In this document: one piece after another, positions 1 through 64,000 of the stretch
Position numbering within the stretch: the stretch's first letter is position 1
Layout: each line of letters starts with the position of its first letter
Assembly (NCBI GenBank): GCA_964640195.1
Contig: CAZXIC010000003.1
Span: 20,438 to 84,437 of the forward strand
DNA from: an uncultured archaeon
GTDB lineage: Archaea; Iainarchaeota; Iainarchaeia; Iainarchaeales; GCA-2688035
DNA: 64,000 nucleotides
Direction of reading: 5' to 3'
The notes under the pieces: generated by a model
What the model saw: the letters and a program-made list of their open reading frames with translations, nothing else
Told to the model about the DNA's origin: nothing
The model's database searches: none
Position numbers and translations under genes: made by a program

Positions 1-2
1 AG

Positions 3-131
3 GCGGTGGTAGGCATCGGGGCTGGCGCCATATTCTTGGGCCTTATCAGCTTGGCGCTGCAATTAACCGGCCTGTATGTTGTAGCGAAATTCCTATACAG
101 AAAATATAAAAAGTTCAGGGAAAAGAGGTAA
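3..131 (+). CDS. 3' end of a gene entering from the left edge; C-terminal hydrophobic helix plus basic tail
   Basis: Frame open from the window edge to TAA at 129-131. Translation is AVVGIGAGAIFLGLISLALQLTGLYVVAKFLYRKYKKFREKR. No family assignable. Confidence 0.3.
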   Translation, partial: AVVGIGAGAIFLGLISLALQLTGLYVVAKFLYRKYKKFREKR

Positions 132-140
132 AAAGGGCTT

Positions 141-1379
141 TTGCCCTCCTTTTCCCCTTTGCCGGGTGGTTGGTTGATTGACGAGGAACTTGTGGGTGTA
201 GCATACCGAAACCTCAAGATGCACAAGCTGAGGAGCAGCCTCACCCTGCTTGGCATAATCATCGGCATTGCAGCCATAGTTGCGCTTGTTTCAATCGGCG
301 AAGGGCTCAACCAGGCTGTTAACCAAGAGTTTGCAAAACTTGGCTTGGATACCCTTTTTGTCGAGCCAGGCAGCGGGGCAGGCTTTTCAACAGCTGTTAG
401 CAGGACACTACGCGAAGAGGACATAGACATCATTGAGGGGATTCCTGGAGTGGAAGCCGCAATGGGCTTCTACGAGACAGCCGCGATTGCAAAGTTCAGG
501 GACAAGCAGGCATCTGTCCTTATAGCAGGCTATGACCCAGACAAGGTAGACTACCTGGAGAAAGCGGGTTACATAGAGGTGGTAAAGGGGAGGAACCTTG
601 AGTCAACAGACAGGTATTCTCTGATTATAACAGAAACATTTGCAGCAGACGGCTTTCCGGATGAACAACTCAAGGTAAGAGACAGCCTGGAGATAGATGG
701 GCAGAAATTCAAGATTGTGGGGATAAGCAGGGACATAAGCTCTTTCATGGGCGGCGGGCTTGCAATCAATTTCTTCTGGCTGCCCAAGAAAACAGTGCAG
801 GATTTTTTTGGTGAGAAAGACCCTGTGGAGATTGCCGTGAAGGCAACCGACAGGCACGTTGTGGATGAAGTGGTGGAAAAGGTGGAGCAAAGGCTCAAGA
901 GAGCCCACGGCGAAGAGGACTTTTACGTCCTTACAACTGAAAACATAATGGAAGCCGCAGGCATTGTGCTCGGATTGGTCCAGCTTGTCTTAATCGGGCT
1001 AGCAGCCATCTCCCTCTTTGTCGGCGGCATTGGGATAATGAACACAATGCTGATGAGTGTTCTGGAGCGCACTAGGGAGATTGGCGTAATGAAGGCAGTT
1101 GGCGCAACAAACACGCACGTTCTCTCAATCTTCCTTACGGAAGCGGCACTTATCGGCGGTGTTGGCGGGATAATCGGCATTGCATTCGGCTTGCTTATTG
1201 CAGCGCTTGTTTCAGTCGTTGCAACTGCGCTGGGCTTTGCTTTGCCTGTTGGCCTTAACATCTTTGCGCTCATCGGGGCGCTGCTGTTTGCAATGCTTGT
1301 TGGAATGGTTTCAGGCTACTACCCTGCAAGGAGAGCCGCGCTCCTTGAACCAGTGGAGGCGTTAAGGTATGGGACATAA
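141..1379 (+). CDS. ABC transporter permease, FtsX/MacB-type (periplasmic MacB-like domain plus FtsX domain)
   Basis: N-terminal TM helix (LRSSLTLLGIIIGIAAIVALVSIGEG), a large extracytoplasmic domain, and a C-terminal FtsX block (GGIGIMNTMLMSVLERTREIGVMKAVGAT...YPARRAALLEPVEALRY). The TTG start is uncertain. Confidence 0.85.
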   Translation: MPSFSPLPGGWLIDEELVGVAYRNLKMHKLRSSLTLLGIIIGIAAIVALVSIGEGLNQAVNQEFAKLGLDTLFVEPGSGAGFSTAVSRTLREEDIDIIEGIPGVEAAMGFYETAAIAKFRDKQASVLIAGYDPDKVDYLEKAGYIEVVKGRNLESTDRYSLIITETFAADGFPDEQLKVRDSLEIDGQKFKIVGISRDISSFMGGGLAINFFWLPKKTVQDFFGEKDPVEIAVKATDRHVVDEVVEKVEQRLKRAHGEEDFYVLTTENIMEAAGIVLGLVQLVLIGLAAISLFVGGIGIMNTMLMSVLERTREIGVMKAVGATNTHVLSIFLTEAALIGGVGGIIGIAFGLLIAALVSVVATALGFALPVGLNIFALIGALLFAMLVGMVSGYYPARRAALLEPVEALRYGT

Positions 1380-1402
1380 ATGGAGTGAAAAGCGAATGGG
1401 GT

Positions 1403-1511
1403 ACAGCCGCTGTTCGCCGGCTGGTAGGGCAAGGCAAATGCGAGCCGAAGGCGGGCACATCGGATTCGCAAAGCGAATCCGATTAATTCACAGCCGGAAT
1501 TCGCCGGCTGG
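1403..1511. repeat. Imperfect 22-nt direct repeats (1403-1424 and 1490-1511) bracketing a 9-bp-stem hairpin (1461-1481)
   Basis: acagccgctgttcgccggctgg versus acagccggaattcgccggctgg. Hairpin is cggattcgc-aaa-gcgaatccg. Sits in the 139-nt spacer between the two permease paralogues. Confidence 0.4.
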
Positions 1512-1518
1512 GGCATGA

Positions 1519-2724
1519 TTGAAAATGGCGTTAATTGATTTCGAGTTGTTCCAGGTTGCTTACAGGAACCTCAGGGCAAGGCAACTGCGTTCTTTCCTGA
1601 CGATTCTCGGGATGGTGATTGGGATTTCCGCAATCGTTGCGCTCATTTCGCTTGGGCAGGGCCTTGAGCGCTCTGTTTCCGAGCAGTTTGAATCACTGGG
1701 AACAAACACCCTTGTTGTCTTGCCAGGCGGCGGTTTTGTGGAAAGCGTTTTGGCAAAGCTCAATGAAAAGGACGTTGACACGGTGGAAGAAGTCAAGGGA
1801 GTGAACTTTGCTGCTGCCGTGTATGTTACAGCCCAGCAGATTGAGTTTAAGGGCGAGAACTATACGACTATTTTTGGGGGCGTTGACCCTGACAAAACAG
1901 GCAAGCTTGGCTTAATCGGGATAATGGAAATCGCCGAGGGGAGAGAGCTCACAAAGCAGGACAATACTGCTGTTGTGGTCGGCAGCAAGTTTGGTGAAAA
2001 GGTTCTGAAGGAGGACCTGCACCTGAAGCAGAACTTTGAGATGTCTGGAACAAAGCTGAGGGTGGTTGGCATACTGGAGGAAAGCAAGAACAACATTGGG
2101 GCAATGTTTAACACCGCTGTTGTGATGAACAGCGAGACGCTCCAGGAACTGACTGAAGAGGAGCTGACGCCCTTCAGGATAATCGTTGATGTTCTTCCCT
2201 CCGAAGACTTGGATGAGGTAAAGGAACGCATTTCCGAGAGGCTGGAAAAAGAGCACGACAAGAAGGATTTCCAGGTTGTGGCAATGCAGCAGATTGCAGA
2301 CATCGCAGGAAGCGTTATCGGAATTATCGGCCTTGTGCTGATTGGGATTGCAGCCATTTCCCTGCTTGTCGGCGGCATTGGGATAATGAACACAATGCTG
2401 ATGAGTGTCATGGAGCGCACTAGGGAGATTGGCGTAATGAAGGCGATCGGCGCAACGACAACAAAAATTATTGCAATCTTCGTTGTTGAATCCGGAATGA
2501 TTGGTTTGGTTGGCGGGATAATCGGCTTGCTGCTTGGCGTTGGCATCTCCGGGCTTATTTCACTAATAGCGGAACTGGCCGGCATGCCGCTCAGGACAGC
2601 GGTAACCACAGAGCTTGTAATTGGGGCGCTTGCATTCAGCATGGCGGTTGGAATGCTCTTTGGGGTTTACCCTGCAAAGAGGGCTGCCTCAACCGACCCA
2701 GTGGAGGCTTTGAGGTATGAGTAA
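1519..2724 (+). CDS. ABC transporter permease, FtsX/MacB-type (paralogue of 141..1379)
   Basis: Same architecture and a near-identical FtsX block (GGIGIMNTMLMSVMERTREIGVMKAIGAT...YPAKRAASTDPVEALRYE). Confidence 0.85.
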   Translation: MKMALIDFELFQVAYRNLRARQLRSFLTILGMVIGISAIVALISLGQGLERSVSEQFESLGTNTLVVLPGGGFVESVLAKLNEKDVDTVEEVKGVNFAAAVYVTAQQIEFKGENYTTIFGGVDPDKTGKLGLIGIMEIAEGRELTKQDNTAVVVGSKFGEKVLKEDLHLKQNFEMSGTKLRVVGILEESKNNIGAMFNTAVVMNSETLQELTEEELTPFRIIVDVLPSEDLDEVKERISERLEKEHDKKDFQVVAMQQIADIAGSVIGIIGLVLIGIAAISLLVGGIGIMNTMLMSVMERTREIGVMKAIGATTTKIIAIFVVESGMIGLVGGIIGLLLGVGISGLISLIAELAGMPLRTAVTTELVIGALAFSMAVGMLFGVYPAKRAASTDPVEALRYE

Positions 2725-3277
2725 AGAATCTGAAAATATCCCGGGGGTTCTGAAGGGCAACCTGAATTACATGATTTTGCGCGCACTTAGGAAAGGCCCC
2801 CTGCACGGATATGCGATAATCAAGGCGATTGAGGGCATTACGGGAGAGCTGTGGAAGCCGACCACCGGCAGCGTTTATCCTGCCCTCGCACAACTTGAAA
2901 AAGACGGCCTCATCGGCGTTAAGAGGGAGGAGGGAAAAGGCAGGAAGCGCAAATTCTACTGCATCACCAGAAAGGGCGCAGCGGAGCTGCAAGAGAGGAG
3001 GCGGATGATTACAAGCATTATAAGGAAAACACACGACATGTTCCATCACCTCTTCCCGAAAGACCTCCAAGAACACTCGCAGCTGCTTACGCTGATCGAG
3101 GAAAGCAAGTTCCTCTACAAAGACATCGTTGGCGTGAAGCTTAACTTCGTGAAAATGATGCAGCTGAGCAAGCAGGGAAAGGTCAGTGTGGAAAGCAAGC
3201 AGGCGGTAAAGAAAAAAATCCAGGAACTGAACAAACTAATTCTAGACGCAATAAATACTGCGGAAAAGAAAAAATAA
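2717..3277 (+). CDS. PadR-family transcriptional regulator
   Basis: LNYMILRALRKGPLHGYAIIKAIEGITGELWKPTTGSVYPALAQLEKDGLI...KFYCITRKG is the PadR wHTH signature. Overlaps the upstream permease by 8 nt, suggesting an operon. Confidence 0.85.
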   Translation: MSKESENIPGVLKGNLNYMILRALRKGPLHGYAIIKAIEGITGELWKPTTGSVYPALAQLEKDGLIGVKREEGKGRKRKFYCITRKGAAELQERRRMITSIIRKTHDMFHHLFPKDLQEHSQLLTLIEESKFLYKDIVGVKLNFVKMMQLSKQGKVSVESKQAVKKKIQELNKLILDAINTAEKKK

Positions 3278-3280
3278 GCA

Positions 3281-3323
3281 ATCAACTTTTTGGTTGAACA
3301 AAATTCAACCGAACGTATATTAA
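3281..3323 (+). promoter_or_regulatory. Conserved promoter/operator block, copy 1: 17-nt palindrome atcaactttttggttga, aattcaaccg half-site, TATA-like gtatattaa
   Basis: The same block with the same spacing occurs at 9261-9305. The palindrome alone also occurs at 11481-11497. Confidence 0.45.
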
Positions 3324-3365
3324 TTCCCCGAACAGCAATCCTTAGCGGCTGAAACCAAACTTTGT

Positions 3366-3725
3366 TTGGTTTACCTGCTCGGAAGCGGGGCTGCACGCTT
3401 GGCTTTTAGAGCCCGTGCAGCGCGCTTCCAAACGCGGGGAGAAGTGGTGTCGGTGGGGATAACGGTTTCGGAGCTTGCTTACTTGCGGATTTTAAGAGAG
3501 CGGGTTCCGAATGCAACCCCACAGCACGTTAAAACAATGCTCTGCCTCCTGCACGAAAGGCAGAGCTACCTCACATTGGAGGAGCTGGAGCAGAGCACAA
3601 AGATTCACAACGGAGAGCTGCGGAAAATAATGCGGCAGTTTACTGCAAAGCGCCTGGTTGAAAGGGAAGGATGCCTTTTCAAGAAACCTGGGACAGAAAG
3701 GATAGTTGAGATCATTACATGCTGA
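3366..3725 (+). CDS. Small winged-helix DNA-binding protein; true start probably downstream of the called TTG
   Basis: LTLEELEQSTKIHNGELRKIMRQFTAKRLVEREG looks like a wHTH recognition helix plus wing. The called start lies inside a hairpin (3352-3372). Confidence 0.4.
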   Translation: MVYLLGSGAARLAFRARAARFQTRGEVVSVGITVSELAYLRILRERVPNATPQHVKTMLCLLHERQSYLTLEELEQSTKIHNGELRKIMRQFTAKRLVEREGCLFKKPGTERIVEIITC

Positions 3726-3740
3726 TACAAGTGGTTTTCA

Positions 3741-3995
3741 GTGAAATTCTATGTTGATACTTCAGTTTGGAGAGATTATTCTGAATTTAATGAAATTATT
3801 ACCAGAGTCAACCATACTGAAAAGCAGGCAGAAGAAGCGCGCATTTTCTGCAGGATACACAATTACATCTTCCCATTTGCTGACGTTCTGCATTCCATCA
3901 TTGCTAGGGACGAAAAATCAACAGTCGTAACCAGAGACAAACACTTTGAGGGCATCGAAATTGCTGAAGCACATGCGCCAGAGGAAATATTTTAA
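3741..3995 (+). CDS. Shortened PIN-like (VapC-like) domain protein
   Basis: N-terminal KFYVDTSVW and C-terminal FADVLHSIIA...VVTRDKHF match the PIN acidic motifs. It is only 84 aa versus about 130 for typical PIN domains. GTG start. Confidence 0.4.
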   Translation: MKFYVDTSVWRDYSEFNEIITRVNHTEKQAEEARIFCRIHNYIFPFADVLHSIIARDEKSTVVTRDKHFEGIEIAEAHAPEEIF

Positions 3996-4291
3996 GTTTT
4001 CCAACCATACTTCTTTGCAAGCTCTTTCTCCAATTGCTTGCTGAAAACGTTACTCCTCCAGTTGTGCCACTCCTCATCTGTTTTGAATCTCCCTTTCCCC
4101 TTAAATATGCCTCTTGCAGCAAACAGCGCCTGCCAGGCCTCCTGCTTTGCTCTCTTTTCCTTAAGCTCGGCAAGCTTTTCCCTGATTGCCTCCCTAATGA
4201 ACTCTGTCTTCGTGCTGTAATGCCCGAAACGCATACACGCAACAATCTCCTTTGCAAGCGCGCTGTCCAACTTCAAAGAAACGCTCTGCAT
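3992..4291 (-). CDS. Ribbon-helix-helix (CopG/Arc-like) protein
   Basis: Internal ATG at 4291 gives MQSVSLKLDSALAKEIVACMRFGHYSTKTEFIREAIREKLAELK, an RHH beta-alpha-alpha pattern. The longer ORF-track version would overlap the next gene. Confidence 0.5.
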   Translation of the reverse strand: MQSVSLKLDSALAKEIVACMRFGHYSTKTEFIREAIREKLAELKEKRAKQEAWQALFAARGIFKGKGRFKTDEEWHNWRSNVFSKQLEKELAKKYGWKT

Positions 4292-4325
4292 AATACAAAA
4301 TAATACTAAGTAATATTTAAAAAGA

Positions 4326-4868
4326 TTACTGCTTTTGCCGCTTTCCGCCGAAGCTTGCGGCAACCCTCCCGTACGCAATATCGAACAGCAGGAAAGCGGC
4401 AAAGTAAACCATTTCAAACGCGCCGAGCAGGGCAAATGCAAGTACTGCTATTTTCATAAAAAAGCGGTAGCGGAAAAACAATTCAACAAATTTAACCTTA
4501 ACCGTGTTTTTATCTGCGTAATTATTTCCCACTTCGTCCAGAACGCCGGCAATTGTGAGCACAATTAACGGGGCAATTAAGAACGAGAAGGCGCTCGCCC
4601 AATACAGCACTGCAACCACAATTATTGCACCTACAAAGAATGCCAGGTTGTCAACCTTGCGCCCTAGCAGGCAGCTCAGCAGCACTGCCATCAGAATCGT
4701 TGCAGCCGGCGCGCTTGACAGCATCGTGAAAGCAAAAAGCAGTGCGGTTGGAATTGCGAGCAGGAAAGCGGCGCGCTTGCTGAACGCTGCCCTGTCAAAA
4801 GCAGCATCTATCGCAGCGAGCAATGCGCCAAGAAAAGGAAAAGAGACAAGCAAGAACAGTTCGGGCAT
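4326..4868 (-). CDS. Polytopic membrane protein, unknown family
   Basis: Start moved to the ATG at 4868 (MPELFLLVSFPFLG...). Several hydrophobic helices. No recognisable motif. Confidence 0.45.
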   Translation of the reverse strand: MPELFLLVSFPFLGALLAAIDAAFDRAAFSKRAAFLLAIPTALLFAFTMLSSAPAATILMAVLLSCLLGRKVDNLAFFVGAIIVVAVLYWASAFSFLIAPLIVLTIAGVLDEVGNNYADKNTVKVKFVELFFRYRFFMKIAVLAFALLGAFEMVYFAAFLLFDIAYGRVAASFGGKRQKQ

Positions 4869-4891
4869 ATGGGGTCTGAGATAAAATAAAA

Positions 4892-5689
4892 CTATCTTAG
4901 AAGATTTGTTAATTTTTCCCAAGGTTTATTATTAAAACCCCGGAGTACAATATTGAAGTGCCTTTTTTCCAATAATAGCAGTGGGGGGTTAACCGCCAAT
5001 GCTAGCCCTGCTGAATTGAATAGCTCTAGGTCCTCAACACTATTTCCTGCAAAAAAAATTCTATTTTTATCTTTAGATTTTAAACAATATTTTCTTAATA
5101 CCTCTTTTTTAAATGTAGGCAAATCTAGAAAATTCATTTCATATTCCCCGCTAAACTTCTTTTTCCCCCTGGAGTCAATTTTATAATCCATGCTCCAATG
5201 GCCATCAAAAGATAATTCTTTTACAACAATATCTGCAATAAATTTTGGAGCCAGAGATACCAATATAGAGTTAATGCCTTTACTCTTCAAGAATTTGGTA
5301 AATTCCCCTACTCCGACACATAAATTGATTATAAATTTTTGGGCGCAAGAAGAAAATTCCGCATAACTTTCATTCTTAAGAAGAAGAATAAATTTGTTAT
5401 AAATATCATAAAATTCCATCTTTTTGCTTAGCGATATTAAACTATTTAATCTTGCCTTTTTTTTAATATATTTTTTTTCACCAAGGAGAGCATGCTCTGC
5501 AAATATCTTCATTGTAACGTCTAAAATAAAAAAAGAGGGGTATATTGTTCCATCCAAATCAAAGAATGCATACTTAGTATTATCTAATTTGACTTTTATC
5601 TCCTCAAGCGTAAGTTCATTTCCTATAAAGACTCCTGCGGAAACTTTAGTATACTCTTTACCCAAATTATAAAAAGTATTTTCCATCAT
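4892..5689 (-). CDS. HAD-superfamily hydrolase (HAD-IB/SerB-like)
   Basis: Motif I is FFDLDGTIYPSF, with GNSVEDLELF (motif IV-like) near the C-terminus. AT-rich gene. Confidence 0.6.
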   Translation of the reverse strand: MMENTFYNLGKEYTKVSAGVFIGNELTLEEIKVKLDNTKYAFFDLDGTIYPSFFILDVTMKIFAEHALLGEKKYIKKKARLNSLISLSKKMEFYDIYNKFILLLKNESYAEFSSCAQKFIINLCVGVGEFTKFLKSKGINSILVSLAPKFIADIVVKELSFDGHWSMDYKIDSRGKKKFSGEYEMNFLDLPTFKKEVLRKYCLKSKDKNRIFFAGNSVEDLELFNSAGLALAVNPPLLLLEKRHFNIVLRGFNNKPWEKLTNLLR

Positions 5690-6446
5690 ATTTCCTGGAA
5701 ATTTTTACTATGCCTCTTAAAATTCTTAAGCCTTTTTCTGTTTCAATAAGGTTACCTAAATGGACTGCATCTGCTCCTTGAGCAAAAAGTTTTTTTGCTT
5801 GCTCAATTTTTTTTATACCGCTTGTGGGGATAAGAAATAAGTCAGTATTTCTTTTAATTAATCCAATATGATCCAATGGAGGAGGCAACATTGCACCAGA
5901 ACCTCCTGCCATTATATAGAAACGCATGCCTAAATATTGAGCGGCTAATGCCATGGCTAAACTAAGTTCTGGCTTTTTGCGTGGTATAGGAAAGGACCTT
6001 GCCAGCCAATTCGATGAACCTACAACCCCTCGTTCATCAAATACATAGGCTGTAGGCAATAACTCAAAATTTTTTTTACTCATTGGGATTGCATTTAGTA
6101 TCAGATTATCCCTAAGAAAGAATATGTTTTCTGCATTTAAGACACTCATCCAATAAGCTGCTGTTTTGTCTTTAATTCCTCTTAAAAGGCCAAGAGAATT
6201 ATTTGTGATATAACTTACTGTAGTAAAATCAAAATCTTTAGTCGCAATTTTAATTACATTTTGCATCTGGGCTGCATTTATAATACTCCCTCCAATTGCA
6301 ATGTGGGAGATATTAAGTTCTTGAATCTCCTTTAAAACCAAATGAAGGTGGCTCTCGCTATATTCTTCTGGGTCTATCTGCGGTATTACGAGGGGATGTT
6401 CTGCCCTAAGTTTGTATATCTTTTTCTCGATTGGGCCAATTTTCAA
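5667..6446 (-). CDS. GGGPS/PcrB-family prenyltransferase (geranylgeranylglyceryl-phosphate-synthase-like TIM barrel)
   Basis: The motif series QIDPEE, IAIGGS, VLNAEN, YIMAGGSGA and GADAVHLGNLIE parallels KLDPD, ISGT/GGS, VLNS, YxExGSGA and GADxIVVGN of GGGPS/PcrB. Overlaps the HAD gene by 23 nt. Confidence 0.7.
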   Translation of the reverse strand: MKIGPIEKKIYKLRAEHPLVIPQIDPEEYSESHLHLVLKEIQELNISHIAIGGSIINAAQMQNVIKIATKDFDFTTVSYITNNSLGLLRGIKDKTAAYWMSVLNAENIFFLRDNLILNAIPMSKKNFELLPTAYVFDERGVVGSSNWLARSFPIPRKKPELSLAMALAAQYLGMRFYIMAGGSGAMLPPPLDHIGLIKRNTDLFLIPTSGIKKIEQAKKLFAQGADAVHLGNLIETEKGLRILRGIVKISRKYDGKYFL

Positions 6447-6452
6447 TGCGGT

Positions 6453-7586
6453 TCACCCTTCTGAAAATATTAGAGCTAAATGTCCTTGGGAAAGATCTAT
6501 CGAAGGTTTTCTAAACAAAATGTTCTTATTTAAAGCTTTACTATATATCCCACTCAACAAACCACTAATCATTATAAATTCTACATCTTTAGCATATTTA
6601 GTCCATGGAAAATGATTTATAACTACCTGTTGTTTAGTACCCGGCAACGCAATAACCTCCCCCCATCCTAGCGCGGATAAGAGTTCTACTACACTTTGCA
6701 AATCTTTCATGCCAAATTCAGGAAATAAGTTTTTGCCTGTCGAAACAGCTATTTCAAACATTTTGTCTCTCATAACTTTGGGCAAGGCTAATTCAAGCAT
6801 ATAGATTGCACTAACCTCCATAAGAAATAACCTTTCTGCCCCGTGGGTGATTATCCCCCTATTGTACTTGAAAAGTTTAGAATCTAGAAATGTTTGAAAA
6901 GATTTTTTGTATCTAATTTTTGTCTCTATATTAAGTTTTCTGTAAGTAGCGAAATCAGGCTTAAGATCATCCACGTTTGTTTCCTTGAATACGCCCGAAG
7001 AAAAATATTTTTCTAAGATTTGAGGAACCGCACATTTAACCTTACAAGTATGCTCTTTGCCAGCAAATTTACTATCGTACAAGCAACCTTCAATTTTTGG
7101 TTCTTGTAATATCCATGCCACTACACCTGCCGCGCCCCCTGTTGCTAAGAAGTAATCATATCCCAATTTTCGGCATACGGCAAAATTTCTTAAAGAATAA
7201 TCAACAGTTCGATTTTCAACATTGGTACTTTGTGCTATCTCTGTAGCATAGGTCCCCTCCACAAATTTACTTGCAATAGTGATCCATTTTTTTACTGCAT
7301 TACCAGGATGGTCCTTAATATTTTCAAATCTACCAAGTTGTGAAAATCGATAGCCAAATCTTTTACCTAAAGAGTACATTACTTGCTTCCCCCTATCCCC
7401 AAAACCTCCTACCAGATTCTTCTCTAAGTTAACAAAGAAAGATTCTGGGACCAACAATTGTCTGGCAAAAATATTGGTTTTCCCAGATATTTTGAAATCC
7501 ACAAAGCCAGGCATGTTGAAAATAAGTGCTCTGGGCATTATGTATCGTTGGACATAAAATCGCACTACTTTGTCTTGAAGATCCAT
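6453..7586 (-). CDS. Tandem V4R (4-vinyl-reductase) domain protein
   Basis: The first half ends in GGAAGVVAWILQEPKIEGCLYDSKFAGKEHTCKVKC (a V4R C-terminal Cys pattern). The second half carries LSALGWGEV. Alignable by eye with the single-domain V4R ORFs at 12239..12808 and 49435..49998. Confidence 0.6.
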   Translation of the reverse strand: MDLQDKVVRFYVQRYIMPRALIFNMPGFVDFKISGKTNIFARQLLVPESFFVNLEKNLVGGFGDRGKQVMYSLGKRFGYRFSQLGRFENIKDHPGNAVKKWITIASKFVEGTYATEIAQSTNVENRTVDYSLRNFAVCRKLGYDYFLATGGAAGVVAWILQEPKIEGCLYDSKFAGKEHTCKVKCAVPQILEKYFSSGVFKETNVDDLKPDFATYRKLNIETKIRYKKSFQTFLDSKLFKYNRGIITHGAERLFLMEVSAIYMLELALPKVMRDKMFEIAVSTGKNLFPEFGMKDLQSVVELLSALGWGEVIALPGTKQQVVINHFPWTKYAKDVEFIMISGLLSGIYSKALNKNILFRKPSIDLSQGHLALIFSEG

Positions 7587-7595
7587 CGTCTCAAC

Positions 7596-8396
7596 CTAAG
7601 ACTCAATCTCAAACTCAATTCCTTTGCTAGTTATATTATAAGATTTTATGCCCCCATCTATTGAGGAGTATCTCATCTTTCTAACTTGTATTGTTCGATT
7701 AAATTGTTCCCCTACGGTCAATACATTTAGAACTAAAACACCATCCGTTATAAATTCACTCACCCCATCTGCGCTCAGGGCTTTTATTTCTTCAGATAAT
7801 TCACTTGTAAGCAAGCTTGTAACCCCATATTTCTTCAATTCTTTTATTAGTTTGTACAAAATGCTTTTTGCCACAATCTGCTCCGTTCTTGGAATCGGTG
7901 AAACTGTTTCCGCTATTTGCACAAGTGAGAAGCCGCCTTTTTCTCCCAGCCCGCCGATTATAAGAGCGTCAGTCAGCGTGGTCATGCTGTCAACTGTTAC
8001 GCGCTTGGGCTTGAATTCCTTGATTAAAACATCAACTTTCTGCATAAAATCGTCTCCTGAAGTGATATCAAAATACAGGATCTTAATCAGATTCTTGCTT
8101 TGCAGCGCCTTCAAGTCCCAGCCAAACTTTTCGGCATGCTTTTGCAATTCCTCTTCACTCTGCTCCGTGCTGATGTAAAGCCCTTTCTCGCCAAAAACCT
8201 GGGCGCCATTTATCAAAAACTGCAGGCAAAGAGTGCTCTTACCAGTTCCAGCGCCGCCACTGACCAAAACAAGGTTTGCCTCAGGAATGCCACCCATCAG
8301 CACCTTGTCTAAGCCCTGAATGCCTGTTTTTGTCCTGGACATTTCAATAATATAACCGTCCTCTTGTATATAAATTTTTCTTAAAGGAGAAAGCAT
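7596..8396 (-). CDS. KaiC-like / RecA-superfamily ATPase (single domain)
   Basis: TGIQGLDKVLMGGIPEANLVLVSGGAGTGKSTLCLQFLINGA (Walker A) and RVTVDSMT (Walker B-like). An alternative ATG at 8342 (MSRTKTG) is the likelier start. Confidence 0.85.
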   Translation of the reverse strand: MLSPLRKIYIQEDGYIIEMSRTKTGIQGLDKVLMGGIPEANLVLVSGGAGTGKSTLCLQFLINGAQVFGEKGLYISTEQSEEELQKHAEKFGWDLKALQSKNLIKILYFDITSGDDFMQKVDVLIKEFKPKRVTVDSMTTLTDALIIGGLGEKGGFSLVQIAETVSPIPRTEQIVAKSILYKLIKELKKYGVTSLLTSELSEEIKALSADGVSEFITDGVLVLNVLTVGEQFNRTIQVRKMRYSSIDGGIKSYNITSKGIEFEIES

Positions 8397-8406
8397 AGAT
8401 AAAGGC

Positions 8407-9224
8407 TTATTTGAAGCAGGTCATTGTTTGCTTCCTTAGCTCTTCAGCCAGCCGGGGTTCTTTGAGGAATTTCACCAGCACCTTCGTTTTTCTCTCAAAA
8501 ACCGAGTGGAAGAAATCATCAATGTTCAACTCTTTTACAGTCTTTGTTTTTGAGTATATTTCATTCAGTTTCTGCTTTATTTCAGGCGAATAGAAAACCT
8601 GCAGAACAAAGTTACCAAGAACTACAAGGTCAAAGGTAGAGGCAACATCGACACCTATTTTTGATTTTATGCCTGTTTTGTTCCAGAAATCAGCGCACCA
8701 ACGGTCAATTTCATCTTTTCCTTTCACAAGTGAGTAAGCATCAAAAAGCATTCCCAAGTCCTTAATGTTTGCGTATTCCTCTCTTGAAAGGAACAGGGGG
8801 ATCCACAAATGATTCCAATTCAAACAAAGAAGTGGCTTTTTAGGTAAAAGAGGCAGGAACTTTCCGAGTGAATCAATCAAAAACAGGTCAACGGCATAAA
8901 TCGTGTCAAACTCCAGCGTCCTGCCCTCAATGCTCTTGATGAAGTCTTGGGTGTATGCTGCGTGCTGTCCCTGGAAGAACTTTTGCCCTTCGTCAATCCA
9001 GTGCAGGGAAAGAGAGTAGCCTTCATCAGTTTTTTCAATGACAGACTCCTGAACCAGCTCGCCCAGCGCCTTGTGCACTGCCTGATAAGATACTGGCTCT
9101 TTTGACTGCTTTTTACCCTGTTGAAGATTTCCTTTGCGCTGAGCGGCCATTGCTCACCCAGAATCTGAATTATCGTGCCTTTTGTCCCGCCTTCCTTCCC
9201 AAAGGCAAGCAGAGCCCTAGCCAT
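8407..9224 (-). pseudogene. wHTH-containing protein interrupted by a 1-nt frameshift in an A5 run
   Basis: ORFs 8877..9224 and 8407..9150 join if one A is added to the coding-strand run (plus-strand T run 9110-9114). The join reads ...EIFNRVKKQSKEPVSYQAVHKALGELVQESVIEK. Confidence 0.6.
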
Positions 9225-9260
9225 AGTAATAGAATTATAATTAAGGGGAATGGTTTAAAA

Positions 9261-9305
9261 ATCAACTTTTTAGTTGATGAGAATTCAACCGCAGGCATAT
9301 ATTGT
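9261..9305 (+). promoter_or_regulatory. Conserved promoter/operator block, copy 2 (atcaactttttagttga, aattcaaccg, catatattg)
   Basis: Same order and spacing as 3281-3323. Lies in the divergent region between the gene starts at 9224(-) and 9422(+). Confidence 0.45.
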
Positions 9306-9421
9306 CCTAAAAAAGGGATTTTTATCGAGGAGACAACAAAATTTGTCTCTTTTTCACAGTTGCACTCCTGCATGGCCTTAACTGGCCCGGGAATGTAGCT
9401 GCCAATATAAAGGTTTTAATA

Positions 9422-10600
9422 ATGAAAACAAAACCCGATATCGAGTTTTCAGTTGCCACTAACTGGGACCCCAAGCTGCTTCATGGAATACAAGATTACC
9501 CAATTCACTCAATTTATGGAAAACTAAAATTTGATATTTTGGGCGGGGGCAGGAACCCACAAAAACTCCCTGTAGTCACACCCAGCCAAGTTGAAGAACA
9601 CGTCAAACAAGCACGAGAACAAGGAATAGAATTTTTCTACCTTCTAAACACAAACTCCACAAACAACAAGGAATTCACACCCCAATTCCATAAACAAATC
9701 TACAACCAACTAGAATGGCTCTCGAAAATCGGAACAGACCGCGTCACCATCGCACTCCCATTCCTCGCAAAAATAGTCAAAGAAAATTTTCCAAACCTCA
9801 AAATCCACGTTTCTAAAATGGCAAGAGTCAGCACCGCTAAAAGAGCAATGTACTGGGCAGAAATGGGAGCAGCCTCGGTCTGCCTAGACACCTACATAAC
9901 AAGAAACTTTGACAGGCTAGCAGAAATAAGCGATTCAGTAGACCTAGAACTCGAACTCCTAGCCAACGACGCCTGCCTCTTCCAATGCCCATACGACAAC
10001 TACCATAACGCCACCGAAAGCAATGTTTCACAAGAAAACACCAAAACCAGTTACTTCAGCTATTGCACATTCTCCTGCAAACAAAAATTCTGGTCAAACC
10101 CATCCGAAATAATCAGAAGCATGTTCATCCGCCCCGAAGACCTACAAGCCTACAGCCAAGTCGGAATCAAAAGATTCAAGCTCATTGACAGAATAAAACC
10201 CACCGAATGGATGCTCAACATGCTTAAAGCATACTCAGAGCAAAAATACGATGGAAACCTAGCCGACCTCTTCGGCTTTTACAACACTTACCAAAAAAAA
10301 CCAGAAAACCAAAAACCAAAACGATTGAAACCAGGCCAAGCAAAATCATTCGCACAAATACGGCGCCTGAAGTCATCAAACTATTTCAACCTTGACATCT
10401 TCATCGATAACAACAAACTCGATGGCTTTCTCAACCACTTCAAAAAACAATCATGCGAACAAAGCGCCTGCGGCATAGACTGCAAATACTGCGCAGCCAT
10501 AGCAAAAAAAGCCATTAAAATCAACAAAAAAAACAGGGACACAATCCTCGCCAACCTAAAACTCGTCCTCGGCAAGTTTCACAAAGGCCAACTCACATGA
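9422..10600 (+). CDS. Peptidase-U32-family-like protein (tentative)
   Basis: TIM-barrel-like N-terminal pattern (EFSVATNWDP...IYGKL...GGGR...GIEFFYLLNTN) and LELELLANDACLFQCPY resemble archaeal U32-family members. Cys-rich C-terminus. Not verified. Confidence 0.45.
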   Translation: MKTKPDIEFSVATNWDPKLLHGIQDYPIHSIYGKLKFDILGGGRNPQKLPVVTPSQVEEHVKQAREQGIEFFYLLNTNSTNNKEFTPQFHKQIYNQLEWLSKIGTDRVTIALPFLAKIVKENFPNLKIHVSKMARVSTAKRAMYWAEMGAASVCLDTYITRNFDRLAEISDSVDLELELLANDACLFQCPYDNYHNATESNVSQENTKTSYFSYCTFSCKQKFWSNPSEIIRSMFIRPEDLQAYSQVGIKRFKLIDRIKPTEWMLNMLKAYSEQKYDGNLADLFGFYNTYQKKPENQKPKRLKPGQAKSFAQIRRLKSSNYFNLDIFIDNNKLDGFLNHFKKQSCEQSACGIDCKYCAAIAKKAIKINKKNRDTILANLKLVLGKFHKGQLT

Positions 10601-10668
10601 CACAAAAACTTTTAGGAGAAAACAATAAGAATAAATAAAAAAGACAAGAAACATCAATACAACAAAAA

Positions 10669-11412
10669 ATGGTTTTCTTTATGAGCGGCGTTAAAACAAT
10701 CATCTTCGATTTTGATGGGACACTCGCAGACACGAGAGAATGCATAATAGAAACACTCAACCTTATCCTCGAAAGAAACGGTTTTCAAAAAGCCCAGCCA
10801 AAACAAGTCCACCGGTTAATAGGCCTGACTCTCGAACAAAACTTTGAAGCACTCGCAAAAAACGCGACACCCGCACAAATCCAAAAAATGGCAAGGGAAT
10901 ACAGGCGGACATACAACCGAATAGCACCCGCAAAAACAAGACTATTTAGGGGAGTAAAAGAAACACTCGAACAACTAAAAGCGATGGGAGTAAAAACCGC
11001 GATAACAACAAGCAAAGGTCTCGAAGGAACCAAAAGAATACTTGAAGCAACAGGAATACTGCCCCTGTTTGACGCAATAATCGTAGAAGCCAGGGTCAAA
11101 AACAAAAAACCAGCGCCAGACATAGTAAAACTAGCGATGAAAAAACTCCACGCCAAACCCCAAGAAACACTGGTAGTTGGAGACACTGTCTGGGACATAG
11201 AAATGGGGAAAAGAGCCGGAACAAAAACCTGTGGCATAACACACGGAAACCACCCAAGAAAAACCCTGCAAAGAGCAAAACCCGACCACATCATAGACAG
11301 AATTACTACGCTAACAAAAAGCACTGTGCCCCGAAGACAAAACAGGCTACGACCCAGACCACGAAAAACCAACACCTCTAAAAGAAACATAACAAGACAC
11401 AAACACCCATAA
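10669..11412 (+). CDS. HAD-IA phosphatase (phosphoglycolate-phosphatase-like) with a basic C-terminal tail
   Basis: IIFDFDGTLADT (motif I), TTSK (motif II), VVGDTVWDIEMGKRAG (motif IV). The last ~30 aa (PRRQNRLRPRPRKTNTSKRNITRHKHP) lie outside the fold. Confidence 0.8.
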   Translation: MVFFMSGVKTIIFDFDGTLADTRECIIETLNLILERNGFQKAQPKQVHRLIGLTLEQNFEALAKNATPAQIQKMAREYRRTYNRIAPAKTRLFRGVKETLEQLKAMGVKTAITTSKGLEGTKRILEATGILPLFDAIIVEARVKNKKPAPDIVKLAMKKLHAKPQETLVVGDTVWDIEMGKRAGTKTCGITHGNHPRKTLQRAKPDHIIDRITTLTKSTVPRRQNRLRPRPRKTNTSKRNITRHKHP

Positions 11413-11480
11413 AAAAAGACCAGCAGTCTTAGCTCGCAACCGGGAACTCTTTGCACAACTTGTCAGCCTTTTTCCACTTC

Positions 11481-11497
11481 TCAACCAAAAAGTTGAT
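11481..11497. repeat. Third copy of the 17-nt palindrome (reverse complement identical to 3281-3297)
   Basis: tcaaccaaaaagttgat reverse-complements to atcaactttttggttga. It lies in a convergent intergenic region, without the half-site/TATA extension. Confidence 0.5.
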
Positions 11498-11692
11498 TAC
11501 TAAGCAGAGCTTTGATGGCAGTAATGGACAGCATCCTGGACAGAAGAGCCTGTGAAATACCTGCGAATTTGAACTGGCTTAGCCTACCTTTTCAGACAAT
11601 TGCCTTCACCATTAAGGCATCTTACTATTTTTTAAATCGCAAGCTTTGCCCTGTGTTTAGCTGTTGCAAAAAAAGCAGTTAGCCAAATCAAT

Positions 11693-12168
11693 TTAAGACA
11701 CAGGCTCGTATACGAAGAGCTTTGGATCGCCTTTTGGGTTTACAAGCCGAGTCTTAATTTTTGTTTCTTTGAGTATTCGCTTTATTTCGCCTACAAGAGA
11801 TAAGTCAATTCCATTAACCGAAATGATGTTGTCTATTAAAACGATGTATTTGCTTTTTTCTTTGTTGTAAATATATAGATTAACAAGTCCATAGATATTG
11901 CGGTTTAATCTACTTAAAATCTTAATCGAATTGTAATTAAGCCTGCCTTCCAAAAAATAGAAATTATCTGAGCTTTCAAAAAACAACTTCCCTCTATTTT
12001 TCCCTCTTTAATTTTGAACTCCCATAAATTTTTATCCAGAAACTCTCTCTTTTTGTCAAAGTAGGTGATCCTGAACAAACCAAGGCCATTTCTCAGAGCA
12101 AATTCAAGCATTTGCTTCAATGTAGATGCAAGTTTGTTTTCAGGAAGCGGCGGAAAAACTATATGCAT
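11693..12168 (-). pseudogene. Hypothetical protein split by a homopolymer frameshift
   Basis: ORFs 11914..12168 and 11693..11986 join if one T is added to the coding-strand T6 run (plus-strand A run 11978-11983). The join reads ...KIEGSCFFESSDNFYFLEGR. No family recognised. Confidence 0.35.
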
Positions 12169-12238
12169 AAATTTCAGCCTAATTACCCTCTGTGCAAAAA
12201 CTTATAAAGCAATTTTCTTTTTCGTCAATAAACAATTT

Positions 12239-12808
12239 TCAAACCTCCAGCTCCAGCTGTGCCTGCACCCGCTTGTCCGATACGTCGAATTCGTGCTGTT
12301 TTTTGATTATGAACTCGCAGTCTTTTTCGCCCAAGGCAATGCAGTGGGTTTCCACGCACTCGACGTTTGACTGGAATACCTTACTGAAGAGGCCGGCAAG
12401 GATGCCGCGGACTATGTGGTCACTCGGCGTCTTGACCTTTCCGCGCAGCCTGCCGGTTAGGGGGTTGTTCAAAACGCGCACAATCGCCTTCTTTCTCTGA
12501 AAATCAAGGTCTACGTTCTTTATGTTGCCCCAGCCGGAAGCAACAAAATACTGTTCCAAAAAGTTAACCATCTTCTCGCCCTTGAAGCCGAACTCCAAGC
12601 CGAACTGGCTGACAAGGCGCTCCCTCACGCTCTGCTTGACATTGTAGTAAACGTGCCGCTCAAAAGCAGGATTGTCAGTGTTAAGCATTCCGGAAAGGAG
12701 TTCAGTGGGGCAGATAAGGAAAGGCAGGTTAACAAGGAAAAAGTTGCTGTTTTTGTAATGCAGACCATTCGTGAAAATAAACCTGTCGTAAAAGGAATTA
12801 AGCATCAC
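12239..12808 (-). CDS. V4R-domain protein
   Basis: FVASGWGNIKNVDLDF...VECVETHCIALGEKDCEFIIKK is the V4R GWG plus CxxxGxxxCEF pattern. Confidence 0.7.
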   Translation of the reverse strand: MMLNSFYDRFIFTNGLHYKNSNFFLVNLPFLICPTELLSGMLNTDNPAFERHVYYNVKQSVRERLVSQFGLEFGFKGEKMVNFLEQYFVASGWGNIKNVDLDFQRKKAIVRVLNNPLTGRLRGKVKTPSDHIVRGILAGLFSKVFQSNVECVETHCIALGEKDCEFIIKKQHEFDVSDKRVQAQLELEV

Positions 12809-13149
12809 AACTCACTTTCGGGTTTGTGGCTGAATTCAAGAATCTTGTGGATTGTCCTAAGCTTTTCTGCCTGCAGGGGCCACACGACAAGAGCGTTGCC
12901 AACGCGCTTGCTGAGCAACAACTGCTTTTCAACCAGTTTTTTGAGGTAATAGGCATACTTGGTGCTGGCCTGCTTTTTCCGCTTGCGCGAGGAAAGGTCT
13001 TCCCGGAAATGCTCTGCGATTTCAAGTGCAGTGGTCGGCCAGTGCTCCAAGACGAGCTCGAAAATCTCTTTTTCCCTTCCGTGCAAAGCAAAGGCAAAGG
13101 AGGAACTGCTACCAGGCAGCAATTCTGGCATGGCAGGTGTGTTGGGCAT
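12805..13149 (-). CDS. Small winged-helix transcriptional regulator
   Basis: GREKEIFELVLEHWPTTALEIAEHF...YAYYLKKLVEKQLLLSKRVGNALVVWP. Has a 4-nt overlap with the V4R gene. Confidence 0.55.
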   Translation of the reverse strand: MPNTPAMPELLPGSSSSFAFALHGREKEIFELVLEHWPTTALEIAEHFREDLSSRKRKKQASTKYAYYLKKLVEKQLLLSKRVGNALVVWPLQAEKLRTIHKILEFSHKPESEL

Positions 13150-13225
13150 TATTGCAGAAAATACGGCTTTATTATATTTAAATTTTGCGGTTCTGTTCTG
13201 GCATGCCAGAAAAACAGGGGCTTCC

Positions 13226-13918
13226 TTAGAGCAGCGACAGCGCTGTCAGGAGCAGGACACTGACAAGCGCTCCTGTTATGAAGAACAGGGGCTTGCCTGA
13301 CTCTTCCCTGGGCACCATGTCTCTTATCACGATGTAGAGAAGCGCCCCTATCACGAAGGAAAAGAGGAGGTGGTAGGCTTGAGGGTTGATGTTTATGATT
13401 GAGGCAAAGGCGGCGCCAAGGAGGGGAGAGAGAGGCAGCAGGATGCCGGCAAAGCTCTTTCTGTTGAAATGCGCGTCAATGTGGTTTAGGCTGAGGCTGC
13501 TGCTGAAGGTGTGCAGAAGCAACGGCACGAAAATCAAGAGGCCTGAAACGTAGTTTTCAATGCTGAACGCAAGGAACAAGGCAATGCCAACAACAAAGTG
13601 GTTTATGAAGAAGCCGAGCACGTGGATTGAGGCAAGGTCCTGCAGCAGCTCACCCTTGTTCTTGATGTGCTGGTAGATGTACTTCTCTCCCAGGTGGAAC
13701 AGGATAAAGCCGGAAAGGATTAAGAGGTAGATGGTTTCGCCGATGTGCTCTATGCCGGTAAAGAACTCGGGGAGGAGGCGCAGGAAGATTATCGCGAGGA
13801 ATAAGCCTGCGGAGAAGGAAATCAGGTGCGTGTGGTATTTTTCTGCATGTCCAGAGTAGGACTCGGAGAAAAAGTGCACTAATGCAAGGATTCCTGCAAG
13901 AACGAAAACCACTAGCAT
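13226..13918 (-). CDS. ZIP-family (ZupT-like) metal permease (tentative)
   Basis: Polytopic, with His-rich helices (HVLGFFINHFVVGIALF, LLLHTFSSS). Size and topology fit ZIP. Confidence 0.5.
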   Translation of the reverse strand: MLVVFVLAGILALVHFFSESYSGHAEKYHTHLISFSAGLFLAIIFLRLLPEFFTGIEHIGETIYLLILSGFILFHLGEKYIYQHIKNKGELLQDLASIHVLGFFINHFVVGIALFLAFSIENYVSGLLIFVPLLLHTFSSSLSLNHIDAHFNRKSFAGILLPLSPLLGAAFASIININPQAYHLLFSFVIGALLYIVIRDMVPREESGKPLFFITGALVSVLLLTALSLL

Positions 13919-13944
13919 AAGCAGAACAATAAACGGTTTTTTGG

Positions 13945-13953
13945 TTTAAATAT
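13945..13953 (+). promoter_or_regulatory. TATA-like box (tttaaatat) about 25 nt upstream of the ATG at 13975
   Basis: Archaeal TATA consensus-like. The spacing suggests a leaderless or short-leader mRNA. Confidence 0.35.
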
Positions 13954-13974
13954 TTTTCTGCTGCTTGTTTAGTT

Positions 13975-14904
13975 ATGCCGACCCTGACGCTTGATTTGCA
14001 CACACACCTTATCGAGAAGGGTGAGAAGCCGGAAAGGTACTGGAAAGCGGCCAGGGCGAAAAAACTGGATGCTGTTGCGATAACGGAACATGCTGACAGG
14101 CAGCCGCGGAAAGCGTACGAGCTCTTGTTGGAAAGGAAGCCAAAGGGGATTGCGCTGATTCCCGCGATGGAATTGAATTGCGCCATCGGCCATGTTCTTG
14201 CATACGCAAGGGATGAAGGGATTTATTCAATTAAAAAGCTGTATAAAAAGAACCTGCCGATTGGAAAGGCGCTGTCAATTGCTGAAAGTGAAGGGCTGCT
14301 GTTGAGCGTTTCACACCCCTGGGGCTTGAGCTATGACAGCGCTGCGTACGTTCTCGGCGAGAAAAGGCTGGCAAGGCTGGTTGAATCTGAAAAAATCGGG
14401 GTTGAGGCATACAACGGCATGTTTGGGAACGTGAGCAGCTTTTTCTACAGCAGCAGCTGGATAAGGAAGCCGATGAACTTCCTTGATTTTCTGGAGAAAA
14501 GCAGGGTTGGCAGGAAAACAAGACTGAGTGGAATTGGGAGAAAGATGAGGGGAAAGCTGGACAAAAAGGGCAGGGAGCTTATAGAAAGGTGCGCGAAGCC
14601 AATCGAATTGGGAACAAAAGCCAGGTTCATTACTGCTGGCAGCGACGGGCACAGCGCAGCAAGAATCGGCACAGGGATAATGAAGGTGAATGTAAGGGGC
14701 ACAGCAAGCAACAAGGCTTTGCTGCAAGCAGTGGAACAGAAAAGCAGGGTTGTGTGGGCAGGCCCATACGTAAGGGAAACGAGGAAGGGTTATGCGGCAG
14801 ATGCCGCAACACTTAACAAGCGCGAGTTCCTGCAGGGGATAAAGTATGCCACAAAAAGGGCTATTGTGAAGGGGATTGGCAGAAGGAAAAAGAAGAAGAG
14901 CTAA
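13975..14904 (+). CDS. PHP-domain metal-dependent phosphoesterase
   Basis: LDLHTHL...LDAVAITEHAD...GHVLAY...SHPW are PHP His/Asp motifs. Confidence 0.75.
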   Translation: MPTLTLDLHTHLIEKGEKPERYWKAARAKKLDAVAITEHADRQPRKAYELLLERKPKGIALIPAMELNCAIGHVLAYARDEGIYSIKKLYKKNLPIGKALSIAESEGLLLSVSHPWGLSYDSAAYVLGEKRLARLVESEKIGVEAYNGMFGNVSSFFYSSSWIRKPMNFLDFLEKSRVGRKTRLSGIGRKMRGKLDKKGRELIERCAKPIELGTKARFITAGSDGHSAARIGTGIMKVNVRGTASNKALLQAVEQKSRVVWAGPYVRETRKGYAADAATLNKREFLQGIKYATKRAIVKGIGRRKKKKS

Positions 14905-14918
14905 TTTTTAAATAAGCT

Positions 14919-15347
14919 TTGTCCAAAAATTTGTGCATGATTGCTGCTGTTTACCCTGGCATGCTTCTTTCTGATATTCCAGGCGATGCAACAGCACTGC
15001 ATTTGGTGAGGCCCGTTAAAAAAAGCCTGCTGGAGGCAGTCCTGCGGAAATGCGGCGGGATTGCGAGGGTTACTGCGAGCAGGAGCTGTTTGAAGAGAGT
15101 GTCGCCTGCGTGCAAGCAGATGCTGCAAGCAGAGGGGATTGAGATTGCGGTTGAAACAAGGCCAGGCAGGGCAATTGCTGTGCCCTTGGAAAAAATGCTG
15201 CATGCCCTGGAGATGAGGCGCGACTATCAATCACTTAGGGAGATTGAGAGGGTTACAGGCATCCCCAAGAGCACTGTGCACTATCTGCAGAGATATGCGC
15301 AGAGGGCAAAGGTTAAAAACGGGAAAAAGATTATTTATTTGAAGTGA
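14919..15347 (+). CDS. Hypothetical protein with a C-terminal resolvase-type HTH
   Basis: SLREIERVTGIPKSTVHYLQRY is HTH-like. The likelier start is the ATG at 14937. Confidence 0.4.
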   Translation: MSKNLCMIAAVYPGMLLSDIPGDATALHLVRPVKKSLLEAVLRKCGGIARVTASRSCLKRVSPACKQMLQAEGIEIAVETRPGRAIAVPLEKMLHALEMRRDYQSLREIERVTGIPKSTVHYLQRYAQRAKVKNGKKIIYLK

Positions 15348-15351
15348 TGCT

Positions 15352-15678
15352 GTGGCAAATGAGTTTTTCGAGCAGAGGATAATTGAGCTGACAAGGAAGG
15401 GCGCGTTGGACAAAGTCAGGTTTTTGAAGGGCTTGGGGAAAAAAGTGATGCCCTCGCAGCTTGAAAGGATATTGCAGAACGACAAAAGCGTTTTGCAGGA
15501 ATTGTTTTTGCCAAAATGGGTTAGCTGGGACTTGCTGAGGGCGTGGGCAGACAATAACCGGGTTGAGGAAAGGGGCAAAAGATGCATCCTGTGCGGTCAG
15601 GCAACAGAGCTGGGGATTGACTTCAACGAGAAATTCATCTGCGAAAACTGCTTTGTCAGGCTGAAGAATTTACATTAG
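15352..15678 (+). CDS. Hypothetical protein with a C-terminal CxxC...CxxC zinc ribbon
   Basis: CILCGQ...FICENCF. Confidence 0.35.
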   Translation: MANEFFEQRIIELTRKGALDKVRFLKGLGKKVMPSQLERILQNDKSVLQELFLPKWVSWDLLRAWADNNRVEERGKRCILCGQATELGIDFNEKFICENCFVRLKNLH

Positions 15679-15679
15679 C

Positions 15680-16339
15680 TCATTCTTTCCTTTCGCCGAA
15701 GAGGGCGGTGCCGATTCTGACCATGGTGCTGCCTTCCTCAACAGCAACAGCATAATCGTTGCTCATCCCCATGCTCAATTCAGGCAAGGAAAGCTGCAGG
15801 GCAAGCTCCCTCATTTTCCGGAAGAATGGCCTTGTCTGCTCTGCCTGCAGGAAAGGAGCCATGCAGAACAAGCCTTTCACGCGCAAGTTTTGGAATTGCT
15901 TTATTTCAGCGTACACTGATGCAGCATTTCCAGGCAGAACACCGAACTTGCTCTCCTCTTTCGCGATATTAACCTCAATGAAAACAGGGAAAGGTTCTTC
16001 AGCAGCGTCATTTATTCTCCCCGCGAGCTTTACGCTGTCAACGCTCTGGATGCAGTCAAACAGCTGCACTGCCTTCTTTGCCTTGTTGCTCTGCAGGTGC
16101 CCGATGAAGTGCCACTGCACAGAACCGCCAATTTCGTTTATTTTTCTCTCGGCTTCCTGAACGTAGTTTTCGCCGCAGATTGAAATTCCAGCAGCAATTG
16201 CCGCCTGAATTTTTTCAACCGGCTGGGATTTTGTTGCCGCGAGGACTGTGATTTCAGCAGAGCTCCTGTGCGATTTGGCGCATGCAGAGCTGATTTGCGC
16301 CCTTATCTTGAGCAGGTTTGCTTCAATCGCAGAGGGCAT
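15680..16339 (-). CDS. yggS: YggS/PROSC-family PLP-binding protein
   Basis: VLAATKSQPVEKI, GENYVQE, WHFIGHLQSNKAKK, LSMGMSNDY, VRIGTALFG. Start set at the ATG at 16339. Confidence 0.85.
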   Translation of the reverse strand: MPSAIEANLLKIRAQISSACAKSHRSSAEITVLAATKSQPVEKIQAAIAAGISICGENYVQEAERKINEIGGSVQWHFIGHLQSNKAKKAVQLFDCIQSVDSVKLAGRINDAAEEPFPVFIEVNIAKEESKFGVLPGNAASVYAEIKQFQNLRVKGLFCMAPFLQAEQTRPFFRKMRELALQLSLPELSMGMSNDYAVAVEEGSTMVRIGTALFGERKE

Positions 16340-16362
16340 GTGAAAACCAAGGGGGATAGACT

Positions 16363-16509
16363 TTAAATTCCGGGCATTCCTGGCTTTGGCTGTTGCTGCT
16401 GCATCCTGTAATGGCAGGCAGGGCATTCAAGGGTTACGAATACCTTTTCCCCTGCCAGTTGTTCCAAGCCAACCCTGCGCATGGCAGCGCCGCATTTCGG
16501 GCAGTTCAT
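16363..16509 (-). CDS. Unlisted 48-aa zinc-ribbon protein
   Basis: Read manually: MNCPKCGAAMRRVGLEQLAGEKVFVTLECPACHYRMQQQQPKPGMPGI. Two CPxC knuckles. Below the 60-aa ORF-track cutoff. Confidence 0.4.
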   Translation of the reverse strand: MNCPKCGAAMRRVGLEQLAGEKVFVTLECPACHYRMQQQQPKPGMPGI

Positions 16510-16573
16510 GTTCCGTCAATTGATTGAAAGGGGAAATTGTTTAAAAGGATAATTTGGCTAATGGTTTAATGCC

Positions 16574-17254
16574 ATGGCAGTAAAAGCAGTTGTTTTTGAT
16601 TTGTTTGGGGTTCTGACATGCGCTACTTCGCCAGAACGGAGAATCATCAAAAAATGGAAATTGAGCCCGAAAATCCACCCTGCATTGCAGCGGGCTGTTT
16701 GCGGGCAAAAATTTTTTTCTTGGGACAAATACCTTGACAAAGTAATTGAAACTGCGGGGATTGAAAACAGTGCAAAGAACAGGGCATTAGTTAGGAAAAT
16801 AGTGGACTCTGAGGTTGAAAGAGGGTTGAAAAATGTTTTCCCTGAAGCAAAAGCAGTTATGCGGAAGTTAAAGGAGAAAGGATATACACTAGGGCTTGTT
16901 TCAAATGCCTGTCCACACTGTAGGGAGATTCTTGAAAAAAACCGCTTGCTTGGCTATTTCAAAAAATCAGCAGTTATATTTTCCTACGAGGTTGGAATGA
17001 CAAAACAAAACCCGAAAATATTCAGCCTCTGCATAAAAAGGCTTGGCATTCCTGCAGGCAAAGTGGTTATGGTTGGAGATAGCTTGGAGGGGGATATTAT
17101 CGGGGCAAGAGCTGCAATGAATGGGAAAGCGCAGGGCATCCTAATCTCTGCAAAGCCAAGCCCCCGAGCAAAAAAGGTCGGCTGCTTGGTTGTTTCCAGC
17201 CTTGCAAAGGTTCCAAAAGCCATAGGCAAGCATAATATAAAATCAAATGCCTAA
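16574..17254 (+). CDS. HAD-superfamily hydrolase (motif I DLFGVL, dehalogenase-like variant)
   Basis: VVFDLFGVLT, LVSNA, MVGDSLEGDIIGARAAG-like motif IV. Confidence 0.7.
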   Translation: MAVKAVVFDLFGVLTCATSPERRIIKKWKLSPKIHPALQRAVCGQKFFSWDKYLDKVIETAGIENSAKNRALVRKIVDSEVERGLKNVFPEAKAVMRKLKEKGYTLGLVSNACPHCREILEKNRLLGYFKKSAVIFSYEVGMTKQNPKIFSLCIKRLGIPAGKVVMVGDSLEGDIIGARAAMNGKAQGILISAKPSPRAKKVGCLVVSSLAKVPKAIGKHNIKSNA

Positions 17255-17266
17255 AAGGATTGTTGG

Positions 17267-17956
17267 ATGGGTTTTAACATGGTTTTGAAGGCTGTTTTGT
17301 TTGATTTGGACAACACGCTGGTTGACTTCATGCAGATGAAGAGGCGCTGCAGCGAGGCAGCCATAAGGGCAATGGTTGAGGCAGGGCTGCCGCTGAATGA
17401 AGAGAGGGCGAAAAAGAGGCTTTTCGCAATGTACTGGAAAGCCGGCATAGAGGACCAGAACATTTTTGAAAAGTTCCTTAAGGCAACGATGGGAAAAGTG
17501 GATTACAGGGTGCTTGCAACTGGGATAGCTGCCTACAGGAGAGTGAAGGCAGGCTACCTTGCCCCTTATCCGCACGTGAGGGAAACGCTTGTGAAGCTGA
17601 AGGGCCAGGGCTTGAAGCTCGGGATTGTGAGCGATGCCCCGAGGCTGCAGGCCTGGCTGAGGCTGGCTGAAATGAATCTGGTCGAATTTTTTGATGTGGT
17701 TGTTGCATTGGAAGATACGGGCAGGAAAAAGCCGCACAAGATGCCTTTCAGGCAGGCAATACGGAAACTGGACGTAAAGCCGCAGGAAGTATTGTTCGTA
17801 GGCGACGACCCGCAGCGGGACATAAAGGGGGCAAAGAGCGTTGGCATGCTGACAGCGCTTGCGGCATACGGGCAGCTGTTAAAGGGAAAAGCAAAGGCGG
17901 ATTTCGTTCTAAGGGACGTGAAACAGCTGCAAAAAATAGTCAAGGCTTATACATAA
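17267..17956 (+). CDS. HAD-IA hydrolase
   Basis: VLFDLDNTLVDF, IVSDA, KKPHKMPF, FVGDDPQRDIKGAKSVGM. Confidence 0.8.
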   Translation: MGFNMVLKAVLFDLDNTLVDFMQMKRRCSEAAIRAMVEAGLPLNEERAKKRLFAMYWKAGIEDQNIFEKFLKATMGKVDYRVLATGIAAYRRVKAGYLAPYPHVRETLVKLKGQGLKLGIVSDAPRLQAWLRLAEMNLVEFFDVVVALEDTGRKKPHKMPFRQAIRKLDVKPQEVLFVGDDPQRDIKGAKSVGMLTALAAYGQLLKGKAKADFVLRDVKQLQKIVKAYT

Positions 17957-17970
17957 TAAGTGGCTTTCTT

Positions 17971-18981
17971 TTAGGTGTACTCCTTCAGCTGCACTTTCCT
18001 GTTCTTCAGGTGGAAGAAGTTTTTGGTGAGCAGCGCACAGCGAAACAGTGCTGCGTCAATGTCACTGCCTTTTCCCTGGAATGCTGATGCTCCGGCATGA
18101 CCGCCGCCCCTGCCCGGGAAGTAGTTGGGCATGAGCTGGAAGACATGCCTTGCCAAATCAAACCTGCTTTTTCTCACAACCTGCTGCGATGCCCTGCCGC
18201 TTATCCGCAGCTTTCCCTCCTCGCTGTCTCCTGCAAACGCAATGTCTGCCCCTATTTTAACAAGCGTTGAGGCTGCGTCTGCCTCAAAGGCTCCTATGTC
18301 GGCTGTTGCTATGACGTAGTTGCCCAAGCGAAAAATCCTGCTCCTCTTCGCTGCTTTTAGTGCTGCAATCTTTTGGTCAAATGTCCTTGGAACGGAGAAG
18401 AGGGAGAGAAGCTGGCTGAAGCTCTTTCCGCTTTTTTTGAGCGCTGCAGCCATTATTAAGAAGGTTTTGCTGTCCGCTGTGAGGAAGTAGGCGCTGTCCG
18501 CGACAATGCCTGCAGCAATGCAGGCAGCAATCCTTTTCTCAATGGGAATTCTGCCCCTCTGCAGCAGTTCAAAGACAATTTCGCAGGAGGCAACCGCATC
18601 AGGTTTCACAAGTTCTGTTACTCTCGTGCCAAGCTTTTCCCTTGTTTTTGTGTGGTGGTCAATTAGATAGGTTTGCCCTCTGAAGCGCTTTATCGCAGGA
18701 GCGGCACTGCCAGCCATTTTCCTTGAATTGAAGTCAACCAAGAAAAGGCAGTCGAACCTATTAAAGTTCCGCCAGCCGTTCAGGGTGTATGGGATGCGAA
18801 GCCTTGACGCAAATGCCTTTGCAGGCTTTGCAATATGCTCCGGAACAAGGATTTTCACCCTGTTCCGTTTCCTTAAAGCGAAAAAGAGCGCGCCTGCTGC
18901 AGCCAGGGCATCAACATCGCAGCCTGCATGCGTTATTATCAAAATTTTTTTTCTTTTGAAGGAGGAAAGATTGGGAAACAA
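17971..18981 (-). CDS. DHH/DHHA1 phosphoesterase (NrnA-like)
   Basis: ITHAGCDVDALAAAGAL, LIDHH and GGGHAGASAF (the DHHA1 GGGH motif). Confidence 0.85.
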   Translation of the reverse strand: MFPNLSSFKRKKILIITHAGCDVDALAAAGALFFALRKRNRVKILVPEHIAKPAKAFASRLRIPYTLNGWRNFNRFDCLFLVDFNSRKMAGSAAPAIKRFRGQTYLIDHHTKTREKLGTRVTELVKPDAVASCEIVFELLQRGRIPIEKRIAACIAAGIVADSAYFLTADSKTFLIMAAALKKSGKSFSQLLSLFSVPRTFDQKIAALKAAKRSRIFRLGNYVIATADIGAFEADAASTLVKIGADIAFAGDSEEGKLRISGRASQQVVRKSRFDLARHVFQLMPNYFPGRGGGHAGASAFQGKGSDIDAALFRCALLTKNFFHLKNRKVQLKEYT

Positions 18982-18987
18982 CCTTAA

Positions 18988-19365
18988 TCACTTTTTCTGC
19001 TCTTTTTCCTCCTTCACCTCTGCTGCAACGTCTGTTGCAACTGTCTGCCCTGACTCAATCTGCGATTTCAGTTTGTTCAACTTGTTTACAAGGCTGTCTT
19101 CCTGCTTTTGCAGGGTCTTGATTCTCAAATCAAGCGCATCTTTCTTTTCCTTCAATTCTTTTTTGACCTTTGATGTATCCGACTGGATTAAAATGTTCCC
19201 GACAGCTTTGTAGACGCGCTTTTCCTTGGTCTTTGCCAATTCGTCCAACGCCTGTTTCATTGCCCCGCTCTGCAACTGCATTTGCTGCTTTTGCCCTGAA
19301 ACATTGAACAGCTGCGCCCTGCCTTGCTCAAACTCCCGAATCTTTGCTTCTTTCTCTTCAACCAT
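18988..19365 (-). CDS. pfdB: Prefoldin beta subunit
   Basis: Coiled-coil / beta-hairpin / coiled-coil layout (VYKAVGNILIQSD). Canonical superoperon position. Confidence 0.85.
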   Translation of the reverse strand: MVEEKEAKIREFEQGRAQLFNVSGQKQQMQLQSGAMKQALDELAKTKEKRVYKAVGNILIQSDTSKVKKELKEKKDALDLRIKTLQKQEDSLVNKLNKLKSQIESGQTVATDVAAEVKEEKEQKK

Positions 19366-19371
19366 TTCCCC

Positions 19372-19614
19372 TTAAACCTCCATAACGTTTTTTGACAAAA
19401 CAACCGAATTCAGTATTCCGTTTGTTGCTGCCCTCAGTGCTGTTCTGTCCTGTGCCTTAATATCTATTAAGAGTGCATCATTTTTAATTTTAACAGATGT
19501 GGTGCTTCTCCTTTCATGCGCTGCGCCGAGTTCGGGTGCAATTGCTTTTAAAACCAGCCCTGCTTTTTCCCTAGAACCAAAGCCAAGGGACATCTGCAAG
19601 CGGTACTCTGCCAA
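19372..19614 (-). CDS. pcc1: KEOPS subunit Pcc1
   Basis: LLIDIKAQDRTALRAATNGILNSVVLSKNVMEV matches the Pcc1 C-terminal signature. Confidence 0.65.
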   Translation of the reverse strand: MAEYRLQMSLGFGSREKAGLVLKAIAPELGAAHERRSTTSVKIKNDALLIDIKAQDRTALRAATNGILNSVVLSKNVMEV

Positions 19615-19628
19615 GGGAACACCCTTTC

Positions 19629-19763
19629 CTACCTTGCCTTAATGTTCTTTGCAACAGGTTCCCTTACCTTGTACAGTATCTTGTAAGCGCAGACAGGGCA
19701 CCTGATTATGCCTCCCGGCAACTCCTTTATCACTTCACCGCATTTACCGCACTTGTAGGGCAT
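19629..19763 (-). CDS. rpoP: DNA-directed RNA polymerase subunit P (Rpo12)
   Basis: Read manually: [44 protein letters not shown]. Zinc ribbon. Below the ORF-track cutoff. Confidence 0.7.
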
Positions 19764-19791
19764 GATAACAGCCTCCGCTATGCTTTTCTTT

Positions 19792-20283
19792 TTATATCTT
19801 CAAAAAGCCCTTCTTCTTTTTACTATTTATTTTTTTCTCATTACCGGCGGGCTTTGCCGCTTTCTTCTTCGCTTTTTTCCCGCTCCTCTTTTCTTCCTTT
19901 TTCTCTGCCCTCTCTTTCTTTTCTTCCTTGGCAGTAGCTCCTGCTTTCTTTGCTTCTGCAGGTTCTGCCCCAGCTTCTGCAGGGTGCTCTGTCGCTAGGA
20001 GCAGCTCTTTCGCCTTTGGCAGGAAAGAGCGCTGGCTAACCATTTTTTGGACAATCGAGCCAATCGGGGTAACAGGCAGGTATGCACCGCCTGCAAATGT
20101 TGCACTGCACTTTCTGCAGCTGTAAAGACCTGCAGCTGTTCTCTTGGCTTTCTCGTAGCCGCAGCGAGGACAGGGATAATATTTTTTCTGCTTGCCTTCA
20201 ACCTTAAGCAGCCTCTTTCTTATTCCAACGCCGTATCTCGCGCCAAACCTGCCGGTACGCTCTACTCTCTTGGTTTTGCCCAT
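19792..20283 (-). CDS. rpl37ae: Ribosomal protein eL43 (L37Ae) with a ~77-aa Lys/Glu/Ala-rich C-terminal extension
   Basis: [18 protein letters not shown]...CPRCG...[13 protein letters not shown]. Start at the ATG at 20283. The extension is encoded by 19792-20025. Confidence 0.85.
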
Positions 20284-20296
20284 TGTAGCGAACACC

Positions 20297-21085
20297 CTAA
20301 AGCAGTTTCCTTATCTCCTTTGACTTGCGCATTGCTGTGTCTAGGCACTGCTCTAACTCGCTGGCAGCAAAGGAGCCGCTGCCGCCTTTCTGGAAGGCGC
20401 AAAAGAGGTCATCCTCTGTTGACGCGCAGCTGAACCTTGCATCCGCTGCCATCTCCTCTGCAAGTATTGGGTCCAAAACGATTTTGTCAGCAACCTTTGC
20501 AAAGGTTGAAAGCAGCGGTTTCCTCTGCAGCTGCAGCTTTCCAGCGTATTCGCCTTTTACCGCCTTGTCTTCCTCAAGTTTCGGCATCCTTGTTTCAAGC
20601 AATGCTGCAAGCGCTGCAATGGCTGATGCGTCGAACAAATTCCCGTCCTGGTTCAGGGTGTAGATGTCAATGAAGGCAATCCAGACAAGCTCGCCTTCCT
20701 TAACGCAGAGTTTTTTGAAATCAAGGGTTTTGCTTTCCCTGATGCCCCTGTCAACAACCCTGGCTAGCTCTGTCGCATCTTCTCTTGGCGGACCTGGCTC
20801 GAACGCAGGGGAAGCCAGGGGCAGCAACTCTGCCCCCACTATGATTGTACCCTCATCTGGTCTATCAGGATACGGCTCGCCCAGAATCATTTTAACTCCC
20901 GCAATCACATCGGTTTTTCCAAGCAAGGCTCTTGCGCTGCCATCAGCGTTCTCGCTGATTTTTTTATCCACCCTTATCGGCCTGTACTCGTCAGGCTTCC
21001 TGCCGTCAAGCCGCTTGCCTTCCTTTATTGCGGCAATGGTTTTGTCCGTTCTTAAATCCCAAATCGTTTCCTGCATTTTTCTCAC
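20297..21085 (-). CDS. rrp42: Exosome complex component Rrp42
   Basis: RNase-PH-like fold without catalytic motifs (RLDGRKPDEYRPI). Overlaps rrp41 by 4 nt. Confidence 0.85.
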   Translation of the reverse strand: MRKMQETIWDLRTDKTIAAIKEGKRLDGRKPDEYRPIRVDKKISENADGSARALLGKTDVIAGVKMILGEPYPDRPDEGTIIVGAELLPLASPAFEPGPPREDATELARVVDRGIRESKTLDFKKLCVKEGELVWIAFIDIYTLNQDGNLFDASAIAALAALLETRMPKLEEDKAVKGEYAGKLQLQRKPLLSTFAKVADKIVLDPILAEEMAADARFSCASTEDDLFCAFQKGGSGSFAASELEQCLDTAMRKSKEIRKLL

Positions 21086-21837
21086 CTTCCTTTCCCCGCT
21101 TTTCCTTCTTGCTCTGCTTCAACAAATTGTTTCCTCAGCGCTTCCCTCTGGATTTTGTAAACCTCCTTGCAGCCCTGCAAGCCAAGCTTTACAGCTTTGC
21201 TCCACTCGGCCTTTGAAAGCAGGCCGTCCATCTGCAGCAAAACAATCTCCTCCGTTCTGGGGAGAATTGCCATGGGCATGTCTACGGCGTCTGGAGCATC
21301 CTCCTCTTCCTTGTCCAGGTCAAGGATTATTTCCCCGCCGGCCTTTCCAACACCGACCGCTGTTACAAGGTCCCTCATCGGAATGCCTGCATCAACCAGC
21401 GCAACGCTTGCCGCACTCAGCGCGGCAACCCGCGTTCCTGCGTTGCTGTCAAGAATTTCAACAAACACATCAATCGTGGTGTTTGGAAACCGTTCAAGGA
21501 AAATTGCTTTCTCCAAGGCTTCCCCGGAAACCTTGCTTATCTCTATTTCCCTTCTCCCGGGCTTTGGGTTCTTCCTATCGGGCACACTGAAAGTTGCCAT
21601 CCTGTAGTGGTACTGCACCAGAGCCTTATAGGGGTTCTGGATGTGCTTTGGCAGGGCCTCCCTCGGGCCGTATACAGCAGCAAAGACCTTGTTCTGGCCC
21701 CACTCAAGGTAAGCACTACCGTCAGCCCTGTTCAGGACCCCTGCCTCAACCTTGATTTCCCGCAGTTGGTCAAGCTTTCTCCCGTCCAATCTCTTTCCGT
21801 TCTTAATGTACTGGATTTCTTCTTTCTTTTTTTTCAT
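21082..21837 (-). CDS. rrp41: Exosome complex exonuclease Rrp41
   Basis: RLDGRKLDQLREI...ADGSAYLEWGQNKV...GTRVAALSAASVALVDAGIPM. Confidence 0.9.
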   Translation of the reverse strand: MKKKKEEIQYIKNGKRLDGRKLDQLREIKVEAGVLNRADGSAYLEWGQNKVFAAVYGPREALPKHIQNPYKALVQYHYRMATFSVPDRKNPKPGRREIEISKVSGEALEKAIFLERFPNTTIDVFVEILDSNAGTRVAALSAASVALVDAGIPMRDLVTAVGVGKAGGEIILDLDKEEEDAPDAVDMPMAILPRTEEIVLLQMDGLLSKAEWSKAVKLGLQGCKEVYKIQREALRKQFVEAEQEGKAGKGR

Positions 21838-22634
21838 GCGCTCTTCACCTTCTCAGCCTTTTCACGTTTTAAAAATCCCTCAACCCTGCTGGTCAAATTG
21901 CTTAAATGTGATTCCTTTTCAATAAGCCGCACTGCCCTCACAAACAGCGAAATGTCACCGCCCTTTGCCCAAACCCAGCCGTTTCTGCCCACAACCAGGC
22001 TGCCGCCTGTCCCGCTGCGCAGCACCTGCAGCATTGAGCCGTTTTTTCCAATAATGCGCGGAACCTTCACAGGGCTTACCTCAATGACCTCGCCGCCATA
22101 AAATACCCTGATGTCATCCAGCTCGGCTTCATTTATCTCGTTCACATCCCTGATGATTGCACTTATGATGCTGCCCCTCTGCAGCTCATGCCTGACGCTC
22201 TCCTTTGAAACAAAAGAGTAATAAATGCTGTTTATGTCAACGATATAGCCCTTGAAAGTTTCGTTTGCAACTATCCCGACAACCAAATCGCCCTGCTGCG
22301 GGATGTATTTCCCATGCAACGGCACAACATATGCAGCGGCTGCCCCAGGATAAGTAATGCCAAGCGCATCTGCGTAAACCTTTCCGTTTTCAACAAAAAC
22401 ATGTTGCCCAAGCTTTTTTCTCTGCTCTGTCACCAAATCGCCGGGAATAAGGATTTTCTTCTGCTTGTGCTGCCCTTCATTTCCTTCCTTCCCTGGGCCT
22501 TCAGTCCTCTGAACTTCCTTTCCTTCCTTTCCCGGGCTTGCAGTCCTCTGCTCTCCCTTCCCTGGGCTTGCAGTCCTCTGAACTTCCTTTCTTTTCTCCC
22601 CTCGGTCTTCAGTCTTCTGGACTTCCTTTGCCAT
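21834..22634 (-). CDS. rrp4: Exosome RNA-binding subunit Rrp4 with a repeat-rich N-terminal extension
   Basis: S1/KH body (LIPGDLV...GDLVVGIV...IGKNGSM) preceded by ~60 aa of KEVQRTxxPGKEG-type repeats. Confidence 0.85.
   Translation of the reverse strand: MAKEVQKTEDRGEKRKEVQRTASPGKGEQRTASPGKEGKEVQRTEGPGKEGNEGQHKQKKILIPGDLVTEQRKKLGQHVFVENGKVYADALGITYPGAAAAYVVPLHGKYIPQQGDLVVGIVANETFKGYIVDINSIYYSFVSKESVRHELQRGSIISAIIRDVNEINEAELDDIRVFYGGEVIEVSPVKVPRIIGKNGSMLQVLRSGTGGSLVVGRNGWVWAKGGDISLFVRAVRLIEKESHLSNLTSRVEGFLKREKAEKVKSA
22491..22632 (-). repeat. Four degenerate ~30-36-nt tandem repeats inside the rrp4 5' region
   Basis: Units at 22491-22523, 22531-22560, 22561-22591 and 22600-22632 (cc(c)gggcttgcagtcctctg...). 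Confidence 0.7.
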
Positions 22635-23335
22635 TAAACTTCGCCCTCCAAGGTCTTTGTTTCAACATTTCCGTGGCACAAATGGTTCAGCTCGTTCAAA
22701 AAATCCTGCCGCAATCCAGCCGGCAGTTCAACAACAGCTACCAGCGAGCCGTCGCTCTGCCATTCTTCCCTCAACAGCTTGTACCTGTGCAGCGCGTTGC
22801 TTGCCTTTCCACTGTGCGAAGCAGGCACTTTCACGGCAATCCTGAGCTGCTGCATTGAAATTGGCAGTATCTTCTTCAGTTCCTTCAAGATGCCGGGCAT
22901 CTGCTCCTCGACAGACCTTGATTCGTCAATGTGCAGCTTTGCCTCCAGCAAAGCGTTTTCAATCCTTTTCGGCGGATGCGGCGCATTGGTCTGCGGGTTC
23001 ATCGCATTTCTTGCAATGAACTGCACCACTTCCCTCTTTCTTGCCTCCCTCATGGCCCTTCTCTGCTCTGTCGTAAGCTGGACCTCGCCCTGCACAATTA
23101 TTTTTTTGGCAATTGCTGGAACATCGGTTGTGCCAAATGCCTTGTTCAATGCCTCAGGGCTCTGCGTGCTTCCCTTTGCTGCGTCCCTGAAAACAGTTTC
23201 AACTGCAAGCAGCTCTGCGCTGCTCACGCTCCCGCCTTTTTTCAAGTGCATAGCCAGGTCTGGGTCAACCAGAACCTCGAAATGCTCGCCTTGCGAGGCA
23301 AGCCTTGCAGTAACCGCTTCCTCCAATTTGACCAT
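22634..23335 (-). CDS. sdo1: SBDS-family ribosome maturation protein
   Basis: ARLASQGEHFEVLVDPDLAMHLKKG and the superoperon position. Start at the ATG at 23335. Confidence 0.85.
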   Translation of the reverse strand: MVKLEEAVTARLASQGEHFEVLVDPDLAMHLKKGGSVSSAELLAVETVFRDAAKGSTQSPEALNKAFGTTDVPAIAKKIIVQGEVQLTTEQRRAMREARKREVVQFIARNAMNPQTNAPHPPKRIENALLEAKLHIDESRSVEEQMPGILKELKKILPISMQQLRIAVKVPASHSGKASNALHRYKLLREEWQSDGSLVAVVELPAGLRQDFLNELNHLCHGNVETKTLEGEV

Positions 23336-23361
23336 GAAAAGAAAAACTCCTGCTAAAAAAA

Positions 23362-24087
23362 TCATTTTTTCCCTAAAACAGACTTAAGCCTTTGCTTTCC
23401 AATCCTCTCAAAATTCCTGCCACGCTCAATCAAAGCAAAATCAAGCCTATTGACATCCAGCTTTTCCTTCTCACCCAAGCCCCTCCCGAGCGCCTTCAGC
23501 AGCAAGGCTATTCCCTCGTCTAGGGGCAGGTTCTCCTTGTATTCCCGCTCAAACAGCTTCATTGCCTCTTTCTTTCCCTTGCCTATTGCAATCGCGTTGT
23601 ACTCGGCCAGCGCACCACTCGGCTCTGTTTCAAAAAGCCTCTTGCCTGACTCGTCCACGCCGCCGATGATGAAGGAGACGCCGAAAGGCCTCATTCCGGC
23701 ATACTGTGTAAACAACTGCTTTACAGCACATAATTGCTTGACCAAGGTTTCAACCTGGATTTTCTCCTCGTAGTACATCCTGTTCTCCTGGCATTCCCGC
23801 CTTGCAATCTGAACCAAGCGCCTTGCATCCCCGACCAAGCCGCTGCTTATCGCAGCAATGTGCTCATCTGCCTTGAACAGCTTTTCAATGCTTTCAGGCA
23901 AAATAAGCCTGCTCGTCACTTTCTTGTCGGCTCCGAACAAAACGCCGTTGTTGTAGACAAGCGCAGTTCCCGTTGTCCCCTGCTCAACGATTTTGCTTGC
24001 GTACTCCACCTGGTACAGCCTGCCGTCAGGGCTGAACATTGTTGCAACCCTGTCGTATGCGCTGCTTCTCTTGGAAACTGGATACAT
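23362..24087 (-). CDS. psmA: Proteasome subunit alpha
   Basis: YDRVATMFSPDGRLYQVEYA signature. Confidence 0.9.
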   Translation of the reverse strand: MYPVSKRSSAYDRVATMFSPDGRLYQVEYASKIVEQGTTGTALVYNNGVLFGADKKVTSRLILPESIEKLFKADEHIAAISSGLVGDARRLVQIARRECQENRMYYEEKIQVETLVKQLCAVKQLFTQYAGMRPFGVSFIIGGVDESGKRLFETEPSGALAEYNAIAIGKGKKEAMKLFEREYKENLPLDEGIALLLKALGRGLGEKEKLDVNRLDFALIERGRNFERIGKQRLKSVLGKK

Positions 24088-24174
24088 GAAAGGCCCTCAA
24101 CAAGCGAATTTTCTTCTTTTCCCCTACTTTTATATCTTGAACTGCGTAAGTTATAAAAATGTTCCCAACGCTTC

Positions 24175-24504
24175 CTATTTTGCCCGCAGTTTGCGCAAAG
24201 TACCGCTTGCCAGAAGGGTTTTTGGCTCAAATTCTTCGGGAATGCCCATGAGGGCGCTTTTCACTCTTTCTTGGTTTCCAGCCCTGCACCTTACAATGCC
24301 CTTTCCTGTTTCAGGGCTGAACTCAATGAACCAGACACCAACTACCTTCCTCTCCTCTGGTGAAAAGCAGCCTATAACCAAATCAAAAGCCTGCTTTGCT
24401 GTTTTGCACGAATAGGGCTTGAGCTGGAACAAAAGATAGCGCCTTTTAGGACGCTTGCTCTTCTTTGGAAGCTTCCTCTTCACAGGGTGCTTTTCTTTGC
24501 TCAT
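24175..24504 (-). CDS. rnp2: RNase P protein component 2 (Pop5/Rpp14)
   Basis: KRRYLLFQL...GIVRCRAGNQERVKSAL...SGTLRKL, plus the superoperon position. Confidence 0.7.
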   Translation of the reverse strand: MSKEKHPVKRKLPKKSKRPKRRYLLFQLKPYSCKTAKQAFDLVIGCFSPEERKVVGVWFIEFSPETGKGIVRCRAGNQERVKSALMGIPEEFEPKTLLASGTLRKLRAK

Positions 24505-24613
24505 AGCAATTCACTTAAATCCCTGCTTGCCTTTGCCTTTCTGAAAAGCTCTTCCTCCAATTGCCCATTGCTGTCAAGAAGAATTAGGGAAAAAGAATTA
24601 AAAAACAACTAAT

Positions 24614-25219
24614 TTACTTCGCCTGCCTGTCGTGCGCCCTGAGCGAGGGTCTTACTTTCTCTGCACCTTTGCCTCTTGAGCGCAGGCCCCTGCTTCTCTT
24701 GCCCCTTGATGTAAGGCCCCTAAAAGCCCTGCCCCTGTGCTTTTGGCTGCAAATCCAGTTCAGCTCCTTGTCTGCCCTTATTTCCGGTGCCTGCGGGTCA
24801 ACCAGAATCACTTCAAAGTAGCGGTTTTTTCCGTCTTCGCCAATGAAATAGCTGTTCAGCACCTCACAGTTCCTGTACCTGCGTGATGCGCGCTGTTCTG
24901 CGATTGCCTGCGTGTTCAAGCGCCTTGTCAGCCTTTTTACGCCCATCCTTTTTGGCCTTCGCCCTGAAACAGGTCTCTTGTGCTTTCCGCTGCCCTTTCT
25001 GATCCTGACCCTCACGACAACAAAGCCCTTCTTTGCCTTGTAGCCGAGGTTTCTTGCCCTTGCGATGTTGGTTGGCTTGTCCAGCCTGACAACTGCCTTG
25101 CGCTCCTTCCTGAAGCCAATCAGCCTGCCCCTCTGCAGCTTTCCATAATCATACTCGGCGCTTTTCTCGCCCTTGAATTCGCGCTGGAATGTTTCCTGAA
25201 TTGCCTTTGCCGCACCCAT
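24614..25219 (-). CDS. rpl15e: Ribosomal protein eL15
   Basis: RLDKPTNIARARNLGYKAKKGFVVVRVRIRKG. Confidence 0.9.
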   Translation of the reverse strand: MGAAKAIQETFQREFKGEKSAEYDYGKLQRGRLIGFRKERKAVVRLDKPTNIARARNLGYKAKKGFVVVRVRIRKGSGKHKRPVSGRRPKRMGVKRLTRRLNTQAIAEQRASRRYRNCEVLNSYFIGEDGKNRYFEVILVDPQAPEIRADKELNWICSQKHRGRAFRGLTSRGKRSRGLRSRGKGAEKVRPSLRAHDRQAK

Positions 25220-25314
25220 AAAAAACCCGCTTCAAACAGAAATAAAAGAAGTAATAAGGCAGTAATGTTTAATAAGGATTTAATTAATGCAAGGTTTTTT
25301 TAAAGGTTATCAGA

Positions 25315-26253
25315 ATGCAGCGAAAATGCGTTCAATGCGGCAAAAAGGCGGTAATTCGCCTCTCCTACGGTCCGCACCGCTTCTGCAGACAGCACTTTCT
25401 TCACTTCTTTGAGAAACGCGTTAGGAGGACAGTCAGGGAGAACAGGCTTGTGCAGGGCAGGGAGAAGCTGGTTGTGGCGTGCTCAGGAGGTAAGGACAGC
25501 AGCGTTGCCCTCTACCTGGTCAACAAAATCTTTGGGAAAAGCAATCCAGTGGAAGCGCTCTTGGTTGACGAGGGCATCCCCGGATACAGGGACAGGGCGC
25601 TTGCAATTGCGGGGCAAAACTGCAGGAAGTGGGGTGTTCCTTTCAACCTGGTTTCTTTCAGGCAGGAATTCGGCTTCACGATGTTGGACGTAGCGAGAAA
25701 AACAGGCGCAAGGAAAAGGCTGGGAAGCACCTGCGCATTCTGCGGCGTGCTGAGGAGAAGGCTTTTGAACCGCTATGCAAAGGAAATGGGTGCGGCTAAG
25801 CTTGTTACTGGGCACAACCTGGATGATGAAGTACAGGGGATTCTGATGAACGTTTTTGACGCGGACACGGCGCGCTACGCAAGGCTTGGGCCAATTGTTG
25901 GCTGGAAAAAAGCAGAAGGGTTTGTGCCGAGAATAAAGCCGCTGTACGAATGCCCGGAAAAAGACGTTATTGCCTTTGCGAAAATGCAGGGAATCCGCTA
26001 CTACAAGGGAAAGCCCTGCCCGTTCAAGTGGCAGGCAAAGAGAAACGACTTCAGGGAGATGCTCAAAAGATTTGAGGCAAAGTACCCTGGAACAATGTTC
26101 AGCATCCTGAGCTTCTTCAAGCAGACAAAGCCGATTGTTGAAAAAGCAGGGGCAAGGGAACGAGGGCTGAATGCGTGCAGCAAATGCGGCGAACCCGCGA
26201 GTGGAAAGATTTGCCCTGTCTGCAAGATGGTTGAACTGATTAATAAAAAGTGA
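25315..26253 (+). CDS. TtuA/NcsA-family tRNA 2-thiolation PP-loop ATPase
   Basis: N- and C-terminal CxxC zinc fingers, PP-loop VACSGGKDSSV, CAFCGVLRR, TGHNLDDE. Confidence 0.8.
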   Translation: MQRKCVQCGKKAVIRLSYGPHRFCRQHFLHFFEKRVRRTVRENRLVQGREKLVVACSGGKDSSVALYLVNKIFGKSNPVEALLVDEGIPGYRDRALAIAGQNCRKWGVPFNLVSFRQEFGFTMLDVARKTGARKRLGSTCAFCGVLRRRLLNRYAKEMGAAKLVTGHNLDDEVQGILMNVFDADTARYARLGPIVGWKKAEGFVPRIKPLYECPEKDVIAFAKMQGIRYYKGKPCPFKWQAKRNDFREMLKRFEAKYPGTMFSILSFFKQTKPIVEKAGARERGLNACSKCGEPASGKICPVCKMVELINKK

Positions 26254-26254
26254 A

Positions 26255-26359
26255 TGGGCCCGGGGAGAGTCGAACTCCCGACCTTCACCATGTCAAGGTG
26301 ACGTCATTAATGGACTCTCTTCACAAGCGAACAAGAGCTAACCACTAGACCACGGGCCC
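26255..26359 (-). tRNA. tRNA-Val(GAC) with a ~33-nt insertion in the D-loop
   Basis: Manual fold: acceptor GGGCCCG/CGGGCCC, anticodon arm TCACC-TTGACAT-GGTGA, T arm GGGAG-TTCGACT-CTCCC. There are 36 nt between AGTGG and GAC, where the paralogue at 28066 has 3. Confidence 0.7.
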
Positions 26360-26404
26360 AAAAAATGTTTTTTACTTTTAAGAATTTGTTGCAGGGGAAA
26401 GTAT

Positions 26405-27940
26405 TTAAGGTTTCTTTTTCTCCGTCAACCTTTCCAGCGCAATGCCCATCTCTTTTGCAAAGTTGCGTTCGAATGCGTCAAGCTCGGCAATCTTCTCATC
26501 AATTTTCTTAGTCCTCAAAATGATTTGCTGTTCGCTTGACGCAGCCGTTTCATTCATTTTTTTGATTGCGGCGTTGAATTTTTTCACATTGTATTGGATT
26601 GCCTTGATGAACTGCTGCTTGAACTGCTGCAATTGCTGCATCTGCTGGTTGAACTGCTCTGGCTTGAACTCCTTCTTCACTGCCTCCTGGAGCTTGTCGA
26701 GCGAGACAAGCCTCTCCCTTATCTGCTGCTCCAGGGCGGCTTTGCTTGTCTGGAATCCCTGCAGCTGGGCAATTGTTTCTTTATCCAACCCGGCTTTCTT
26801 CCCCTCAAGCCCTTTCTCGATTTTTGCAGCAACATCTCTTGCAAGCCCTTCCACAATCTCTGATTCAAGCTGCAGCGTCTTGTTGACCCTTTCATCTATG
26901 TCCTTGAGCTTCTTTTCCGCTTCGTCCAAAAGCTGCTGTACGTTGCTCTTTTCCTTAATCAGCGCTGCATTCATTTGAACGACCAACTGCTGCTGTGTTT
27001 TGCCAACTTCCTGCAGCTTTGCCGCCAGCGCCTCTTCCTGCACTTTCCTTCTCTGCTTCTCATTCCGCAGGCTTTCAATACTGTTCTCTATCTCCCTGCT
27101 CGTTTCCCTCATCTCCCTGAGCTTTGCCTCAATCATTCCAACAAAGGCCTTTGCCTTTGACTCAATTTCACTGTCAACCTTGCTTACCAACAGCGTCCTC
27201 TGGCTGTCAAACAAGACCCTTATTTTATCCAGCTCTCTTTTTGTGGCTGCTTGAACTTTCTTATCCAAAACCGCGTCAATATCCTGCCTCAGTTCCTTCA
27301 TTTCCCTCAAGCGGTTGTTGACTGCCGTGAGAATCCCTTTCTCCCACAGCTTGCTTAAATCAAGTGTCTCAATTTTTTTCTCACTCTTTTCTTCTGGAAC
27401 TGCCTTTGGCTTTTCTTTCCCGCGCTCAACAGCAGCTGGTTCCTTCTCCCCTTCACTCTTTGCGGCAGTCGGCAGCTTCTCTTCCCTCTTTGCGGCAGTC
27501 GGCAGCTTCTTTTCCCTCTCTCCAATTTCTCTTTTCCCTTTTTCCCCCCTTTCCACTTCTTCTCCGCTGTAACTGATTTCCCCCAACATTTCTTCGGTCT
27601 TGGCAGCCTCTTCCTTCTCCGGCTCCACAAACTCTTCTGCCAGCTCCTCTGTCATCGCCTCACTTTTTTTGGCAATTCTGGGCTTCGCTACTGCTTCACT
27701 CCTTTTTTTCTCCCGCGCCCTAAAAAACCTTTCAAATCTCCGCGACTTTTCTTTCTTCTCCCCTGGCTTGACAGGGGCTGGTTTTTTCCCAGCAGTTCTC
27801 TTGGCCTCTTTGATTAACATGAGCGCCTCTGGCTTGCTTACGCCGACGTCAGCCAAATTGGTCACTATTTCTTCCTTGCTTACATGCAGGGCAAACAGCT
27901 TCCTGATACTTTCAAGCAGAATCTGCTTTTTGCTCGACAT
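26405..27940 (-). CDS. 511-aa coiled-coil protein with a small N-terminal helical domain and an E/K-rich repeat region
   Basis: Heptad-like E/K/Q/L-rich sequence over about 350 aa. No enzymatic motif. Confidence 0.55.
   Translation of the reverse strand: MSSKKQILLESIRKLFALHVSKEEIVTNLADVGVSKPEALMLIKEAKRTAGKKPAPVKPGEKKEKSRRFERFFRAREKKRSEAVAKPRIAKKSEAMTEELAEEFVEPEKEEAAKTEEMLGEISYSGEEVERGEKGKREIGEREKKLPTAAKREEKLPTAAKSEGEKEPAAVERGKEKPKAVPEEKSEKKIETLDLSKLWEKGILTAVNNRLREMKELRQDIDAVLDKKVQAATKRELDKIRVLFDSQRTLLVSKVDSEIESKAKAFVGMIEAKLREMRETSREIENSIESLRNEKQRRKVQEEALAAKLQEVGKTQQQLVVQMNAALIKEKSNVQQLLDEAEKKLKDIDERVNKTLQLESEIVEGLARDVAAKIEKGLEGKKAGLDKETIAQLQGFQTSKAALEQQIRERLVSLDKLQEAVKKEFKPEQFNQQMQQLQQFKQQFIKAIQYNVKKFNAAIKKMNETAASSEQQIILRTKKIDEKIAELDAFERNFAKEMGIALERLTEKKKP
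27456..27510 (-). repeat. Two 25-nt identical repeats with a 30-nt period inside the coiled-coil gene
   Basis: ctctttgcggcagtcggcagcttct at 27456-27480 and 27486-27510. Encodes EKKLPTAAKR / EEKLPTAAKS. Confidence 0.8.
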
Positions 27941-28030
27941 TCAGGAAATAAAATAGTTTAAAGTGAATAAAAAGGTTATCTTGGTGTCAAGTAAAGTCCA
28001 AAAGGGCGAAAACGTTTCCGCTGCGGGTAG

Positions 28031-28039
28031 ATATTAAAA
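28031..28039 (+). promoter_or_regulatory. TATA-like box (atattaaaa) about 30 nt upstream of tRNA-Val(TAC)
   Basis: Position and sequence fit an archaeal TATA box. Confidence 0.4.
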
Positions 28040-28065
28040 TAGTTTTCTGCCCAAAAAATGGATAG

Positions 28066-28137
28066 GGGCTCGTGGTCTAGTGGCATGACATCACCCTTAC
28101 AAGGTGAGGGTCGCCGGTTCGATTCCGGCCGGGCCCA
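28066..28137 (+). tRNA. tRNA-Val(TAC)
   Basis: Manual cloverleaf: GGGCTCG...CGGGCCC-A, anticodon loop CTTACAA, T arm GCCGG-TTCGATT-CCGGC. Confidence 0.9.
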
Positions 28138-28172
28138 AAAAAAGCAGTAAAGAAAAAAACATTTGGAGACAA

Positions 28173-28317
28173 TGGACCCTGCGAGATTCGAACTCGCGAT
28201 TTCCACCACACTGGAGCCGCAACGTGTTTTTTATAAGCGAATAATTTTTTGCAGTGCTTTTTTTTAAAGGCTTGAAGGCTCTGCCAAGGTGGCGTCCTAC
28301 CGCTAGACTAAGGGCCC
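28173..28317 (-). tRNA. tRNA-Ala(GGC) with a 73-nt intron at the canonical 37/38 position
   Basis: Exons 28282-28317 and 28173-28208. G3:U70 Ala identity pair. Anticodon loop TTGGCA|intron. GAGCC/GGCTC helix flanks the splice sites (BHB-like). Confidence 0.8.
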
Positions 28318-28387
28318 TTAAATGAACTGTTTGTTGGGTAAGCAATAAAAAATGTGAAGGTTTGGCAAAATAGAAATAGAATTGCCT

Positions 28388-28606
28388 TCAGGAGCTGATG
28401 AATATTACGTTGTCGCCCCTCACCATCAGCTTGCCGTACTTTGTTTTAAGCTGCCCCTTGTCCAGCTCTTCCGCGTTTTCCATGACAAGATTCAGGTGCA
28501 CGTCAAACGCTTTGAGCGTTCCCCTGATAGTAACATCGCCCTTCAGAACCACAAGGATTTCCTTGCCTATTGCCTCGTTCAGCATGTCAAAAGGCCTGTT
28601 AGCCAT
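28388..28606 (-). CDS. Sm-like archaeal protein (SmAP/LSm)
   Basis: ILVVLKGDVTIRGTLKAFDVHLNLVMENAEE...MVRGDNVIFIS covers the Sm1/Sm2 motifs. Confidence 0.9.
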   Translation of the reverse strand: MANRPFDMLNEAIGKEILVVLKGDVTIRGTLKAFDVHLNLVMENAEELDKGQLKTKYGKLMVRGDNVIFISS

Positions 28607-28612
28607 TGTAAA

Positions 28613-29452
28613 TCACTCCTTTGCCTCTGTCTGCTTTTTTATTGCCCCTGCACCAGCTCTCTTTTTTCCTCTTTTAAATATCCCAAGCAATCTACTTAAA
28701 AAGCCTTCCCCAGATGGCTTTGCAGAAGGCACAACTGGCTTGACGCCTGCAATTCTTGCCGCGATTTTTCTCATGGCAACAGCAGCGGGGCTGTTGGGCT
28801 TTCTCAGCATCACTGGCTGCGCCTTCTCCTGCATGAAGCTCTTCCTCACCTCTGGGTCGTATGGAATCGCACCGTAAACAGGCAGCTCCAACATCTTCAT
28901 TATGTCATCGTTGCTGATTTCGCCCTTTTCGTCCATCTTGAAGTTCACGACAACGCCGATTGGGCTGCTGCCCAAGCGTTGTGCAACCAGCTTTGTTTTC
29001 AGCACATCTGCAATGCTCGGCGAGTTCGCCATTGTAATAAGCAGGATTTCATCAGCGGCAGCAAGCGAAGCCATGACATTTTTCTCAATGCCTGCCGGCG
29101 CGTCCAACAAAACGAAATCATAGCTGGGGGCAACCTCTCTTACAACTGCCTCAAGCCTCTCGCTGTCCACCCTTCTGTAGGACTCCAGGCTGAGCCCGCT
29201 TGGGATAAAGCTGACACCGGCAGGGCCGTCGTAGATTGCGTCGTCTATGCTGCTCTCGCCAAGCAACACATCGTGCAGGGTCAGGGGGCTGCTCTGCATC
29301 GCAAGCAATAAGCTGAGGTTTGCCATTGCTATGTCAGCGTCAACCAGCAGCACTCTTTGACCTGCCTGGCTTAAGGCAATGCCGAGGTTTGCTGTAAGCG
29401 TTGTCTTGCCAACGCCGCCTTTTCCAGAGGCGATTGTGATTATTTTTCCCAT
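28613..29452 (-). CDS. minD: MinD/ParA-family ATPase with a C-terminal amphipathic helix
   Basis: ITIASGKGGVGKTTLTANL (deviant Walker A), LLVDAD. C-terminal GFLSRLLGIFKRGKK resembles a membrane-targeting sequence. Start at the ATG at 29452. Confidence 0.85.
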   Translation of the reverse strand: MGKIITIASGKGGVGKTTLTANLGIALSQAGQRVLLVDADIAMANLSLLLAMQSSPLTLHDVLLGESSIDDAIYDGPAGVSFIPSGLSLESYRRVDSERLEAVVREVAPSYDFVLLDAPAGIEKNVMASLAAADEILLITMANSPSIADVLKTKLVAQRLGSSPIGVVVNFKMDEKGEISNDDIMKMLELPVYGAIPYDPEVRKSFMQEKAQPVMLRKPNSPAAVAMRKIAARIAGVKPVVPSAKPSGEGFLSRLLGIFKRGKKRAGAGAIKKQTEAKE

Positions 29453-29547
29453 CCTACTACGCCTTTTTTCAGGTAATCGCTTTGCCCTCAACTACTTAAT
29501 ATCTGGTCCTTTGTTTAAAAATCTTTTCTAATAACGGCAGAAAGCAG

Positions 29548-30009
29548 CTAAAGCTGCAACCGCTTCGCCAACGCCACTTCCGTGTCCCTTGCGATTGCCC
29601 TCAGCTCAACTGTTGAGAGGCTGCTGTTCGCATTTACAACAAAAATCTTCCCATTTGAGGGAAGCAGCATGCTCCATTCCCTGCTGTGCTTTACCGCGAC
29701 GGCATCCGGCTTTGAAGCCGATGTGTTTAAAAACCTGAAAAGCGATGCGGCTGCCTCGGCTTCGGCTGCCCCATTGCCACTGCTGCTGAAAACAATGTTG
29801 CTGTTTGGCTTCAGCACTGTAATGCCGTTGACCAGGTGCTTCCTTGCCAGGGCATTTAACAGCTTTCTCGCATCCTTGCTGTCCAGTTCAATCCTCTGGG
29901 CTTTCAGCATGTCCTGTACAACGCGCAGCTGCTCGTAAGGCACAACCGTGTCATCAACCGCGATAATCTTCGCTGCAAACCGCACAAAGAGAGCTGACAG
30001 GGCATTCAT
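29548..30009 (-). CDS. Roadblock/LC7-like protein (tentative)
   Basis: LVNGITVLKPNSNIVFSSSGNG...AEAAASLFRFL...KIFVVNANS fits the Roadblock alpha-beta pattern. Weak. Confidence 0.35.
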   Translation of the reverse strand: MNALSALFVRFAAKIIAVDDTVVPYEQLRVVQDMLKAQRIELDSKDARKLLNALARKHLVNGITVLKPNSNIVFSSSGNGAAEAEAAASLFRFLNTSASKPDAVAVKHSREWSMLLPSNGKIFVVNANSSLSTVELRAIARDTEVALAKRLQL

Positions 30010-30020
30010 TGCACTACACC

Positions 30021-30515
30021 TTAGATTGAGCCCAAACCAAACCGCTTTAAAACGTTTTCCTTTGATTCGGCTTCCGGCAGCCAGTCCTTAAGCTTTCGCA
30101 AGGTTGCATCAGGGTGGTAGGAAGAGGGCAGCAGCTTTGCAAAAACATCCTTGTTAACCGGCTTTCTCAATTCCAGCTTGTCGTTGAATGCCACAATCAA
30201 GTCAATTTGCTGTATGGTCAAGGCATTTACGTCAAAAACCCCTTTCTCAGCCCTCAACAAATTCAGCCCAAGCTGCAGTGCTTCAAGCCCGTAGAATATT
30301 TTGCTGGAGCGCCCTGCTTCAAAAATAGCCCCTGTTATTTCCTTGCCCCTGATGAGAAACAGCGCTTCCTCGATGCCTGTTGGGCCCTCAATCGTCGCAA
30401 CAACGTAGCCGTTGAATCCGGCTTTCAGCAACGCCATGACCATTTCATACGGGGCTGTTTCCTCAAAAGACTGCCTCTTCTCCACAACTTTCCCGACAGG
30501 AATGTTCACGGTCAA
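30021..30515 (-). CDS. DUF4388/PATAN-like domain protein (tentative)
   Basis: GFNGYVVATIEGPTGIEEALFLIRGKEITGAIFEA...FYGLEALQLGLNLLRAEKGVFDV matches the DUF4388 pattern (G.l.....g...l.f..G.i..A......G.eAl......G.F). Confidence 0.35.
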   Translation of the reverse strand: MTVNIPVGKVVEKRQSFEETAPYEMVMALLKAGFNGYVVATIEGPTGIEEALFLIRGKEITGAIFEAGRSSKIFYGLEALQLGLNLLRAEKGVFDVNALTIQQIDLIVAFNDKLELRKPVNKDVFAKLLPSSYHPDATLRKLKDWLPEAESKENVLKRFGLGSI

Positions 30516-31030
30516 GCACCCAAAACGATTACGATATCTGCGGTGTTCTTTAGGGCGGCTGCGCTTGCCTCCTCCGCAAGGACAACGATTGTTTCTTTGC
30601 CCCTCTTCTTCGCTTTTATCAGAGCAGGCAGGAAATCGCTGTCCCTGGTGACAAACGCGATGGCGTGGATGCCCTTGTTGAATGCCGCTTCCGTTGCGTC
30701 AACAGCCATCGCAACATCAATGTCACCTACCGCTATCACCGATTCAAAGCCCTGGTTTACAACGGCTTCCACCAACTTGTTTGTTGCAAACTGGTTCAAA
30801 AAAACCTTCGCTATCCGCAGGTTGCCATGCTTTTCCAAAACCTGCTTGATTTTACGCATGTCAATGCCCAGCTCCTTCCTCAAAATGTTCGGGCCGTCGA
30901 CAAAAACCGCAATATTTTTGCGCTTCCTCTTTTTTATTACCTTCCCAATGCTTTCGCTGACTGTTGCAAGCACTGACGGCCTCCGCCTTGCTCTGCCATC
31001 TGGATGCTTTTTCCTCTTGCCTAAAACCAT
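30512..31030 (-). CDS. NYN-domain (LabA/DUF88-like) protein
   Basis: IAVFVDGPNI...DIDVAMAVDA...IAFVTRDSDFLPALIKAKKRGKETIVV. Confidence 0.8.
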   Translation of the reverse strand: MVLGKRKKHPDGRARRRPSVLATVSESIGKVIKKRKRKNIAVFVDGPNILRKELGIDMRKIKQVLEKHGNLRIAKVFLNQFATNKLVEAVVNQGFESVIAVGDIDVAMAVDATEAAFNKGIHAIAFVTRDSDFLPALIKAKKRGKETIVVLAEEASAAALKNTADIVIVLGA

Positions 31031-31231
31031 AGGGGGGCACCACAGGGCGCTTTACATAACTGTTTGTTGGGCGATTGGATTATCCATGAAAAGTTATTTA
31101 AAAAGTTGTTTAAGCCCTTTTTTGCAAAAAACGGCGGAAAAGTTTTTTTGCCCTGGGAGCGAACGTAGGATTTCAAACCCCTTTTTTGTGCAGAACTAGG
31201 TTTTTGTGCACAGCCCCCAGGAGCGAAAAGT

Positions 31232-31240
31232 TATTTAAAT
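31232..31240 (+). promoter_or_regulatory. TATA-like box (tatttaaat) upstream of aIF5A
   Basis: Lies about 35 nt upstream of the ATG at 31272. Confidence 0.35.
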
Positions 31241-31271
31241 CCAAATGAGTTAATTAATTCTGGCGTTTTTT

Positions 31272-31673
31272 ATGGCTGCAGGGGAGAAGAAATTCGCTTC
31301 GGTCGGCTCGCTGAAGCCCGGCGCTTATGTCCTGATAGATGAGAGCGTTTGCCAGGTGAAGAGCGCGGAGAAAAGCAAGCCCGGAAAGCACGGCTCGGCG
31401 AAAGCAAGAATCGTTGCATTTGATGTTTTTACCGGGGCGAAGAAAGGGCTGCTGAAGCCGACCAGCGCGGAAGCGGAAGTGCCGATAATCGTCAGGGGCG
31501 CAGCGCAGGTTGTTGCCGTAATGGGCGACGTGGTGCAGATAATGGACCTGCAGAGCTACGAAACATATGATGTCAAGAAGCCGGCTGAGATAAGCGGCCT
31601 TGCCTCCGGCGTTGAAGTTGAATACATCAGGTGGGGCGACAGCGTAAAGATAGTGAGGAAAAAGGGGAGCTAA
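31272..31673 (+). CDS. eif5a: Translation initiation factor 5A
   Basis: Hypusination loop SKPGKHGSAKARIVAFDVFTG. Confidence 0.9.
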   Translation: MAAGEKKFASVGSLKPGAYVLIDESVCQVKSAEKSKPGKHGSAKARIVAFDVFTGAKKGLLKPTSAEAEVPIIVRGAAQVVAVMGDVVQIMDLQSYETYDVKKPAEISGLASGVEVEYIRWGDSVKIVRKKGS

Positions 31674-31689
31674 GGCTCTTTTTCTTCGT

Positions 31690-32523
31690 TCACAGGCAGG
31701 TTCCGATGCCAAGCGTCAGCAAATCCCTCAGCCCGGTTGCAAACCCGAGGATTGCCACAACTGTTTTTGCAAACCCAGCCAGGTTCTCCCTCCTTATCTC
31801 CCTGTCAATGTAGTAGATTATCACCAAAACCAGGGCGATTTTCATAAACACGAAGGACAGGGGGAACAGCTCAAGGAAGAAACCGCTCAATGGATGCTGC
31901 TCCCCGCACCTGAAGAACTGCGTGGCAACAAACGTTGCGCTGCCGTCAAGCGCCTGCGAGGCAACAACCATGATGTTGAAGCCGCCCCGCAGCAGCACCA
32001 GGTTCAGTTTCCTGAAGACAAAAACCAATGCGCCGACAACCGCAGCTGCCATTGCAATTGCAGCAGAAAAGCCGAGCCATTCCTGGAACAGCAGCACCTC
32101 AAACGCAGCTAGAGGCAGGGCAAGGATTAAGCCAACGGCTGCAAAAATTTTGATGGAATCCCAGCCGAACCTTTTTGAAAGGGAAAGGGAAACAAAAAGG
32201 CAGAAAACCGTTACTGCAGCAATCAGCAGGTAGATTCCAGGCGTTACAAAATAATAAGCCGGCTCAAGGGGATTCCATGACCTTGGAAGGATGCCAGTGT
32301 CCTCAAGCACCCTCAAAGCAGAGCCGAGCAGGATGTACGGCAGCAGGGAAAGCATGAAGCGCGCGTTGAACCTGATGCCCTTTCTGTCAAGAAGGGGGTA
32401 GATTACAAAGAATGCAAGCGCCAGCATTATTGCCCCGTACACAGCGTACTCAATAGGGCTGTAGATGCCCCTTTCAGCAATCCTCCTTGCGAAGAAATCG
32501 TACAAAATCTGCCCAACATCCAT
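31690..32523 (-). CDS. DUF63-like polytopic membrane protein
   Basis: N-terminal IYSPIEYAVYGAIMLALAFFVIYPLL and about 7 TM helices resemble archaeal DUF63. Confidence 0.5.
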   Translation of the reverse strand: MDVGQILYDFFARRIAERGIYSPIEYAVYGAIMLALAFFVIYPLLDRKGIRFNARFMLSLLPYILLGSALRVLEDTGILPRSWNPLEPAYYFVTPGIYLLIAAVTVFCLFVSLSLSKRFGWDSIKIFAAVGLILALPLAAFEVLLFQEWLGFSAAIAMAAAVVGALVFVFRKLNLVLLRGGFNIMVVASQALDGSATFVATQFFRCGEQHPLSGFFLELFPLSFVFMKIALVLVIIYYIDREIRRENLAGFAKTVVAILGFATGLRDLLTLGIGTCL

Positions 32524-32564
32524 TGCAGAGAATTTTTAACTACTTAATTCTTTTATAATATTGC

Positions 32565-33428
32565 ATGCGGACAGAACAGCAGCCCCGGAACCTGAGGGAA
32601 GCGCTCAAAGGAAAGCTTTCAAAGCGGGAAATGCAGCACTTGATTTCTTCCTTTGACAGCGTTGGAGACATTGCCGTAATACAGGTGCCGAAAGAGCTTG
32701 AGCGCAAGGCAAAGGTGATTGGCACTGCGCTGCTTTCAGTGAATAAGCATTTCAAAACAGTTTGTATGGTCACCGCAAAGCACGGCGGGAAATATCGGGT
32801 GCAGCCGGTAAAGGTTATTGCAGGAAAGAAAAACAAGGTTGCTACTTACAGGGAGAGCGGCTGCGTTTTCAGGGTTGATTTGGGAAAGGTTTTTTTCAGC
32901 CCACGGCTTGCCACAGAGAGGCTGAGGATTGCGCGCATGATAAAGCCGGGCGAGGTTATCGCAGTGCTGTTCGCGGGCGTTGGCCCCTTTGCAATAGTTT
33001 TTGCAAAGCATTCCGCAGCGCAGAAAATTTTTGCAGTAGAGCTTAATCCGCATGCGGTAAAGCAGATGAAAGAGAATATTGTATTGAACAAGGTGCAGGG
33101 GAAGATTGAGGCGGTAAAGGGAGATGTGCGGAGGGTTGTGCCTGAGATGCTTGCGAGAAAATGCGACAGGGTTGCAATGCCGCTTCCTGAAGGCGGGGAA
33201 AGCTTTCTGGGCAGTGCGCTGGAAGCGCTGAAGCCAAGCGGCGGGACAGTGCACTTTTACAGGTTTGTAGAAAAGGCTGAACCGGAAAAGCCGCTTTTGG
33301 AGACAAAAGCGGCTGCGGAAAAAGCAGGTATGCGGGCAAAAACCCTTTTCAAGAAGAGGGTGAGGAGTTTCAGCGCAAGCAAGGAACAGGTTGTGGTTGA
33401 TTTTTTCGCGAAAAAGAAAGCGCACTGA
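32565..33428 (+). CDS. trm5: tRNA (m1G37) methyltransferase Trm5/Taw22 family
   Basis: Met-10+ like: FDSVGDIAVIQ, FSPRLATER and the SAM motif VIAVLFAGVGPFAIVFAK. Confidence 0.8.
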   Translation: MRTEQQPRNLREALKGKLSKREMQHLISSFDSVGDIAVIQVPKELERKAKVIGTALLSVNKHFKTVCMVTAKHGGKYRVQPVKVIAGKKNKVATYRESGCVFRVDLGKVFFSPRLATERLRIARMIKPGEVIAVLFAGVGPFAIVFAKHSAAQKIFAVELNPHAVKQMKENIVLNKVQGKIEAVKGDVRRVVPEMLARKCDRVAMPLPEGGESFLGSALEALKPSGGTVHFYRFVEKAEPEKPLLETKAAAEKAGMRAKTLFKKRVRSFSASKEQVVVDFFAKKKAH

Positions 33429-33463
33429 TTTTGTTTGGGATTGGCAGCCTGGCAATTGGCTGT

Positions 33464-33871
33464 TTAGCCAGGGCTTATTGTTACCAGTTTCGTTTGCTTC
33501 ACGCCCCTCAATGCCTGCAGTTTTGACGCGAGCGCATTGATTTTTCCTGCATCAGCCTTCACGATTAACACTTCCAGGCAGTTCTCTTCATCCAGATGCA
33601 GGTGCGTGTTGGAGTTTATCAAGTCGTGGAAATGATGCTGCACCTCAATTATCTTTTCCGTGACGCCCCTCACGGTGTGGTCATAAAGGATTGTTATTAC
33701 CCCAAAGCCGGCTTCTTTCTCTTCACTCCATTTGTAGTCCATGATATAGCTTCTTATTGCATCGCCAATTGCCTTTGACCTGCTGGCATAGGCTTTCTTT
33801 GCGATTAGCCTGTCGAATTCTGCCAGCAGCTGGGCTGAGAGGGAAACACTGAACCTTGTAACTTTATTCAT
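33464..33871 (-). CDS. nikR: Nickel-responsive regulator NikR
   Basis: RHH N-terminus (TRFSVSLSAQLLAEFDRLI) and a C-terminal metal-binding domain (HDHTVRG...VQHHFHDLINSNTHLHLDE). Confidence 0.85.
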   Translation of the reverse strand: MNKVTRFSVSLSAQLLAEFDRLIAKKAYASRSKAIGDAIRSYIMDYKWSEEKEAGFGVITILYDHTVRGVTEKIIEVQHHFHDLINSNTHLHLDEENCLEVLIVKADAGKINALASKLQALRGVKQTKLVTISPG

Positions 33872-33982
33872 CTTATGGCCCCCTCAAGAAGTATTATCAA
33901 GCAATGCTTAAAGTGTTACGAAAATAGTATTTTTATTACTATTGCTTTTTTTATAATGTAAAAAACAGCACGGGGCGAGAGC

Positions 33983-34321
33983 ATGGCTTGTTTTTTGGCA
34001 CCAGCCGCAGTCGGGATAATTACAACAATTCTAAGAAAGAGATTCCCGAAGCAATGGCATGTCAACTGGCTGAACACAATGATTTTTGGCGGGGCAGCAG
34101 CATTGGCTGCAGAGCACGTCGCGCACCAGGAAATTGTTCCCTGGCCGCCATTTTTGACTGCAATGAGCAATCCGGCAGATGCTGCAGCAATGCTGGGGGA
34201 GATGGCTGCAGTGGGAATACCGATGGCGATTGCACTGATTTTAGCCTGGATTGCAATAGTTGCCGTATATGAAAAGGCAATAGCGGCAAGAACTGCGCCA
34301 ATGAGCACGCTTGGGGCGTGA
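33983..34321 (+). CDS. Small 3-TM membrane protein (paralogue of the next ORF)
   Basis: Shares the EHVAH / AAMLGEMAAVGIPMAIALILAWIAIVAVYEK pattern with 34311..34667. Confidence 0.4.
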   Translation: MACFLAPAAVGIITTILRKRFPKQWHVNWLNTMIFGGAAALAAEHVAHQEIVPWPPFLTAMSNPADAAAMLGEMAAVGIPMAIALILAWIAIVAVYEKAIAARTAPMSTLGA

Positions 34322-34667
34322 ATGGAGGGCAAGCGAGGCAATGGGAATGTGGCTTATTACAACTCTTATTGCGGCGGCTGCAGCGACTTTAGCATTCTTC
34401 CTGGTAAAGAACAAAAAGTATAAACTTGAACTCTTGGCATTAATGCTCTGGGGAACTTTCATAATGATTCTGGTTGACCATACAATCGCCTTCATCAGTG
34501 AAGGCGGGGAATTCATTGAGGTTACAACTGACGGGCTTATCCCAAGCGCTGCAATGCTTGGAATTGCAATGCTCGCGCCAATAGCCGCAATTTGGGCATT
34601 TGCAGTTTATGCAAGTTCAGGAAAGGCAATCCACAAGGGACAGATGTCTTCGGATTTAAGGCAATAA
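34311..34667 (+). CDS. Small 3-TM membrane protein (paralogue of the previous ORF)
   Basis: DHTIAF / AAMLGIAMLAPIAAIWAFAVYASSGK. The likelier start is the ATG at 34341. Confidence 0.4.
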   Translation: MGREWRASEAMGMWLITTLIAAAAATLAFFLVKNKKYKLELLALMLWGTFIMILVDHTIAFISEGGEFIEVTTDGLIPSAAMLGIAMLAPIAAIWAFAVYASSGKAIHKGQMSSDLRQ

Positions 34668-34730
34668 TCGGGGTTTACTGCCCATACAATAGCAGATGGT
34701 GTTAAAAAAAGTTCCAAGGAAGTTTTTCTC

Positions 34731-35216
34731 ATGCAATTGTACGAAAGTGCTTTCGGGATAAAGTTTTCAAGGCGAAGCGTGCTGCTTCTGGCTTTTCTCG
34801 CGGTTTTCCCGAACCTTCTCGGGATGATTGTGCTGCCAACCCCTTTTGGGTTCAAGTTCCACCTGTTCCAGATACTGATTTTCCTTGCGGCGCTGCTTTA
34901 CGGGAAATATGGGGGGGCGACAGCAGGGGCATTCGGCAGCATTTACACTGCAATCGCATTGAACAACCCCTACATTGTCGTTGGAAACATAATCCTCGGG
35001 TTTTTCACCGGGGTTTTCGCAAAAAGGACAAAAATAGTTTTTGCTGTGCTTGGGGCATACGCAATACAGGTTCCGTGGCTCTACTTCACTGATTTGCTCG
35101 CTGGAATGGCCGAGCCGGTTGTGAGGGGCGCAATTGTTGCACTGCTGTTCAGCAACATTGTCTGGGCAGTTATCGCAGGGCTAACTTATAAAAGAATTCG
35201 CAGCCTAATTCAATAG
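34731..35216 (+). CDS. Membrane protein, ECF-transporter S-component-like (tentative)
   Basis: About 5-6 TM helices, 161 aa, Gly-rich helices (GGATAGAFGSIYTAI). Confidence 0.4.
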   Translation: MQLYESAFGIKFSRRSVLLLAFLAVFPNLLGMIVLPTPFGFKFHLFQILIFLAALLYGKYGGATAGAFGSIYTAIALNNPYIVVGNIILGFFTGVFAKRTKIVFAVLGAYAIQVPWLYFTDLLAGMAEPVVRGAIVALLFSNIVWAVIAGLTYKRIRSLIQ

Positions 35217-35244
35217 TTCAACCACTTCCCAGAGAAGATGAAAA

Positions 35245-35916
35245 ATGGCGCTTAGGCTGGTTTTCCTCGGACCGCCCGGGGCAGGAAAGGGGACAATTGC
35301 CCAGAGACTGTCGGACAGATACGGCTTGGTGCAGATTGCAACTGGCGATTTGCTGAGGGAGGAGGCAAAAAAGCAAACAGTGCAGGGGAGGAAAATAAGG
35401 GAGCTGATTGATTCTGGGAAGTATGTAGAGGACGAAATAGCCGCAAAGCTGGTTGAAGACAGGCTTGCCGAACTTGGCAAGGAAAAGGGGTTTATTCTGG
35501 ACGGCTTTCCCAGGACAATCAAGCAGGCTGAACTGCTGCAGGAAAGCCTTGGCAAACTGCATCTGCAGTTGGACGCTGCACTTGACATTGAGGCAAGCGA
35601 TGAGACAATCATTGAAAGGCTGGGTGCAAGGGTGCAGTGCAGCAAGTGCGGCAGGATTTACAACCTGAGGAACATTCCGCCAAAAGACAAGGGGAAATGC
35701 GACGCGTGCAGTGGCACCCTGGTGCACAGAGAAGATGACAGGCCGAGCGTGGTAAAGATGCGGCTTGAAACATACAGGCGAAAGACAAAGCCTTTAATTG
35801 ATTTTTACGAGGAAAGGGGCTTGCTGAAAGTGGTTGATGCGAACGCCGGCCTGCAGGAAAACATGCAGAATGTTGAAAAAGCTTTAAGCGAATTAAAGAA
35901 AGGGAAAAACAATTGA
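35245..35916 (+). CDS. adk: Adenylate kinase, bacterial-type with a zinc-lid
   Basis: P-loop GPPGAGKGT, GFILDGFPRT, lid CSKCGRIYN...CDACSG. Confidence 0.9.
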   Translation: MALRLVFLGPPGAGKGTIAQRLSDRYGLVQIATGDLLREEAKKQTVQGRKIRELIDSGKYVEDEIAAKLVEDRLAELGKEKGFILDGFPRTIKQAELLQESLGKLHLQLDAALDIEASDETIIERLGARVQCSKCGRIYNLRNIPPKDKGKCDACSGTLVHREDDRPSVVKMRLETYRRKTKPLIDFYEERGLLKVVDANAGLQENMQNVEKALSELKKGKNN

Positions 35917-35936
35917 ATTAAAAATGGGTGTTTTTC

Positions 35937-36839
35937 ATGGTTGACTGCGTTATAGTTGGAACGGTTGCATTTGACTCAATCAAAACGCCTTTCGGCTCTG
36001 TTGAGAGAACCCTGGGCGGGAGCGCAGTATATGCGGGAATCGCTGCATCACTCTTCTCAAAGCCGGGCATTGTAAGCGTTGTGGGAAAGGATTTCCCTGC
36101 AGGGCACATCCAGCTGCTGAAAAGCAAGGGCATTGACACAGCCGGAATTGCAGAGGCGGAAGGGAAAACCTTCAGCTGGAAAGGCGAGTACGGCCTTGAC
36201 ATCAATGCTGCAAAAACACTGCAAACTGATTTGAACGTATTGCAGCACTTTGAGCCAACGCTTCCGGAAGGGTACAAAAAAGCGGAATTCCTTTTCCTCG
36301 GCAACCTTGACCCAGAACTGCAGTTAAAGGTTTTGGGGCAGGCGCGCAAGACAAAGCTTGTGATAGCGGACACAATGGACTACTGGATTGAAAGTAAGCG
36401 GGAAAAGGTGCTTGAGATTGCAAGGAAAGCAGACATCTGCCTTATGAATGATGCGGAAGCCAGGCTGCTGTTCAAGACTCCTAATCTTGTGCAGGCAGCG
36501 AAGAAAATCCTGGAACTGGACAGCAATCTCGCGATAATAAAAAAGGGCGAGCACGGCTCACTGCTCTGCACCAAGCTTGGATGCTTTGTCGCCCCAGCCT
36601 ATCCCCTGGAAAACGTAATCGACCCCACCGGCTGCGGCGACTCTTTCGCCGGGGCAATGGTTGGCTTCCTCGCAAGGCAGGGCAAAGTCAATGAGCAGCT
36701 GATGAGGAAGGCGATAATCTACGGCAGCGCTGTTGCGTCATTCAACGCAGGGGGAATGGGCCTTGAGAAAATGAAGGCTGTTTCGCTGGATGATATTAAT
36801 AAAAGGTTTGGGGAATTCAAGGAAATTGTGAGGTTTTGA
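35937..36839 (+). CDS. PfkB-family sugar/nucleoside kinase
   Basis: GGSAVYAG and DPTGCGDSFAGAMVGFLA (PfkB signature 2). Confidence 0.8.
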   Translation: MVDCVIVGTVAFDSIKTPFGSVERTLGGSAVYAGIAASLFSKPGIVSVVGKDFPAGHIQLLKSKGIDTAGIAEAEGKTFSWKGEYGLDINAAKTLQTDLNVLQHFEPTLPEGYKKAEFLFLGNLDPELQLKVLGQARKTKLVIADTMDYWIESKREKVLEIARKADICLMNDAEARLLFKTPNLVQAAKKILELDSNLAIIKKGEHGSLLCTKLGCFVAPAYPLENVIDPTGCGDSFAGAMVGFLARQGKVNEQLMRKAIIYGSAVASFNAGGMGLEKMKAVSLDDINKRFGEFKEIVRF

Positions 36840-36840
36840 T

Positions 36841-38094
36841 ATGGCGTTTGAAGTAAAGGACGTGAAGCTGGCAGGGCAGGGGAAGATGAAGATAGATTAT
36901 GCTGCAGAGCAGATGCCTGCGCTGCTGCGGATAAGGGAACGGTTTGCAAAGGAAAAGCCCCTGAAGGGCATTACTGTCGGAATGGCGCTGCACGTCACAA
37001 AGGAAACAGCAAACCTTGTTAGGACTCTGACAGCAGGCGGTGCGTCTGTCGCAATCACCGGCTGCAATCCCCTGAGCACGCAGGATGACGTTGCGGCAGC
37101 GCTTGCAAAGGAAGGCGTGAACGTCTTTGCCTACAAGGGCGAAACAAGGAAAGACTATTACAGGTACTTGAACAAGGTGCTGGATTTTAAGCCGAATGTA
37201 ACTGTTGACGACGGCTGCGACCTCATCAGCGAAATCCATTCAAAGAGGCAAGAACTGCTGCCCAGCCTTATTGTTGGGACAGAGGAAACGACAACAGGCA
37301 TTATCCGCCTGAGGGCAATGGAAAAGGACAAGGCGCTGCGCTACCCCATTATCGCAGTTAACGACAACAAGACAAAGCACCTGTTTGACAATTTTTTGGG
37401 GACTGCGCAGAGCACGCTTGACGGAATACTGCGCTGCACCAACTTGTTATTTGCGGGCAAGAGGGTTGTTGTCTGCGGCTACGGCGACTGCGGCAGGGGC
37501 GTTGCATTGAAAGCAAGGGGCTTGGGGGCAAATGTTATCGTGTGCGAAGTGGATGCAGTGAAGGCACTGCAAGCATGGGGCGACGGTTACAGTGTAATGC
37601 CGATTGCGGAAGCGGCAAAGGTGGGGGATGTTTTCATCACGGTTACCGGCGACAAACGCGTTATAAGGATGGAGCATGTAAAGGGGATGAAAAACGGCGT
37701 TATACTTGCCAATGCAGGGCACTTTGACGTCGAAATAGATGTTGCTGCTCTGCACAGGGAAGCAGAGGGCAAGAGAAGAATCAGGTGGCAGCTGGACGAA
37801 TACGTTCTGCCGAGCGGGAAAAAGGTTTACCTGTGCGCTGAAGGCAGGCTTGTTAACCTTGCTGCAGCTGAAGGGCACCCAAGCGAGGTAATGGATTTAA
37901 GCTTCTGCGGTCAGGCGCTTGCAATTGAATACGGGGTAAAGAACAAAGGGAAGCTGCTACCAGGAGTGCACTTGCTGCCGCAACAACTTGACCACAAGAT
38001 TGCGGAGCTGAAGCTCAAGGCAATGGGGATAAGGAAGGACGAGCTGACAGCGGAGCAGAAAAAGTATCTCAGCTCCTGGAAAGAGGGAACCTAA
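36841..38094 (+). CDS. ahcY: Adenosylhomocysteinase
   Basis: EETTTG, NDNKTKHLFDN, GYGDCGRGVA, NAGHFDVEID. Confidence 0.95.
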   Translation: MAFEVKDVKLAGQGKMKIDYAAEQMPALLRIRERFAKEKPLKGITVGMALHVTKETANLVRTLTAGGASVAITGCNPLSTQDDVAAALAKEGVNVFAYKGETRKDYYRYLNKVLDFKPNVTVDDGCDLISEIHSKRQELLPSLIVGTEETTTGIIRLRAMEKDKALRYPIIAVNDNKTKHLFDNFLGTAQSTLDGILRCTNLLFAGKRVVVCGYGDCGRGVALKARGLGANVIVCEVDAVKALQAWGDGYSVMPIAEAAKVGDVFITVTGDKRVIRMEHVKGMKNGVILANAGHFDVEIDVAALHREAEGKRRIRWQLDEYVLPSGKKVYLCAEGRLVNLAAAEGHPSEVMDLSFCGQALAIEYGVKNKGKLLPGVHLLPQQLDHKIAELKLKAMGIRKDELTAEQKKYLSSWKEGT

Positions 38095-38113
38095 CTTACT
38101 GTGCAGCGGACAA

Positions 38114-38824
38114 TCACTTCATTGCCTCCCACAGCACCTGCTCCCTTGGCTTTACCGCAATGCCCTTGTTTGTTATTTCAAAGGGGTGCACGTTTTTGCT
38201 GTGGGCGGTGCCCCGCATTTTTCTGACGAAAATGCTTCTGTGGGGCGGAATGAAGTATAGGGCGATTACGCCGTCGGCAACAAATTCCTCGATACCGAAG
38301 GCGCTGAACTCTGTTCTTCCCTCCCTGGTTTCTGCGGTGAAGACTGTTGTGCAGTCCAGTTCCTTCAACCCGTCCAAGAGTTCAAACAACTTTGGCCTGA
38401 ATTCCGTGCGCTCCATCCACACTGCAAATGCAGTCGTTGAGTCAATAACAAGGCGCTTTGCGCCCATCTCGTTAACTGTTTTGGCAACCAGGTCAAGCTC
38501 TTCGTTTATTTTGTCCACAACCGCTTTTGCGTCCCTCGCATAACCCAGATTCATCTTGTAGATGTTCATCAGCTTTTTTTCCTGCAGGGGCTGAATGTCC
38601 CAGTCAAAGCTCTGCATGTCCCAGCTGATTGCCTTCATATTGCTTTCAATCGTTACAAAGACGCCGGGCTCAGCGAACTGCCTTGCCCCCTCATAAATGT
38701 ACTGCATGCTCAGAATGCTTTTCCCTGTGCCATTTGCTCCGCTGAGCAGAACACTGCTGCCCTCTGGCAGGCCACCTTCAAGCAGCTGGTCAAGGCCGAG
38801 GATGCCTGTCTGGACGCGCCGCAT
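38114..38824 (-). CDS. KaiC-like / RecA-superfamily ATPase (single domain)
   Basis: TGILGLDQLLEGGLPEGSSVLLSGANGTGKSILSMQYIYEGA, LVIDSTT. Confidence 0.85.
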   Translation of the reverse strand: MRRVQTGILGLDQLLEGGLPEGSSVLLSGANGTGKSILSMQYIYEGARQFAEPGVFVTIESNMKAISWDMQSFDWDIQPLQEKKLMNIYKMNLGYARDAKAVVDKINEELDLVAKTVNEMGAKRLVIDSTTAFAVWMERTEFRPKLFELLDGLKELDCTTVFTAETREGRTEFSAFGIEEFVADGVIALYFIPPHRSIFVRKMRGTAHSKNVHPFEITNKGIAVKPREQVLWEAMK

Positions 38825-38936
38825 AGCAAAAAACCTAAAATATATTGGTTATTGTTATTAAAACGTTTTTCTCTTCCCCCCCCTGCAAGGGCAGGAAGAA
38901 AAGCATTAAATACAGTAAGCGCCCCTATTTTTTGTT

Positions 38937-39659
38937 ATGCCTGACATGCCTTCAAACAACGCTGAGCAGCATCCGCAAGGCATGCAGGAAAAGGTTGATT
39001 TGGTTGACCTCATAGAGCAGCCTGCCTGGAAAACGATCCTGATTGATTTGGTTAAAAGCGAACGAATGAACCCCTGGGACATTGACCTGGTTGAACTGGC
39101 GGAAAAGTACTGGCAGAAAATCCAGAACATGGAGAGGAGCAGCCTGAGGATTCCTGCAAACGCAATCCTCGCATCTGCTATCTTGCTCAAGCTAAAGGCA
39201 AGGACAATCAAGCTCAGCAGCATTGAGGAGGAGGAAGAGGAAACAAAGGAAATAAGCCAGGAAGAGATGGCGATGATTGAAGAAAGCATTCCGGAGCTGA
39301 GGGGCCAGAGGCAGTTCAGGGAGGGAAAGATAACGCTGGACGAGCTGGTTGTTTCAATTGAGCGGATTCTGCTGAAAACAAAGCAGAGGCAGTCAATCCT
39401 GAGGCAGAAGGAAATCCCTGAATTCAAGTTCTTCCTGGAAGAGAAAAACATCGAGCAGAAAATAGAGGAGGTTTACAGCAGGATAAAGGAAAGGTGTGAC
39501 AGCCAGGGGCTTGTTACCTTCACTGCATTGCTGGACAAGCGCACGCCCCTGGAAATGGTTGAGTGCTTCATTCCACTGCTGTTCCTTGTGAATGGGGGAA
39601 AGCTGAACGCCTGGCAGGAGGAATGGTTCGGCGAAATAATGATTAGCATAGTGAAATAG
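38937..39659 (+). CDS. scpA: Segregation and condensation protein A (kleisin)
   Basis: MNPWDIDLVELAEKYWQKI and the C-terminal winged helix CFIPLLFLVNGGKL. Confidence 0.8.
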   Translation: MPDMPSNNAEQHPQGMQEKVDLVDLIEQPAWKTILIDLVKSERMNPWDIDLVELAEKYWQKIQNMERSSLRIPANAILASAILLKLKARTIKLSSIEEEEEETKEISQEEMAMIEESIPELRGQRQFREGKITLDELVVSIERILLKTKQRQSILRQKEIPEFKFFLEEKNIEQKIEEVYSRIKERCDSQGLVTFTALLDKRTPLEMVECFIPLLFLVNGGKLNAWQEEWFGEIMISIVK

Positions 39660-39696
39660 TAGGTTTTTAAACTCTTGCTGCCATATTATTAGTAAT

Positions 39697-41142
39697 ATGG
39701 GGGATGAAAAGGGAGCTAAGACCTTAGAGAAATTAATTAAGCGGATTGAGGAAAGCAAGGAAATCTCTGAGGTAAACAAAAAGCTTATTCTTGAGTATGA
39801 TGCTGAGAGGGAAGCCCAGGGCATTGGGGCAAACGGTAAGGTGCCTTCAAGCAGGATTCACTTCATGAGAATTGTTTTTCTTTTGAATGACAAACTCAAA
39901 AAGCCTTTTAAGAAAATGACAAAGCAGGAGCTGATAGCTTTTGTTAATGAGCTGGGAAAGATGAAGAAAAAGAACTACGGCAAGGCCCTGGAATTAAAGC
40001 AGTTGACCGCGAGTAAAGGCGAAATTACATCCCCGGAAGTAAGGGAACACTTTGACATCAACCGCTTTTATTCAAGAGTCCTGATGAACAATATTGCGAA
40101 GGAATGTCCCGAGGACTTCAAGCTCAAGCTAGGCAGAACAGCTCCGCATCCCAGGCCACACACGCTGACCTTTATCGGAAAAAATGCCAAGAAATTTAGG
40201 GCGGAAGAGAAGCAGCGCTATTCCGAGAAGTCAATCAACACTTTCAAGTCGCAGCTTAAATGCTTCTTCAAATGGCTGGATAAGGAAGACATCATTAGTT
40301 GGATTAAAATCGGCAGAGACCGGTCAAAGCTCCCGAAGGATATTTATTTCCCGGCGGAAATTCTTAATCTGATCAAGGCCGAGAACAACATCAGGAACAA
40401 GACCATTATTTCTGTTTTATATGAGAGCGGTGCCAGGGCTGCAGAGTTCCTTGGCCTGAATATCGGAAGCTTGAAGCGCGACAAGTACTCTTACATGGTC
40501 GTGGTAAGCGGCAAGACAGGGGACAGGCCAATAAGGCTGATTAAATCAATTCCATACATTACCCAATGGCTTGCGGTTCATCCCTTTAAGGATGATCCCA
40601 ATGCCCCCTTATGGGTTTCAAGCTCAACGAGAAGCCCTGACAAGGCAAGGCTTGATGAGAACAACCTAAACAGGCTGCTCAAAAGATCGTCAAGACAGGC
40701 CGGCTTCAAGAAGAACATTTACCCGCACCTGATGCGGCACAGCAGGCTTACAGAGCTTGCAAAGACTTTGACTGAGAGCGAGTTAAGGCTTTTTGCTGGC
40801 TGGGGAAAGGATTCTGACATGGTTGAAACCTACGTGCACCTGTCGCACAGGGATCTCGATAAAGCAATTCTGAGGCAGGAAGGCCTGCTCGAGGAAGAGG
40901 AAGATGTGGATGTCTTAAAGCCAAAGACCTGCGAAATATGCGGAAAGCAGAATTCTCCAACAGACAAATTCTGCCTGCAATGCGCAACACCGCTGGACAT
41001 AAGAACAGCATTGGAGCTGGACAAGCAGCAAGAGCTAATGAGCAGCGGAAGGGAAAGAATCGAGCTGATGGCATTGAAAGAGGGCCTGGAAAAGATGATG
41101 CAAAAAATGAATGCGATGGAGCAGAGGCAGATTAAGGCATAA
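39697..41142 (+). CDS. Tyrosine recombinase/integrase with a C-terminal zinc ribbon and coiled coil
   Basis: Catalytic pattern ESGARAAE ... HLMRHSR ... GW ... ETYVH. CEICGK...CLQC after the catalytic domain. Confidence 0.85.
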   Translation: MGDEKGAKTLEKLIKRIEESKEISEVNKKLILEYDAEREAQGIGANGKVPSSRIHFMRIVFLLNDKLKKPFKKMTKQELIAFVNELGKMKKKNYGKALELKQLTASKGEITSPEVREHFDINRFYSRVLMNNIAKECPEDFKLKLGRTAPHPRPHTLTFIGKNAKKFRAEEKQRYSEKSINTFKSQLKCFFKWLDKEDIISWIKIGRDRSKLPKDIYFPAEILNLIKAENNIRNKTIISVLYESGARAAEFLGLNIGSLKRDKYSYMVVVSGKTGDRPIRLIKSIPYITQWLAVHPFKDDPNAPLWVSSSTRSPDKARLDENNLNRLLKRSSRQAGFKKNIYPHLMRHSRLTELAKTLTESELRLFAGWGKDSDMVETYVHLSHRDLDKAILRQEGLLEEEEDVDVLKPKTCEICGKQNSPTDKFCLQCATPLDIRTALELDKQQELMSSGRERIELMALKEGLEKMMQKMNAMEQRQIKA

Positions 41143-41143
41143 A

Positions 41144-41803
41144 TCACAAATTTTTATCTTGCAGGTAGTGCAGCATCAAGTGGTTCCCTGACAGGCGAAT
41201 CCATCTTATAAATTCATTTACCTCAGATGCAAACTTAGCCCTCTGCTTCCTTTTGAGTTTCTTCGCGAGTTTTCTTTCGTTCACCAGCAGGTAGTCTATA
41301 AAGTAATCGCCAACAGTGCTCAAATTAAACTCCGTGTCTAATGACTTTTTGTACTTGGCCCAATCACTTATTTCCTTATTCCCGCAGTGGTCTTTGCGCC
41401 ATAACGGATGCCTTGCAATCGTCTGCAGGTATGGCCTGACAAGATTGGGAAGCTCCTTAAACTCTTCGACAACGTGCTTGAATTCGCCGTCAGTATATCC
41501 TTTCTTTATAATCATTTTTCCAAAAACAAATTCCGGATTTATATCATAAACAGCTCCGGGTTTGCGGCCAATGTATTTTTTTTCAGGAAGTTTAACGATA
41601 AGGCCTTCTGTTTCCAATTTTGTCTTTATTTTTGAAACGCGTCCTTTCGAGTACTTGGTTTCTTCTCTTATTTCCCGCTGGGTTTTGAGCTTTTCCGCTA
41701 TGCAAAGAAACACCTCTTTTGACTGCTCGTGAGTCCAGATATTTGATTCGTAATCATTCTTGCGTTTTTTCTTTGATTTTTTCCTTGTAGATGTTTTTTT
41801 CAT
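41144..41803 (-). CDS. wHTH protein of the element
   Basis: TQREIREETKYSKGRVSKIKTKLETEGLIVKL. Basic N-terminus. Confidence 0.45.
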   Translation of the reverse strand: MKKTSTRKKSKKKRKNDYESNIWTHEQSKEVFLCIAEKLKTQREIREETKYSKGRVSKIKTKLETEGLIVKLPEKKYIGRKPGAVYDINPEFVFGKMIIKKGYTDGEFKHVVEEFKELPNLVRPYLQTIARHPLWRKDHCGNKEISDWAKYKKSLDTEFNLSTVGDYFIDYLLVNERKLAKKLKRKQRAKFASEVNEFIRWIRLSGNHLMLHYLQDKNL

Positions 41804-41891
41804 ATGGGTTACCTCAAACAGGTGTATTACGGTAACTCTTATATAGAAGCCTATTTAAACATATTTATCGATATGTATGGGAAAAAAATTA

Positions 41892-42023
41892 ATGACTATT
41901 AGCGGAGAAGAAAGGGACCTGTCCCTTATTCGAAAGTATTGTACTGAGCACGGGCGAATTATTTCAGCCTTCATGGTCGATTCAGCAGTCCAAAAAATAA
42001 GAGAAGAGGCTGGTGAAACATGA
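41892..42023 (+). CDS. Unlisted 43-aa ORF
   Basis: Read manually: MTISGEERDLSLIRKYCTEHGRIISAFMVDSAVQKIREEAGET. ATGA overlap with the next small ORF. Confidence 0.25.
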   Translation: MTISGEERDLSLIRKYCTEHGRIISAFMVDSAVQKIREEAGET

Positions 42024-42184
42024 AGGAAAACGCGAAGGTCTGCGAGAGTTGCGGCCAGCCGATTGAAACACTCGAAGAACTTGAAAAGCGGGTTGGCCAA
42101 CCAATGGTTTTTTTGTTTAAAGAATATGAACGCTGGAAGGAATTGAAAGAAAAAGGGGAAAAGAGAGATGAACAGACTGACTGA
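42020..42184 (+). CDS. Unlisted 54-aa ORF with a CxxC
   Basis: MKENAKVCESCGQPIETLEELEKRVGQPMVFLFKEYERWKELKEKGEKRDEQTD. Confidence 0.25.
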   Translation: MKENAKVCESCGQPIETLEELEKRVGQPMVFLFKEYERWKELKEKGEKRDEQTD

Positions 42185-42204
42185 CAGACCGGGAAGTGAG
42201 CTAG

Positions 42205-42408
42205 TTGGATTTGCCTTTTGAAGAATTCAAGGATAAGAGAGTCAGGCTGCTGACTACTGATTTTGGCCATGACTTAACATATACTGGGAAAATCATTCGG
42301 GTAACAGATACTCACATCTGGTTTATCGACAAGTTCAACAGACCCTATGTTTTCGCGATCGTTGCAATTAAAAAGGTAGAACTGCAGAGGAGCGATTGCG
42401 ATGAGTGA
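42205..42408 (+). CDS. Small beta-rich (Sm/SH3-like?) protein
   Basis: KRVRLLTTDFGHDLTYTGKIIRVTDTHIWFIDKFNRPYVFAIVAIKKVEL. A counterpart sits at 57451..57669 in the second element. Confidence 0.35.
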   Translation: MDLPFEEFKDKRVRLLTTDFGHDLTYTGKIIRVTDTHIWFIDKFNRPYVFAIVAIKKVELQRSDCDE

Positions 42409-43519
42409 AACCGATGACGAGAACACGATAGAGCTGCTGAACAAGCAACTGAACACTGTTTCTGCGCTGCGCAAGCTTACCTTTTTCGAGATCGAGCAGC
42501 CCAAGGGAACATTCTGCATGCGGCCGCAGCTGCATGTATTAATTGTCAAGCCTTTCGGCATGATCAAGTCTGGCAACATACAGCAGTTTGAGGAAGTGCT
42601 GAAGGATGATGTTGTTATAAGGGATGAGCTGACAAAGCCCGCAATACTCGGCACCATCTCAAAGGACAAAACATATGTGGCCGGCCTGCCTGGGGAGATA
42701 GGCGGAAAGGTTCTCGTGCTTGACGAGTTCAACAACATCGAGGCTTTCGGCCAGAAGGCTCTTTTAGGGATTCTTGAGAACCAGCGGATCAACAGGCAGC
42801 TGGGCTTTGCTGTTTCCGAGCCACAAACAATCCGGCCGAACGAGTGGACTGATTTAAGCGTTACTAACGGGAGCATTGAAGGAACCGTGAATTTCTCGTG
42901 CATAGCCTTCGCCATGTTTTACCCGAAGCCAAAAAATAATTCCTTGTTCGAGGAGAACCCACAATCGCTTTTGGGCCTCAAGTCAAGGTTCTGCCCCAAC
43001 TTCAGCTGCCCCGAGCACAGCGAGCTCATGGATGCTTTGCGTGGCGGGCAGGCCTTCAAGCTCAAGTATTACGGCCTGCCAGTGCGCCGGGTTTTCATTG
43101 AGAAGGATGCCTACTCGCAGTACATCGATTTCTACGCCAAGTTCACTGAAAGGTTTGTGGACACGATTCTGGAAAAGGACCAGGTAGGTTTCCTTACGCG
43201 GGTCAGCTCCGACATCCTCAGGTTTGCTGCGCACGAGGTAATGGACAGGGACTCCCCGCAGAATACAATGCTGAAGATCTCTGATGCAGGCGTCTTAATC
43301 GACCAGGCCGAGAAATGGACTGAGGAGCTACTGAAACAGTACATGTACGAGGAAAGGGCAGGCACTTACGAGGAGTTTGCCAAGCTGTACAACGAGAGGC
43401 CGAACGAGGCCAATCGGCTCTATGCCCAGAGGCTCAACAAAAGCATCAGGCAGATTCAGCGCTGGAAGAAAAGGCTGGCGGAAACGCAGCTGGTCGTTGA
43501 AAGGGATGTGGTAACATGA
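42401..43519 (+). CDS. MCM-like AAA+ ATPase lacking the MCM N-terminal domain, with a divergent P-loop
   Basis: LHVLIVKPFGMIKS resembles IHVLLVGDPGTAKS. VLVLDEFNNI resembles CCIDEFDKM. LLGILENQRI resembles IHEAMEQQTI. LLGLKSRF resembles LLSRFDL. Confidence 0.55.
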   Translation: MSETDDENTIELLNKQLNTVSALRKLTFFEIEQPKGTFCMRPQLHVLIVKPFGMIKSGNIQQFEEVLKDDVVIRDELTKPAILGTISKDKTYVAGLPGEIGGKVLVLDEFNNIEAFGQKALLGILENQRINRQLGFAVSEPQTIRPNEWTDLSVTNGSIEGTVNFSCIAFAMFYPKPKNNSLFEENPQSLLGLKSRFCPNFSCPEHSELMDALRGGQAFKLKYYGLPVRRVFIEKDAYSQYIDFYAKFTERFVDTILEKDQVGFLTRVSSDILRFAAHEVMDRDSPQNTMLKISDAGVLIDQAEKWTEELLKQYMYEERAGTYEEFAKLYNERPNEANRLYAQRLNKSIRQIQRWKKRLAETQLVVERDVVT

Positions 43520-43661
43520 CACTACATGACGCCCCATGGCACACTTTGTCACCCGTGACATTCCCCAGAATACAGAGAAGGGCGACAGCTACAACTACAA
43601 CCTCTATAAATACGCAGATGTCACGGTGTCATCATACGACAGGGCGTGACAGACCATGACA
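43514..43661. repeat. Cluster of GTGACA/TGTCAC and ATGAC iterons, including the palindrome TGTCACccGTGACA (43547-43560)
   Basis: At least seven copies within about 150 nt, immediately downstream of the MCM-like gene. A TATA-like ctataaata lies at 43603-43611. Confidence 0.5.
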
Positions 43662-44172
43662 AGAACAGGAGTTGAAATGATGGAAAAAGCAAGCCAACAC
43701 AGGAGCCAAGTGAGGGAAATGGCTATCCGCCTGCCTGCTGGACAGCATTTTTTTGTCTTCAGGGCGGAACAAAGGAAAAAAGGGGGCTTTTTGAGGTGCC
43801 AGGGCAGGTAATTAAGGGGGCTGGAATTTTGAAGCATAAACTGTCCTATATGGATTCCAGGGGAAAAAATTCGCAGGAAACGCGTTTTGTGGGCTTTCCA
43901 GGGGGATTTGTGTTTAGGCAATTGCCGAAGCGTGTGAAAAAAAGAGAAAAAGTGGGGAATTTCATGGGTGTTGAAGAGAGAATATTGAAAAAGCACGGAT
44001 TTCAGTGGTATCTGGATTTGAAGAGGGAAATTCAAGGCAAAAGAGGTGTTTTGTTTGAGTGATTCTTATAATGAACAGCAAAGAATTTGGGAGCGAATGC
44101 AGGAAAAGAAAAAGGCTAAACAAAGGGCTTATTCTGATACATCTGAAGGAAAAATAACAGAAAAGAGGTGAT

Positions 44173-44658
44173 GTGGTGGATAATAAACAAAGGCATGAGT
44201 TGACGGTTGAAGAACGTAGGAGAGGCGGCAGGGCGACTAGTGAAAGAAAGAAGAAAGCAAACGCCGTGCGGGCCCTGAAGCACGGCCGGTATTCGAAGTC
44301 AGAGGTATTGAAGGGCTTTGAGTTCTGCAGCTCCTGCATTTACAGAGATTCGTGCATGGCCTTCAAGCCCGGGCAGGCATGCCCGCTCAGGCTGACGCTT
44401 TTGAAGGAAGTCAACAAGGTGGCTGGCCCTGAAGGCGCGCAGAGCTGGTTGAATGTGCTGCTGAGAGGCATGCAGGACCTGTATGTTCTGTCTAAGACGT
44501 CTGGGGATCCGGCGGCTGCCCTGCAAAAATTCATGCGGTTGTGGATCGAGTTCGGTCGGATAATGTTCCCGCGAAAGATTGAGGTAAGCGGCCAGGACAG
44601 GGAAATCAAGGTAATTTTTGGCGAGGATGATGAGGATGGCGCAGATAGTGAGGATTAG
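44173..44658 (+). CDS. Possible small terminase subunit
   Basis: Basic N-terminus (RRRGGRATSERKKK). Sits immediately upstream of, and overlaps, the large terminase. Call is by position only. Confidence 0.3.
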   Translation: MVDNKQRHELTVEERRRGGRATSERKKKANAVRALKHGRYSKSEVLKGFEFCSSCIYRDSCMAFKPGQACPLRLTLLKEVNKVAGPEGAQSWLNVLLRGMQDLYVLSKTSGDPAAALQKFMRLWIEFGRIMFPRKIEVSGQDREIKVIFGEDDEDGADSED

Positions 44659-45865
44659 GTTCAAGGCCCATGAGAAGCAGCAGCAGGTAATCGATTCCCC
44701 TGCAAGGTTTAGAGTGCTTGCAGCAGGCCGAAGGTTCGGAAAGTCTTACTTGGCTTCTGCCGAGGCCATTCGCTTCGCCCTGAAAAAGAAAAGGCAAACA
44801 GTGTGGTGCGTTTCACCGATTTACGCGCAGACGCGGAAGCTTTGGCGGATCATAATGGAACTGCTTCCGGAGAAATTAATTAGGAACGTGAACAGGAGCG
44901 AGCTTGCGATTGAGTTAGTCAACGGCAGCACGATATGGTTTCGTTCAGCGGACAACCCGGATTCGCTGAGGGGCGAGGGCGTGGACTTTCTGGTGCTCGA
45001 TGAATGCGCCTTGATCAAGCGCGCGGCCTGGGAAGAAGCCTTAAGGCCTTCCTTGAGTGACACCAAGGGAGCGGGCCTTTTTATCAGCACGCCGAAGAGC
45101 TTTAACTGGTTTCATGAACTGTATGCGTCAGCAGCGGAAGAAACCGAAATACAGTCCTGGCGGTTTCCAACATCAGCTTCCCCTTTTGTCGATCCCGAGG
45201 AAATTGAAAAAGCCGAGAAAAGCCTGCCGCAGATTGTTTTCAGGCAGGAGTACCTGGCCGAGTTCATTGATGAGGCTGGCTCTGTTTTTAGGGGAGTGAA
45301 TGGATGCATTAGCGGCGAATTGGAAGAGCCGGAGCAGGGAGCAGAGTATATTTTGGGTGTTGACCTTGCAAAGCATGCGGACTTTACTGTTTTGTGCGTG
45401 TTTCATGCTGAAAGAAAACACCTTGTTGCTTTCCAGCGTTTCAATGAGATTTCCTGGCCGTTTCAAAAGAGCAAAATTGTTGCATTGGCCAAAAAATACA
45501 ATAATGCGAGAATTATTTTGGATTCAAGCGGTGTGGGCGATCCTATTTTTGATGATTTGAGCAACCAGACGGACGTGGAAAGTTTCAAGTTCACTAATGA
45601 AAGCAAGGCCAAGCTCATTGAGTCGCTTTCGATTGCGATAGAGCAAAGACAGCTAACGTTCCCGAATATTCCCGAGCTTGTTAATGAACTACACGCTTTT
45701 GGATTCGAGGTTTTGCCAAGCGGTCGAATGCGTTACTGCGCGCCAGGGCACCTGCATGATGACTGTGTCATCGCGCTTGCTTTGGCCTGGAAGGAATGCA
45801 AGGACTACCGCTATGTTGATCCTGAATATCCTGCCGGGTATCCGATCTATTCCTGGGAGAGCTGA
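44618..45865 (+). CDS. terL: Terminase large subunit
   Basis: Walker A-like AAGRRFGKSY, Walker B DFLVLDECA, nuclease acidic motifs GVDLAKHADFT and HDDCVIALALA. Confidence 0.85.
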   Translation: MARMMRMAQIVRIRFKAHEKQQQVIDSPARFRVLAAGRRFGKSYLASAEAIRFALKKKRQTVWCVSPIYAQTRKLWRIIMELLPEKLIRNVNRSELAIELVNGSTIWFRSADNPDSLRGEGVDFLVLDECALIKRAAWEEALRPSLSDTKGAGLFISTPKSFNWFHELYASAAEETEIQSWRFPTSASPFVDPEEIEKAEKSLPQIVFRQEYLAEFIDEAGSVFRGVNGCISGELEEPEQGAEYILGVDLAKHADFTVLCVFHAERKHLVAFQRFNEISWPFQKSKIVALAKKYNNARIILDSSGVGDPIFDDLSNQTDVESFKFTNESKAKLIESLSIAIEQRQLTFPNIPELVNELHAFGFEVLPSGRMRYCAPGHLHDDCVIALALAWKECKDYRYVDPEYPAGYPIYSWES

Positions 45866-45877
45866 AAGGGGAAAGCC

Positions 45878-46084
45878 ATGAAAGAAGAAACTGACTGGAC
45901 GGATGTGATGCTGTATTTGAGGGAGCAGGTAAACAATCGCAGGATAGAGATTCCCAACGACAAGAAATTAATTGACAGCTTGCTCGCTGTGAAGGCAAAC
46001 CCGGACGGCACGGTAAACACGGCCACAATGAATAGCCGGGTAAGGTCATTGGCACTGGCGATCTGGGCAGGAAGAAAAAAGTAA
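45878..46084 (+). CDS. Hypothetical protein
   Basis: ORF only. Confidence 0.25.
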   Translation: MKEETDWTDVMLYLREQVNNRRIEIPNDKKLIDSLLAVKANPDGTVNTATMNSRVRSLALAIWAGRKK

Positions 46085-46346
46085 AGTAAAAAAACCCTGA
46101 GGAAATTCGGCAGGAGCATGGCTGCAATCAGGAGCAACTACTGTTAAGCTGCTTAACAGTAGTCATAAGACAGGAATAAGAAAAAAAGGAGTAAGTGGTT
46201 CAGCAGAACCTTTGCCTGATTCTTCTCGGAGTATTGCTAAGTTTTTGAGCAAAAAAGGCGCGGCAATCAAAGGTGCCACCGAAAAGTATATTAATGATGG
46301 GATACATATTGGGATACAGAAGAATGTTTTTGGGGGAGTGATTTTT

Positions 46347-46652
46347 ATGCCGAAAAAAACTTTTGAACAACACATGGGGGAAGTCAATGCCCTCCCTGAA
46401 GAAGAAAGGGAGCAGGAGCTTCGGATCAGAGTCGACCAGGCAGTCATTGACAAGCTCAAGGAATTCAAGAAAGAGCTGGACGCGCCAAGCTATAACAGCG
46501 CGCTGAGGAAATTGCTGGGCGTGAAGGAGAACGAGCCGGTGGTTGAAAAAGCCATCGCCAGGATCCAGGAGAACATCGACAAGGAAAAAAAGATTAGAAA
46601 GCTTAACAAGAAGCTACAAGCAGAGATAAAGAAAAAGCAAGGGGGAAATTGA
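46347..46652 (+). CDS. Hypothetical protein, possible RHH fold
   Basis: IRVDQAVIDKLKEFKKELDAPSYNSALRKLL. Start set at the ATG at 46347. Confidence 0.3.
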   Translation: MPKKTFEQHMGEVNALPEEEREQELRIRVDQAVIDKLKEFKKELDAPSYNSALRKLLGVKENEPVVEKAIARIQENIDKEKKIRKLNKKLQAEIKKKQGGN

Positions 46653-46653
46653 A

Positions 46654-47241
46654 ATGAATAGTTTTGAAGAACTTGAAGAAGCACTGCTGGAGTCAGACAG
46701 GTGGGTTGATGCCAGCAGGAGAACTGATTCCAGCGACGCCAGCGTTTACGAGCAGGCAGCCCAGAGGATTCATGACCTGAACGAGGTCAAGGTGGAACAA
46801 GAGCAGAGGTTTACCGAACTGAAAGAAAAAGTAGAGAAGAAAAAACTCGCGGACACCAAGGAAAAGCTGCTGAAGGAAAAAGAGGAGCTGAAGAAAAAGA
46901 TTGCCGACCAAAAGGCAATGAACGCCGAGCTTGACAGGCAGGCAGCATCATTGAGAGAAACGTTGCAAGATTCAAAGAGGCACGGGCGAAAACTGTTTGC
47001 GGACGCGGACCTGGAAATAGATAAGCTGAAAGAGGCCAGGATGAACATTTTCCAAAAAGCGCACTCTTTGCCGGAAGACAAGATTTCATCAACTGAATTA
47101 GTAGAAAAAAAGAGCTCGGTTGTAAGCGATACTGCTCCAAGCAGAAAAGTATTGTGCTACGATGGCTTGGACCCAATCATCGACGAATTGAAACAGAGGC
47201 GCATGAGGATTTTCCAGGACGCTCGAAGAGGTGGCAACTGA
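46654..47241 (+). CDS. Coiled-coil protein (scaffold-like by position)
   Basis: E/K-rich heptads. TGATG overlap with the next gene. Confidence 0.35.
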   Translation: MNSFEELEEALLESDRWVDASRRTDSSDASVYEQAAQRIHDLNEVKVEQEQRFTELKEKVEKKKLADTKEKLLKEKEELKKKIADQKAMNAELDRQAASLRETLQDSKRHGRKLFADADLEIDKLKEARMNIFQKAHSLPEDKISSTELVEKKSSVVSDTAPSRKVLCYDGLDPIIDELKQRRMRIFQDARRGGN

Positions 47242-47672
47242 TGCATGACAAATTCGATTTGAACCCTAGCAACGATGAGAACGAAAAAGTGGCTGTTCCC
47301 TCTTTCAAGATGCAAGCCGAGGAAAACATCCCATTCGGCAAGCTTGTTTCGAGAGGAGAAGGGGAAACAGTAAAATTAACAAGCAGCAATGATGACAAGG
47401 CGCTGGGTGTTGCCGCCCAGTACGCAGCAACCCGGGTAGACAAGCCAACAGGATACAACAAAGATGAAAATGTTATTGTGAAGGCCCTGCTCCCTGGGAA
47501 AATCTATCTCTTGTGCGCTACTGCTGAAGTTGAAAATAACAAGTACGTGTGCTGTTCGGCTGACGGTAACATTGAAAAAATCGAGCCAAGCGCAGAGAGC
47601 AGCCACAAAATAATCGGGATTGCCCTGCAGCATATCGGGGCCGGTGGTTGGGGAAAGGTTCTCATAAAATAG
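47241..47672 (+). CDS. DUF2190-like (head-decoration-type) protein
   Basis: ALGVAAQYA...VIVKALLPGKIYLL...IIGIALQHIGAGGWGKVLI resembles the DUF2190 beta pattern. Confidence 0.4.
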   Translation: MHDKFDLNPSNDENEKVAVPSFKMQAEENIPFGKLVSRGEGETVKLTSSNDDKALGVAAQYAATRVDKPTGYNKDENVIVKALLPGKIYLLCATAEVENNKYVCCSADGNIEKIEPSAESSHKIIGIALQHIGAGGWGKVLIK

Positions 47673-47742
47673 CGGGATGTCTTGGGAGCTTAATAAAGTT
47701 GATTCCATCCATAAGCATGGCTCCCAAGGTAACAGCAAAATG

Positions 47743-48000
47743 CTACTTGCTTTTCTCCAAGGCAGTCGCTATTTCTTTCCCCAGTCTTGTTCTACGATAA
47801 ATTTTTCCAACCCTTGCCTTTGGGTTAATGCATTTAACGAGTTTCTGTTTTCGCAGTTCTGTCAGGGCATGGCTTACGTTTGACAGGCTTGTTTCTGTCT
47901 TCTCGCTGATTTGCGTCGGTGTCATCGGGCCGGAGATGACAAGCAACACACGCTTTCTGTTCAGGCCGCTGACCACAAACGAAAATTTGTCCCAATCCAT
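47743..48000 (-). CDS. ArsR-like small wHTH regulator
   Basis: RKRVLLVISGPMTPTQISEKTETSLSNVSHALTELRKQKLV. Confidence 0.6.
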   Translation of the reverse strand: MDWDKFSFVVSGLNRKRVLLVISGPMTPTQISEKTETSLSNVSHALTELRKQKLVKCINPKARVGKIYRRTRLGKEIATALEKSK

Positions 48001-48094
48001 GAATTAATGGGAAAACAGCGAATATATACCATCTATTATAAATCGCCTATGAATCAGCTATAGATATTAAAAACACTTTCAAAATAGATATATA

Positions 48095-48207
48095 TGTGGG
48101 TGACGTCTTCTCCACGCAAAGAAAACCTCCTGGTAAAAAAGGTTTTGCGAAAGCAGAACCGAGCCTTGCCGGATCGTTAGGCTTTGCGTTGAGAGTTTCC
48201 ACCCACA
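48095..48207 (+). ncRNA. Candidate structured ncRNA (closed three-way-junction-like fold), class unknown
   Basis: An 8-bp closing helix (tgtgggtg / cacccaca) encloses hairpins cgcaaagaaaacc...ggttttgcg and gagcct...aggctt. A/T-rich TATA-like boxes lie at about 48063-48073 and 48085-48095. ttttatt follows directly. Confidence 0.3.
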
Positions 48208-48284
48208 CATTTTATTACGGGCCTTTTCCAAAAAGAATAAAGAAACAACCCACGCTACAAATATAAGAGGGCATAGGCGGTTGA

Positions 48285-48701
48285 ATGATGCTTGGGAAAA
48301 AATCCGTGGCGGTACTTGATGAAAAGCTTTCCACAGGAGTAGCATTTAATACGCTGGCGCACATGGCCTTGTCGTTGGGAAAAAACTCGGATGGCCTGAT
48401 AGCAAAAGTGGAAATAAGGGACGCATCCGGCACGACCCATAAAGGCCTTTCCGAATACCCGTTTATCATACTCAAGGCAGATTCTGGCAGAATAAGAAAG
48501 ATTGTAAGCGGAGCCAAGAAAAACGACAGATTGACAGTGGTTGATTTCCCCAAGCAGGCGTACACGGAATATGCTGATGAAGACTTTCAAAAAGCCGTTT
48601 CAAAAGCAAAGGAAGAGAATCTGGTTTATTACGGCATGGCCCTCTTCGGACCGGTTGAAGAAATAAACCGGCTAACCAAGGACCTGCCTCTGTGGAAATG
48701 A
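48285..48701 (+). CDS. DUF2000-family protein
   Basis: KSVAVLDEKLSTGVAFNTLAHMALSLG...YPFIILKADS...VVDFPKQA...YYGMALFGPVEEINRLTKDLPLW. Confidence 0.6.
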   Translation: MMLGKKSVAVLDEKLSTGVAFNTLAHMALSLGKNSDGLIAKVEIRDASGTTHKGLSEYPFIILKADSGRIRKIVSGAKKNDRLTVVDFPKQAYTEYADEDFQKAVSKAKEENLVYYGMALFGPVEEINRLTKDLPLWK

Positions 48702-48711
48702 ATAGTGCCCC

Positions 48712-48852
48712 CTAAAGCTTCACGCCGTTTTCCTCGCACAGCCTCTTCAGGTGGGCGATCTCCGACTGAAGCTTGTCGGTGTACTCTGTAAGCCAGTCAA
48801 TCCTTTCTCCCCTGCGCTTGCACTCTGGGCAATTATAAATATGCTCGTTCAT
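48712..48852 (-). CDS. Unlisted 46-aa ORF with a CPxC
   Basis: MNEHIYNCPECKRRGERIDWLTEYTDKLQSEIAHLKRLCEENGVKL. Confidence 0.2.
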   Translation of the reverse strand: MNEHIYNCPECKRRGERIDWLTEYTDKLQSEIAHLKRLCEENGVKL

Positions 48853-48876
48853 TAAAGATTTATTCCAAGAAAACAG

Positions 48877-49431
48877 TTAAAATAAAAGCGGAATTTTTGA
48901 TGGCTTAGTAGAAATTATTATTTCATATATCTTTGTAAAATTTTCTTTAAATTTTTTGTAATTTCTACTGTCATGAGCTTTTGCTGCCTTAACCATATAG
49001 TAGGTGCACTGAACAGCTTTCAAAAAATTATAATTTAATTTTTGCATCCAATTCCAGAATATCACAAACAAAGCGTTTAATTTTTTTCCGTGCCTCCAGT
49101 TATAAACAATTTCAACTAATAAAATAGTATCATATTTCGCTTTTAAAAGTTTGTTAAGTCCTTTTGCTAATGCTTTGGATTTATTATAGTAACTGTTCTC
49201 TTTAGGATAATCCTTCTTTTCATAAAACTGTTGAGCCAAATCGTAATTTATGTAAATTTCTTTTATACGTTTTGCCCCTTGTGTTGCAATTTTTTTATCA
49301 TAACCCATTTCCTGGATTAAGTTTTCCGTGTTTTTCTGCATTCCATTGTAGTCTGCATTATCATGAAAAATCATTATATTATCCGAAAGCAGTTTTCCTA
49401 ATTTATTTGCGTTATAGGTAAGCATAAGCAT
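48877..49431 (-). CDS. Hypothetical alpha-helical protein (last gene of the UppS-V4R operon)
   Basis: AT-rich ORF, 3-nt gap to the V4R gene. No motif recognised. Confidence 0.4.
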   Translation of the reverse strand: MLMLTYNANKLGKLLSDNIMIFHDNADYNGMQKNTENLIQEMGYDKKIATQGAKRIKEIYINYDLAQQFYEKKDYPKENSYYNKSKALAKGLNKLLKAKYDTILLVEIVYNWRHGKKLNALFVIFWNWMQKLNYNFLKAVQCTYYMVKAAKAHDSRNYKKFKENFTKIYEIIISTKPSKIPLLF

Positions 49432-49434
49432 AAA

Positions 49435-49998
49435 TTATTTTTCTAAAATCTGATATTTGAATTCTTTATAATTTTCTAACATGTATTTTCTGGGGCCAAA
49501 AACAAGCTCACATTCTTTTGCTCCCTGAGTAACACATTTGGTTTCAACCCAATCAATATCTTCTTCAAAAACAGCAGTAGCCCCTCCTGCATATAATGCC
49601 CTACAAAAATGCTCAACAGGTTTATCGGTTTTACTCCTAAAGAATTTGCCCATTGGGGCATTTTCAATATGAAATGTGCCGCTATGATTATACGAATCAA
49701 AGTCAACTAATTTATTTTTTCCCCAGCCGCTAGCTGTTGCAGTGTCTATAAGCCAATGAATATAATTTCTTGGCTCAAAGCCGTACTTGTTTCTTACAGA
49801 TGTTGCCCATTCTTTGTGAAACGATGTTCTAATATCTTCATAAATTTTTGGAATGAGTTTTTCATCTTGAACCATAGATTTTGTAAGGCTTATGAGTATT
49901 TCCTGGGGAATTATTAAAGCTCTCTGACCCATTAGGACTATTTCTCCATCAGAAAATGCCAATTGCTTTACCGTCAATAATTTATCAAATATGCTCAT
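49435..49998 (-). CDS. V4R-domain protein
   Basis: ATASGWGKNKLVDFD...IDWVETKCVTQGAKECELVFG. Start at the ATG at 49998, overlapping the uppS stop (ATGA). Confidence 0.7.
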   Translation of the reverse strand: MSIFDKLLTVKQLAFSDGEIVLMGQRALIIPQEILISLTKSMVQDEKLIPKIYEDIRTSFHKEWATSVRNKYGFEPRNYIHWLIDTATASGWGKNKLVDFDSYNHSGTFHIENAPMGKFFRSKTDKPVEHFCRALYAGGATAVFEEDIDWVETKCVTQGAKECELVFGPRKYMLENYKEFKYQILEK

Positions 49999-50669
49999 TT
50001 TCCTAACCTTCTGTCCCGGCTGTAGTATTCCATCAGGATGTTGTCCAGTTTTTCTTTGTCCAGGTCCGGGTAATAGTAGTCGGTGAACACGAATTCCGCA
50101 TATGCCGTTTGGTAGAGGGGGCAAGTGGAAAACCTTTTCTCATAGCCTGTTCTGATTACCAGATCAATAGGCGTTTTTATTTCCAAGTATTTGTAAAAAT
50201 CCTCTGGGTTCTTGAGTGTTTCGCCCTTCATTTTTTCTGTTGCCTTCATGATCTCCCACTGGCCATTATAAGCAGCCAGCAGGTTGCATTGCGGCCCATT
50301 GTTCTGCTTTGTTGCCCCTTCCAGGTTTTTCATTGCATTCAGGTATTCCTTTGGCAGCAGTTCCCTGTCACCGGCAAAATTGAATCTTATTTTTGCTTCC
50401 CTAAACTCCTTGTTTTTTGCCCACTCGTTATAGAGTTCTATCTGTGCATGGAATATGTCTTCCAGGGACTCCTTTTTCCTTTTCAGGACATTGTTCCTGG
50501 AGATAGCAAAAATAGATAATTCTTTCACGTTTTTGTCAATTAAAAAATATTTTACTAGCTGCGTTGTTATGTGGTCTGAAATGAATTTGTAGACCACTTT
50601 TGCATCTATGTTTTTGGCCTTTGCATACCTTCTGTTCCCGTCAGGGATGACCAAAACATGCTTAAGCAT
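49995..50669 (-). CDS. uppS: cis-Prenyltransferase (undecaprenyl/dehydrodolichyl diphosphate synthase family)
   Basis: VLVIPDGNRRYAK, IFAISRNN, DLVIRTGYEKRFS. Confidence 0.85.
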   Translation of the reverse strand: MLKHVLVIPDGNRRYAKAKNIDAKVVYKFISDHITTQLVKYFLIDKNVKELSIFAISRNNVLKRKKESLEDIFHAQIELYNEWAKNKEFREAKIRFNFAGDRELLPKEYLNAMKNLEGATKQNNGPQCNLLAAYNGQWEIMKATEKMKGETLKNPEDFYKYLEIKTPIDLVIRTGYEKRFSTCPLYQTAYAEFVFTDYYYPDLDKEKLDNILMEYYSRDRRLGK

Positions 50670-50764
50670 TTTAACAGCCTGCCTTTAATATATACTCTTA
50701 AATATATTTATTTAAGCACCTTAAAAAGGTTCTGGAAAGCCCTAATTCGCGAAGCAGAGGCTGT

Positions 50765-51706
50765 TTAATCGAATTGCCCTAGTTTTTCTTTCTTGGCTTT
50801 CTTGAGCGGGTCTTCTGTTATTTCTATTCCGTTTTTCCCTATTTTAAACAGTATGAAGTCTTTAACGTGATTGCTCTCCCTCAGCTTTCTTATCTTGATG
50901 CTTCTGAAGTCCTCGACTCCCATTCCAACATGGTACAAAACAATTACTCCGTCTGTCATGAAGTCTGAAACGCCGTCCCTGCTTAACGCTTCCGAATCCT
51001 CGGGCTGCTCGCTTATCAGGAAGGATGTCATTTTCTGGCTTCCAAACGCTGCTAGGATTCTTCTGATTTCTTTTCTTTTCAGCCTTTCCTCGGACTTCGG
51101 CACAAGACTTAACCCTTCCTGGATTTCTGCAATGTCATAGGGCATGTCGTAGGTTATCTGATCAAGTATTTCAGTTGCCATCGCATCCAGGGAGTCAACC
51201 GCAACAATGTCCGCGGAATTATGCTCAACCATTTCAAGAAGCTGGTCGACAACGGGAGTGCACTGCGATTTAATTGCCTTTATCTCTTCCCTGATTTTTG
51301 TTTCCTTTTCCAGAACCTTTGATTTTTTTTCTGGGGAAGTGTATTTCAGGTTTCCGAGGTCCTCCAAGGTTTTATTCATTTTCATTATCTGCTCTCTTCT
51401 CAGAATGTCGTCCTTGTACAGGTCAAGGTACACCAAATGCAGATGCTGGGTCTTGTTAAAGTTTATCCCGTATTGCGCCATCTGCCTAGTCATCTTCCAG
51501 TCAGGCTGCTCCAGTGAAATGTAAACGCAGTTCTTTTTTTCATTCAAGGAATTATGATTTAATATCTGCGACACAAAAGTCGTTTTGCATGTTCCGGTTT
51601 TTCCTGCCACAAGGATTGAATCGCCGCTGGGTATGCCTCCGCCCAGTGCTTCATCAAAGATGCTTTTCCCGCTTACATCCTTTATTCCAGTAAGTATCCT
51701 GTCCAA
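50765..51706 (-). CDS. KaiC-like ATPase with a ~60-aa charged insertion
   Basis: GGGIPSGDSILVAGKTGTCKTTFVSQIL, IVAVDSLD, FMTDGVIVLY. Coiled-coil insert (EKKSKVLEKETKIREEIKAIK). Confidence 0.75.
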   Translation of the reverse strand: MDRILTGIKDVSGKSIFDEALGGGIPSGDSILVAGKTGTCKTTFVSQILNHNSLNEKKNCVYISLEQPDWKMTRQMAQYGINFNKTQHLHLVYLDLYKDDILRREQIMKMNKTLEDLGNLKYTSPEKKSKVLEKETKIREEIKAIKSQCTPVVDQLLEMVEHNSADIVAVDSLDAMATEILDQITYDMPYDIAEIQEGLSLVPKSEERLKRKEIRRILAAFGSQKMTSFLISEQPEDSEALSRDGVSDFMTDGVIVLYHVGMGVEDFRSIKIRKLRESNHVKDFILFKIGKNGIEITEDPLKKAKKEKLGQFD

Positions 51707-51786
51707 ATTTCACACCTTTTACAGTAAAGTATTTATATAAAGATATTTATATGTTTTTCTATTATATTAAGTTATTGGGGCTTTAG

Positions 51787-52179
51787 ATGGCAAAAAAGAG
51801 CATAAAGGCGGAATGGGAAGAATTAAGCAAGGGCATAACAGAGCCGGCCAGAAGAGTCAGGCGGCTGTATATTATTAGGGACTTTTATACGCATGATGAT
51901 ATTTTCAAGCGGCAGTTCGATGACATTTACAAGCTGGCTGCGGCAAAGGAATGGAAGGCGGAGAAAAGGGACAAGAAGATTGATGAGCTGCTGGATGAAG
52001 CAATCCTGCGGAGAACCATGCTCAGCTTTGAGTCAATGAAAAAGAACTATGAGGCAAGGAAAAGGGAGTTTGAGAAAATTGAAAAGGTATTAGGGCCGTT
52101 TATTGCAAAGAGCAGGAAGAAAAGGGAAAAAGAGCTGGAAAAGAAAAAGAAGGAGCTAAGGGACGTATTCCAGTCCTGA
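51787..52179 (+). CDS. Hypothetical K/E-rich helical protein
   Basis: ORF divergent from the KaiC-like gene. No motif recognised. Confidence 0.35.
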   Translation: MAKKSIKAEWEELSKGITEPARRVRRLYIIRDFYTHDDIFKRQFDDIYKLAAAKEWKAEKRDKKIDELLDEAILRRTMLSFESMKKNYEARKREFEKIEKVLGPFIAKSRKKREKELEKKKKELRDVFQS

Positions 52180-52576
52180 ATTCTGATTGTTGGATGGCAA
52201 CAAAAATAGAATGGAAATATTTAATCGTCTAATACACTATTCTTCGGGGAAATTTTTATAAGCATCCAGAAAGCGGGAAAATAAGGGATATTGCTCGCTA
52301 AAAGAAAAGCTATAAAAAAAGGTTTTGAGCTATTGCAGATATGACTGTATGCTACCCGCAGTTCATTCTGCCAAAATTTCTAGTGCTGTATGTTCCGCTG
52401 CTGTTTGTGCATTCAGCAGCTTTGGTTCTCGCAAAAAGGAAGGGCTTTTTCAAAAGCAGAAAGCAACTAGTTTTACTTAATACAGTTATTTTTATTCTCT
52501 ATACAATTGCGGCCTACTTTTTTTCCTTTGGAATAAATGAATTTGGAGTAATCAACTGCATCGGCGATTGATTAAT

Positions 52577-53203
52577 ATGGTGGAAAAAACAAGGGCAATT
52601 GCGCTCATCAGCGGCGGCATGGACAGCGCTGTAGCGGCAGCCCTCGCCTTGGAGCAGGGGATGCAGGTGGTTTTCCTCCACTTTGATACCGCTCCTTCGG
52701 GAAACACAAGGGGCAAGGAGAAAACACTGAAGCTGGCGAAGCAGCTGGGCGCGAAATTCAGGAAGAAGGTGAAGGTAATTGTTGCGCCCTATTCGCCCGT
52801 CCTCTTTGAAATCGCGAAGAAATGCGAAAGGAAGTACTGCTGCGTCCTGTGCAGGAGGATGATGCTGAGGGTTGCAGAGAGAATAGCGGAAAGGCAGGGC
52901 GCAAAAGCGCTGCTCACGGGTGAGAGCATTGGGCAGGTTGCATCGCAGACGCTGTACAACCTCAATGCTGAGCACAGCGCAGCTGGCATCCCTGTGATAA
53001 GGCCCCTGCTTGGGATGGACAAGCTGCAGATAGAGCAGCTTGCAAAGCGCTTCGCTACTTTTGAAACAAGCATTCTGCCCAGCGCGTGCTGTTGCATTCC
53101 GGCAAAGCCTGCCACAAGGGCCTCAAGGGAAATTGTTGGGCTGGAAGAGAAAAAGCTTGGCGTGGAAAGATTGATTCGTGCAGCACTGAAAAAAGCAAGT
53201 TAA
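52577..53203 (+). CDS. ThiI-like PP-loop sulfurtransferase domain protein (no THUMP/NFLD)
   Basis: IALISGGMDSAVAA, CCVLCRR, LTGESIGQVASQT, CCCIPAKP. Only about 208 aa. Confidence 0.75.
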   Translation: MVEKTRAIALISGGMDSAVAAALALEQGMQVVFLHFDTAPSGNTRGKEKTLKLAKQLGAKFRKKVKVIVAPYSPVLFEIAKKCERKYCCVLCRRMMLRVAERIAERQGAKALLTGESIGQVASQTLYNLNAEHSAAGIPVIRPLLGMDKLQIEQLAKRFATFETSILPSACCCIPAKPATRASREIVGLEEKKLGVERLIRAALKKAS

Positions 53204-53294
53204 TTCAACACTGTTTTTTGTCCGAACAAAGGTTTAAATATGGCAAAACAATAATCTAAATAACTTTCAGGATTCAGAAGGAGGTGAAAAGGGA

Positions 53295-53960
53295 GTGAAT
53301 ATTTTCAACGAATGGCTGGACATTTTGCTTTTCAAGAAAAAGCCAGCTGACATTGCAGGAACAAGCCTGGTTCAGGGACTGAAGCACTTGGCCATTGCAA
53401 GCGTAATCTACGGTCTGCTAAGCGGCATTCTGTCCTACCTTACAGCGGAACAGGTGGCTGCAGCAAGTGGAATGCCCGCAGGGATTATGGGCGCAGTGAT
53501 GGGCCCAATAGCGATAGTCGGCTCGATAATAGTGACACCAATCCTAGCAGTTATAGCTATAGTCATAGTGGGAGTGATACTGCACATCTTTTCATTGATA
53601 GTCGGCGGAAAGGGAGGCCTGGGCAACTACATTGGGGTACTCGCACTCATTGACGCAGCGCTGACAGGAACAGCAATGCTTGTGATTGCAGTTATTGGAA
53701 TAATAATAGCTCTGGCAGGCGCTTCCATAGTTGCAATGTCCATCGTTGCGCTTTTGGGCATGCTTGTAGGGCTGTGGCAGCTGGTATTGTGGGTGCTTGC
53801 AACGCAGGCAGTGCAGAAGCTGTCGCTCGGCAGGGCACTGATAGCAGTGATAGTGATTCCACTGGCAATAGGGGCAATCCTCACAATCGTGCTCGCAGCA
53901 GTGTTCATTGCATTCATCACATCAATAGCAGGCGGAATGGGTGGTTTTCCAGCAGTATAA
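53295..53960 (+). CDS. Yip1-like polytopic membrane protein (tentative)
   Basis: Soluble N-terminal segment, then five Gly/Ile/Ala-rich TM helices. GTG start. Confidence 0.4.
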   Translation: MNIFNEWLDILLFKKKPADIAGTSLVQGLKHLAIASVIYGLLSGILSYLTAEQVAAASGMPAGIMGAVMGPIAIVGSIIVTPILAVIAIVIVGVILHIFSLIVGGKGGLGNYIGVLALIDAALTGTAMLVIAVIGIIIALAGASIVAMSIVALLGMLVGLWQLVLWVLATQAVQKLSLGRALIAVIVIPLAIGAILTIVLAAVFIAFITSIAGGMGGFPAV

Positions 53961-54043
53961 AAAAACCACCCTCTTTTTTTATTATTCTCTTTTTTACATA
54001 CGCTTAAATACCGCTTTACTTATTCCTTTTTAGGGGGAGAAAA

Positions 54044-55150
54044 ATGCGCTCACTCAGGCTGGGAAAGCTGTTCGGGGTGAAAGTGGAACTGCACAGCACT
54101 TTTGTGTGGCTTGCAATAATTGTGGTAGTGCTGCTTGCAGTCCTGCAGCCCCGGAATTTTCTGCCAATAACCGTGCTGCTGTTCTTCCTGTTCCTCTCAG
54201 TGTTCTTCCACGAACTTGTCCACAGCGTTGTCGCAATGCAGAAAGGCTGCAGGGTTGAGAAAATAATCCTGCTGCCGATCGGCGGAATCAGCGTTTCGGA
54301 GGAACTGCCAGAAAAGCCCCTTGACGAGTTCTCCATAGCGGTTGTCGGGCCGTTGTTCAATTTCATTGTCGCCGGCACAATACTGCTGCTCGCTTCATTG
54401 GTAGTGCTGCCCTTTCCGCAGAACTGGCTGCAGCTTTTCTTCTCAGCACCTGGAAAGTTCGAGGAGGCGATGCTGCGCTATCCCCTGCTCGGCTTGTTCT
54501 ACGTAAACCTGCTGCTTGGCGCATTCAACCTTTTCCTGCCTGCGCTGCCGCTTGACGGCGGCAGGGTTGCAAGGGCACTGCTTGCATCGCTTTTGGGCTT
54601 CAACAAGGCAACGAGGGTGGTGACAAAGCTGAGCGTCTTCGTTGCAATATTCCTGTTTTTGTTCGGATTCTTTGCAGGCAGCATCCTGGTTGCGATAATC
54701 GCTGTTTTCATCTACTTTGGCGCAACGCAGGAGAGGGAGCATGCGGCAATAAAGCAGCTGCTTGAAAGGGAGGCAGTGAAAGGGCTGCTGAACAAGAAGC
54801 CATTGGTTTTGAAGGGCGGCACAAAGATTGAGAGAGTGGCTGCTTTGATGAGGCAAAAAAAGCAGCTGGCTTTCCTTGTAAGGCTTGGGAAAAAAGAGTT
54901 TGCTGTCATTGACATCAATTCGGTTGCAGCAATTGATAAAAGCAAATGGAGAAGCATGACAGTAAGGGAAGCGTGCAAAAAGGTCAAGGCGGTAAAGGAA
55001 AACGCAGTAGCATCGCAGGTAATGACATCATTGCTTGGGAAAGGCATTGCAATGCTGCCAGTAACGCGCAGGGGCAGGTTAATCGGCGTGATAGAAGCCA
55101 AGGAACTGCGGAAGAGATACGAGCTGAACAAGGTTACGCAGGGGAAATAA
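54044..55150 (+). CDS. Site-2 protease (M50) with C-terminal CBS pair
   Basis: HELVHS zinc motif, NLFLPALPLDGG, then two CBS-like repeats. Confidence 0.85.
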   Translation: MRSLRLGKLFGVKVELHSTFVWLAIIVVVLLAVLQPRNFLPITVLLFFLFLSVFFHELVHSVVAMQKGCRVEKIILLPIGGISVSEELPEKPLDEFSIAVVGPLFNFIVAGTILLLASLVVLPFPQNWLQLFFSAPGKFEEAMLRYPLLGLFYVNLLLGAFNLFLPALPLDGGRVARALLASLLGFNKATRVVTKLSVFVAIFLFLFGFFAGSILVAIIAVFIYFGATQEREHAAIKQLLEREAVKGLLNKKPLVLKGGTKIERVAALMRQKKQLAFLVRLGKKEFAVIDINSVAAIDKSKWRSMTVREACKKVKAVKENAVASQVMTSLLGKGIAMLPVTRRGRLIGVIEAKELRKRYELNKVTQGK

Positions 55151-55155
55151 AAGGA

Positions 55156-55162
55156 TTAAATA
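55156..55162 (+). promoter_or_regulatory. TATA-like box (ttaaata) about 30 nt upstream of tRNA-Ser
   Basis: Position and sequence. Confidence 0.4.
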
Positions 55163-55188
55163 CTATCCAAACAATAATTCTTTTACAA

Positions 55189-55275
55189 GCCGGCGTGGCT
55201 GAGTCCGGTTGAAGGCACACCGCTCGAAACGGTGCAGGCCGAAAGGCCTCGCAGGTTCAAATCCTGCCGCCGGCG
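55189..55275 (+). tRNA. tRNA-Ser(CGA)
   Basis: Acceptor GCCGGCG/CGCCGGC, G73, anticodon loop CTCGAAA, long variable arm GGCC-GAAA-GGCC, T arm GCAGG-TTCAAAT-CCTGC. Confidence 0.9.
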
Positions 55276-55334
55276 TAATACGCAGAGTTCAAATCCGAAA
55301 CCATTAAAAATTCCTGACTCACAGGAAATGGAAG

Positions 55335-56528
55335 GTGAAGGATTTGAACAATCAACCTGAATTGGATTTAAGCGTTTTCCAACTTGAATTTGACACCCAC
55401 CACAGAGGAAAGCAGTGCGTAAGGGAAATTCAAGGCCTTAGGGAGAACAGACATCCAAGCACTGGCAAACAAATTTCCACAACAAACCAGAGCAAGCTCT
55501 TGGATTATGCTGGGTGGATGATTCACAGGATTAAACGAGATGAATTCAGTGTAAGTAGCTTTGAAAAGAATCTGAGCGAGGCCTGGAAGTTCTGCCTTTT
55601 TCTCGGTGGATTGCCTGCGGAAAAGCTTGAAGAAACAAGGCTGAATGAGTGGTGGGAGCAAGAGCTGAAGCGCTATGAGGAAAAGAAAATAAAATACTGG
55701 ACTCTGTGCAAGGAATTGGAATGCTGCAGAAGCTTTCTCAAATGGATCAACGGCTTGAACGGCGGCCAGCGCCTGCCGCTGATGGAATCGTTGATTTTGC
55801 CCAAGAGACCAAAACTCACTTTGTTCACAAGAATGCCTTCACAGGAAGAGGTAAAGCAGTTGATTGACGCTGTTTATGCAAGTGACAAGTATTCCTTGCG
55901 AAACCAGGCAGTCATGGCCCTGGCAAACGACACAGGTGCAAGAATCTCTGAGATTCTTTCAATGCGCAACAAGCACATTAAGCCGGAAAAGAATTTTCTT
56001 GTGGTTAGCTTTCCAGAATCAAAGACTGCGCCACGCACTGTAATAAGCTTCTTGGCAAAACCTTACTTGGAGAAATGGGCTAAGGTTTCCCCTAACAAGA
56101 ATGCAGGGCCTGAAGCGTTCTTTTTCTGCCAGTGCAACGGCCAGCCAATTACCTATGCGACAATTCGCAAGGCCTTTCACAGGGCGATGGACCGCGTTAA
56201 AATTCCTTGGAAGAAAAAGCAGGCAGTGCATTTTTTCAGAAGCACCTTCTCGTCAAGGGCCTTTGACTGGCCTTATGCTCTAAAGCATTATTGGATGGGC
56301 TGGGCCTTCAGCGATCACGAAAAGGCTTACACTCATCTTGGATACCAGCAATGTGTTGAACAGTACTTTTCAATGCTGAAGAAGGAAAACAACCCAATGA
56401 TTGGAGAAGAGACTGCATTTTGGAGTGAAAAAGATACCAGCGACCAGGTACTCCAAAAGCTGTTGGAAGAGAAGCCAGAATTCAGGGCTATGTTGAGGCA
56501 GCTCGTGAGGGAAACAATGCATACTTAG
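55335..56528 (+). CDS. Tyrosine recombinase/integrase
   Basis: NDTGARISE ... VHFFRSTF ... KAYTHLGY (R..HxxR..Y pattern). Confidence 0.85.
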   Translation: MKDLNNQPELDLSVFQLEFDTHHRGKQCVREIQGLRENRHPSTGKQISTTNQSKLLDYAGWMIHRIKRDEFSVSSFEKNLSEAWKFCLFLGGLPAEKLEETRLNEWWEQELKRYEEKKIKYWTLCKELECCRSFLKWINGLNGGQRLPLMESLILPKRPKLTLFTRMPSQEEVKQLIDAVYASDKYSLRNQAVMALANDTGARISEILSMRNKHIKPEKNFLVVSFPESKTAPRTVISFLAKPYLEKWAKVSPNKNAGPEAFFFCQCNGQPITYATIRKAFHRAMDRVKIPWKKKQAVHFFRSTFSSRAFDWPYALKHYWMGWAFSDHEKAYTHLGYQQCVEQYFSMLKKENNPMIGEETAFWSEKDTSDQVLQKLLEEKPEFRAMLRQLVRETMHT

Positions 56529-57337
56529 GGCCACGGTTTCCTTGGCTTGTATCCTCTTCGCTTCAGTCCCGCGGTTAATCTAGACAACATTTCTCTCCAT
56601 TCAGCAGTTGACTCATGGATTTTTTGCTCGCTATAGAAGTAGTTCAAAAGACCGCAAACATATCTCTTTTTGTCTCTCTCTTTTTGAATTGTTTCGAACT
56701 TAAAGCTTTCAAGATATTCAAACGGGTCTTTTTTAAAATTGGGCATTCTCGACAGGTTATCGTGGAACCTTTCAGTTCCAAGCTCCCAGTCGCCAAGAAA
56801 TAGATACAATGCTTTCGGATTAGAGATTACTTTGAAAAAATCTTTCTTCAGCTTTTTTATCTCGCGGTGCTCTTCAAATGCAAAAATATTGCAGTAGTCT
56901 CTGATGAACTTCTTTGACCTTATCCAACCCAAGTCTTCATCCAGAATTTCGTTATGCAAGAGGAAGCAGACGCGAGCATATGAGTTGTCAAAAATTTTGC
57001 GTCCGGAATTATTCGCAACAAAGAACTTTGGCTTCGCATAACCTGCCAATTCTGTTATTAGATTGCCGTGCCTGTTTATTGCTTCAATCCTTTGCCTTAC
57101 TTTTTGCCTTGGTATGTCCGTTGCTCTTGCAATCTGTGTAATTGTCTTCGGCTCAAAAAAGCATTCAGAGAATATTTGCAGGCGAGTTTTCCTTTTCACT
57201 TCGCCCTCAGTTGAATGAGGAGTAAACTCCCTGTTCAAGTGAATTACCTTGTTCATACGGTCAAATTCGGAACGAACCTCGGGAAAAAATTCATAAAGCT
57301 GTTTTGCAGACTTCGCAAAATCTATCTCGTTTCTCAT
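56525..57337 (-). CDS. wHTH protein of the element
   Basis: PKTITQIARATDIPRQKVRQRIEAINRHGNLI. Same position and orientation as 41144..41803 in the first element. Confidence 0.45.
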   Translation of the reverse strand: MRNEIDFAKSAKQLYEFFPEVRSEFDRMNKVIHLNREFTPHSTEGEVKRKTRLQIFSECFFEPKTITQIARATDIPRQKVRQRIEAINRHGNLITELAGYAKPKFFVANNSGRKIFDNSYARVCFLLHNEILDEDLGWIRSKKFIRDYCNIFAFEEHREIKKLKKDFFKVISNPKALYLFLGDWELGTERFHDNLSRMPNFKKDPFEYLESFKFETIQKERDKKRYVCGLLNYFYSEQKIHESTAEWREMLSRLTAGLKRRGYKPRKPWP

Positions 57338-57450
57338 CTTTTCTCAGCTTTTCCTTTGTAACCTTTAGTCTCAACCAAAGGTTATATATACTCCTGTTGT
57401 AAGGCTTAAAGAACTTGTGATATGAGCGAAAAGCAACGAAGTGAAAGGAA

Positions 57451-57669
57451 ATGAAAGGTTCCAGATTTGAAGGCAAAAAAGTATTAGTGATTTACCGAGA
57501 ACAGAACGAAACAGCTCATTGTGTTGGCGTTCTGGAAGGAAAAGACAGCAACTACCTGTTTTTGAACACCAGAGATAACTCTCTGGCGATTCCACATTCT
57601 TCCATAGTGAAAATTAAGCTTTTCAAAGAAGAAAGAGGAGGCGGCTACTATGAGCATGCTGCTAAATGA
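57451..57669 (+). CDS. Small beta-rich (Sm/SH3-like?) protein
   Basis: KKVLVIYREQNETAHCVGVLEGKDSNYLFLNTRDNSLAIPHSSIVKIKL parallels 42205..42408. Confidence 0.35.
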   Translation: MKGSRFEGKKVLVIYREQNETAHCVGVLEGKDSNYLFLNTRDNSLAIPHSSIVKIKLFKEERGGGYYEHAAK

Positions 57670-57770
57670 GATCAAAAGAATCTGCGAAGAGGAAAAAATA
57701 AACTTCAACCAATTCCTGGAAAGAATAAAAAAGAAGGACCGGCCTGGGCCGGTCACAGAAGGCGATTTAT

Positions 57771-58025
57771 TTGGTGGGAGAGACAAATAAAAGAGTTGTG
57801 CTTAGGCAAAGGTTTCCGCTTGAAGCCATTCTGGGAGACGCCCCAGATTATTTATTGGCTCAGATAGCTTCCGAGATTCCACAAAAAATGCCAAGAAATG
57901 GCAGCGCCATCAGAATCAAGACTTTGAAACAATTATGCGAACTGCTTCTCGTGCAGAACAAAAAGCTCGACCAAATACAAAACCTGATTCTTACAATGAC
58001 CGAGGTGCACCAAAATGGGCGATGA
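57771..58025 (+). CDS. Hypothetical protein
   Basis: ORF only. Confidence 0.3.
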   Translation: MVGETNKRVVLRQRFPLEAILGDAPDYLLAQIASEIPQKMPRNGSAIRIKTLKQLCELLLVQNKKLDQIQNLILTMTEVHQNGR

Positions 58026-58860
58026 AGGCAGGTTATCAACTTCTTCTGACAACCTTCAGCATAGTATAGATAATATTTTGAGGTTGGTTGGTAGGTACTT
58101 GGTAGCTGACCTAGAAGAGTATAGGGAGAAAGAGGAGGAGTTAAGGTTATCAGTGGTTCTTGACAAGCTAAAGAACCTTTCTTGGAATGACAGCGAAAAG
58201 AAAACAATCTACGCGGCCCTAAAGCTTGGAATGACCTATCGCAACGAACTCAAGAGATTGTTTGGCAAAAAGGCCCAAACCTTTTCAGATGCCCTCAATA
58301 GTCTGGCTGACAAAGGCTTGATCGAAGTGGTTGAAGAAGGACCTGCGCTTGCTGTGAGAAAGGATTACTTACTCCACAATGTTAATGGCATGTCAAGGAA
58401 TACTGTTGAAAGAACAATTCTATGCAGGTTAACAACTCCTGCAAAAGCCTTTCTTGCAAACTCAAAAGTAGAAGCCTCCTTAGAAAAGGAAGTGGGAAAG
58501 TTGTTTTCTTGCAAGGTTCAGCAGGAAGCAGCAAGATTCAACCAGGTTGTGAAACAGGTGCAAGCAGTAAGGAACAGGGATGTTGAGGAAGAGCAGGCAA
58601 AAAAGGAACAACAGACCTTGCAAAACAGGTTATCAAGAAAAGTAGATGAGCTAATAGTGCAGTACGGCCAAGACTTCACTGGCTTTATTGAAGAAATCGA
58701 GCAACTAATGCGAGACAACCCTACTCAAAAACAATTCTTGGCAACAAAGAAAAGAAAACTCACAGAATACTACAATGGCAAAAGAGACCGCATTAGCTGG
58801 GCGGAAATCATTCGGCAAAAGAAACGCAATTTAGGGCTTGAAACTATTGGAGGTGTTTAA
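58015..58860 (+). CDS. wHTH plus coiled-coil protein
   Basis: TIYAALKLGMTYRNELKRLFGKKAQTFSDALNSLADKGLIEVV. Confidence 0.4.
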   Translation: MGDEGRLSTSSDNLQHSIDNILRLVGRYLVADLEEYREKEEELRLSVVLDKLKNLSWNDSEKKTIYAALKLGMTYRNELKRLFGKKAQTFSDALNSLADKGLIEVVEEGPALAVRKDYLLHNVNGMSRNTVERTILCRLTTPAKAFLANSKVEASLEKEVGKLFSCKVQQEAARFNQVVKQVQAVRNRDVEEEQAKKEQQTLQNRLSRKVDELIVQYGQDFTGFIEEIEQLMRDNPTQKQFLATKKRKLTEYYNGKRDRISWAEIIRQKKRNLGLETIGGV

Positions 58861-58862
58861 AA

Positions 58863-59420
58863 ATGTCCCAAAATGCCCCAATGAAAAAAATCCAAGTAGC
58901 AGCCAGGCAAAGCAAAGTAGCGGACCTTTACCTGAAAAACATAAGCATAAATCGCATCAGCGAAATTTTTGGAGTAGACCGAAAAACGATTCAAAGAGAC
59001 TTGCAACAGATAAAGTTCAATTTTCGCAGAAGCGTACCAAATGAAGTATCTTACAAGATTGTGAGATATGTTCTTTTCGAACACAGCTTGATATTTCAAC
59101 AAACAATGGACTGCTTAAACCAAGCAAAGACCCACAAGGATGGTCGGGGATATTTGGAGATACTCAAAAGGCTTTGGGATTCCAAAACCGCTTTCCTTGA
59201 AAAGATCGGCATATTTGAAGGCATTCCGGAAATGCTTGGAAAAGAACACGACCTATACGAGCAGACACTTAATTTTACCGAAAAACTCGCAAAAGATTCA
59301 GCAAAAAGAAAAAAAGAATTAGACAAAGCTACCGAGCAAGAGAAAATAGAAAAAGATGCTTTACTAGCAAGATTGCTTAATATGCCAGAAAGAAAGAGCA
59401 AAAAGAAACATAATCTTTGA
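58863..59420 (+). CDS. HTH protein (resolvase/sigma-70 region-4-like HTH)
   Basis: INRISEIFGVDRKTIQRDLQQI. Confidence 0.4.
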   Translation: MSQNAPMKKIQVAARQSKVADLYLKNISINRISEIFGVDRKTIQRDLQQIKFNFRRSVPNEVSYKIVRYVLFEHSLIFQQTMDCLNQAKTHKDGRGYLEILKRLWDSKTAFLEKIGIFEGIPEMLGKEHDLYEQTLNFTEKLAKDSAKRKKELDKATEQEKIEKDALLARLLNMPERKSKKKHNL

Positions 59421-59433
59421 TGGAAAAGTAATC

Positions 59434-59949
59434 CTAATTCCAGCCCCATTCTGTGATTTTTCTATTAGCATTGTCGTCGTGTATGATGGTGATGCCAAAT
59501 GCTGTCTCTATTTCTTTTTGCAGGAGTGCAAAATGTTCCCTGTCTGTTGTAACAAAGAAAAGATTTGGCAAAGTGAGCGATTGTGCCAGAATTTTTTTGT
59601 CATTCTCTGGCGGCATAGTTTGCAGTCTGCTTCTGTGCTTGGCATAAAAGCTCTCGACCTTTGGCAAGTGTTTCTCGGAAAGGTCATCGTGCAGGTTTAT
59701 TTTGGAGATAAACTCCTTAACTTTCACTTCAGCAACTTGCAGGATTCTTCCAATTTCTGGCAGGCCAAAGCCCTTTGATAGAAGTTCTCTCCTGAACAAG
59801 GCACGCATTCTTCGAATTTCCTGGTAAACAAGCTCGCAGGTATGCAGTGACATTTGTTTCTCTTTGCACTTTAGAATAAAATCCCGGATAATGATGGCTC
59901 TTACAGGTCTGTGCCTTCCCTTAAGAATTGCTCCTTTAACATAGTTCAA
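59434..59949 (-). CDS. Candidate toxin partner with PIN-like C-terminal motifs
   Basis: NDKKILAQSL...LFFVTTDREHFA...GITII resembles the D..ilA / vT.D..f PIN motifs. The N-terminal acidic motif is unclear. Confidence 0.3.
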   Translation of the reverse strand: MNYVKGAILKGRHRPVRAIIIRDFILKCKEKQMSLHTCELVYQEIRRMRALFRRELLSKGFGLPEIGRILQVAEVKVKEFISKINLHDDLSEKHLPKVESFYAKHRSRLQTMPPENDKKILAQSLTLPNLFFVTTDREHFALLQKEIETAFGITIIHDDNANRKITEWGWN

Positions 59950-59963
59950 GATGGCACAGCTGT

Positions 59964-60800
59964 CTAAGAAGAAGGTGGAATTTTCATCTGGGCGACTGTT
60001 TTCAGCAGGCGTTCTCTGACCCCCCTAGGAATATCGCTCAAGTCATCAGAAGAAATAGACTTGCAAATCTCTTCCTTCTCGCAATAGCTGTCAAGATAAT
60101 CGAATAACTCCTTTATATAGGCATTGCTCTTGTACTCGTTTTCTTTAAGAGCTTCAAACAGTTCCTTCACAGTCCAGAGAACCTGTCCCCTTTGAACAGG
60201 ATCTTTCACTTGATCCATTTTTTTCAAAACCGTTTCAATGTGATGCAAATATTCAATGGCGGAATAGAGCGCATCCTCGTCCTCAAGGCTAATCTCAGGT
60301 CCAATGTTTTTTTTAATCAAGTTCTGGTAAATTGGAATGTTCTTTTGGAAGCCGTGGGTTATCCGCATTGTTTCTTTGGCGTTCTTGAACTTGTCGACAT
60401 ATTTTTCGTGAACATGATCAAGAATTTGTCTTCCTGTCATTTTGGAATACTTTTCAATTATTTTTTTGGCCCGCTTTCTTTCATCAGCAGAAATTAGGGG
60501 CTTGCATTCCTTTTCAAAATACTTTTTGCCTTTTTCAGTTAAAAGGATTTCATGGAAGTCGTAGGGAACACCCCTATGCTCTTCATCCTGAATGAAATCA
60601 TTTTCAGTGCAGAAATCGATTGTAACATAATCAACAGGGCCTAGGGGATAGTTGCTAATTGGCATGTCATACTTAACATGGCCCTCTCTCTCAATTAGGT
60701 AATGGATTTTGTACAGCTTAATTCGCCCGAGAACCTTTCCCACGATGTGCAAGATAAACAAAAACAGTTGAATATTCTTGGTGGGCTTATCCACGGGCAT
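59964..60800 (-). CDS. Panacea (DUF4065/SocA-like) domain protein with a ~140-aa C-terminal extension
   Basis: RIKLYKIHYLIERE...YPLGPVDYV...ILDHVHEKY resembles the KLqKLlYfa / yGPv / tH pattern. Confidence 0.5.
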   Translation of the reverse strand: MPVDKPTKNIQLFLFILHIVGKVLGRIKLYKIHYLIEREGHVKYDMPISNYPLGPVDYVTIDFCTENDFIQDEEHRGVPYDFHEILLTEKGKKYFEKECKPLISADERKRAKKIIEKYSKMTGRQILDHVHEKYVDKFKNAKETMRITHGFQKNIPIYQNLIKKNIGPEISLEDEDALYSAIEYLHHIETVLKKMDQVKDPVQRGQVLWTVKELFEALKENEYKSNAYIKELFDYLDSYCEKEEICKSISSDDLSDIPRGVRERLLKTVAQMKIPPSS

Positions 60801-60914
60801 ACAACAACCTACCTAACACTACAGGGCCAAAAGCTTTTGCAAGCAACATAAATAACGTGAAACTGCTATAAATAATTTTCTAAAAGGATGTTTTATATAT
60901 GTTTGCACTCCTCC

Positions 60915-60945
60915 AAAAAAGCCACTTGCTGCGTGGCAGTTTTTT
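60915..60945 (-). terminator. Hairpin (gccac-ttgctgc-gtggc) flanked by A6 and T6 runs, downstream of the Lrp-like gene
   Basis: On the minus strand the stem is followed by TTTTTT. It could act in both directions. Confidence 0.35.
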
Positions 60946-60996
60946 AAGCTCTTTACCTATTTGCTGTAGATTGTATTTCTGTTTTACCTGGAGCAC

Positions 60997-61959
60997 TTAA
61001 TCTGGGATGTATGTTAGCCTGTGGTAGGTTGAGAAGTTGAAATACTCATAGTTTTTTATTACGTCGTTGAACTTTTGCTGCATTTCATCCATTATTTTGA
61101 GTAACTCGTAGAAATTCTTTACCACAACGGTCATTTCCCAGTCTCCGCCCCCGATTGATTTGATGACCAGGTAAATGTTTTTGTGGTTTTTGCAGTAGTT
61201 GAAAAGCTCTTCGTTTCTCCTGGTTGATGAAAGATACAGGTCCACTCTGTAGCCGACAAAGCCCAGTGCTTCGACGTCCAGGTCGAGCTTGTAGCCTACA
61301 ATGATCTTGTTCTTTTCCATCTTTCTAATTCGCTTAATTACAGTGTCAATTGTTACATGGCATTTTTCAGCTACCTGGGTTAGCGGTTGCCTTGCGTTGT
61401 CCGCAAAATTTTTGATTATTTCAAAATCCAAGGCGTCGTATTTTTCCTCTTTGCCTATTCCATAAACTCGTTCTACTATTTCCTCTTCTCTGTCGGCGAA
61501 GAACCTCCTGTTAAAGAAGTAGACCGGCGAATAAACAACAAATTCGTATGAAAGAATTTTTGGTTTGAAGATAGAAACTATGTTCTGCCAGGCTTCCTGC
61601 AGCTCATTAACTGATTTGACTCCAATAAAGACAGCGAAGTCCCATTTGCCATGAATCCTCGCCACTTCCCAAATCCTTTCATCTTTCATCAGATAGTTCA
61701 TAAACTGCTGTTCGGCAGGCCTTGTCAACTGCTGCATCTTAACATAGAACCGATATGTGAAAAAACCAAGTTTAGACATGTCTACTATTGCCTTGTAGCC
61801 CTTGATTATTCCAAGTTTCTCCATTTTGCCAATGCGGTATTTAACGAATTGTTTTGATTTTCTTACCATTTTTGATAGGCGACGCAGGCTGCTTCTACTG
61901 TCCCTGTCTAACTCTGCCAAAATTCGCTTATCATATGCATCCAAAGTATCTATGGTCAT
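60997..61959 (-). CDS. Tandem Lrp/AsnC-type protein (two HTH plus ligand-domain units)
   Basis: Unit 1 is YDKRILAELDRDSRSSLRRLSKMVRKSKQFVKYRIGKMEKLGIIKGY. Unit 2 is LDFEIIKNFADNARQPLTQVAEKCHVTIDTVIKRIRKMEKNKIIVGY. Confidence 0.8.
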   Translation of the reverse strand: MTIDTLDAYDKRILAELDRDSRSSLRRLSKMVRKSKQFVKYRIGKMEKLGIIKGYKAIVDMSKLGFFTYRFYVKMQQLTRPAEQQFMNYLMKDERIWEVARIHGKWDFAVFIGVKSVNELQEAWQNIVSIFKPKILSYEFVVYSPVYFFNRRFFADREEEIVERVYGIGKEEKYDALDFEIIKNFADNARQPLTQVAEKCHVTIDTVIKRIRKMEKNKIIVGYKLDLDVEALGFVGYRVDLYLSSTRRNEELFNYCKNHKNIYLVIKSIGGGDWEMTVVVKNFYELLKIMDEMQQKFNDVIKNYEYFNFSTYHRLTYIPD

Positions 61960-62054
61960 ATTTTATTACATATTCAATTTATATTTAAATTTATCTTATT
62001 TTGTAAAAAATTTACTCTACTTATTTTAATTTACTCTGGATTGGCAATAGTATT

Positions 62055-63104
62055 ATGGCAAAAACAAAGGTTTTTGGGTACTCTGGCGGAACTTTTTCAG
62101 AGAAGGAATTAGCCAAGGCCAGGCAAGAAAGAATCCCTCTTACACTTGATTTGGCTGTTCCCTGCAGCTGCTTTAACAATTGCATTTTTTGTGGCTATAG
62201 GTTCACTCAAGAAGGAAAAAGGCTTTCAACTGCCGAGATTCTAAGAATAGTTGACGAATTCAAGGAACTTGGAGGAAAGAGCATTAAGATTGTTGGAGAA
62301 GGCGAACCATTGCTTAGGGACGATATTCTCAAAATACTTAAATACATACACTCAATTGGACTAAAGCCCGTTCTTTTTACCTGCGGCGATGTCTTGGGTG
62401 ATGGCGAGTTAGTCAAATCCATCCATGGAATAAACAGTACAAGATTTATTAACAAATTGAAAAAATTTGATATAACGGTAATGCTAAAATATGAAATGGA
62501 GAACGAAGACCAGATTGTCGGACGAGAGGGCTTCTCTGAGCTGAGAAACAAGGCCCTGAAATTATTGATAAAGGCCGGGCTTAATAAACCACGCCCAACA
62601 AATCTTGGTTTTGGCATAGTTGTTTTGAAAGAGAATGCAAAAGAAATTCCCCTGGCATATGAGATGGCTTTGGAGAGAAATATCTATCCTCTTCTCTGTC
62701 CTCTAATGCCTGTGGGCAAAGTAAAAGAAAAGGCATACCGTGAAAAGCTTATGCTAGACAGCAAGAGACTGGTTTCTTTAACTGTAAAACTCCATTCAAT
62801 TGCCGGCAAAAAAGGAGTTTGTTTAGAAGAGGTTGCAGATTTTCCTGGTGGCTTGCCTTGCGACATTGCAAGAGCCGGCTTTTTCATAGGCAGCACTGGC
62901 AACATCTATCTCTGTGAATCCGAAGAAAACATTGGAAATATTAGAAACATGGCGTTGAAAGAAGCTTGGGCAAAAATCCTTGACTTCAAGAATAGAAAAT
63001 ACGCTGGCTGTAGATGGGATGGCAAATGCTTTGAAAAGCGTAGGCTTGGAATAATCCCAAATAATTTTGAATTGAAAGTAAAACAGAAACTTGAGGCGCA
63101 TTAA
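62055..63104 (+). CDS. Radical SAM enzyme with a SPASM/twitch-like C-terminal Cys motif
   Basis: CFNNCIFC (CX3CX2C), GEGEPLL. C-terminal C-x12-G-x4-C (CDIARAGFFIGSTGNIYLC) then CRWDGKC. Confidence 0.8.
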   Translation: MAKTKVFGYSGGTFSEKELAKARQERIPLTLDLAVPCSCFNNCIFCGYRFTQEGKRLSTAEILRIVDEFKELGGKSIKIVGEGEPLLRDDILKILKYIHSIGLKPVLFTCGDVLGDGELVKSIHGINSTRFINKLKKFDITVMLKYEMENEDQIVGREGFSELRNKALKLLIKAGLNKPRPTNLGFGIVVLKENAKEIPLAYEMALERNIYPLLCPLMPVGKVKEKAYREKLMLDSKRLVSLTVKLHSIAGKKGVCLEEVADFPGGLPCDIARAGFFIGSTGNIYLCESEENIGNIRNMALKEAWAKILDFKNRKYAGCRWDGKCFEKRRLGIIPNNFELKVKQKLEAH

Positions 63105-63282
63105 GATGCAGATTTACAATACACGAATTGAAATAATGGTTGAGGCAAGGAATCCCAACAGCCTGTTAGACCAGGTAACTGCTTCTTTAACAGAAAAATT
63201 TGGAGAGCTTCCCCTACGTTTCGCTATTGTTGATGCAAAGAAAAATAAATTGGTTGTTGAGGCAACAGTTGTAGGTGAATGA
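63091..63282 (+). CDS. Small protein overlapping the radical-SAM gene's 3' end
   Basis: MQIYNTRIEIMVEARNPNSLLDQVTASLTEKFGELPLRFAIVDAKKNKLVVEATVVGE, from the internal ATG at 63106. No Cys. Confidence 0.35.
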   Translation: MRRIKMQIYNTRIEIMVEARNPNSLLDQVTASLTEKFGELPLRFAIVDAKKNKLVVEATVVGE

Positions 63283-63283
63283 A

Positions 63284-64000
63284 ATGAAGCCCTTTATTGT
63301 CGTCCATATTGTGCCAACCGGAATAATGGCTTCTGTTGGAGGTTTTGTAGGAGATGCCACTCCATACACCAATTTAATTGCTTCAATAAGTGATACTGTA
63401 ATCATTAACCCAAACGTCGTAAATGGCGTGCTTTTGAATCTGGCAAAAGAAAACGTGCTCTATGTTGAAGGATTCCATTTGGACAGGTTCTTCTTAGGAG
63501 AAACTACATTGAGGCCTATTCATTCAAACAAGATTGGTGTAATACTTGATAGACCGAGTGAGGAATTGAGAAACTTTGCAATCAACACAATCAATGCCAT
63601 CAAATCCAATAAGGGCATCGGAGTAACAAAGGTAGTGGAAACCAAAGAGCCTGTAAACGGAATAGTAGAAACAAATAAATCAGGAGCCTTTGTAGGCAAA
63701 ATTCCCAAACCAGAAATATTTTTGAAAGAAGCAGAAAAACTAGTCAAAGGCGGAGCAGAGGCGATAGCAATAGCAACACAAATTAAGGTTAAAGAAAAAC
63801 AACTAAACAGCTATTTCAGAGGCAAGGCACCAAATCCTTACGGCGGATTAGAGGCAATAATTTCGCATCTGATTTCAAAAGAGTTTGGCATACAATCAGC
63901 CCACGCACCGCTCACTTTACCAGACAAAAAACTGTTTGAAAGAGGAGTAGTTGACGAAAGAGCTGCAGCAGAAGCAATTGGAACCGCTTACCTTGGTTCA
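63284..64000 (+). CDS. DUF3326-like protein, 3'-truncated by the window edge (absent from the ORF track)
   Basis: Frame open from the ATG at 63284 to the window end. IVHIVPTGIMASVGGFVGDATPY...NPNVVNG...YVEGFHLDRF...NPYGGLEAIISH resembles the DUF3326 PTGIGAxIGGxAGDA pattern, from memory. Confidence 0.45.
   Translation, partial: MKPFIVVHIVPTGIMASVGGFVGDATPYTNLIASISDTVIINPNVVNGVLLNLAKENVLYVEGFHLDRFFLGETTLRPIHSNKIGVILDRPSEELRNFAINTINAIKSNKGIGVTKVVETKEPVNGIVETNKSGAFVGKIPKPEIFLKEAEKLVKGGAEAIAIATQIKVKEKQLNSYFRGKAPNPYGGLEAIISHLISKEFGIQSAHAPLTLPDKKLFERGVVDERAAAEAIGTAYLGS

Follow-up and report, generated by a model that had tools for sequence, protein, structure and literature searches.

Why would a KaiC-like ATPase and a protein predicted to bind hydrophobic ligands be encoded in tight succession with enzymes of isoprenoid metabolism? 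The question is raised by five minus-strand genes at 4892-9224 of the window analyzed here, a 64,000-nt stretch of a contig from an uncultured archaeon of the Iainarchaeota. A sequence-only reading had described these genes as a five-gene AT-rich operon encoding a winged-helix (wHTH) protein, a KaiC-like ATPase, a tandem-V4R protein, a GGGPS/PcrB-family prenyltransferase and a HAD phosphatase, and we sought first to establish whether these features were real and then whether the gene combination recurs in other genomes. The observation itself was confirmed, while the interpretation attached to it was only partly supported.

Gene content and composition of the locus

All five minus-strand genes were found, as open reading frames at 4892-5689, 5667-6446, 6453-7586, 7596-8396 and 8407-9150, with an additional frame at 8877-9224. 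The genes are separated by gaps of 10, 9 and 6 nt, and there is one 23-nt overlap. The extension to 9224 is explained by a 1-nt frameshift in the first gene (8407-9224), located in an A5 run near 9105-9113. Its two reading frames join into a 272-aa protein that aligns without gaps, at 66% identity, to an intact orthologue, and intact 272-aa orthologues exist. The same frameshift is present in the Logan assembly L006 (numbers of this form denote fetched loci). The wHTH protein had no Pfam hit, but an AlphaFold2 model (pLDDT 89) showed an N-terminal winged helix, a linker helix and a C-terminal PLD-like domain, and the best Foldseek matches were TrmBL2 (E 1e-6, probability 1.0), then the PLD-like domains of MITD1 and PPK1. 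We therefore refer to it as a predicted TrmB-like transcription regulator.

The second gene (7596-8396) encodes a single-domain KaiC-like ATPase of the RecA superfamily (PF06745, 5.6e-55), although its hits to KaiC-type NCBIfam models were all below their cut-offs. Walker A (GGAGTGKST), Walker B (TVDS), a catalytic Glu and conserved K and R are present. The third gene (6453-7586) encodes a soluble 377-aa protein, here termed T2V4R, for which neither Pfam nor NCBIfam gave a hit. The AlphaFold2 model (pLDDT 90, pTM 0.89) showed two XylR_N+V4R-like repeats of identical topology, at about residues 20-186 and 240-376. Its top Foldseek hits were the phenol-sensor domains of MopR, PoxR and DmpR (E 4e-4, probability 1.0, TM 0.54-0.56), followed by H-NOX and Bet3/TRAPP, and each half matched a profile of bona fide V4R proteins in HHalign (96.2% and 97.0%, E 2e-9 and 8e-11). 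The V4R assignment thus fails by Pfam but holds by predicted structure and by profile-profile comparison. T2V4R defines an unnamed family, with 90 close homologues and 345 cluster-50 representatives, nearly all of 355-390 aa.

The fourth gene (5667-6446) encodes a TIM-barrel prenyltransferase of the PcrB/GGGPS family (PF01884, 5e-15), whose best match among solved structures was the M. thermautotrophicus GGGPS 4MM1 (3e-29). The Mg/diphosphate motif IDPEE, the GGS motif and the beta-5 Tyr are kept. However, in all 20 orthologues examined FYLEAGSGA is replaced by FYI[M/A/L]AGGSG and GGG by TSG, so that the catalytic Glu of the canonical YxE motif is missing and one phosphate loop is altered (residue roles were taken from PMC9385802). 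In addition, all NCBIfam equivalog cut-offs were missed. The protein therefore belongs to a divergent DPANN clade for which GGGP-synthase activity should not be assumed, and the designation GGGPS is unsafe. The last gene (4892-5689), which overlaps the PcrB gene by 23 nt, encodes a HAD-IB-type phosphatase of the SerB-like subfamily (PF12710, 9e-9; TIGR01488 HAD-IB, 3e-10, just below cut-off; motif I FFDLDGT).

The claimed compositional contrast, about 30 versus 50% G+C, was somewhat overstated, as G+C is 0.31-0.41 for the HAD, PcrB, V4R and KaiC genes and 0.44 for the wHTH gene, compared with 0.47 for the rest of the window. At third codon positions (GC3) the contrast is strong, with 0.28-0.31 against about 0.55-0.70. 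The sequence-only reading took the contrast to suggest horizontal acquisition. However, AT-richness is a family-wide trait of the module, with module GC below flank GC in 37 of 43 loci, and the neighborhood is partly syntenic with that of the closest relative (L008). A simple recent insertion is therefore not shown, although the GC3 of the three distal genes is clearly foreign-like.

Two further sets of genes in the window are related to this locus. The cluster at 48877-51706, also AT-rich, was confirmed as a second combination of KaiC, prenyltransferase and V4R genes, all on the minus strand. It begins with a 313-aa KaiC-like ATPase with an internal insertion and intact catalytic motifs (50765-51706; PF06745, 5e-38), followed by a cis-prenyltransferase of the UppS family (49995-50669; PF01255, 7.5e-43; TIGR00055 uppS, 115 bits, above its cut-off of 109.55) and a single-domain V4R protein of 187 aa, from MSIFD (49435-49998; PF02830, 4e-6, below the gathering score), as called in L007, whose start overlaps the UppS stop by 4 nt. 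The last gene (48877-49431) is very AT-rich (GC 0.28) and encodes a 184-aa protein without a family hit and without a homologue in the fetched loci. Only one homologue of the single-domain V4R protein was found in the protein collection, and the second cluster could not be traced in other genomes. At 12239-13149, also on the minus strand, a wHTH gene (12805-13149) is followed by a V4R gene (12239-12808; PF02830, 2.9e-12). Together they resemble a split MsvR-like regulator (MsvR NF053755, 2.6e-6 on the V4R part), although the wHTH is only weakly supported (Penicillinase_R, 0.013). This pair is loosely linked to the main cluster and lies upstream of the KaiC/T2V4R cluster in L008, L011 (directly adjacent) and L030.

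Conservation of the KaiC and tandem-V4R pair

We next asked whether the adjacency of V4R, KaiC-like and prenyltransferase genes exceeds chance in other genomes, which had been set beforehand as a condition that could refute the proposed module. It does, and by a wide margin. T2V4R occurs almost only in DPANN metagenome genomes. Among 56 non-redundant loci, a KaiC-like gene lies within three genes of it in 52 and directly upstream on the same strand in 38, and tandem KaiC copies, often two or three, are frequent. An isoprenoid enzyme (PcrB, UbiA, UbiA-like, UppS or GGR) lies within three genes in 49 of 56 loci. Of the genes within three positions, 62 of 276 are isoprenoid enzymes, compared with 3 of 364 genes beyond. 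Gene boundaries abut or overlap in the gene calls, and the adjacency persists from 26% to 76% protein identity, across several DPANN phyla and in different genomic contexts. The type of partner enzyme tracks the T2V4R phylogeny, in which the PcrB-linked clade is monophyletic, and a HAD gene follows PcrB, or PcrB plus GGR, in 17 related loci. Separate pairs of KaiC and single-V4R genes recur in the second cluster of this window and in L019, L038 and L061.

The sequence-only reading had included the DNA-binding protein in the proposed module. This requires correction, as the conserved core is the KaiC plus T2V4R pair, whereas the TrmB-like family recurs within six genes in only 12 of 56 loci and is frameshifted in this window. 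Among the 38 KaiC orthologues directly upstream of T2V4R, the Walker A Lys is kept in 37, the Walker B Asp in 38 and an acidic catalytic residue in 38. The second residue of the catalytic pair is Gln in 25 of 38, while in other nearby KaiC paralogues it is usually Glu (20 of 27), which is compatible with a slow, switch-like ATPase. We found no published description of the module, although a prior mention of a KaiC-V4R link, in particular in the key comparative paper on KaiC-like ATPases (Makarova et al., 2017), cannot be excluded.

Possible roles in prenyl transfer

What the analysis shows is a conserved gene module in which a KaiC-like ATPase with intact catalytic motifs and a protein of two V4R units are coupled in the genome to enzymes that transfer or reduce polyprenyl chains, these being a PcrB/GGGPS-like enzyme with or without a GGR-type reductase and with or without a HAD phosphatase, as in this window, or, in other clades, UbiA-type or UbiA-like prenyltransferases, a methyltransferase or UppS. 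Its mode of action is inferred at every step, including ligand binding by the V4R domains, their interaction with the ATPase and any regulatory or chaperone activity. In the reading that we favor, with confidence no better than even, T2V4R would be a single-chain counterpart of the dimeric V4R sensor of the phenol regulators, binding a polyprenyl diphosphate or an ether-lipid intermediate. Ligand occupancy would gate the nucleotide or oligomeric state of the KaiC-like ATPase, and the pair would thereby switch or tune the neighboring prenyl-transfer step, mainly by direct contact with the enzyme, with additional transcriptional output in some genomes through nearby TrmB-like or MsvR-like winged-helix regulators. 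In support of this, the best structural matches of T2V4R are the sensor domains that gate an ATPase in MopR, PoxR and DmpR, and V4R domains are described as hydrophobic-ligand binders that signal in cis or in trans (PMC2253512). However, the core has no DNA-binding or other recognizable output domain, and the Zn-site cysteines typical of phenol-sensor V4R domains are only partly conserved (29 and 25 of 47 sequences in half 1, and absent from half 2).

Alternatively, the pair may be a carrier or chaperone, in which T2V4R holds the hydrophobic prenyl donor or lipid product and the ATPase uses ATP to load, extract or hand it over between the membrane and the prenyltransferase. Such a system would be catalytic-accessory rather than regulatory and might serve salvage of host-derived isoprenoids. 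We consider this possible but less likely, although the operon coupling and co-diversification with enzyme type fit it equally well. A polyprenyl substrate is the only feature common to all partner enzymes, T2V4R has invariant basic and polar residues (K36, R42, K75, R252, Y71, S72, T112 and N219) that would suit a phosphate or diphosphate head group, and related folds bind lipids or large hydrophobic ligands (palmitoylated Bet3, and H-NOX). The host lineages are reported to have incomplete lipid pathways or to have lost G1PDH (PMC12892359; PMC8975820). In purple-bacterial photosynthesis clusters, bchJ (V4R) lies next to bchG (UbiA family) and bchP (GGR family). However, no transport or membrane-association feature was seen in either core protein, the Gln in the catalytic pair suggests slow hydrolysis rather than a motor, and the KaiC-like ATPases characterized so far act as regulators and are not known to handle lipids.

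A purely transcriptional pathway, in which V4R senses a metabolite and KaiC relays the signal to the TrmB-like or the wHTH+V4R regulator, or both, to control the lipid genes, appears unlikely. KaiC-like ATPases have been proposed as signaling hubs, a TrmB-like regulator heads the operon here and in L010, and the wHTH+V4R pair lies upstream in the window and in three other loci. However, 44 of 56 loci have no such regulator within six genes, the regulator gene in this window is disrupted while the other four genes are intact, and the correlation between T2V4R clade and enzyme type argues for a direct link to the enzyme. Still less likely, the core may itself be enzymatic, phosphorylating a bound polyprenol or polyprenyl phosphate, or making the acceptor substrate, to supply the variant prenyltransferase. 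Tandem KaiC copies are frequent, KaiC-family proteins have phosphotransfer chemistry, the PcrB clade has an altered acceptor site, and G1PDH is reported lost in Iainarchaeota and Micrarchaeota. Geranylgeraniol kinase and geranylgeranyl-phosphate kinase (GGK, GGPK) appear as steps in the archaeal lipid pathway scheme (PMC9385802); their archaeal genes are not known to have been identified. However, a small-molecule kinase of RecA/KaiC fold is without known precedent, and no evidence here bears directly on catalysis. Least likely is a chance adjacency of unrelated genes traveling on an AT-rich mobile island. The base composition and an integrase and a terminase near the second cluster could be taken to favor it, but it is disfavored by the persistence of the adjacency across divergent loci, and no mobile-element genes flank the first cluster, no relative was found on viral contigs and no att repeats were found.

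The sequence-only proposal that V4R proteins coupled to a KaiC-like ATPase may regulate or chaperone membrane-lipid or polyprenyl synthesis is therefore upheld in its domain calls, its second cluster and its predicted gene adjacency, while its mechanism remains an inference. The near-constant pairing of a relative of the clock protein KaiC with a double-V4R protein, next to enzymes that attach isoprenoid chains in these tiny DPANN archaea, points to an undescribed control or hand-off device for archaeal membrane-lipid synthesis, best read at present as an isoprenoid-sensing switch or hand-off unit serving prenyltransferases.

Gene content and predicted products of the operon

The sequence-only reading had described five closely packed minus-strand genes with unusually AT-rich composition, and this observation was confirmed. 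The ORFs are located at 4892-5689, 5667-6446, 6453-7586, 7596-8396 and 8407-9150, separated by gaps of 10, 9 and 6 nt and with one overlap of 23 nt. The upper limit of 9224 belongs to a second ORF (8877-9224) in another frame, as the N-terminal winged-helix part and the remainder of the first gene are separated by a single-base frameshift in an A5 run (about 9105-9113). Joining the two frames gives a protein of 272 aa that aligns without gaps, at 66% identity, to an intact 272-aa orthologue (P0093). The same frameshift is present in an independent Logan assembly of the same sample. No Pfam or NCBIfam hit was obtained for the first gene, including Pfam TrmB. A model built on P0093, because the window gene is frameshifted, had a pLDDT of 89 and was predicted to fold into a wHTH, a helix and a PLD-like C-terminal domain. 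Its best Foldseek matches were to the archaeal regulator TrmBL2 (E 1e-6, probability 1.0), although the global TM-score was only 0.33 because domain orientation differs, and its C-terminal domain matched PLD-like domains. We therefore refer to this gene as encoding a predicted TrmB-like winged-helix regulator.

The second gene (7596-8396) encodes a KaiC-like (RecA-superfamily) ATPase (PF06745, 6e-55; 186.7 bits against a cut-off of 26.6). A circadian KaiC was ruled out, as this protein and the KaiC-like protein of a second cluster (50765-51706; PF06745, 131 bits) are single-domain proteins of 266 and 313 aa rather than double CI+CII proteins of about 500 aa, their NF006799 and TIGR02655 scores are far below the cut-offs, and no KaiA or KaiB was seen among the neighbors. 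Both proteins retain the Walker A Lys, the Walker B Asp, the catalytic acidic residue and the conserved Lys and Arg, as do 37-38 of 38 orthologues adjacent to the tandem-V4R gene described below. In these adjacent copies the second residue of the catalytic pair is Gln in 25 of 38, whereas in other nearby KaiC paralogues it is Glu in 20 of 27. This hints at slow, switch-like hydrolysis, although this is an inference. A third KaiC-like gene in the window (38114-38824; PF06745, 7e-66) lies next to a ScpA homologue (38937-39659) and has no V4R or prenyltransferase neighbor.

The third gene (6453-7586) encodes a 377-aa protein, here T2V4R, for which Pfam and NCBIfam searches returned no hit; the Pfam V4R profile (PF02830/COG1719) did not match even at E <= 10. 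A search of PDB sequences with the T2V4R profile gave only a marginal MopR hit (E 0.14). However, an AlphaFold2 model built on 47 homologues (pLDDT 90, pTM 0.89) showed two repeats with the same strand and helix order, and its best PDB matches were the phenol-sensor domains of MopR, PoxR and DmpR (XylR_N+V4R; Foldseek probability 1.0, TM 0.54-0.56), followed by H-NOX and Bet3/TRAPP. Each half alone matched a profile of bona fide V4R proteins (HHalign 96.2% and 97.0%), and some members are named "predicted hydrocarbon binding protein" by JGI. The assignment as a tandem V4R protein made in the sequence-only reading is therefore right, although HHalign of the two halves against each other was insignificant (E 0.043), so that the duplication is supported by shared topology and by the match of each half to V4R, not by direct similarity between the halves.

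The fourth gene (5667-6446) encodes a PcrB-family prenyltransferase (PF01884, 5e-15) whose best solved relative is the GGGP synthase of M. thermautotrophicus (4MM1, 3e-29). The diphosphate/Mg motif IDPEE, which aligns to D25/E27/E28 of 4MM1, GGS and the beta-5 Tyr are conserved. In contrast, the FYLEAGSGA motif present in 4MM1 and in the bacterial GGGPS 4JEJ reads FYI[M/A/L]AGGSG in the window protein and in all 20 orthologues from the related loci, with no acidic residue in the motif. The Glu of this YxE motif, part of a Tyr/Tyr/Glu triad, is described as strictly conserved in groups I and II and as the residue that polarizes the C3 hydroxyl of glycerol-1-phosphate (PMC9385802). The beta-7 phosphate loop is TSG instead of GGG, and an invariant Asp in YVFD(E/D)R might compensate, by our inference. 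All NCBIfam GGGPS and PcrB models scored below cut-off (NF003198, 143 against 247; TIGR01769, 101 against 161.55; TIGR01768, 77 against 113). GGGP-synthase activity (EC 2.5.1.41) should therefore not be assumed. The last gene (4892-5689) encodes a HAD phosphatase (PF12710, 9e-9; 36.4 bits against a cut-off of 27) with the motif I sequence FFDLDGT, for which the nearest NCBIfam model is HAD-IB (TIGR01488, 40.3 against 45, just below cut-off). A 198-aa multi-pass membrane protein of no known family (4326-4922) lies directly downstream on the same strand, but its G+C is native-like (0.48) and it is not conserved in related loci, and it was not counted as part of the module. No UbiA or second PcrB gene is present in the window.

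Genomic context and base composition

T2V4R has 90 close homologues and 345 cluster-50 representatives, nearly all of 355-390 aa. A scan of one genome per species returned 55 loci; of the 38 with a taxonomic label, as given by the MAG submitters, 34 are DPANN (Micrarchaeota, Iainarchaeum, Aenigmatarchaeota, Altiarchaeota and "Nanohalarchaeota"). We called ORFs in all loci and searched them with the window's proteins and with profiles built from neighbors, with additional Pfam and NCBIfam checks, so that the following counts rest on our own ORF calls and profile searches within the fetched loci. Among 56 non-redundant loci, a KaiC-like gene lies within three genes of T2V4R in 52 and directly upstream on the same strand in 38. 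Two or three tandem KaiC-like genes often precede T2V4R (L001, L012, L014, L033, L039, L045, L046 and other related loci), and the directly adjacent copy usually has Glu-Gln at the catalytic pair, while other nearby copies more often have Glu-Glu. An isoprenoid enzyme lies within three genes in 49 of 56 loci, most of the exceptions being contigs that end at the anchor. Of the 276 genes within three positions, 62 are PcrB, UbiA, UbiA-like, UppS or GGR genes, compared to 3 of the 364 genes further out in the same loci. A lack of enrichment of this adjacency had been named in advance as grounds for rejecting the sequence-only interpretation, and this is clearly not what we found.

The partner enzyme depends on the T2V4R lineage. 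A monophyletic clade (45-76% identity to the window protein) is always followed by PcrB and then by HAD and/or a geranylgeranyl-reductase-family flavoprotein. A neighboring grade is followed by a convergent class-I methyltransferase and then by either a divergent UbiA-like membrane protein or UppS, while basal lineages sit beside UbiA prenyltransferases (PF01040 in 7 of 7 tested). The UbiA-like proteins, found next to the methyltransferase and T2V4R in loci L029, L030, L033-L035, L037, L042, L043 and L048, are polytopic membrane proteins of about 285 aa that have no Pfam hit but are divergent UbiA-superfamily members (HHalign 93% to the UbiA neighbors). They keep the YS.K and D.RD...DK motifs and apparently lack the first Asp-rich motif.

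G+C falls along the operon from 0.44 (wHTH) to 0.41 (KaiC), 0.36 (V4R), 0.355 (PcrB) and 0.31 (HAD), compared to 0.47 for the rest of the window, and from 0.435 to 0.28 in the second cluster. Third-position G+C is 0.28-0.31 for T2V4R, PcrB and HAD, 0.27-0.29 for the V4R gene and the last gene of the second cluster, intermediate (0.44-0.53) for wHTH, the KaiC-like genes of the two clusters and UppS, and 0.55-0.70 for most other genes in the window. The distal halves of both operons therefore look compositionally foreign, and the gradients suggest mosaic origin or recombination inside the operons. However, the module is AT-richer than its flanks in 37 of 43 related loci (mean -3.7 G+C points, Wilcoxon 7e-7), while control segments showed no bias (18 of 42), indicating a family-wide bias. 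The closest relative, locus L008 (76% identity), keeps part of the neighborhood, namely a wHTH+V4R pair upstream and a HAD_2 gene nearby, yet its module is not AT-rich (0.48 versus 0.50). Gene-by-gene best hits are mosaic, with the KaiC and the regulator nearest to locus L010 and T2V4R, PcrB and HAD nearest to L008. Exchange among DPANN lineages is plausible, but a simple recent island insertion is not shown and was set aside for this operon, because synteny with L008 is partly kept, no mobility genes flank the cluster and low GC is family-wide. A scan of viral contigs for T2V4R found none.

Two further sites linked to the operon by the sequence-only reading were also examined. The second cluster, comprising the KaiC-like gene at 50765-51706, UppS (49995-50669; PF01255, 147 bits; TIGR00055, 115.4 against 109.55), a V4R gene (49435-49998; PF02830, 4e-6) and a gene of unknown family (48877-49431), was confirmed by profiles. 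We could not trace it in other genomes: its V4R protein has only one homologue in the protein collection, with no contig on record, a metagenome scan found none, and a look-up with UppS returned only the same sample. Separate KaiC plus single-V4R pairs do recur in the fetched DPANN loci (L019, L038 and L061). Just upstream of this cluster, within 39697-47700, a tyrosine integrase with a Zn ribbon (39697-41142; PF00589, 2e-13) and a terminase large subunit (44618-45865; Terminase_6N, 5e-20, and Terminase_6C, 1e-12) suggest a provirus or viral remnant. No convincing att repeats were found around the integrase/terminase region and the second cluster, and the nearest tRNA (Ser) is at 55189-55275. 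Rfam found only tRNAs, including a 145-nt match on the minus strand (28173-28317), next to tRNA-Val (28066-28137), that ARAGORN did not report and that is probably an intron-containing archaeal tRNA. The pair at 12239-13149 consists of a V4R gene (12239-12808; 2.9e-12) preceded by a weakly supported wHTH gene, and the same pair lies upstream of the module in L008 and in two other related loci, L011 and L030. It resembles a split MsvR, the wHTH + V4R redox-sensitive regulator of methanogens, as its V4R part hits the MsvR model, but it is divided into two genes and the score is far below the cut-off (27 versus 220 bits).

Related systems and possible mechanisms

The closest structural matches of T2V4R are the sensor domains of the XylR/DmpR/MopR/PoxR-type phenol-responsive activators, in which a V4R sensor, an AAA+ ATPase and an HTH are combined in one polypeptide. 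The logic of a hydrophobic-ligand sensor with an oligomeric ATPase and, sometimes, a DNA-binding component is the same, and as these sensors act as dimers, the tandem protein would be a single-chain equivalent. Here, however, the components are separate proteins, the ATPase is of the RecA/KaiC fold and not AAA+/sigma-54-dependent (archaea have no sigma-54), the Zn-site cysteines are poorly conserved, the DNA-binding partner is optional, and the linked genes are isoprenoid enzymes rather than genes of aromatic catabolism. Archaeal KaiC-like ATPase modules (ArlH, GvpD, CirA), for which a role as signal transduction hubs has been proposed (Makarova, Galperin and Koonin, 2017), likewise pair a single-domain KaiC-like ATPase with a putative input domain protein, but in our module the partner is a V4R protein and the linked genes are prenyltransferases. 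Full-text searches found no paper linking KaiC-like ATPases, V4R proteins and prenyltransferases, nor a description of this module under V4R and isoprenoids or COG1719, although these searches did not extend to the 2017 paper, which is the one most likely to mention such a link. BchJ and Bet3/TRAPP share the V4R fold (PMC2253512) and act on hydrophobic ligands, Bet3 carrying a bound palmitate (6aq3), but there is no sequence-level family membership and no ATPase partner is known for these proteins. The PcrB-family protein shares its Pfam family and TIM-barrel relatives with canonical archaeal GGGP synthases (group I/II), Bacillus PcrB and MoeO5. The downstream phosphatase recalls the dephosphorylation of heptaprenylglyceryl phosphate in Bacillus, and the acceptor substrate may differ from the canonical one, as it does in MoeO5.

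The sequence-only reading had proposed that V4R proteins sense isoprenoid or lipid intermediates and are coupled to a KaiC-like ATPase and a DNA-binding protein, and this interpretation was supported in part. Our analysis establishes the pairing of a KaiC-like ATPase having intact catalytic motifs with a double-V4R protein, their tight genomic coupling to enzymes whose only common feature is a polyprenyl substrate, and the co-diversification of T2V4R with the enzyme type. Everything functional is inferred from sequence, predicted structure and gene context, including ligand binding by the V4R domains and the reaction of the PcrB-family enzyme. In the explanation we favor, with about even confidence, the double-V4R protein would bind an isoprenoid ligand and gate the ATPase, in parallel to V4R sensor domains gating the AAA+ module of phenol regulators and to the description of V4R domains as signaling "in cis or trans" (PMC2253512). 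The pair would then control the prenyl-transfer step, mainly at the protein level, with transcriptional output in some genomes through TrmB-like or MsvR-like regulators.

Alternatively, and as the main rival, the pair may be a carrier or chaperone machine that hands the hydrophobic substrate to the enzyme, which is possible but which we hold only tentatively. A purely transcriptional relay is less likely, because 44 of 56 loci lack a nearby regulator and the regulator here is a frameshifted pseudogene, and a kinase-like enzymatic role and chance adjacency are minor alternatives. A more far-reaching possibility, unlikely but not excluded, is that the KaiC-like ATPase and T2V4R form an ATP-driven device that binds polyprenyl or ether-lipid molecules and passes them to variant prenyltransferases. 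This would allow DPANN archaea that lack G1P dehydrogenase, or a complete lipid pathway, to build or remodel membranes from salvaged precursors, with the Glu-less PcrB clade using an acceptor other than sn-glycerol-1-phosphate, and would amount to a previously unknown branch of archaeal lipid metabolism with its own accessory machinery.

These findings bear on how DPANN archaea, many of which are thought to depend on host lipids, obtain and control their membrane lipids. A recent survey reports that G1P dehydrogenase was lost in the common ancestor of Iainarchaeota and Micrarchaeota, while "GGGPS" and "DGGGPS" are scored as present (PMC12892359). We found that PcrB-family genes of the kind such reconstructions would score as "GGGPS", and UbiA-family genes of the "DGGGPS" kind, sit in a conserved module with a KaiC-like ATPase and an unnamed double-V4R protein, and that the PcrB clade lacks a residue held to be essential for G1P prenylation. 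Together these caution against automatic "GGGPS" annotation in these lineages and provide concrete, testable candidates for a lipid-pathway control or hand-off system, which would also give KaiC-like ATPases and V4R domains, both abundant and mostly unassigned in archaea, a defined biochemical context.

Follow-up and report, generated by a model that had tools for sequence, protein, structure and literature searches.

The minus-strand gene cluster at 48877-51706 of the window (the whole 64-kb stretch of DNA that was analysed) brings together a KaiC-like ATPase, a cis-prenyltransferase (UppS), a stand-alone V4R protein and a small helical protein, and the linkage of these genes is kept in related genomes, where their order is rearranged and their flanks differ. 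The reading that we prefer, and to which we give roughly even chances, is that this cluster represents one copy of a KaiC-V4R module conserved in Iainarchaeota (Diapherotrites, DPANN) and located beside enzymes that make or use polyprenyl diphosphates; in this module V4R would sense or hold a lipid, and KaiC would serve as an ATPase hub for isoprenoid-lipid synthesis. To our knowledge, the regulation and organisation of the synthesis of archaeal isoprenoid membrane lipids and polyprenol glycan carriers are essentially unknown, and the genes described here suggest that it has a control or helper module which had not been described before. No description of a KaiC-V4R/isoprenoid association was found in the searchable literature; the hub survey of Makarova et al. 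2017 could list V4R neighbours.

Architecture of the UppS cassette

The cassette, hereafter unit 2, is entirely encoded on the minus strand. The KaiC-like ATPase (50765-51706, 313 aa, TTG start; PF06745 E=5e-38) is followed, after an AT-rich spacer of 95 nt (50670-50764), by uppS (49995-50669, 224 aa; PF01255 E=7.5e-43), by the V4R gene (49435-49998, 187 aa; recognised by a family profile against MJ1460, PoxR and MopR) and, 3 nt later, by the gene of an orphan all-helical protein of 184 aa (48877-49431), placed in the cassette as its fourth member by homologues at the same position in relatives. The TGA of uppS and the ATG of V4R share four nucleotides, an ATGA readable directly at 49995-49998. 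This gene order, with its coordinates, both gaps, the overlap and a richness in AT judged by eye, had been proposed by an earlier sequence-only reading, and it was borne out on re-measurement: the open reading frames lie where they had been placed, the gaps are of 95 and 3 nt, and the GC content of 49001-50000 is 0.32 vs 0.46 for the whole window (UppS 0.42, V4R 0.35, 184-aa protein 0.28). The V4R start at the overlap is also genuine, since the N-terminus MSIFDKL is invariant in four orthologues and the 4-nt overlap recurs in L002, L004, L011 and L012. The spacer between KaiC and uppS measures only 7 nt in L002 and L004; here, some 20-45 nt before the uppS ATG, it has TATA-like runs (…TAAATAAATATATTTAAGAGTATATATTAAAGG…) and may be a candidate internal archaeal promoter. 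Divergently from the cassette, on the plus strand, lies the gene of a charged helical protein of 130 aa (51787-52179), for which a Pfam search gave no match; its homologue, found by BLASTP (E=2e-15) at 5641-6186 of L009, the locus of archaeon GW2011_AR10, is likewise divergently upstream of the cassette KaiC.

UppS matches PF01255 with 147 bits vs 27, covering profile positions 1-219, and exceeds the cutoff of TIGR00055 (115.4 vs 109.55 bits). Its predicted catalytic motifs are intact (DGNRR, N60, R64, R173, R179, E192 and the C-terminal RRLG), it aligns over its full length, motif residues included, to solved UppS structures, and D10-G-N-R-R, N60, R64, R173, R179, E192 and R220-R221-x-G are invariant in the alignment of its clade. 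This clade is specific to Iainarchaeota, with at least 42% identity inside and at most 38% to other archaeal UppS. Heteromeric cis-prenyltransferases such as NgBR/Nus1 with DHDDS pair a catalytic subunit with a partner, NgBR, that has the cis-prenyltransferase fold itself; the UppS of the window has kept an RxG motif of its own at the C-terminus (RRLG) and should therefore do without a partner of the NgBR type.

The unit 2 KaiC reaches 131.1 bits with PF06745 (gathering score 26.6), and that of a second cassette in the window, unit 1 (7596-8396), reaches 186.7 bits. Unit 2 KaiC shares 28-32% identity with its cassette counterparts in L002 and L004, and the charged insert that had been noticed in it is real and lineage-specific, comprising about 51 residues that the aligned orthologues do not have. 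The protein has Walker B (IVAVDS) and LEQ; its Walker A reads GKTGTCKT, with Gly replaced by Cys before the Lys, where all orthologues read GTPGTGKS or GGAGTGKS. Given this substitution and the large insert, the unit 2 copy might be impaired. The V4R-linked KaiCs form one clade, in which a neighbour-joining tree places unit 2 in group B and unit 1 in group A. Common to them is an insertion behind Walker B, about 26 aa long, which is absent from the third KaiC of the window in the alignment. A bona fide circadian KaiC was rejected for unit 2: the protein is a single domain of 313 aa, its scores with NF006799 (96.7 bits) and TIGR02655 (65.9 bits) lie far below the cutoffs of 408 and 546, and no KaiB-like neighbour was seen near it among the window's open reading frames and Pfam annotation. 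The archaellum protein ArlH, an experimentally studied archaeal KaiC-like protein, was rejected as well (NF052589, 40.9 bits vs a cutoff of 215).

The 184-aa protein gave no match in Pfam, NCBIfam or the PDB, and its single-sequence AlphaFold model (pLDDT 48) is unusable. Its homologues in L002, L004, L009 and L012 define a family with invariant H23, D24, Y60, D64, A149, H153 and N157. In one relative this fourth slot is occupied by an HD-domain phosphohydrolase, which, together with the HAD hydrolase of unit 1, gives a hint of a phosphate-handling step.

V4R proteins and the GGGPS cassette

V4R domains are believed to be binders of hydrophobic ligands that signal in cis or trans, their fold is homologous to that of Bet3, and the function of stand-alone archaeal V4R proteins has not been settled in the literature (PMC2253512). 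The V4R protein of unit 2 scores 27.7 bits with PF02830, below the gathering score of 31; its identity, already proposed from the sequence, is nevertheless supported by a profile of its family (with the unit 2 protein as first row), which matches the solved V4R proteins MJ1460 (E=1e-9), PoxR (2.6e-7) and MopR (1.1e-6) and aligns their GWG and E-x-x-C…C motifs. The protein, whose orthologues are 46-53% identical, contains the conserved GWG motif and a putative Zn site formed by H130, E152, C155 and C163, residues that are invariant or nearly so within the family and align with the Cys/Glu/Cys/Cys positions of MJ1460, PoxR and MopR. A third V4R protein of the window (12239-12808, minus strand, 189 aa; PF02830 46.9 bits, above the gathering score), here called the V4R3 type, is 25% identical and similar over its full length (E=1e-24) to that of unit 2. 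It has no KaiC gene directly upstream; members of its subtype are found 0-6 kb from KaiC-V4R cassettes in L013, L092 and L089, and the V4R protein at 5266-5898 of L013 scores 41.5 bits with PF02830.

Unit 1 is organised around a different prenyltransferase, again on the minus strand. Downstream of a winged helix-turn-helix (wHTH) gene of the family that we call SYQAVHK (8407-9224) lie, in order, KaiC1 (7596-8396, 266 aa; PF06745 E=5.6e-55), a tandem V4R-like protein (6453-7586, 377 aa; AlphaFold and Foldseek), a prenyltransferase of the GGGPS/PcrB family (5667-6446, 259 aa; PF01884 E=5e-15, NF003198 E=6e-42), a HAD-family hydrolase (4892-5689, 265 aa; PF12710) and a polytopic membrane protein (4326-4922, 198 aa). 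The PcrB gene begins 6 nt downstream of the tandem V4R gene, the HAD gene overlaps the PcrB gene by 23 nt, and the membrane-protein gene overlaps the HAD gene by 31 nt. The membrane protein has no Pfam match; among its homologues, found by jackhmmer and BLASTP, those of L092 and L094 adjoin KaiC-V4R pairs. The series KaiC/377-aa tandem V4R/PcrB/HAD is kept in L089 and in L090, where a GGR-like gene is added, and in L091 a KaiC-2xV4R pair is convergent with UppS.

The 377-aa protein has no match in Pfam; about 90 homologues were found, some of which are named "predicted hydrocarbon binding protein" by JGI. Its AlphaFold model (pLDDT 90.4, pTM 0.89) consists of two similar halves and matches the V4R fold twice over: Foldseek retrieves MopR/PoxR/DmpR and MJ1460 with probability 1.00 and TM-scores of about 0.5-0.58 (normalised to the target), and further H-NOX, Bet3, TPC6 and palmitoylated TRAPPC3, while hhalign gives a weak match of the C-terminal half to a V4R profile. 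On the basis of this model the protein is a predicted V4R-fold protein, in agreement with the sequence-only reading. In the alignment, the conserved Cys/His site of the stand-alone V4R proteins is absent from the tandem protein, so the two V4R types may work differently.

These residues bear on an improbable alternative, in which V4R would be a redox or metal switch: the His/Glu/Cys/Cys cluster would serve as a redox sensor based on thiol or Zn, with no lipid ligand, and would couple oxidative or metal stress through KaiC to lipid and polyprenol synthesis. MsvR, a V4R regulator of methanogens, is the model for such a switch, and the V4R3 protein gives a weak match with the MsvR model of NCBIfam (E=2.6e-6) and lies two genes from a ZIP metal transporter; the near invariance of the cluster would also be expected. 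However, in MopR and PoxR, which are ligand-binding sensors, the aligned positions form a zinc site that is structural, the tandem V4R of unit 1 is found in the same context of KaiC and prenyl enzyme without the cluster, and what recurs in the neighbourhoods is isoprenoid chemistry rather than redox enzymes.

Linkage across related genomes

The unit 2 cassette recurs in seven loci of relatives. The order is KaiC-UppS-V4R-184-aa homologue in L002 and L004, KaiC-V4R-184-aa homologue-UppS in L009, KaiC-UppS-V4R-UbiA in L011, UppS-V4R-184-aa homologue in L012 and V4R-KaiC-V4R-HD-UppS in L013, and in L028 a KaiC-UppS pair is present where the contig ends. A V4R gene lies at most two genes from UppS in 9 of the 11 informative members of the window's UppS clade and its sister clade; for the remaining archaeal UppS loci the count is 0 of 70 (Fisher p=2e-10). 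The V4R-linked UppS genes are monophyletic in the tree. Two members of the UppS clade, L010 (Diapherotrites CG08) and L014, have no partners, and their contigs are short on at least one side. In the sister clade (L016, L017) a UbiA-UppS operon stands beside KaiC and a tandem V4R-like protein of about 335 aa.

Sampling from the V4R side gave the same partner: in the four loci chosen by their V4R genes without reference to enzymes (L092, L093, L094 and L097), a KaiC of the V4R-linked clade is directly upstream in all. These loci also contain UbiA, a GGR-like gene and Caroten_synth (L093), UbiA in the order KaiC-V4R-V4R-UbiA (L097) or a UbiE/CMAS-like methyltransferase (L092, L094). In the trees, the KaiC subgroup and the V4R subgroup co-vary while the enzyme changes, so that the enzyme is the interchangeable part. 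The earlier reading had argued that the association of KaiC, prenyltransferase and V4R is functional rather than accidental, on the ground that two unrelated prenyl-transfer enzymes of the window share it. The adjacency is present in related genomes, and the comparative data support the argument. The pattern is wider than had been claimed, extending to UbiA, GGR-like reductases, a UbiE/CMAS-like methyltransferase and the sister UppS clade.

The same data have already largely refuted the idea that there is no functional coupling at all and that, KaiC-like genes being abundant, AT-rich cassettes merely hitch-hike as horizontally transferred islands, which we consider highly improbable. KaiC-like genes are indeed numerous, three in the 64-kb window and three or four within 12-16 kb in L016 and L017, and both cassettes have less GC than the remainder of the window, in keeping with transfer. 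However, cassette and flanks have equal GC in most other genomes, the linkage outlives rearrangement of gene order and a complete change of flanks, it involves a single KaiC clade with a signature insertion of its own, V4R-first sampling finds the same KaiC, and outside the UppS clade the linkage is absent from all 70 loci.

Possible roles of the module

Makarova, Galperin & Koonin 2017, as cited in PMC5847659, proposed that KaiC-like ATPases serve as hubs of archaeal signalling. The architecture found here fits this concept by analogy: a single RecA/KaiC-type domain (PF06745) with Walker A/B motifs, of which Walker A is deviant in unit 2, adjoins a putative ligand-binding input protein, and many loci have wHTH candidates for an output. 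The module differs from the hubs in having a V4R protein as partner and in serving genes of isoprenoid-lipid enzymes, neither of which was found in the searchable literature, and in the clade-specific insertion after Walker B.

According to the preferred reading of a KaiC-V4R hub, we infer the ligand, the physical contacts and the regulatory output as follows. V4R would bind an isoprenoid intermediate or product, for example FPP/GGPP or a polyprenyl-(P)P, and would signal its occupancy to the KaiC partner, whose ATPase or autophosphorylation state would tune the pathway, either directly on the co-translated enzyme or via the wHTH proteins of adjoining arrays. The enzyme slot would be filled by UppS here, by GGGPS in unit 1 and by UbiA, a GGR-like reductase or a methyltransferase in relatives, and the 184-aa protein would be an accessory of the module. 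That V4R binds polyprenyl phosphates or modulates UppS, a proposal of the earlier reading, is plausible.

The V4R fold and the GWG and E-x-x-C…C motifs are common to the cassette V4R and to the phenol sensors MopR/PoxR/DmpR, to MJ1460, MsvR and BchJ. The MopR family is fused to an AAA+/HTH regulator and MsvR to a DNA-binding domain, whereas the cassette proteins are stand-alone or tandem, partner a KaiC-like ATPase and have His in place of the first metal-site Cys. Likeness to Bet3 and the TRAPP subunits is limited to the fold and a possible mode of lipid binding: the lipid chain in their hydrophobic channel is a precedent for the holding of acyl or prenyl chains, but no TRAPP partners or GTPases are present at the cassette, and there is no sign of vesicle tethering. 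Similar in concept are NgBR/Nus1-DHDDS and UbiJ/UbiT, lipid-binding proteins that act with UbiU/UbiV in ubiquinone synthesis, since in each a non-catalytic lipid-binding or scaffold protein accompanies a prenyl-lipid enzyme; V4R is unrelated in fold to NgBR and SCP2, and the cassette also includes an ATPase.

A possible alternative, to which we give less credence, is that V4R is a stoichiometric lipid carrier or product-release chaperone, which would take a polyprenyl product or substrate from UppS or GGGPS and pass it to membrane enzymes such as UbiA, with loading and unloading by the KaiC-like hexamer at the expense of ATP. UppS releases its product slowly unless detergent or lipid is present, and analogues are the proposed substrate-chaperone role of BchJ and the SCP2-type accessory proteins in the synthesis of ubiquinone. 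That V4R is translationally coupled to UppS through the ATGA overlap, here and in four relatives, agrees with a stoichiometric partner or carrier no less than with a low-copy sensor, and the gap between 2xV4R and PcrB is of only 6 nt. Moreover, UppS-V4R-UbiA (L011) and KaiC-V4R-V4R-UbiA (L097) place V4R between a soluble and a membrane enzyme. On the other side, we know of no KaiC-family member that is a lipid-handling motor, the V4R subtypes follow the KaiC subtypes and not the enzyme types, which is less expected for a carrier of one product, and the flanking wHTH arrays suggest a transcriptional output. The homology of V4R with Bet3 (PMC2253512) again favours the carrier, as does 6aq3, a Bet3-family structure annotated as covalently palmitate-bound, among the fold matches of the 377-aa protein.

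In a bolder and rather unlikely form, the pairs of KaiC and V4R would make up a machine, driven by ATP, with which DPANN archaea handle lipids: a Bet3-like V4R would carry polyprenyl or ether-lipid intermediates between soluble prenyltransferases (UppS, GGGPS) and membrane enzymes (UbiA, GGR), or would salvage them, and the KaiC hexamer would power loading and release. V4R proteins are prokaryotic relatives of the eukaryotic TRAPP subunit Bet3, and such a machine, if real, would mean that a direct role of V4R in lipid trafficking predates the TRAPP complex.

As for the preferred reading, the KaiC-V4R module would be a testable handle on the control of archaeal lipid synthesis and on the function of stand-alone V4R proteins. 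It recurs beside at least four classes of isoprenoid enzymes and has few parts: a soluble ATPase, a small putative ligand-binding protein and a readily assayed enzyme (UppS or GGGPS). To the KaiC-hub model of archaeal signalling, which is mostly hypothetical, it would add an input and a target pathway that are both defined, and it bears on lipid management in genome-reduced DPANN archaea.

Two further observations concern defence models and the wHTH genes. PADLOC models gave no match with the four unit 2 proteins, and their single weak match was mad8 (E=5.8e-5), on KaiC1 of unit 1 only. The SYQAVHK proteins matched no known family; their genes, of which there is none close to unit 2 in the window, flank cassettes in the window, L002, L004, L009, L011, L013, L090, L092 and L094, and paralogous wHTH arrays stand beside KaiC-V4R cassettes in other genomes. 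The gene directly upstream of KaiC1 is split over two frames (8877-9224 and 8407-9150), and an independent Logan assembly contains the same wHTH open reading frame of 247 aa.

The UppS cassette

The second unit of the window is encoded on the minus strand at 48877-51706 and is composed of four genes, all of which lie where the sequence-only reading had placed them: a KaiC-family ATPase of 313 aa (KaiC2, 50765-51706; PF06745, E=5e-38), a cis-prenyltransferase UppS of 224 aa (49995-50669; PF01255, E=7.5e-43), a V4R protein of 187 aa (49435-49998; V4R match of 27.7 bits, under the gathering score of 31) and an orphan protein of 184 aa without family match (48877-49431). The sequence reads ...GGAAAATGAGC..., so that the V4R ATG (49998-49996) overlaps the uppS TGA (49997-49995), as had been claimed; the proposed gaps of 95 nt between KaiC2 and UppS and of 3 nt between the V4R and orphan genes are also found. 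The AT-richness noticed by eye corresponds to a GC content of 0.32 in 49001-50000 versus 0.46 in the whole window, and UppS, V4R and orphan genes have values of 0.42, 0.35 and 0.28, respectively. TATA-like runs are present within the 95-nt spacer, and the UppS-V4R-orphan genes may have their own promoter in the window. The charged insert of KaiC2 is real, comprising about 51 residues missing from the orthologues; together with a Walker A motif GKTGTCKT (Gly to Cys), it suggests that this KaiC2 may be diverging in the source genome.

Over its full length, the window UppS can be aligned to UppS enzymes of known structure, and its score exceeds the NCBIfam uppS equivalog cutoff (115.4 bits vs 109.55). 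It retains the catalytic DGNRR motif, the Asn/Arg that follow strand 2, the RTG…R…S block, the Glu and, at the C-terminus, RRLG (RxG).

The V4R protein is a genuine member of its family despite missing the Pfam threshold, since its family profile finds MJ1460 (E=1e-9), a V4R protein of known structure, as well as the phenol-sensing domains of PoxR and MopR, with H130, E152, C155 and C163 aligned to the Cys/Glu/Cys/Cys positions of those proteins. An exhaustive HMMER search gave about 370 representative relatives, nearly all of them stand-alone proteins of about 185 aa, in whose alignment G91-W92-G93, H130, R133, E152, C155 and C163 are invariant or nearly so. A word-index search with the protein returned a single non-self match, and a V4R alignment search of genome contigs returned none.

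The orphan protein matches nothing in Pfam, NCBIfam, a PDB profile search or PADLOC, and its single-sequence AlphaFold model (pLDDT 48) is too low in confidence for use. Invariant His/Asp/His/Asn residues in its family, the HD-domain protein that takes its slot in L013 (as with the other L numbers, a related locus in another genome or metagenome) and the HAD hydrolase of the first unit together give a hint of a phosphohydrolase step. That the orphan is itself a divergent HD phosphohydrolase is unsupported, hhalign against the L013 protein being negative; membership of the cassette in a defence system was rejected with PADLOC.

KaiC/V4R linkage outlasts gene rearrangement and enzyme exchange

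The UppS sequences nearest to that of the window (43-61% identity) belong to metagenomes of Diapherotrites/Iainarchaeota. Two of them, L002 and L004, carry the same four-gene cassette amid entirely different flanks, with a KaiC-UppS gap of 7 nt and a UppS-V4R overlap of 4 nt; measured against the window proteins, KaiC is 28-32% identical, UppS 56-57% and V4R 46-47%, and the fourth protein matches more weakly. A scan with an alignment of the UppS clade, taking one genome per species, gave 80 loci whose ORFs were searched with HMMs of the cassette proteins. The genes occur in several orders: KaiC-V4R-orphan-UppS in the complete genome of archaeon GW2011_AR10 (L009), KaiC-UppS-V4R followed by a UbiA prenyltransferase and a convergent GGR-like flavoprotein in an Iainarchaeum MAG (L011), a GGR-like gene beside UppS-V4R-orphan in L012, V4R-KaiC-V4R-HD phosphohydrolase-UppS in L013, and KaiC-UppS followed by the contig end in L028. 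In a neighbour-joining tree the V4R-linked UppS genes form one clade, which, judged by sequence, is distinct among archaeal UppS; two of its members, Diapherotrites CG08 (L010) and L014, are without the partners. In the sister clade (L016 and L017) a UbiA-UppS operon lies beside a KaiC gene, which is itself followed by one for a tandem V4R-like protein (about 335 aa); L016 additionally encodes a trans-prenyl diphosphate synthase. An adjacent V4R was found at none of the 70 remaining archaeal UppS loci, which belong to Thermoproteales, Micrarchaeota, Aenigmatarchaeota, Nanoarchaeota, Altiarchaeota and others, and the linkage has a Fisher p of 1e-5 to 2e-10, varying with the loci counted. L070 was left uncounted: its V4R-like gene, 1.7 kb from UppS with another gene between, encodes a different protein of 393 aa.

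The first unit is also organized as had been described: KaiC1 (7596-8396), a 377-aa protein (6453-7586), PcrB/GGGPS (5667-6446) and a HAD hydrolase (4892-5689), all on the minus strand; the first two gaps are 9 nt and 6 nt, and the last two genes overlap by 23 nt. That the 377-aa protein belongs with V4R was settled by structure. It has no Pfam match, BLASTP and the family HMM did not link it to V4R, and hhalign gave a weak match (28% probability). An AlphaFold model built on an alignment of 45 homologues (pLDDT 90.4, pTM 0.89) shows two similar α/β halves, and Foldseek matches it to MopR/PoxR/DmpR sensor domains, MJ1460, H-NOX and Bet3/TRAPP subunits; on the predicted fold, the protein is a tandem V4R-like one. 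Some of its homologues are labelled 'predicted hydrocarbon binding protein' by JGI, which we take to be the COG1719 (V4R) annotation. Its family has about 90 relatives, and contexts were read for three: L089 (76% identity) has KaiC, tandem V4R, PcrB and HAD, L090 (48%) has the same gene set with a GGR-like gene inserted, and L091 (36%) has KaiC and tandem V4R convergent with a methyltransferase and UppS.

Linkage is also seen when sampling starts from V4R. A metagenome scan with a motif from a V4R subset alignment, independent of any enzyme, found KaiC immediately upstream in 4/4 family-level loci with enough upstream sequence; an adjacent KaiC was absent at more distant, longer V4R proteins (L098-L113). 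Further enzymes appear in these surroundings: in L093 they are UbiA, a GGR-like gene and a member of the Caroten_synth family, L097 is arranged as KaiC-V4R-V4R-UbiA, and L092 and L094 encode a UbiE/CMAS-like methyltransferase together with a homologue of the membrane protein at window 4326-4922. A dedicated clade of KaiC-like ATPases and proteins of the V4R fold are thus persistently co-encoded with enzymes making or consuming polyprenyl diphosphates, and the linkage persists through rearrangement of the genes and exchange of the enzyme. The functional association argued from the window is supported and extended by these comparisons, and pure hitch-hiking of the genes is essentially excluded.

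A KaiC-V4R pair with an exchangeable enzyme

The V4R-linked KaiCs fall into one clade, divided into group A (window KaiC1, L089, L090, L011, L013 and L092) and group B (window KaiC2, L002, L004, L009, L028 and L093), and have in common an insertion (…QIAETVSPIPRTE…) that follows Walker B and is about 26 residues long. A third KaiC-like gene of the window (38114-38824, minus strand, 236 aa, GC 0.52) is outside the clade and without this insertion. KaiC-V4R pairs of group B accompany UppS or UbiA, those of group A accompany UppS, PcrB or the methyltransferase, and V4R subgroups follow the KaiC subgroup rather than the enzyme. Such a distribution would be expected if KaiC and V4R interact and evolve together, while the enzyme is a client or target that can be exchanged.

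V4R domains, homologues of Bet3, are viewed as binding hydrophobic ligands and signalling in cis or in trans (PMC2253512); among the fold matches is a Bet3-family structure, 6aq3, annotated as covalently palmitate-bound. For KaiC-like ATPases, a role as signalling hubs in archaea has been proposed in work cited in PMC5847659. We propose a module in which V4R would bind an isoprenoid intermediate or product and, once loaded, would modulate its KaiC partner; KaiC could then tune the pathway by acting on the enzyme or via wHTH proteins. The main rival is that V4R acts as a stoichiometric carrier or as a chaperone of product release; it accounts just as well for the ATGA overlap that couples V4R with UppS and for arrangements such as UppS-V4R-UbiA. 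A redox or metal switch operating through the His/Glu/Cys/Cys site of V4R is a minor rival, but the tandem V4R of the first unit is without this Cys/His cluster and yet is found in the same context.

The wHTH candidates of the proposed ligand-sensing module are recurrent neighbours that carry a wHTH at the N-terminus (motif SYQAVHK), measure about 280 aa and often stand in arrays of three to five paralogues. They are found in L011, L013, L092, L094, L090, L002, L004 and L009 and in the window, and matched no family or structure. The window gene, immediately upstream of KaiC1 (8407-9224, minus strand), is split into two frames (8877-9224 and 8407-9150); Logan, which assembled this sample independently, has the same truncated ORF of 247 aa, so that the split may be a real frameshift or a pseudogene. 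Another candidate output regulator could be a protein of about 110 aa, AbrB/SpoVT-type by eye, upstream of the KaiC/tandem V4R-like pair in L016 (4350-4679) and L017 (10346-10678).

In the full-text literature we found no paper linking KaiC with V4R, GGGPS, prenyl enzymes or 'hydrocarbon binding protein'; a 2017 paper on KaiC hubs, outside the coverage, may mention V4R neighbours. In the papers found on Iainarchaeota lipid genes, the KaiC-V4R-prenyl association goes unmentioned. The hub concept is itself known; what would be new is that a KaiC-like hub gains a new input partner, V4R, and a new target pathway. With this module, the regulation of archaeal lipids and the function of V4R become directly testable on a few soluble proteins.

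Origin and surroundings of the cassettes

Both cassettes (4892-8396 and 48877-51706) have a GC content of 0.28-0.44 versus 0.46 for the window, many 1-kb bins of which reach 0.48-0.52; in most relatives, L002, L004, L089 and L090 among them, cassette and flank GC are equal. A recent acquisition of both cassettes in the source lineage is compatible with these values.

Divergent from KaiC2, a Lys/Glu-rich protein of 130 aa (51787-52179, plus strand) is homologous (E=2e-15) to L009 5641-6186, the gene divergent from the AR10 cassette KaiC, and may add a fifth conserved gene to this neighbourhood. The downstream flank has a DUF2000 protein (48285-48701, plus strand), an ArsR-type HTH protein (47743-48000, minus strand) and, at 46.2-47.7 kb, several small coiled-coil ORFs without assignment.

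Divergent from the first unit are a Peptidase_U32-family protein of 392 aa (9422-10600, plus strand) and a second HAD hydrolase (10669-11412, plus strand); a similar U32 protein lies with a radical-SAM enzyme about 5 kb from the UppS cassette of L004. A link of the U32 protein to prenylated compounds is conceivable, as the family counts UbiU/UbiV, the O2-independent ubiquinone hydroxylases, among its members.

The third V4R of the window (12239-12808, minus strand) has a 4-nt overlap with an ORF of 114 aa without family match (12805-13149, minus strand), which is preceded by a ZIP-family metal transporter (13226-13918, minus strand). Its subtype (N-terminus …NSFYD[KR]FIFT…) lies 0-6 kb from KaiC-V4R cassettes in L013, L092 and L089, never immediately after KaiC.

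Elsewhere in the window, a 145-nt Rfam tRNA match (28173-28317, minus strand, 52.6 bits), unreported by ARAGORN and adjoining tRNA-Val (28066-28137), is probably an intron-containing archaeal tRNA.
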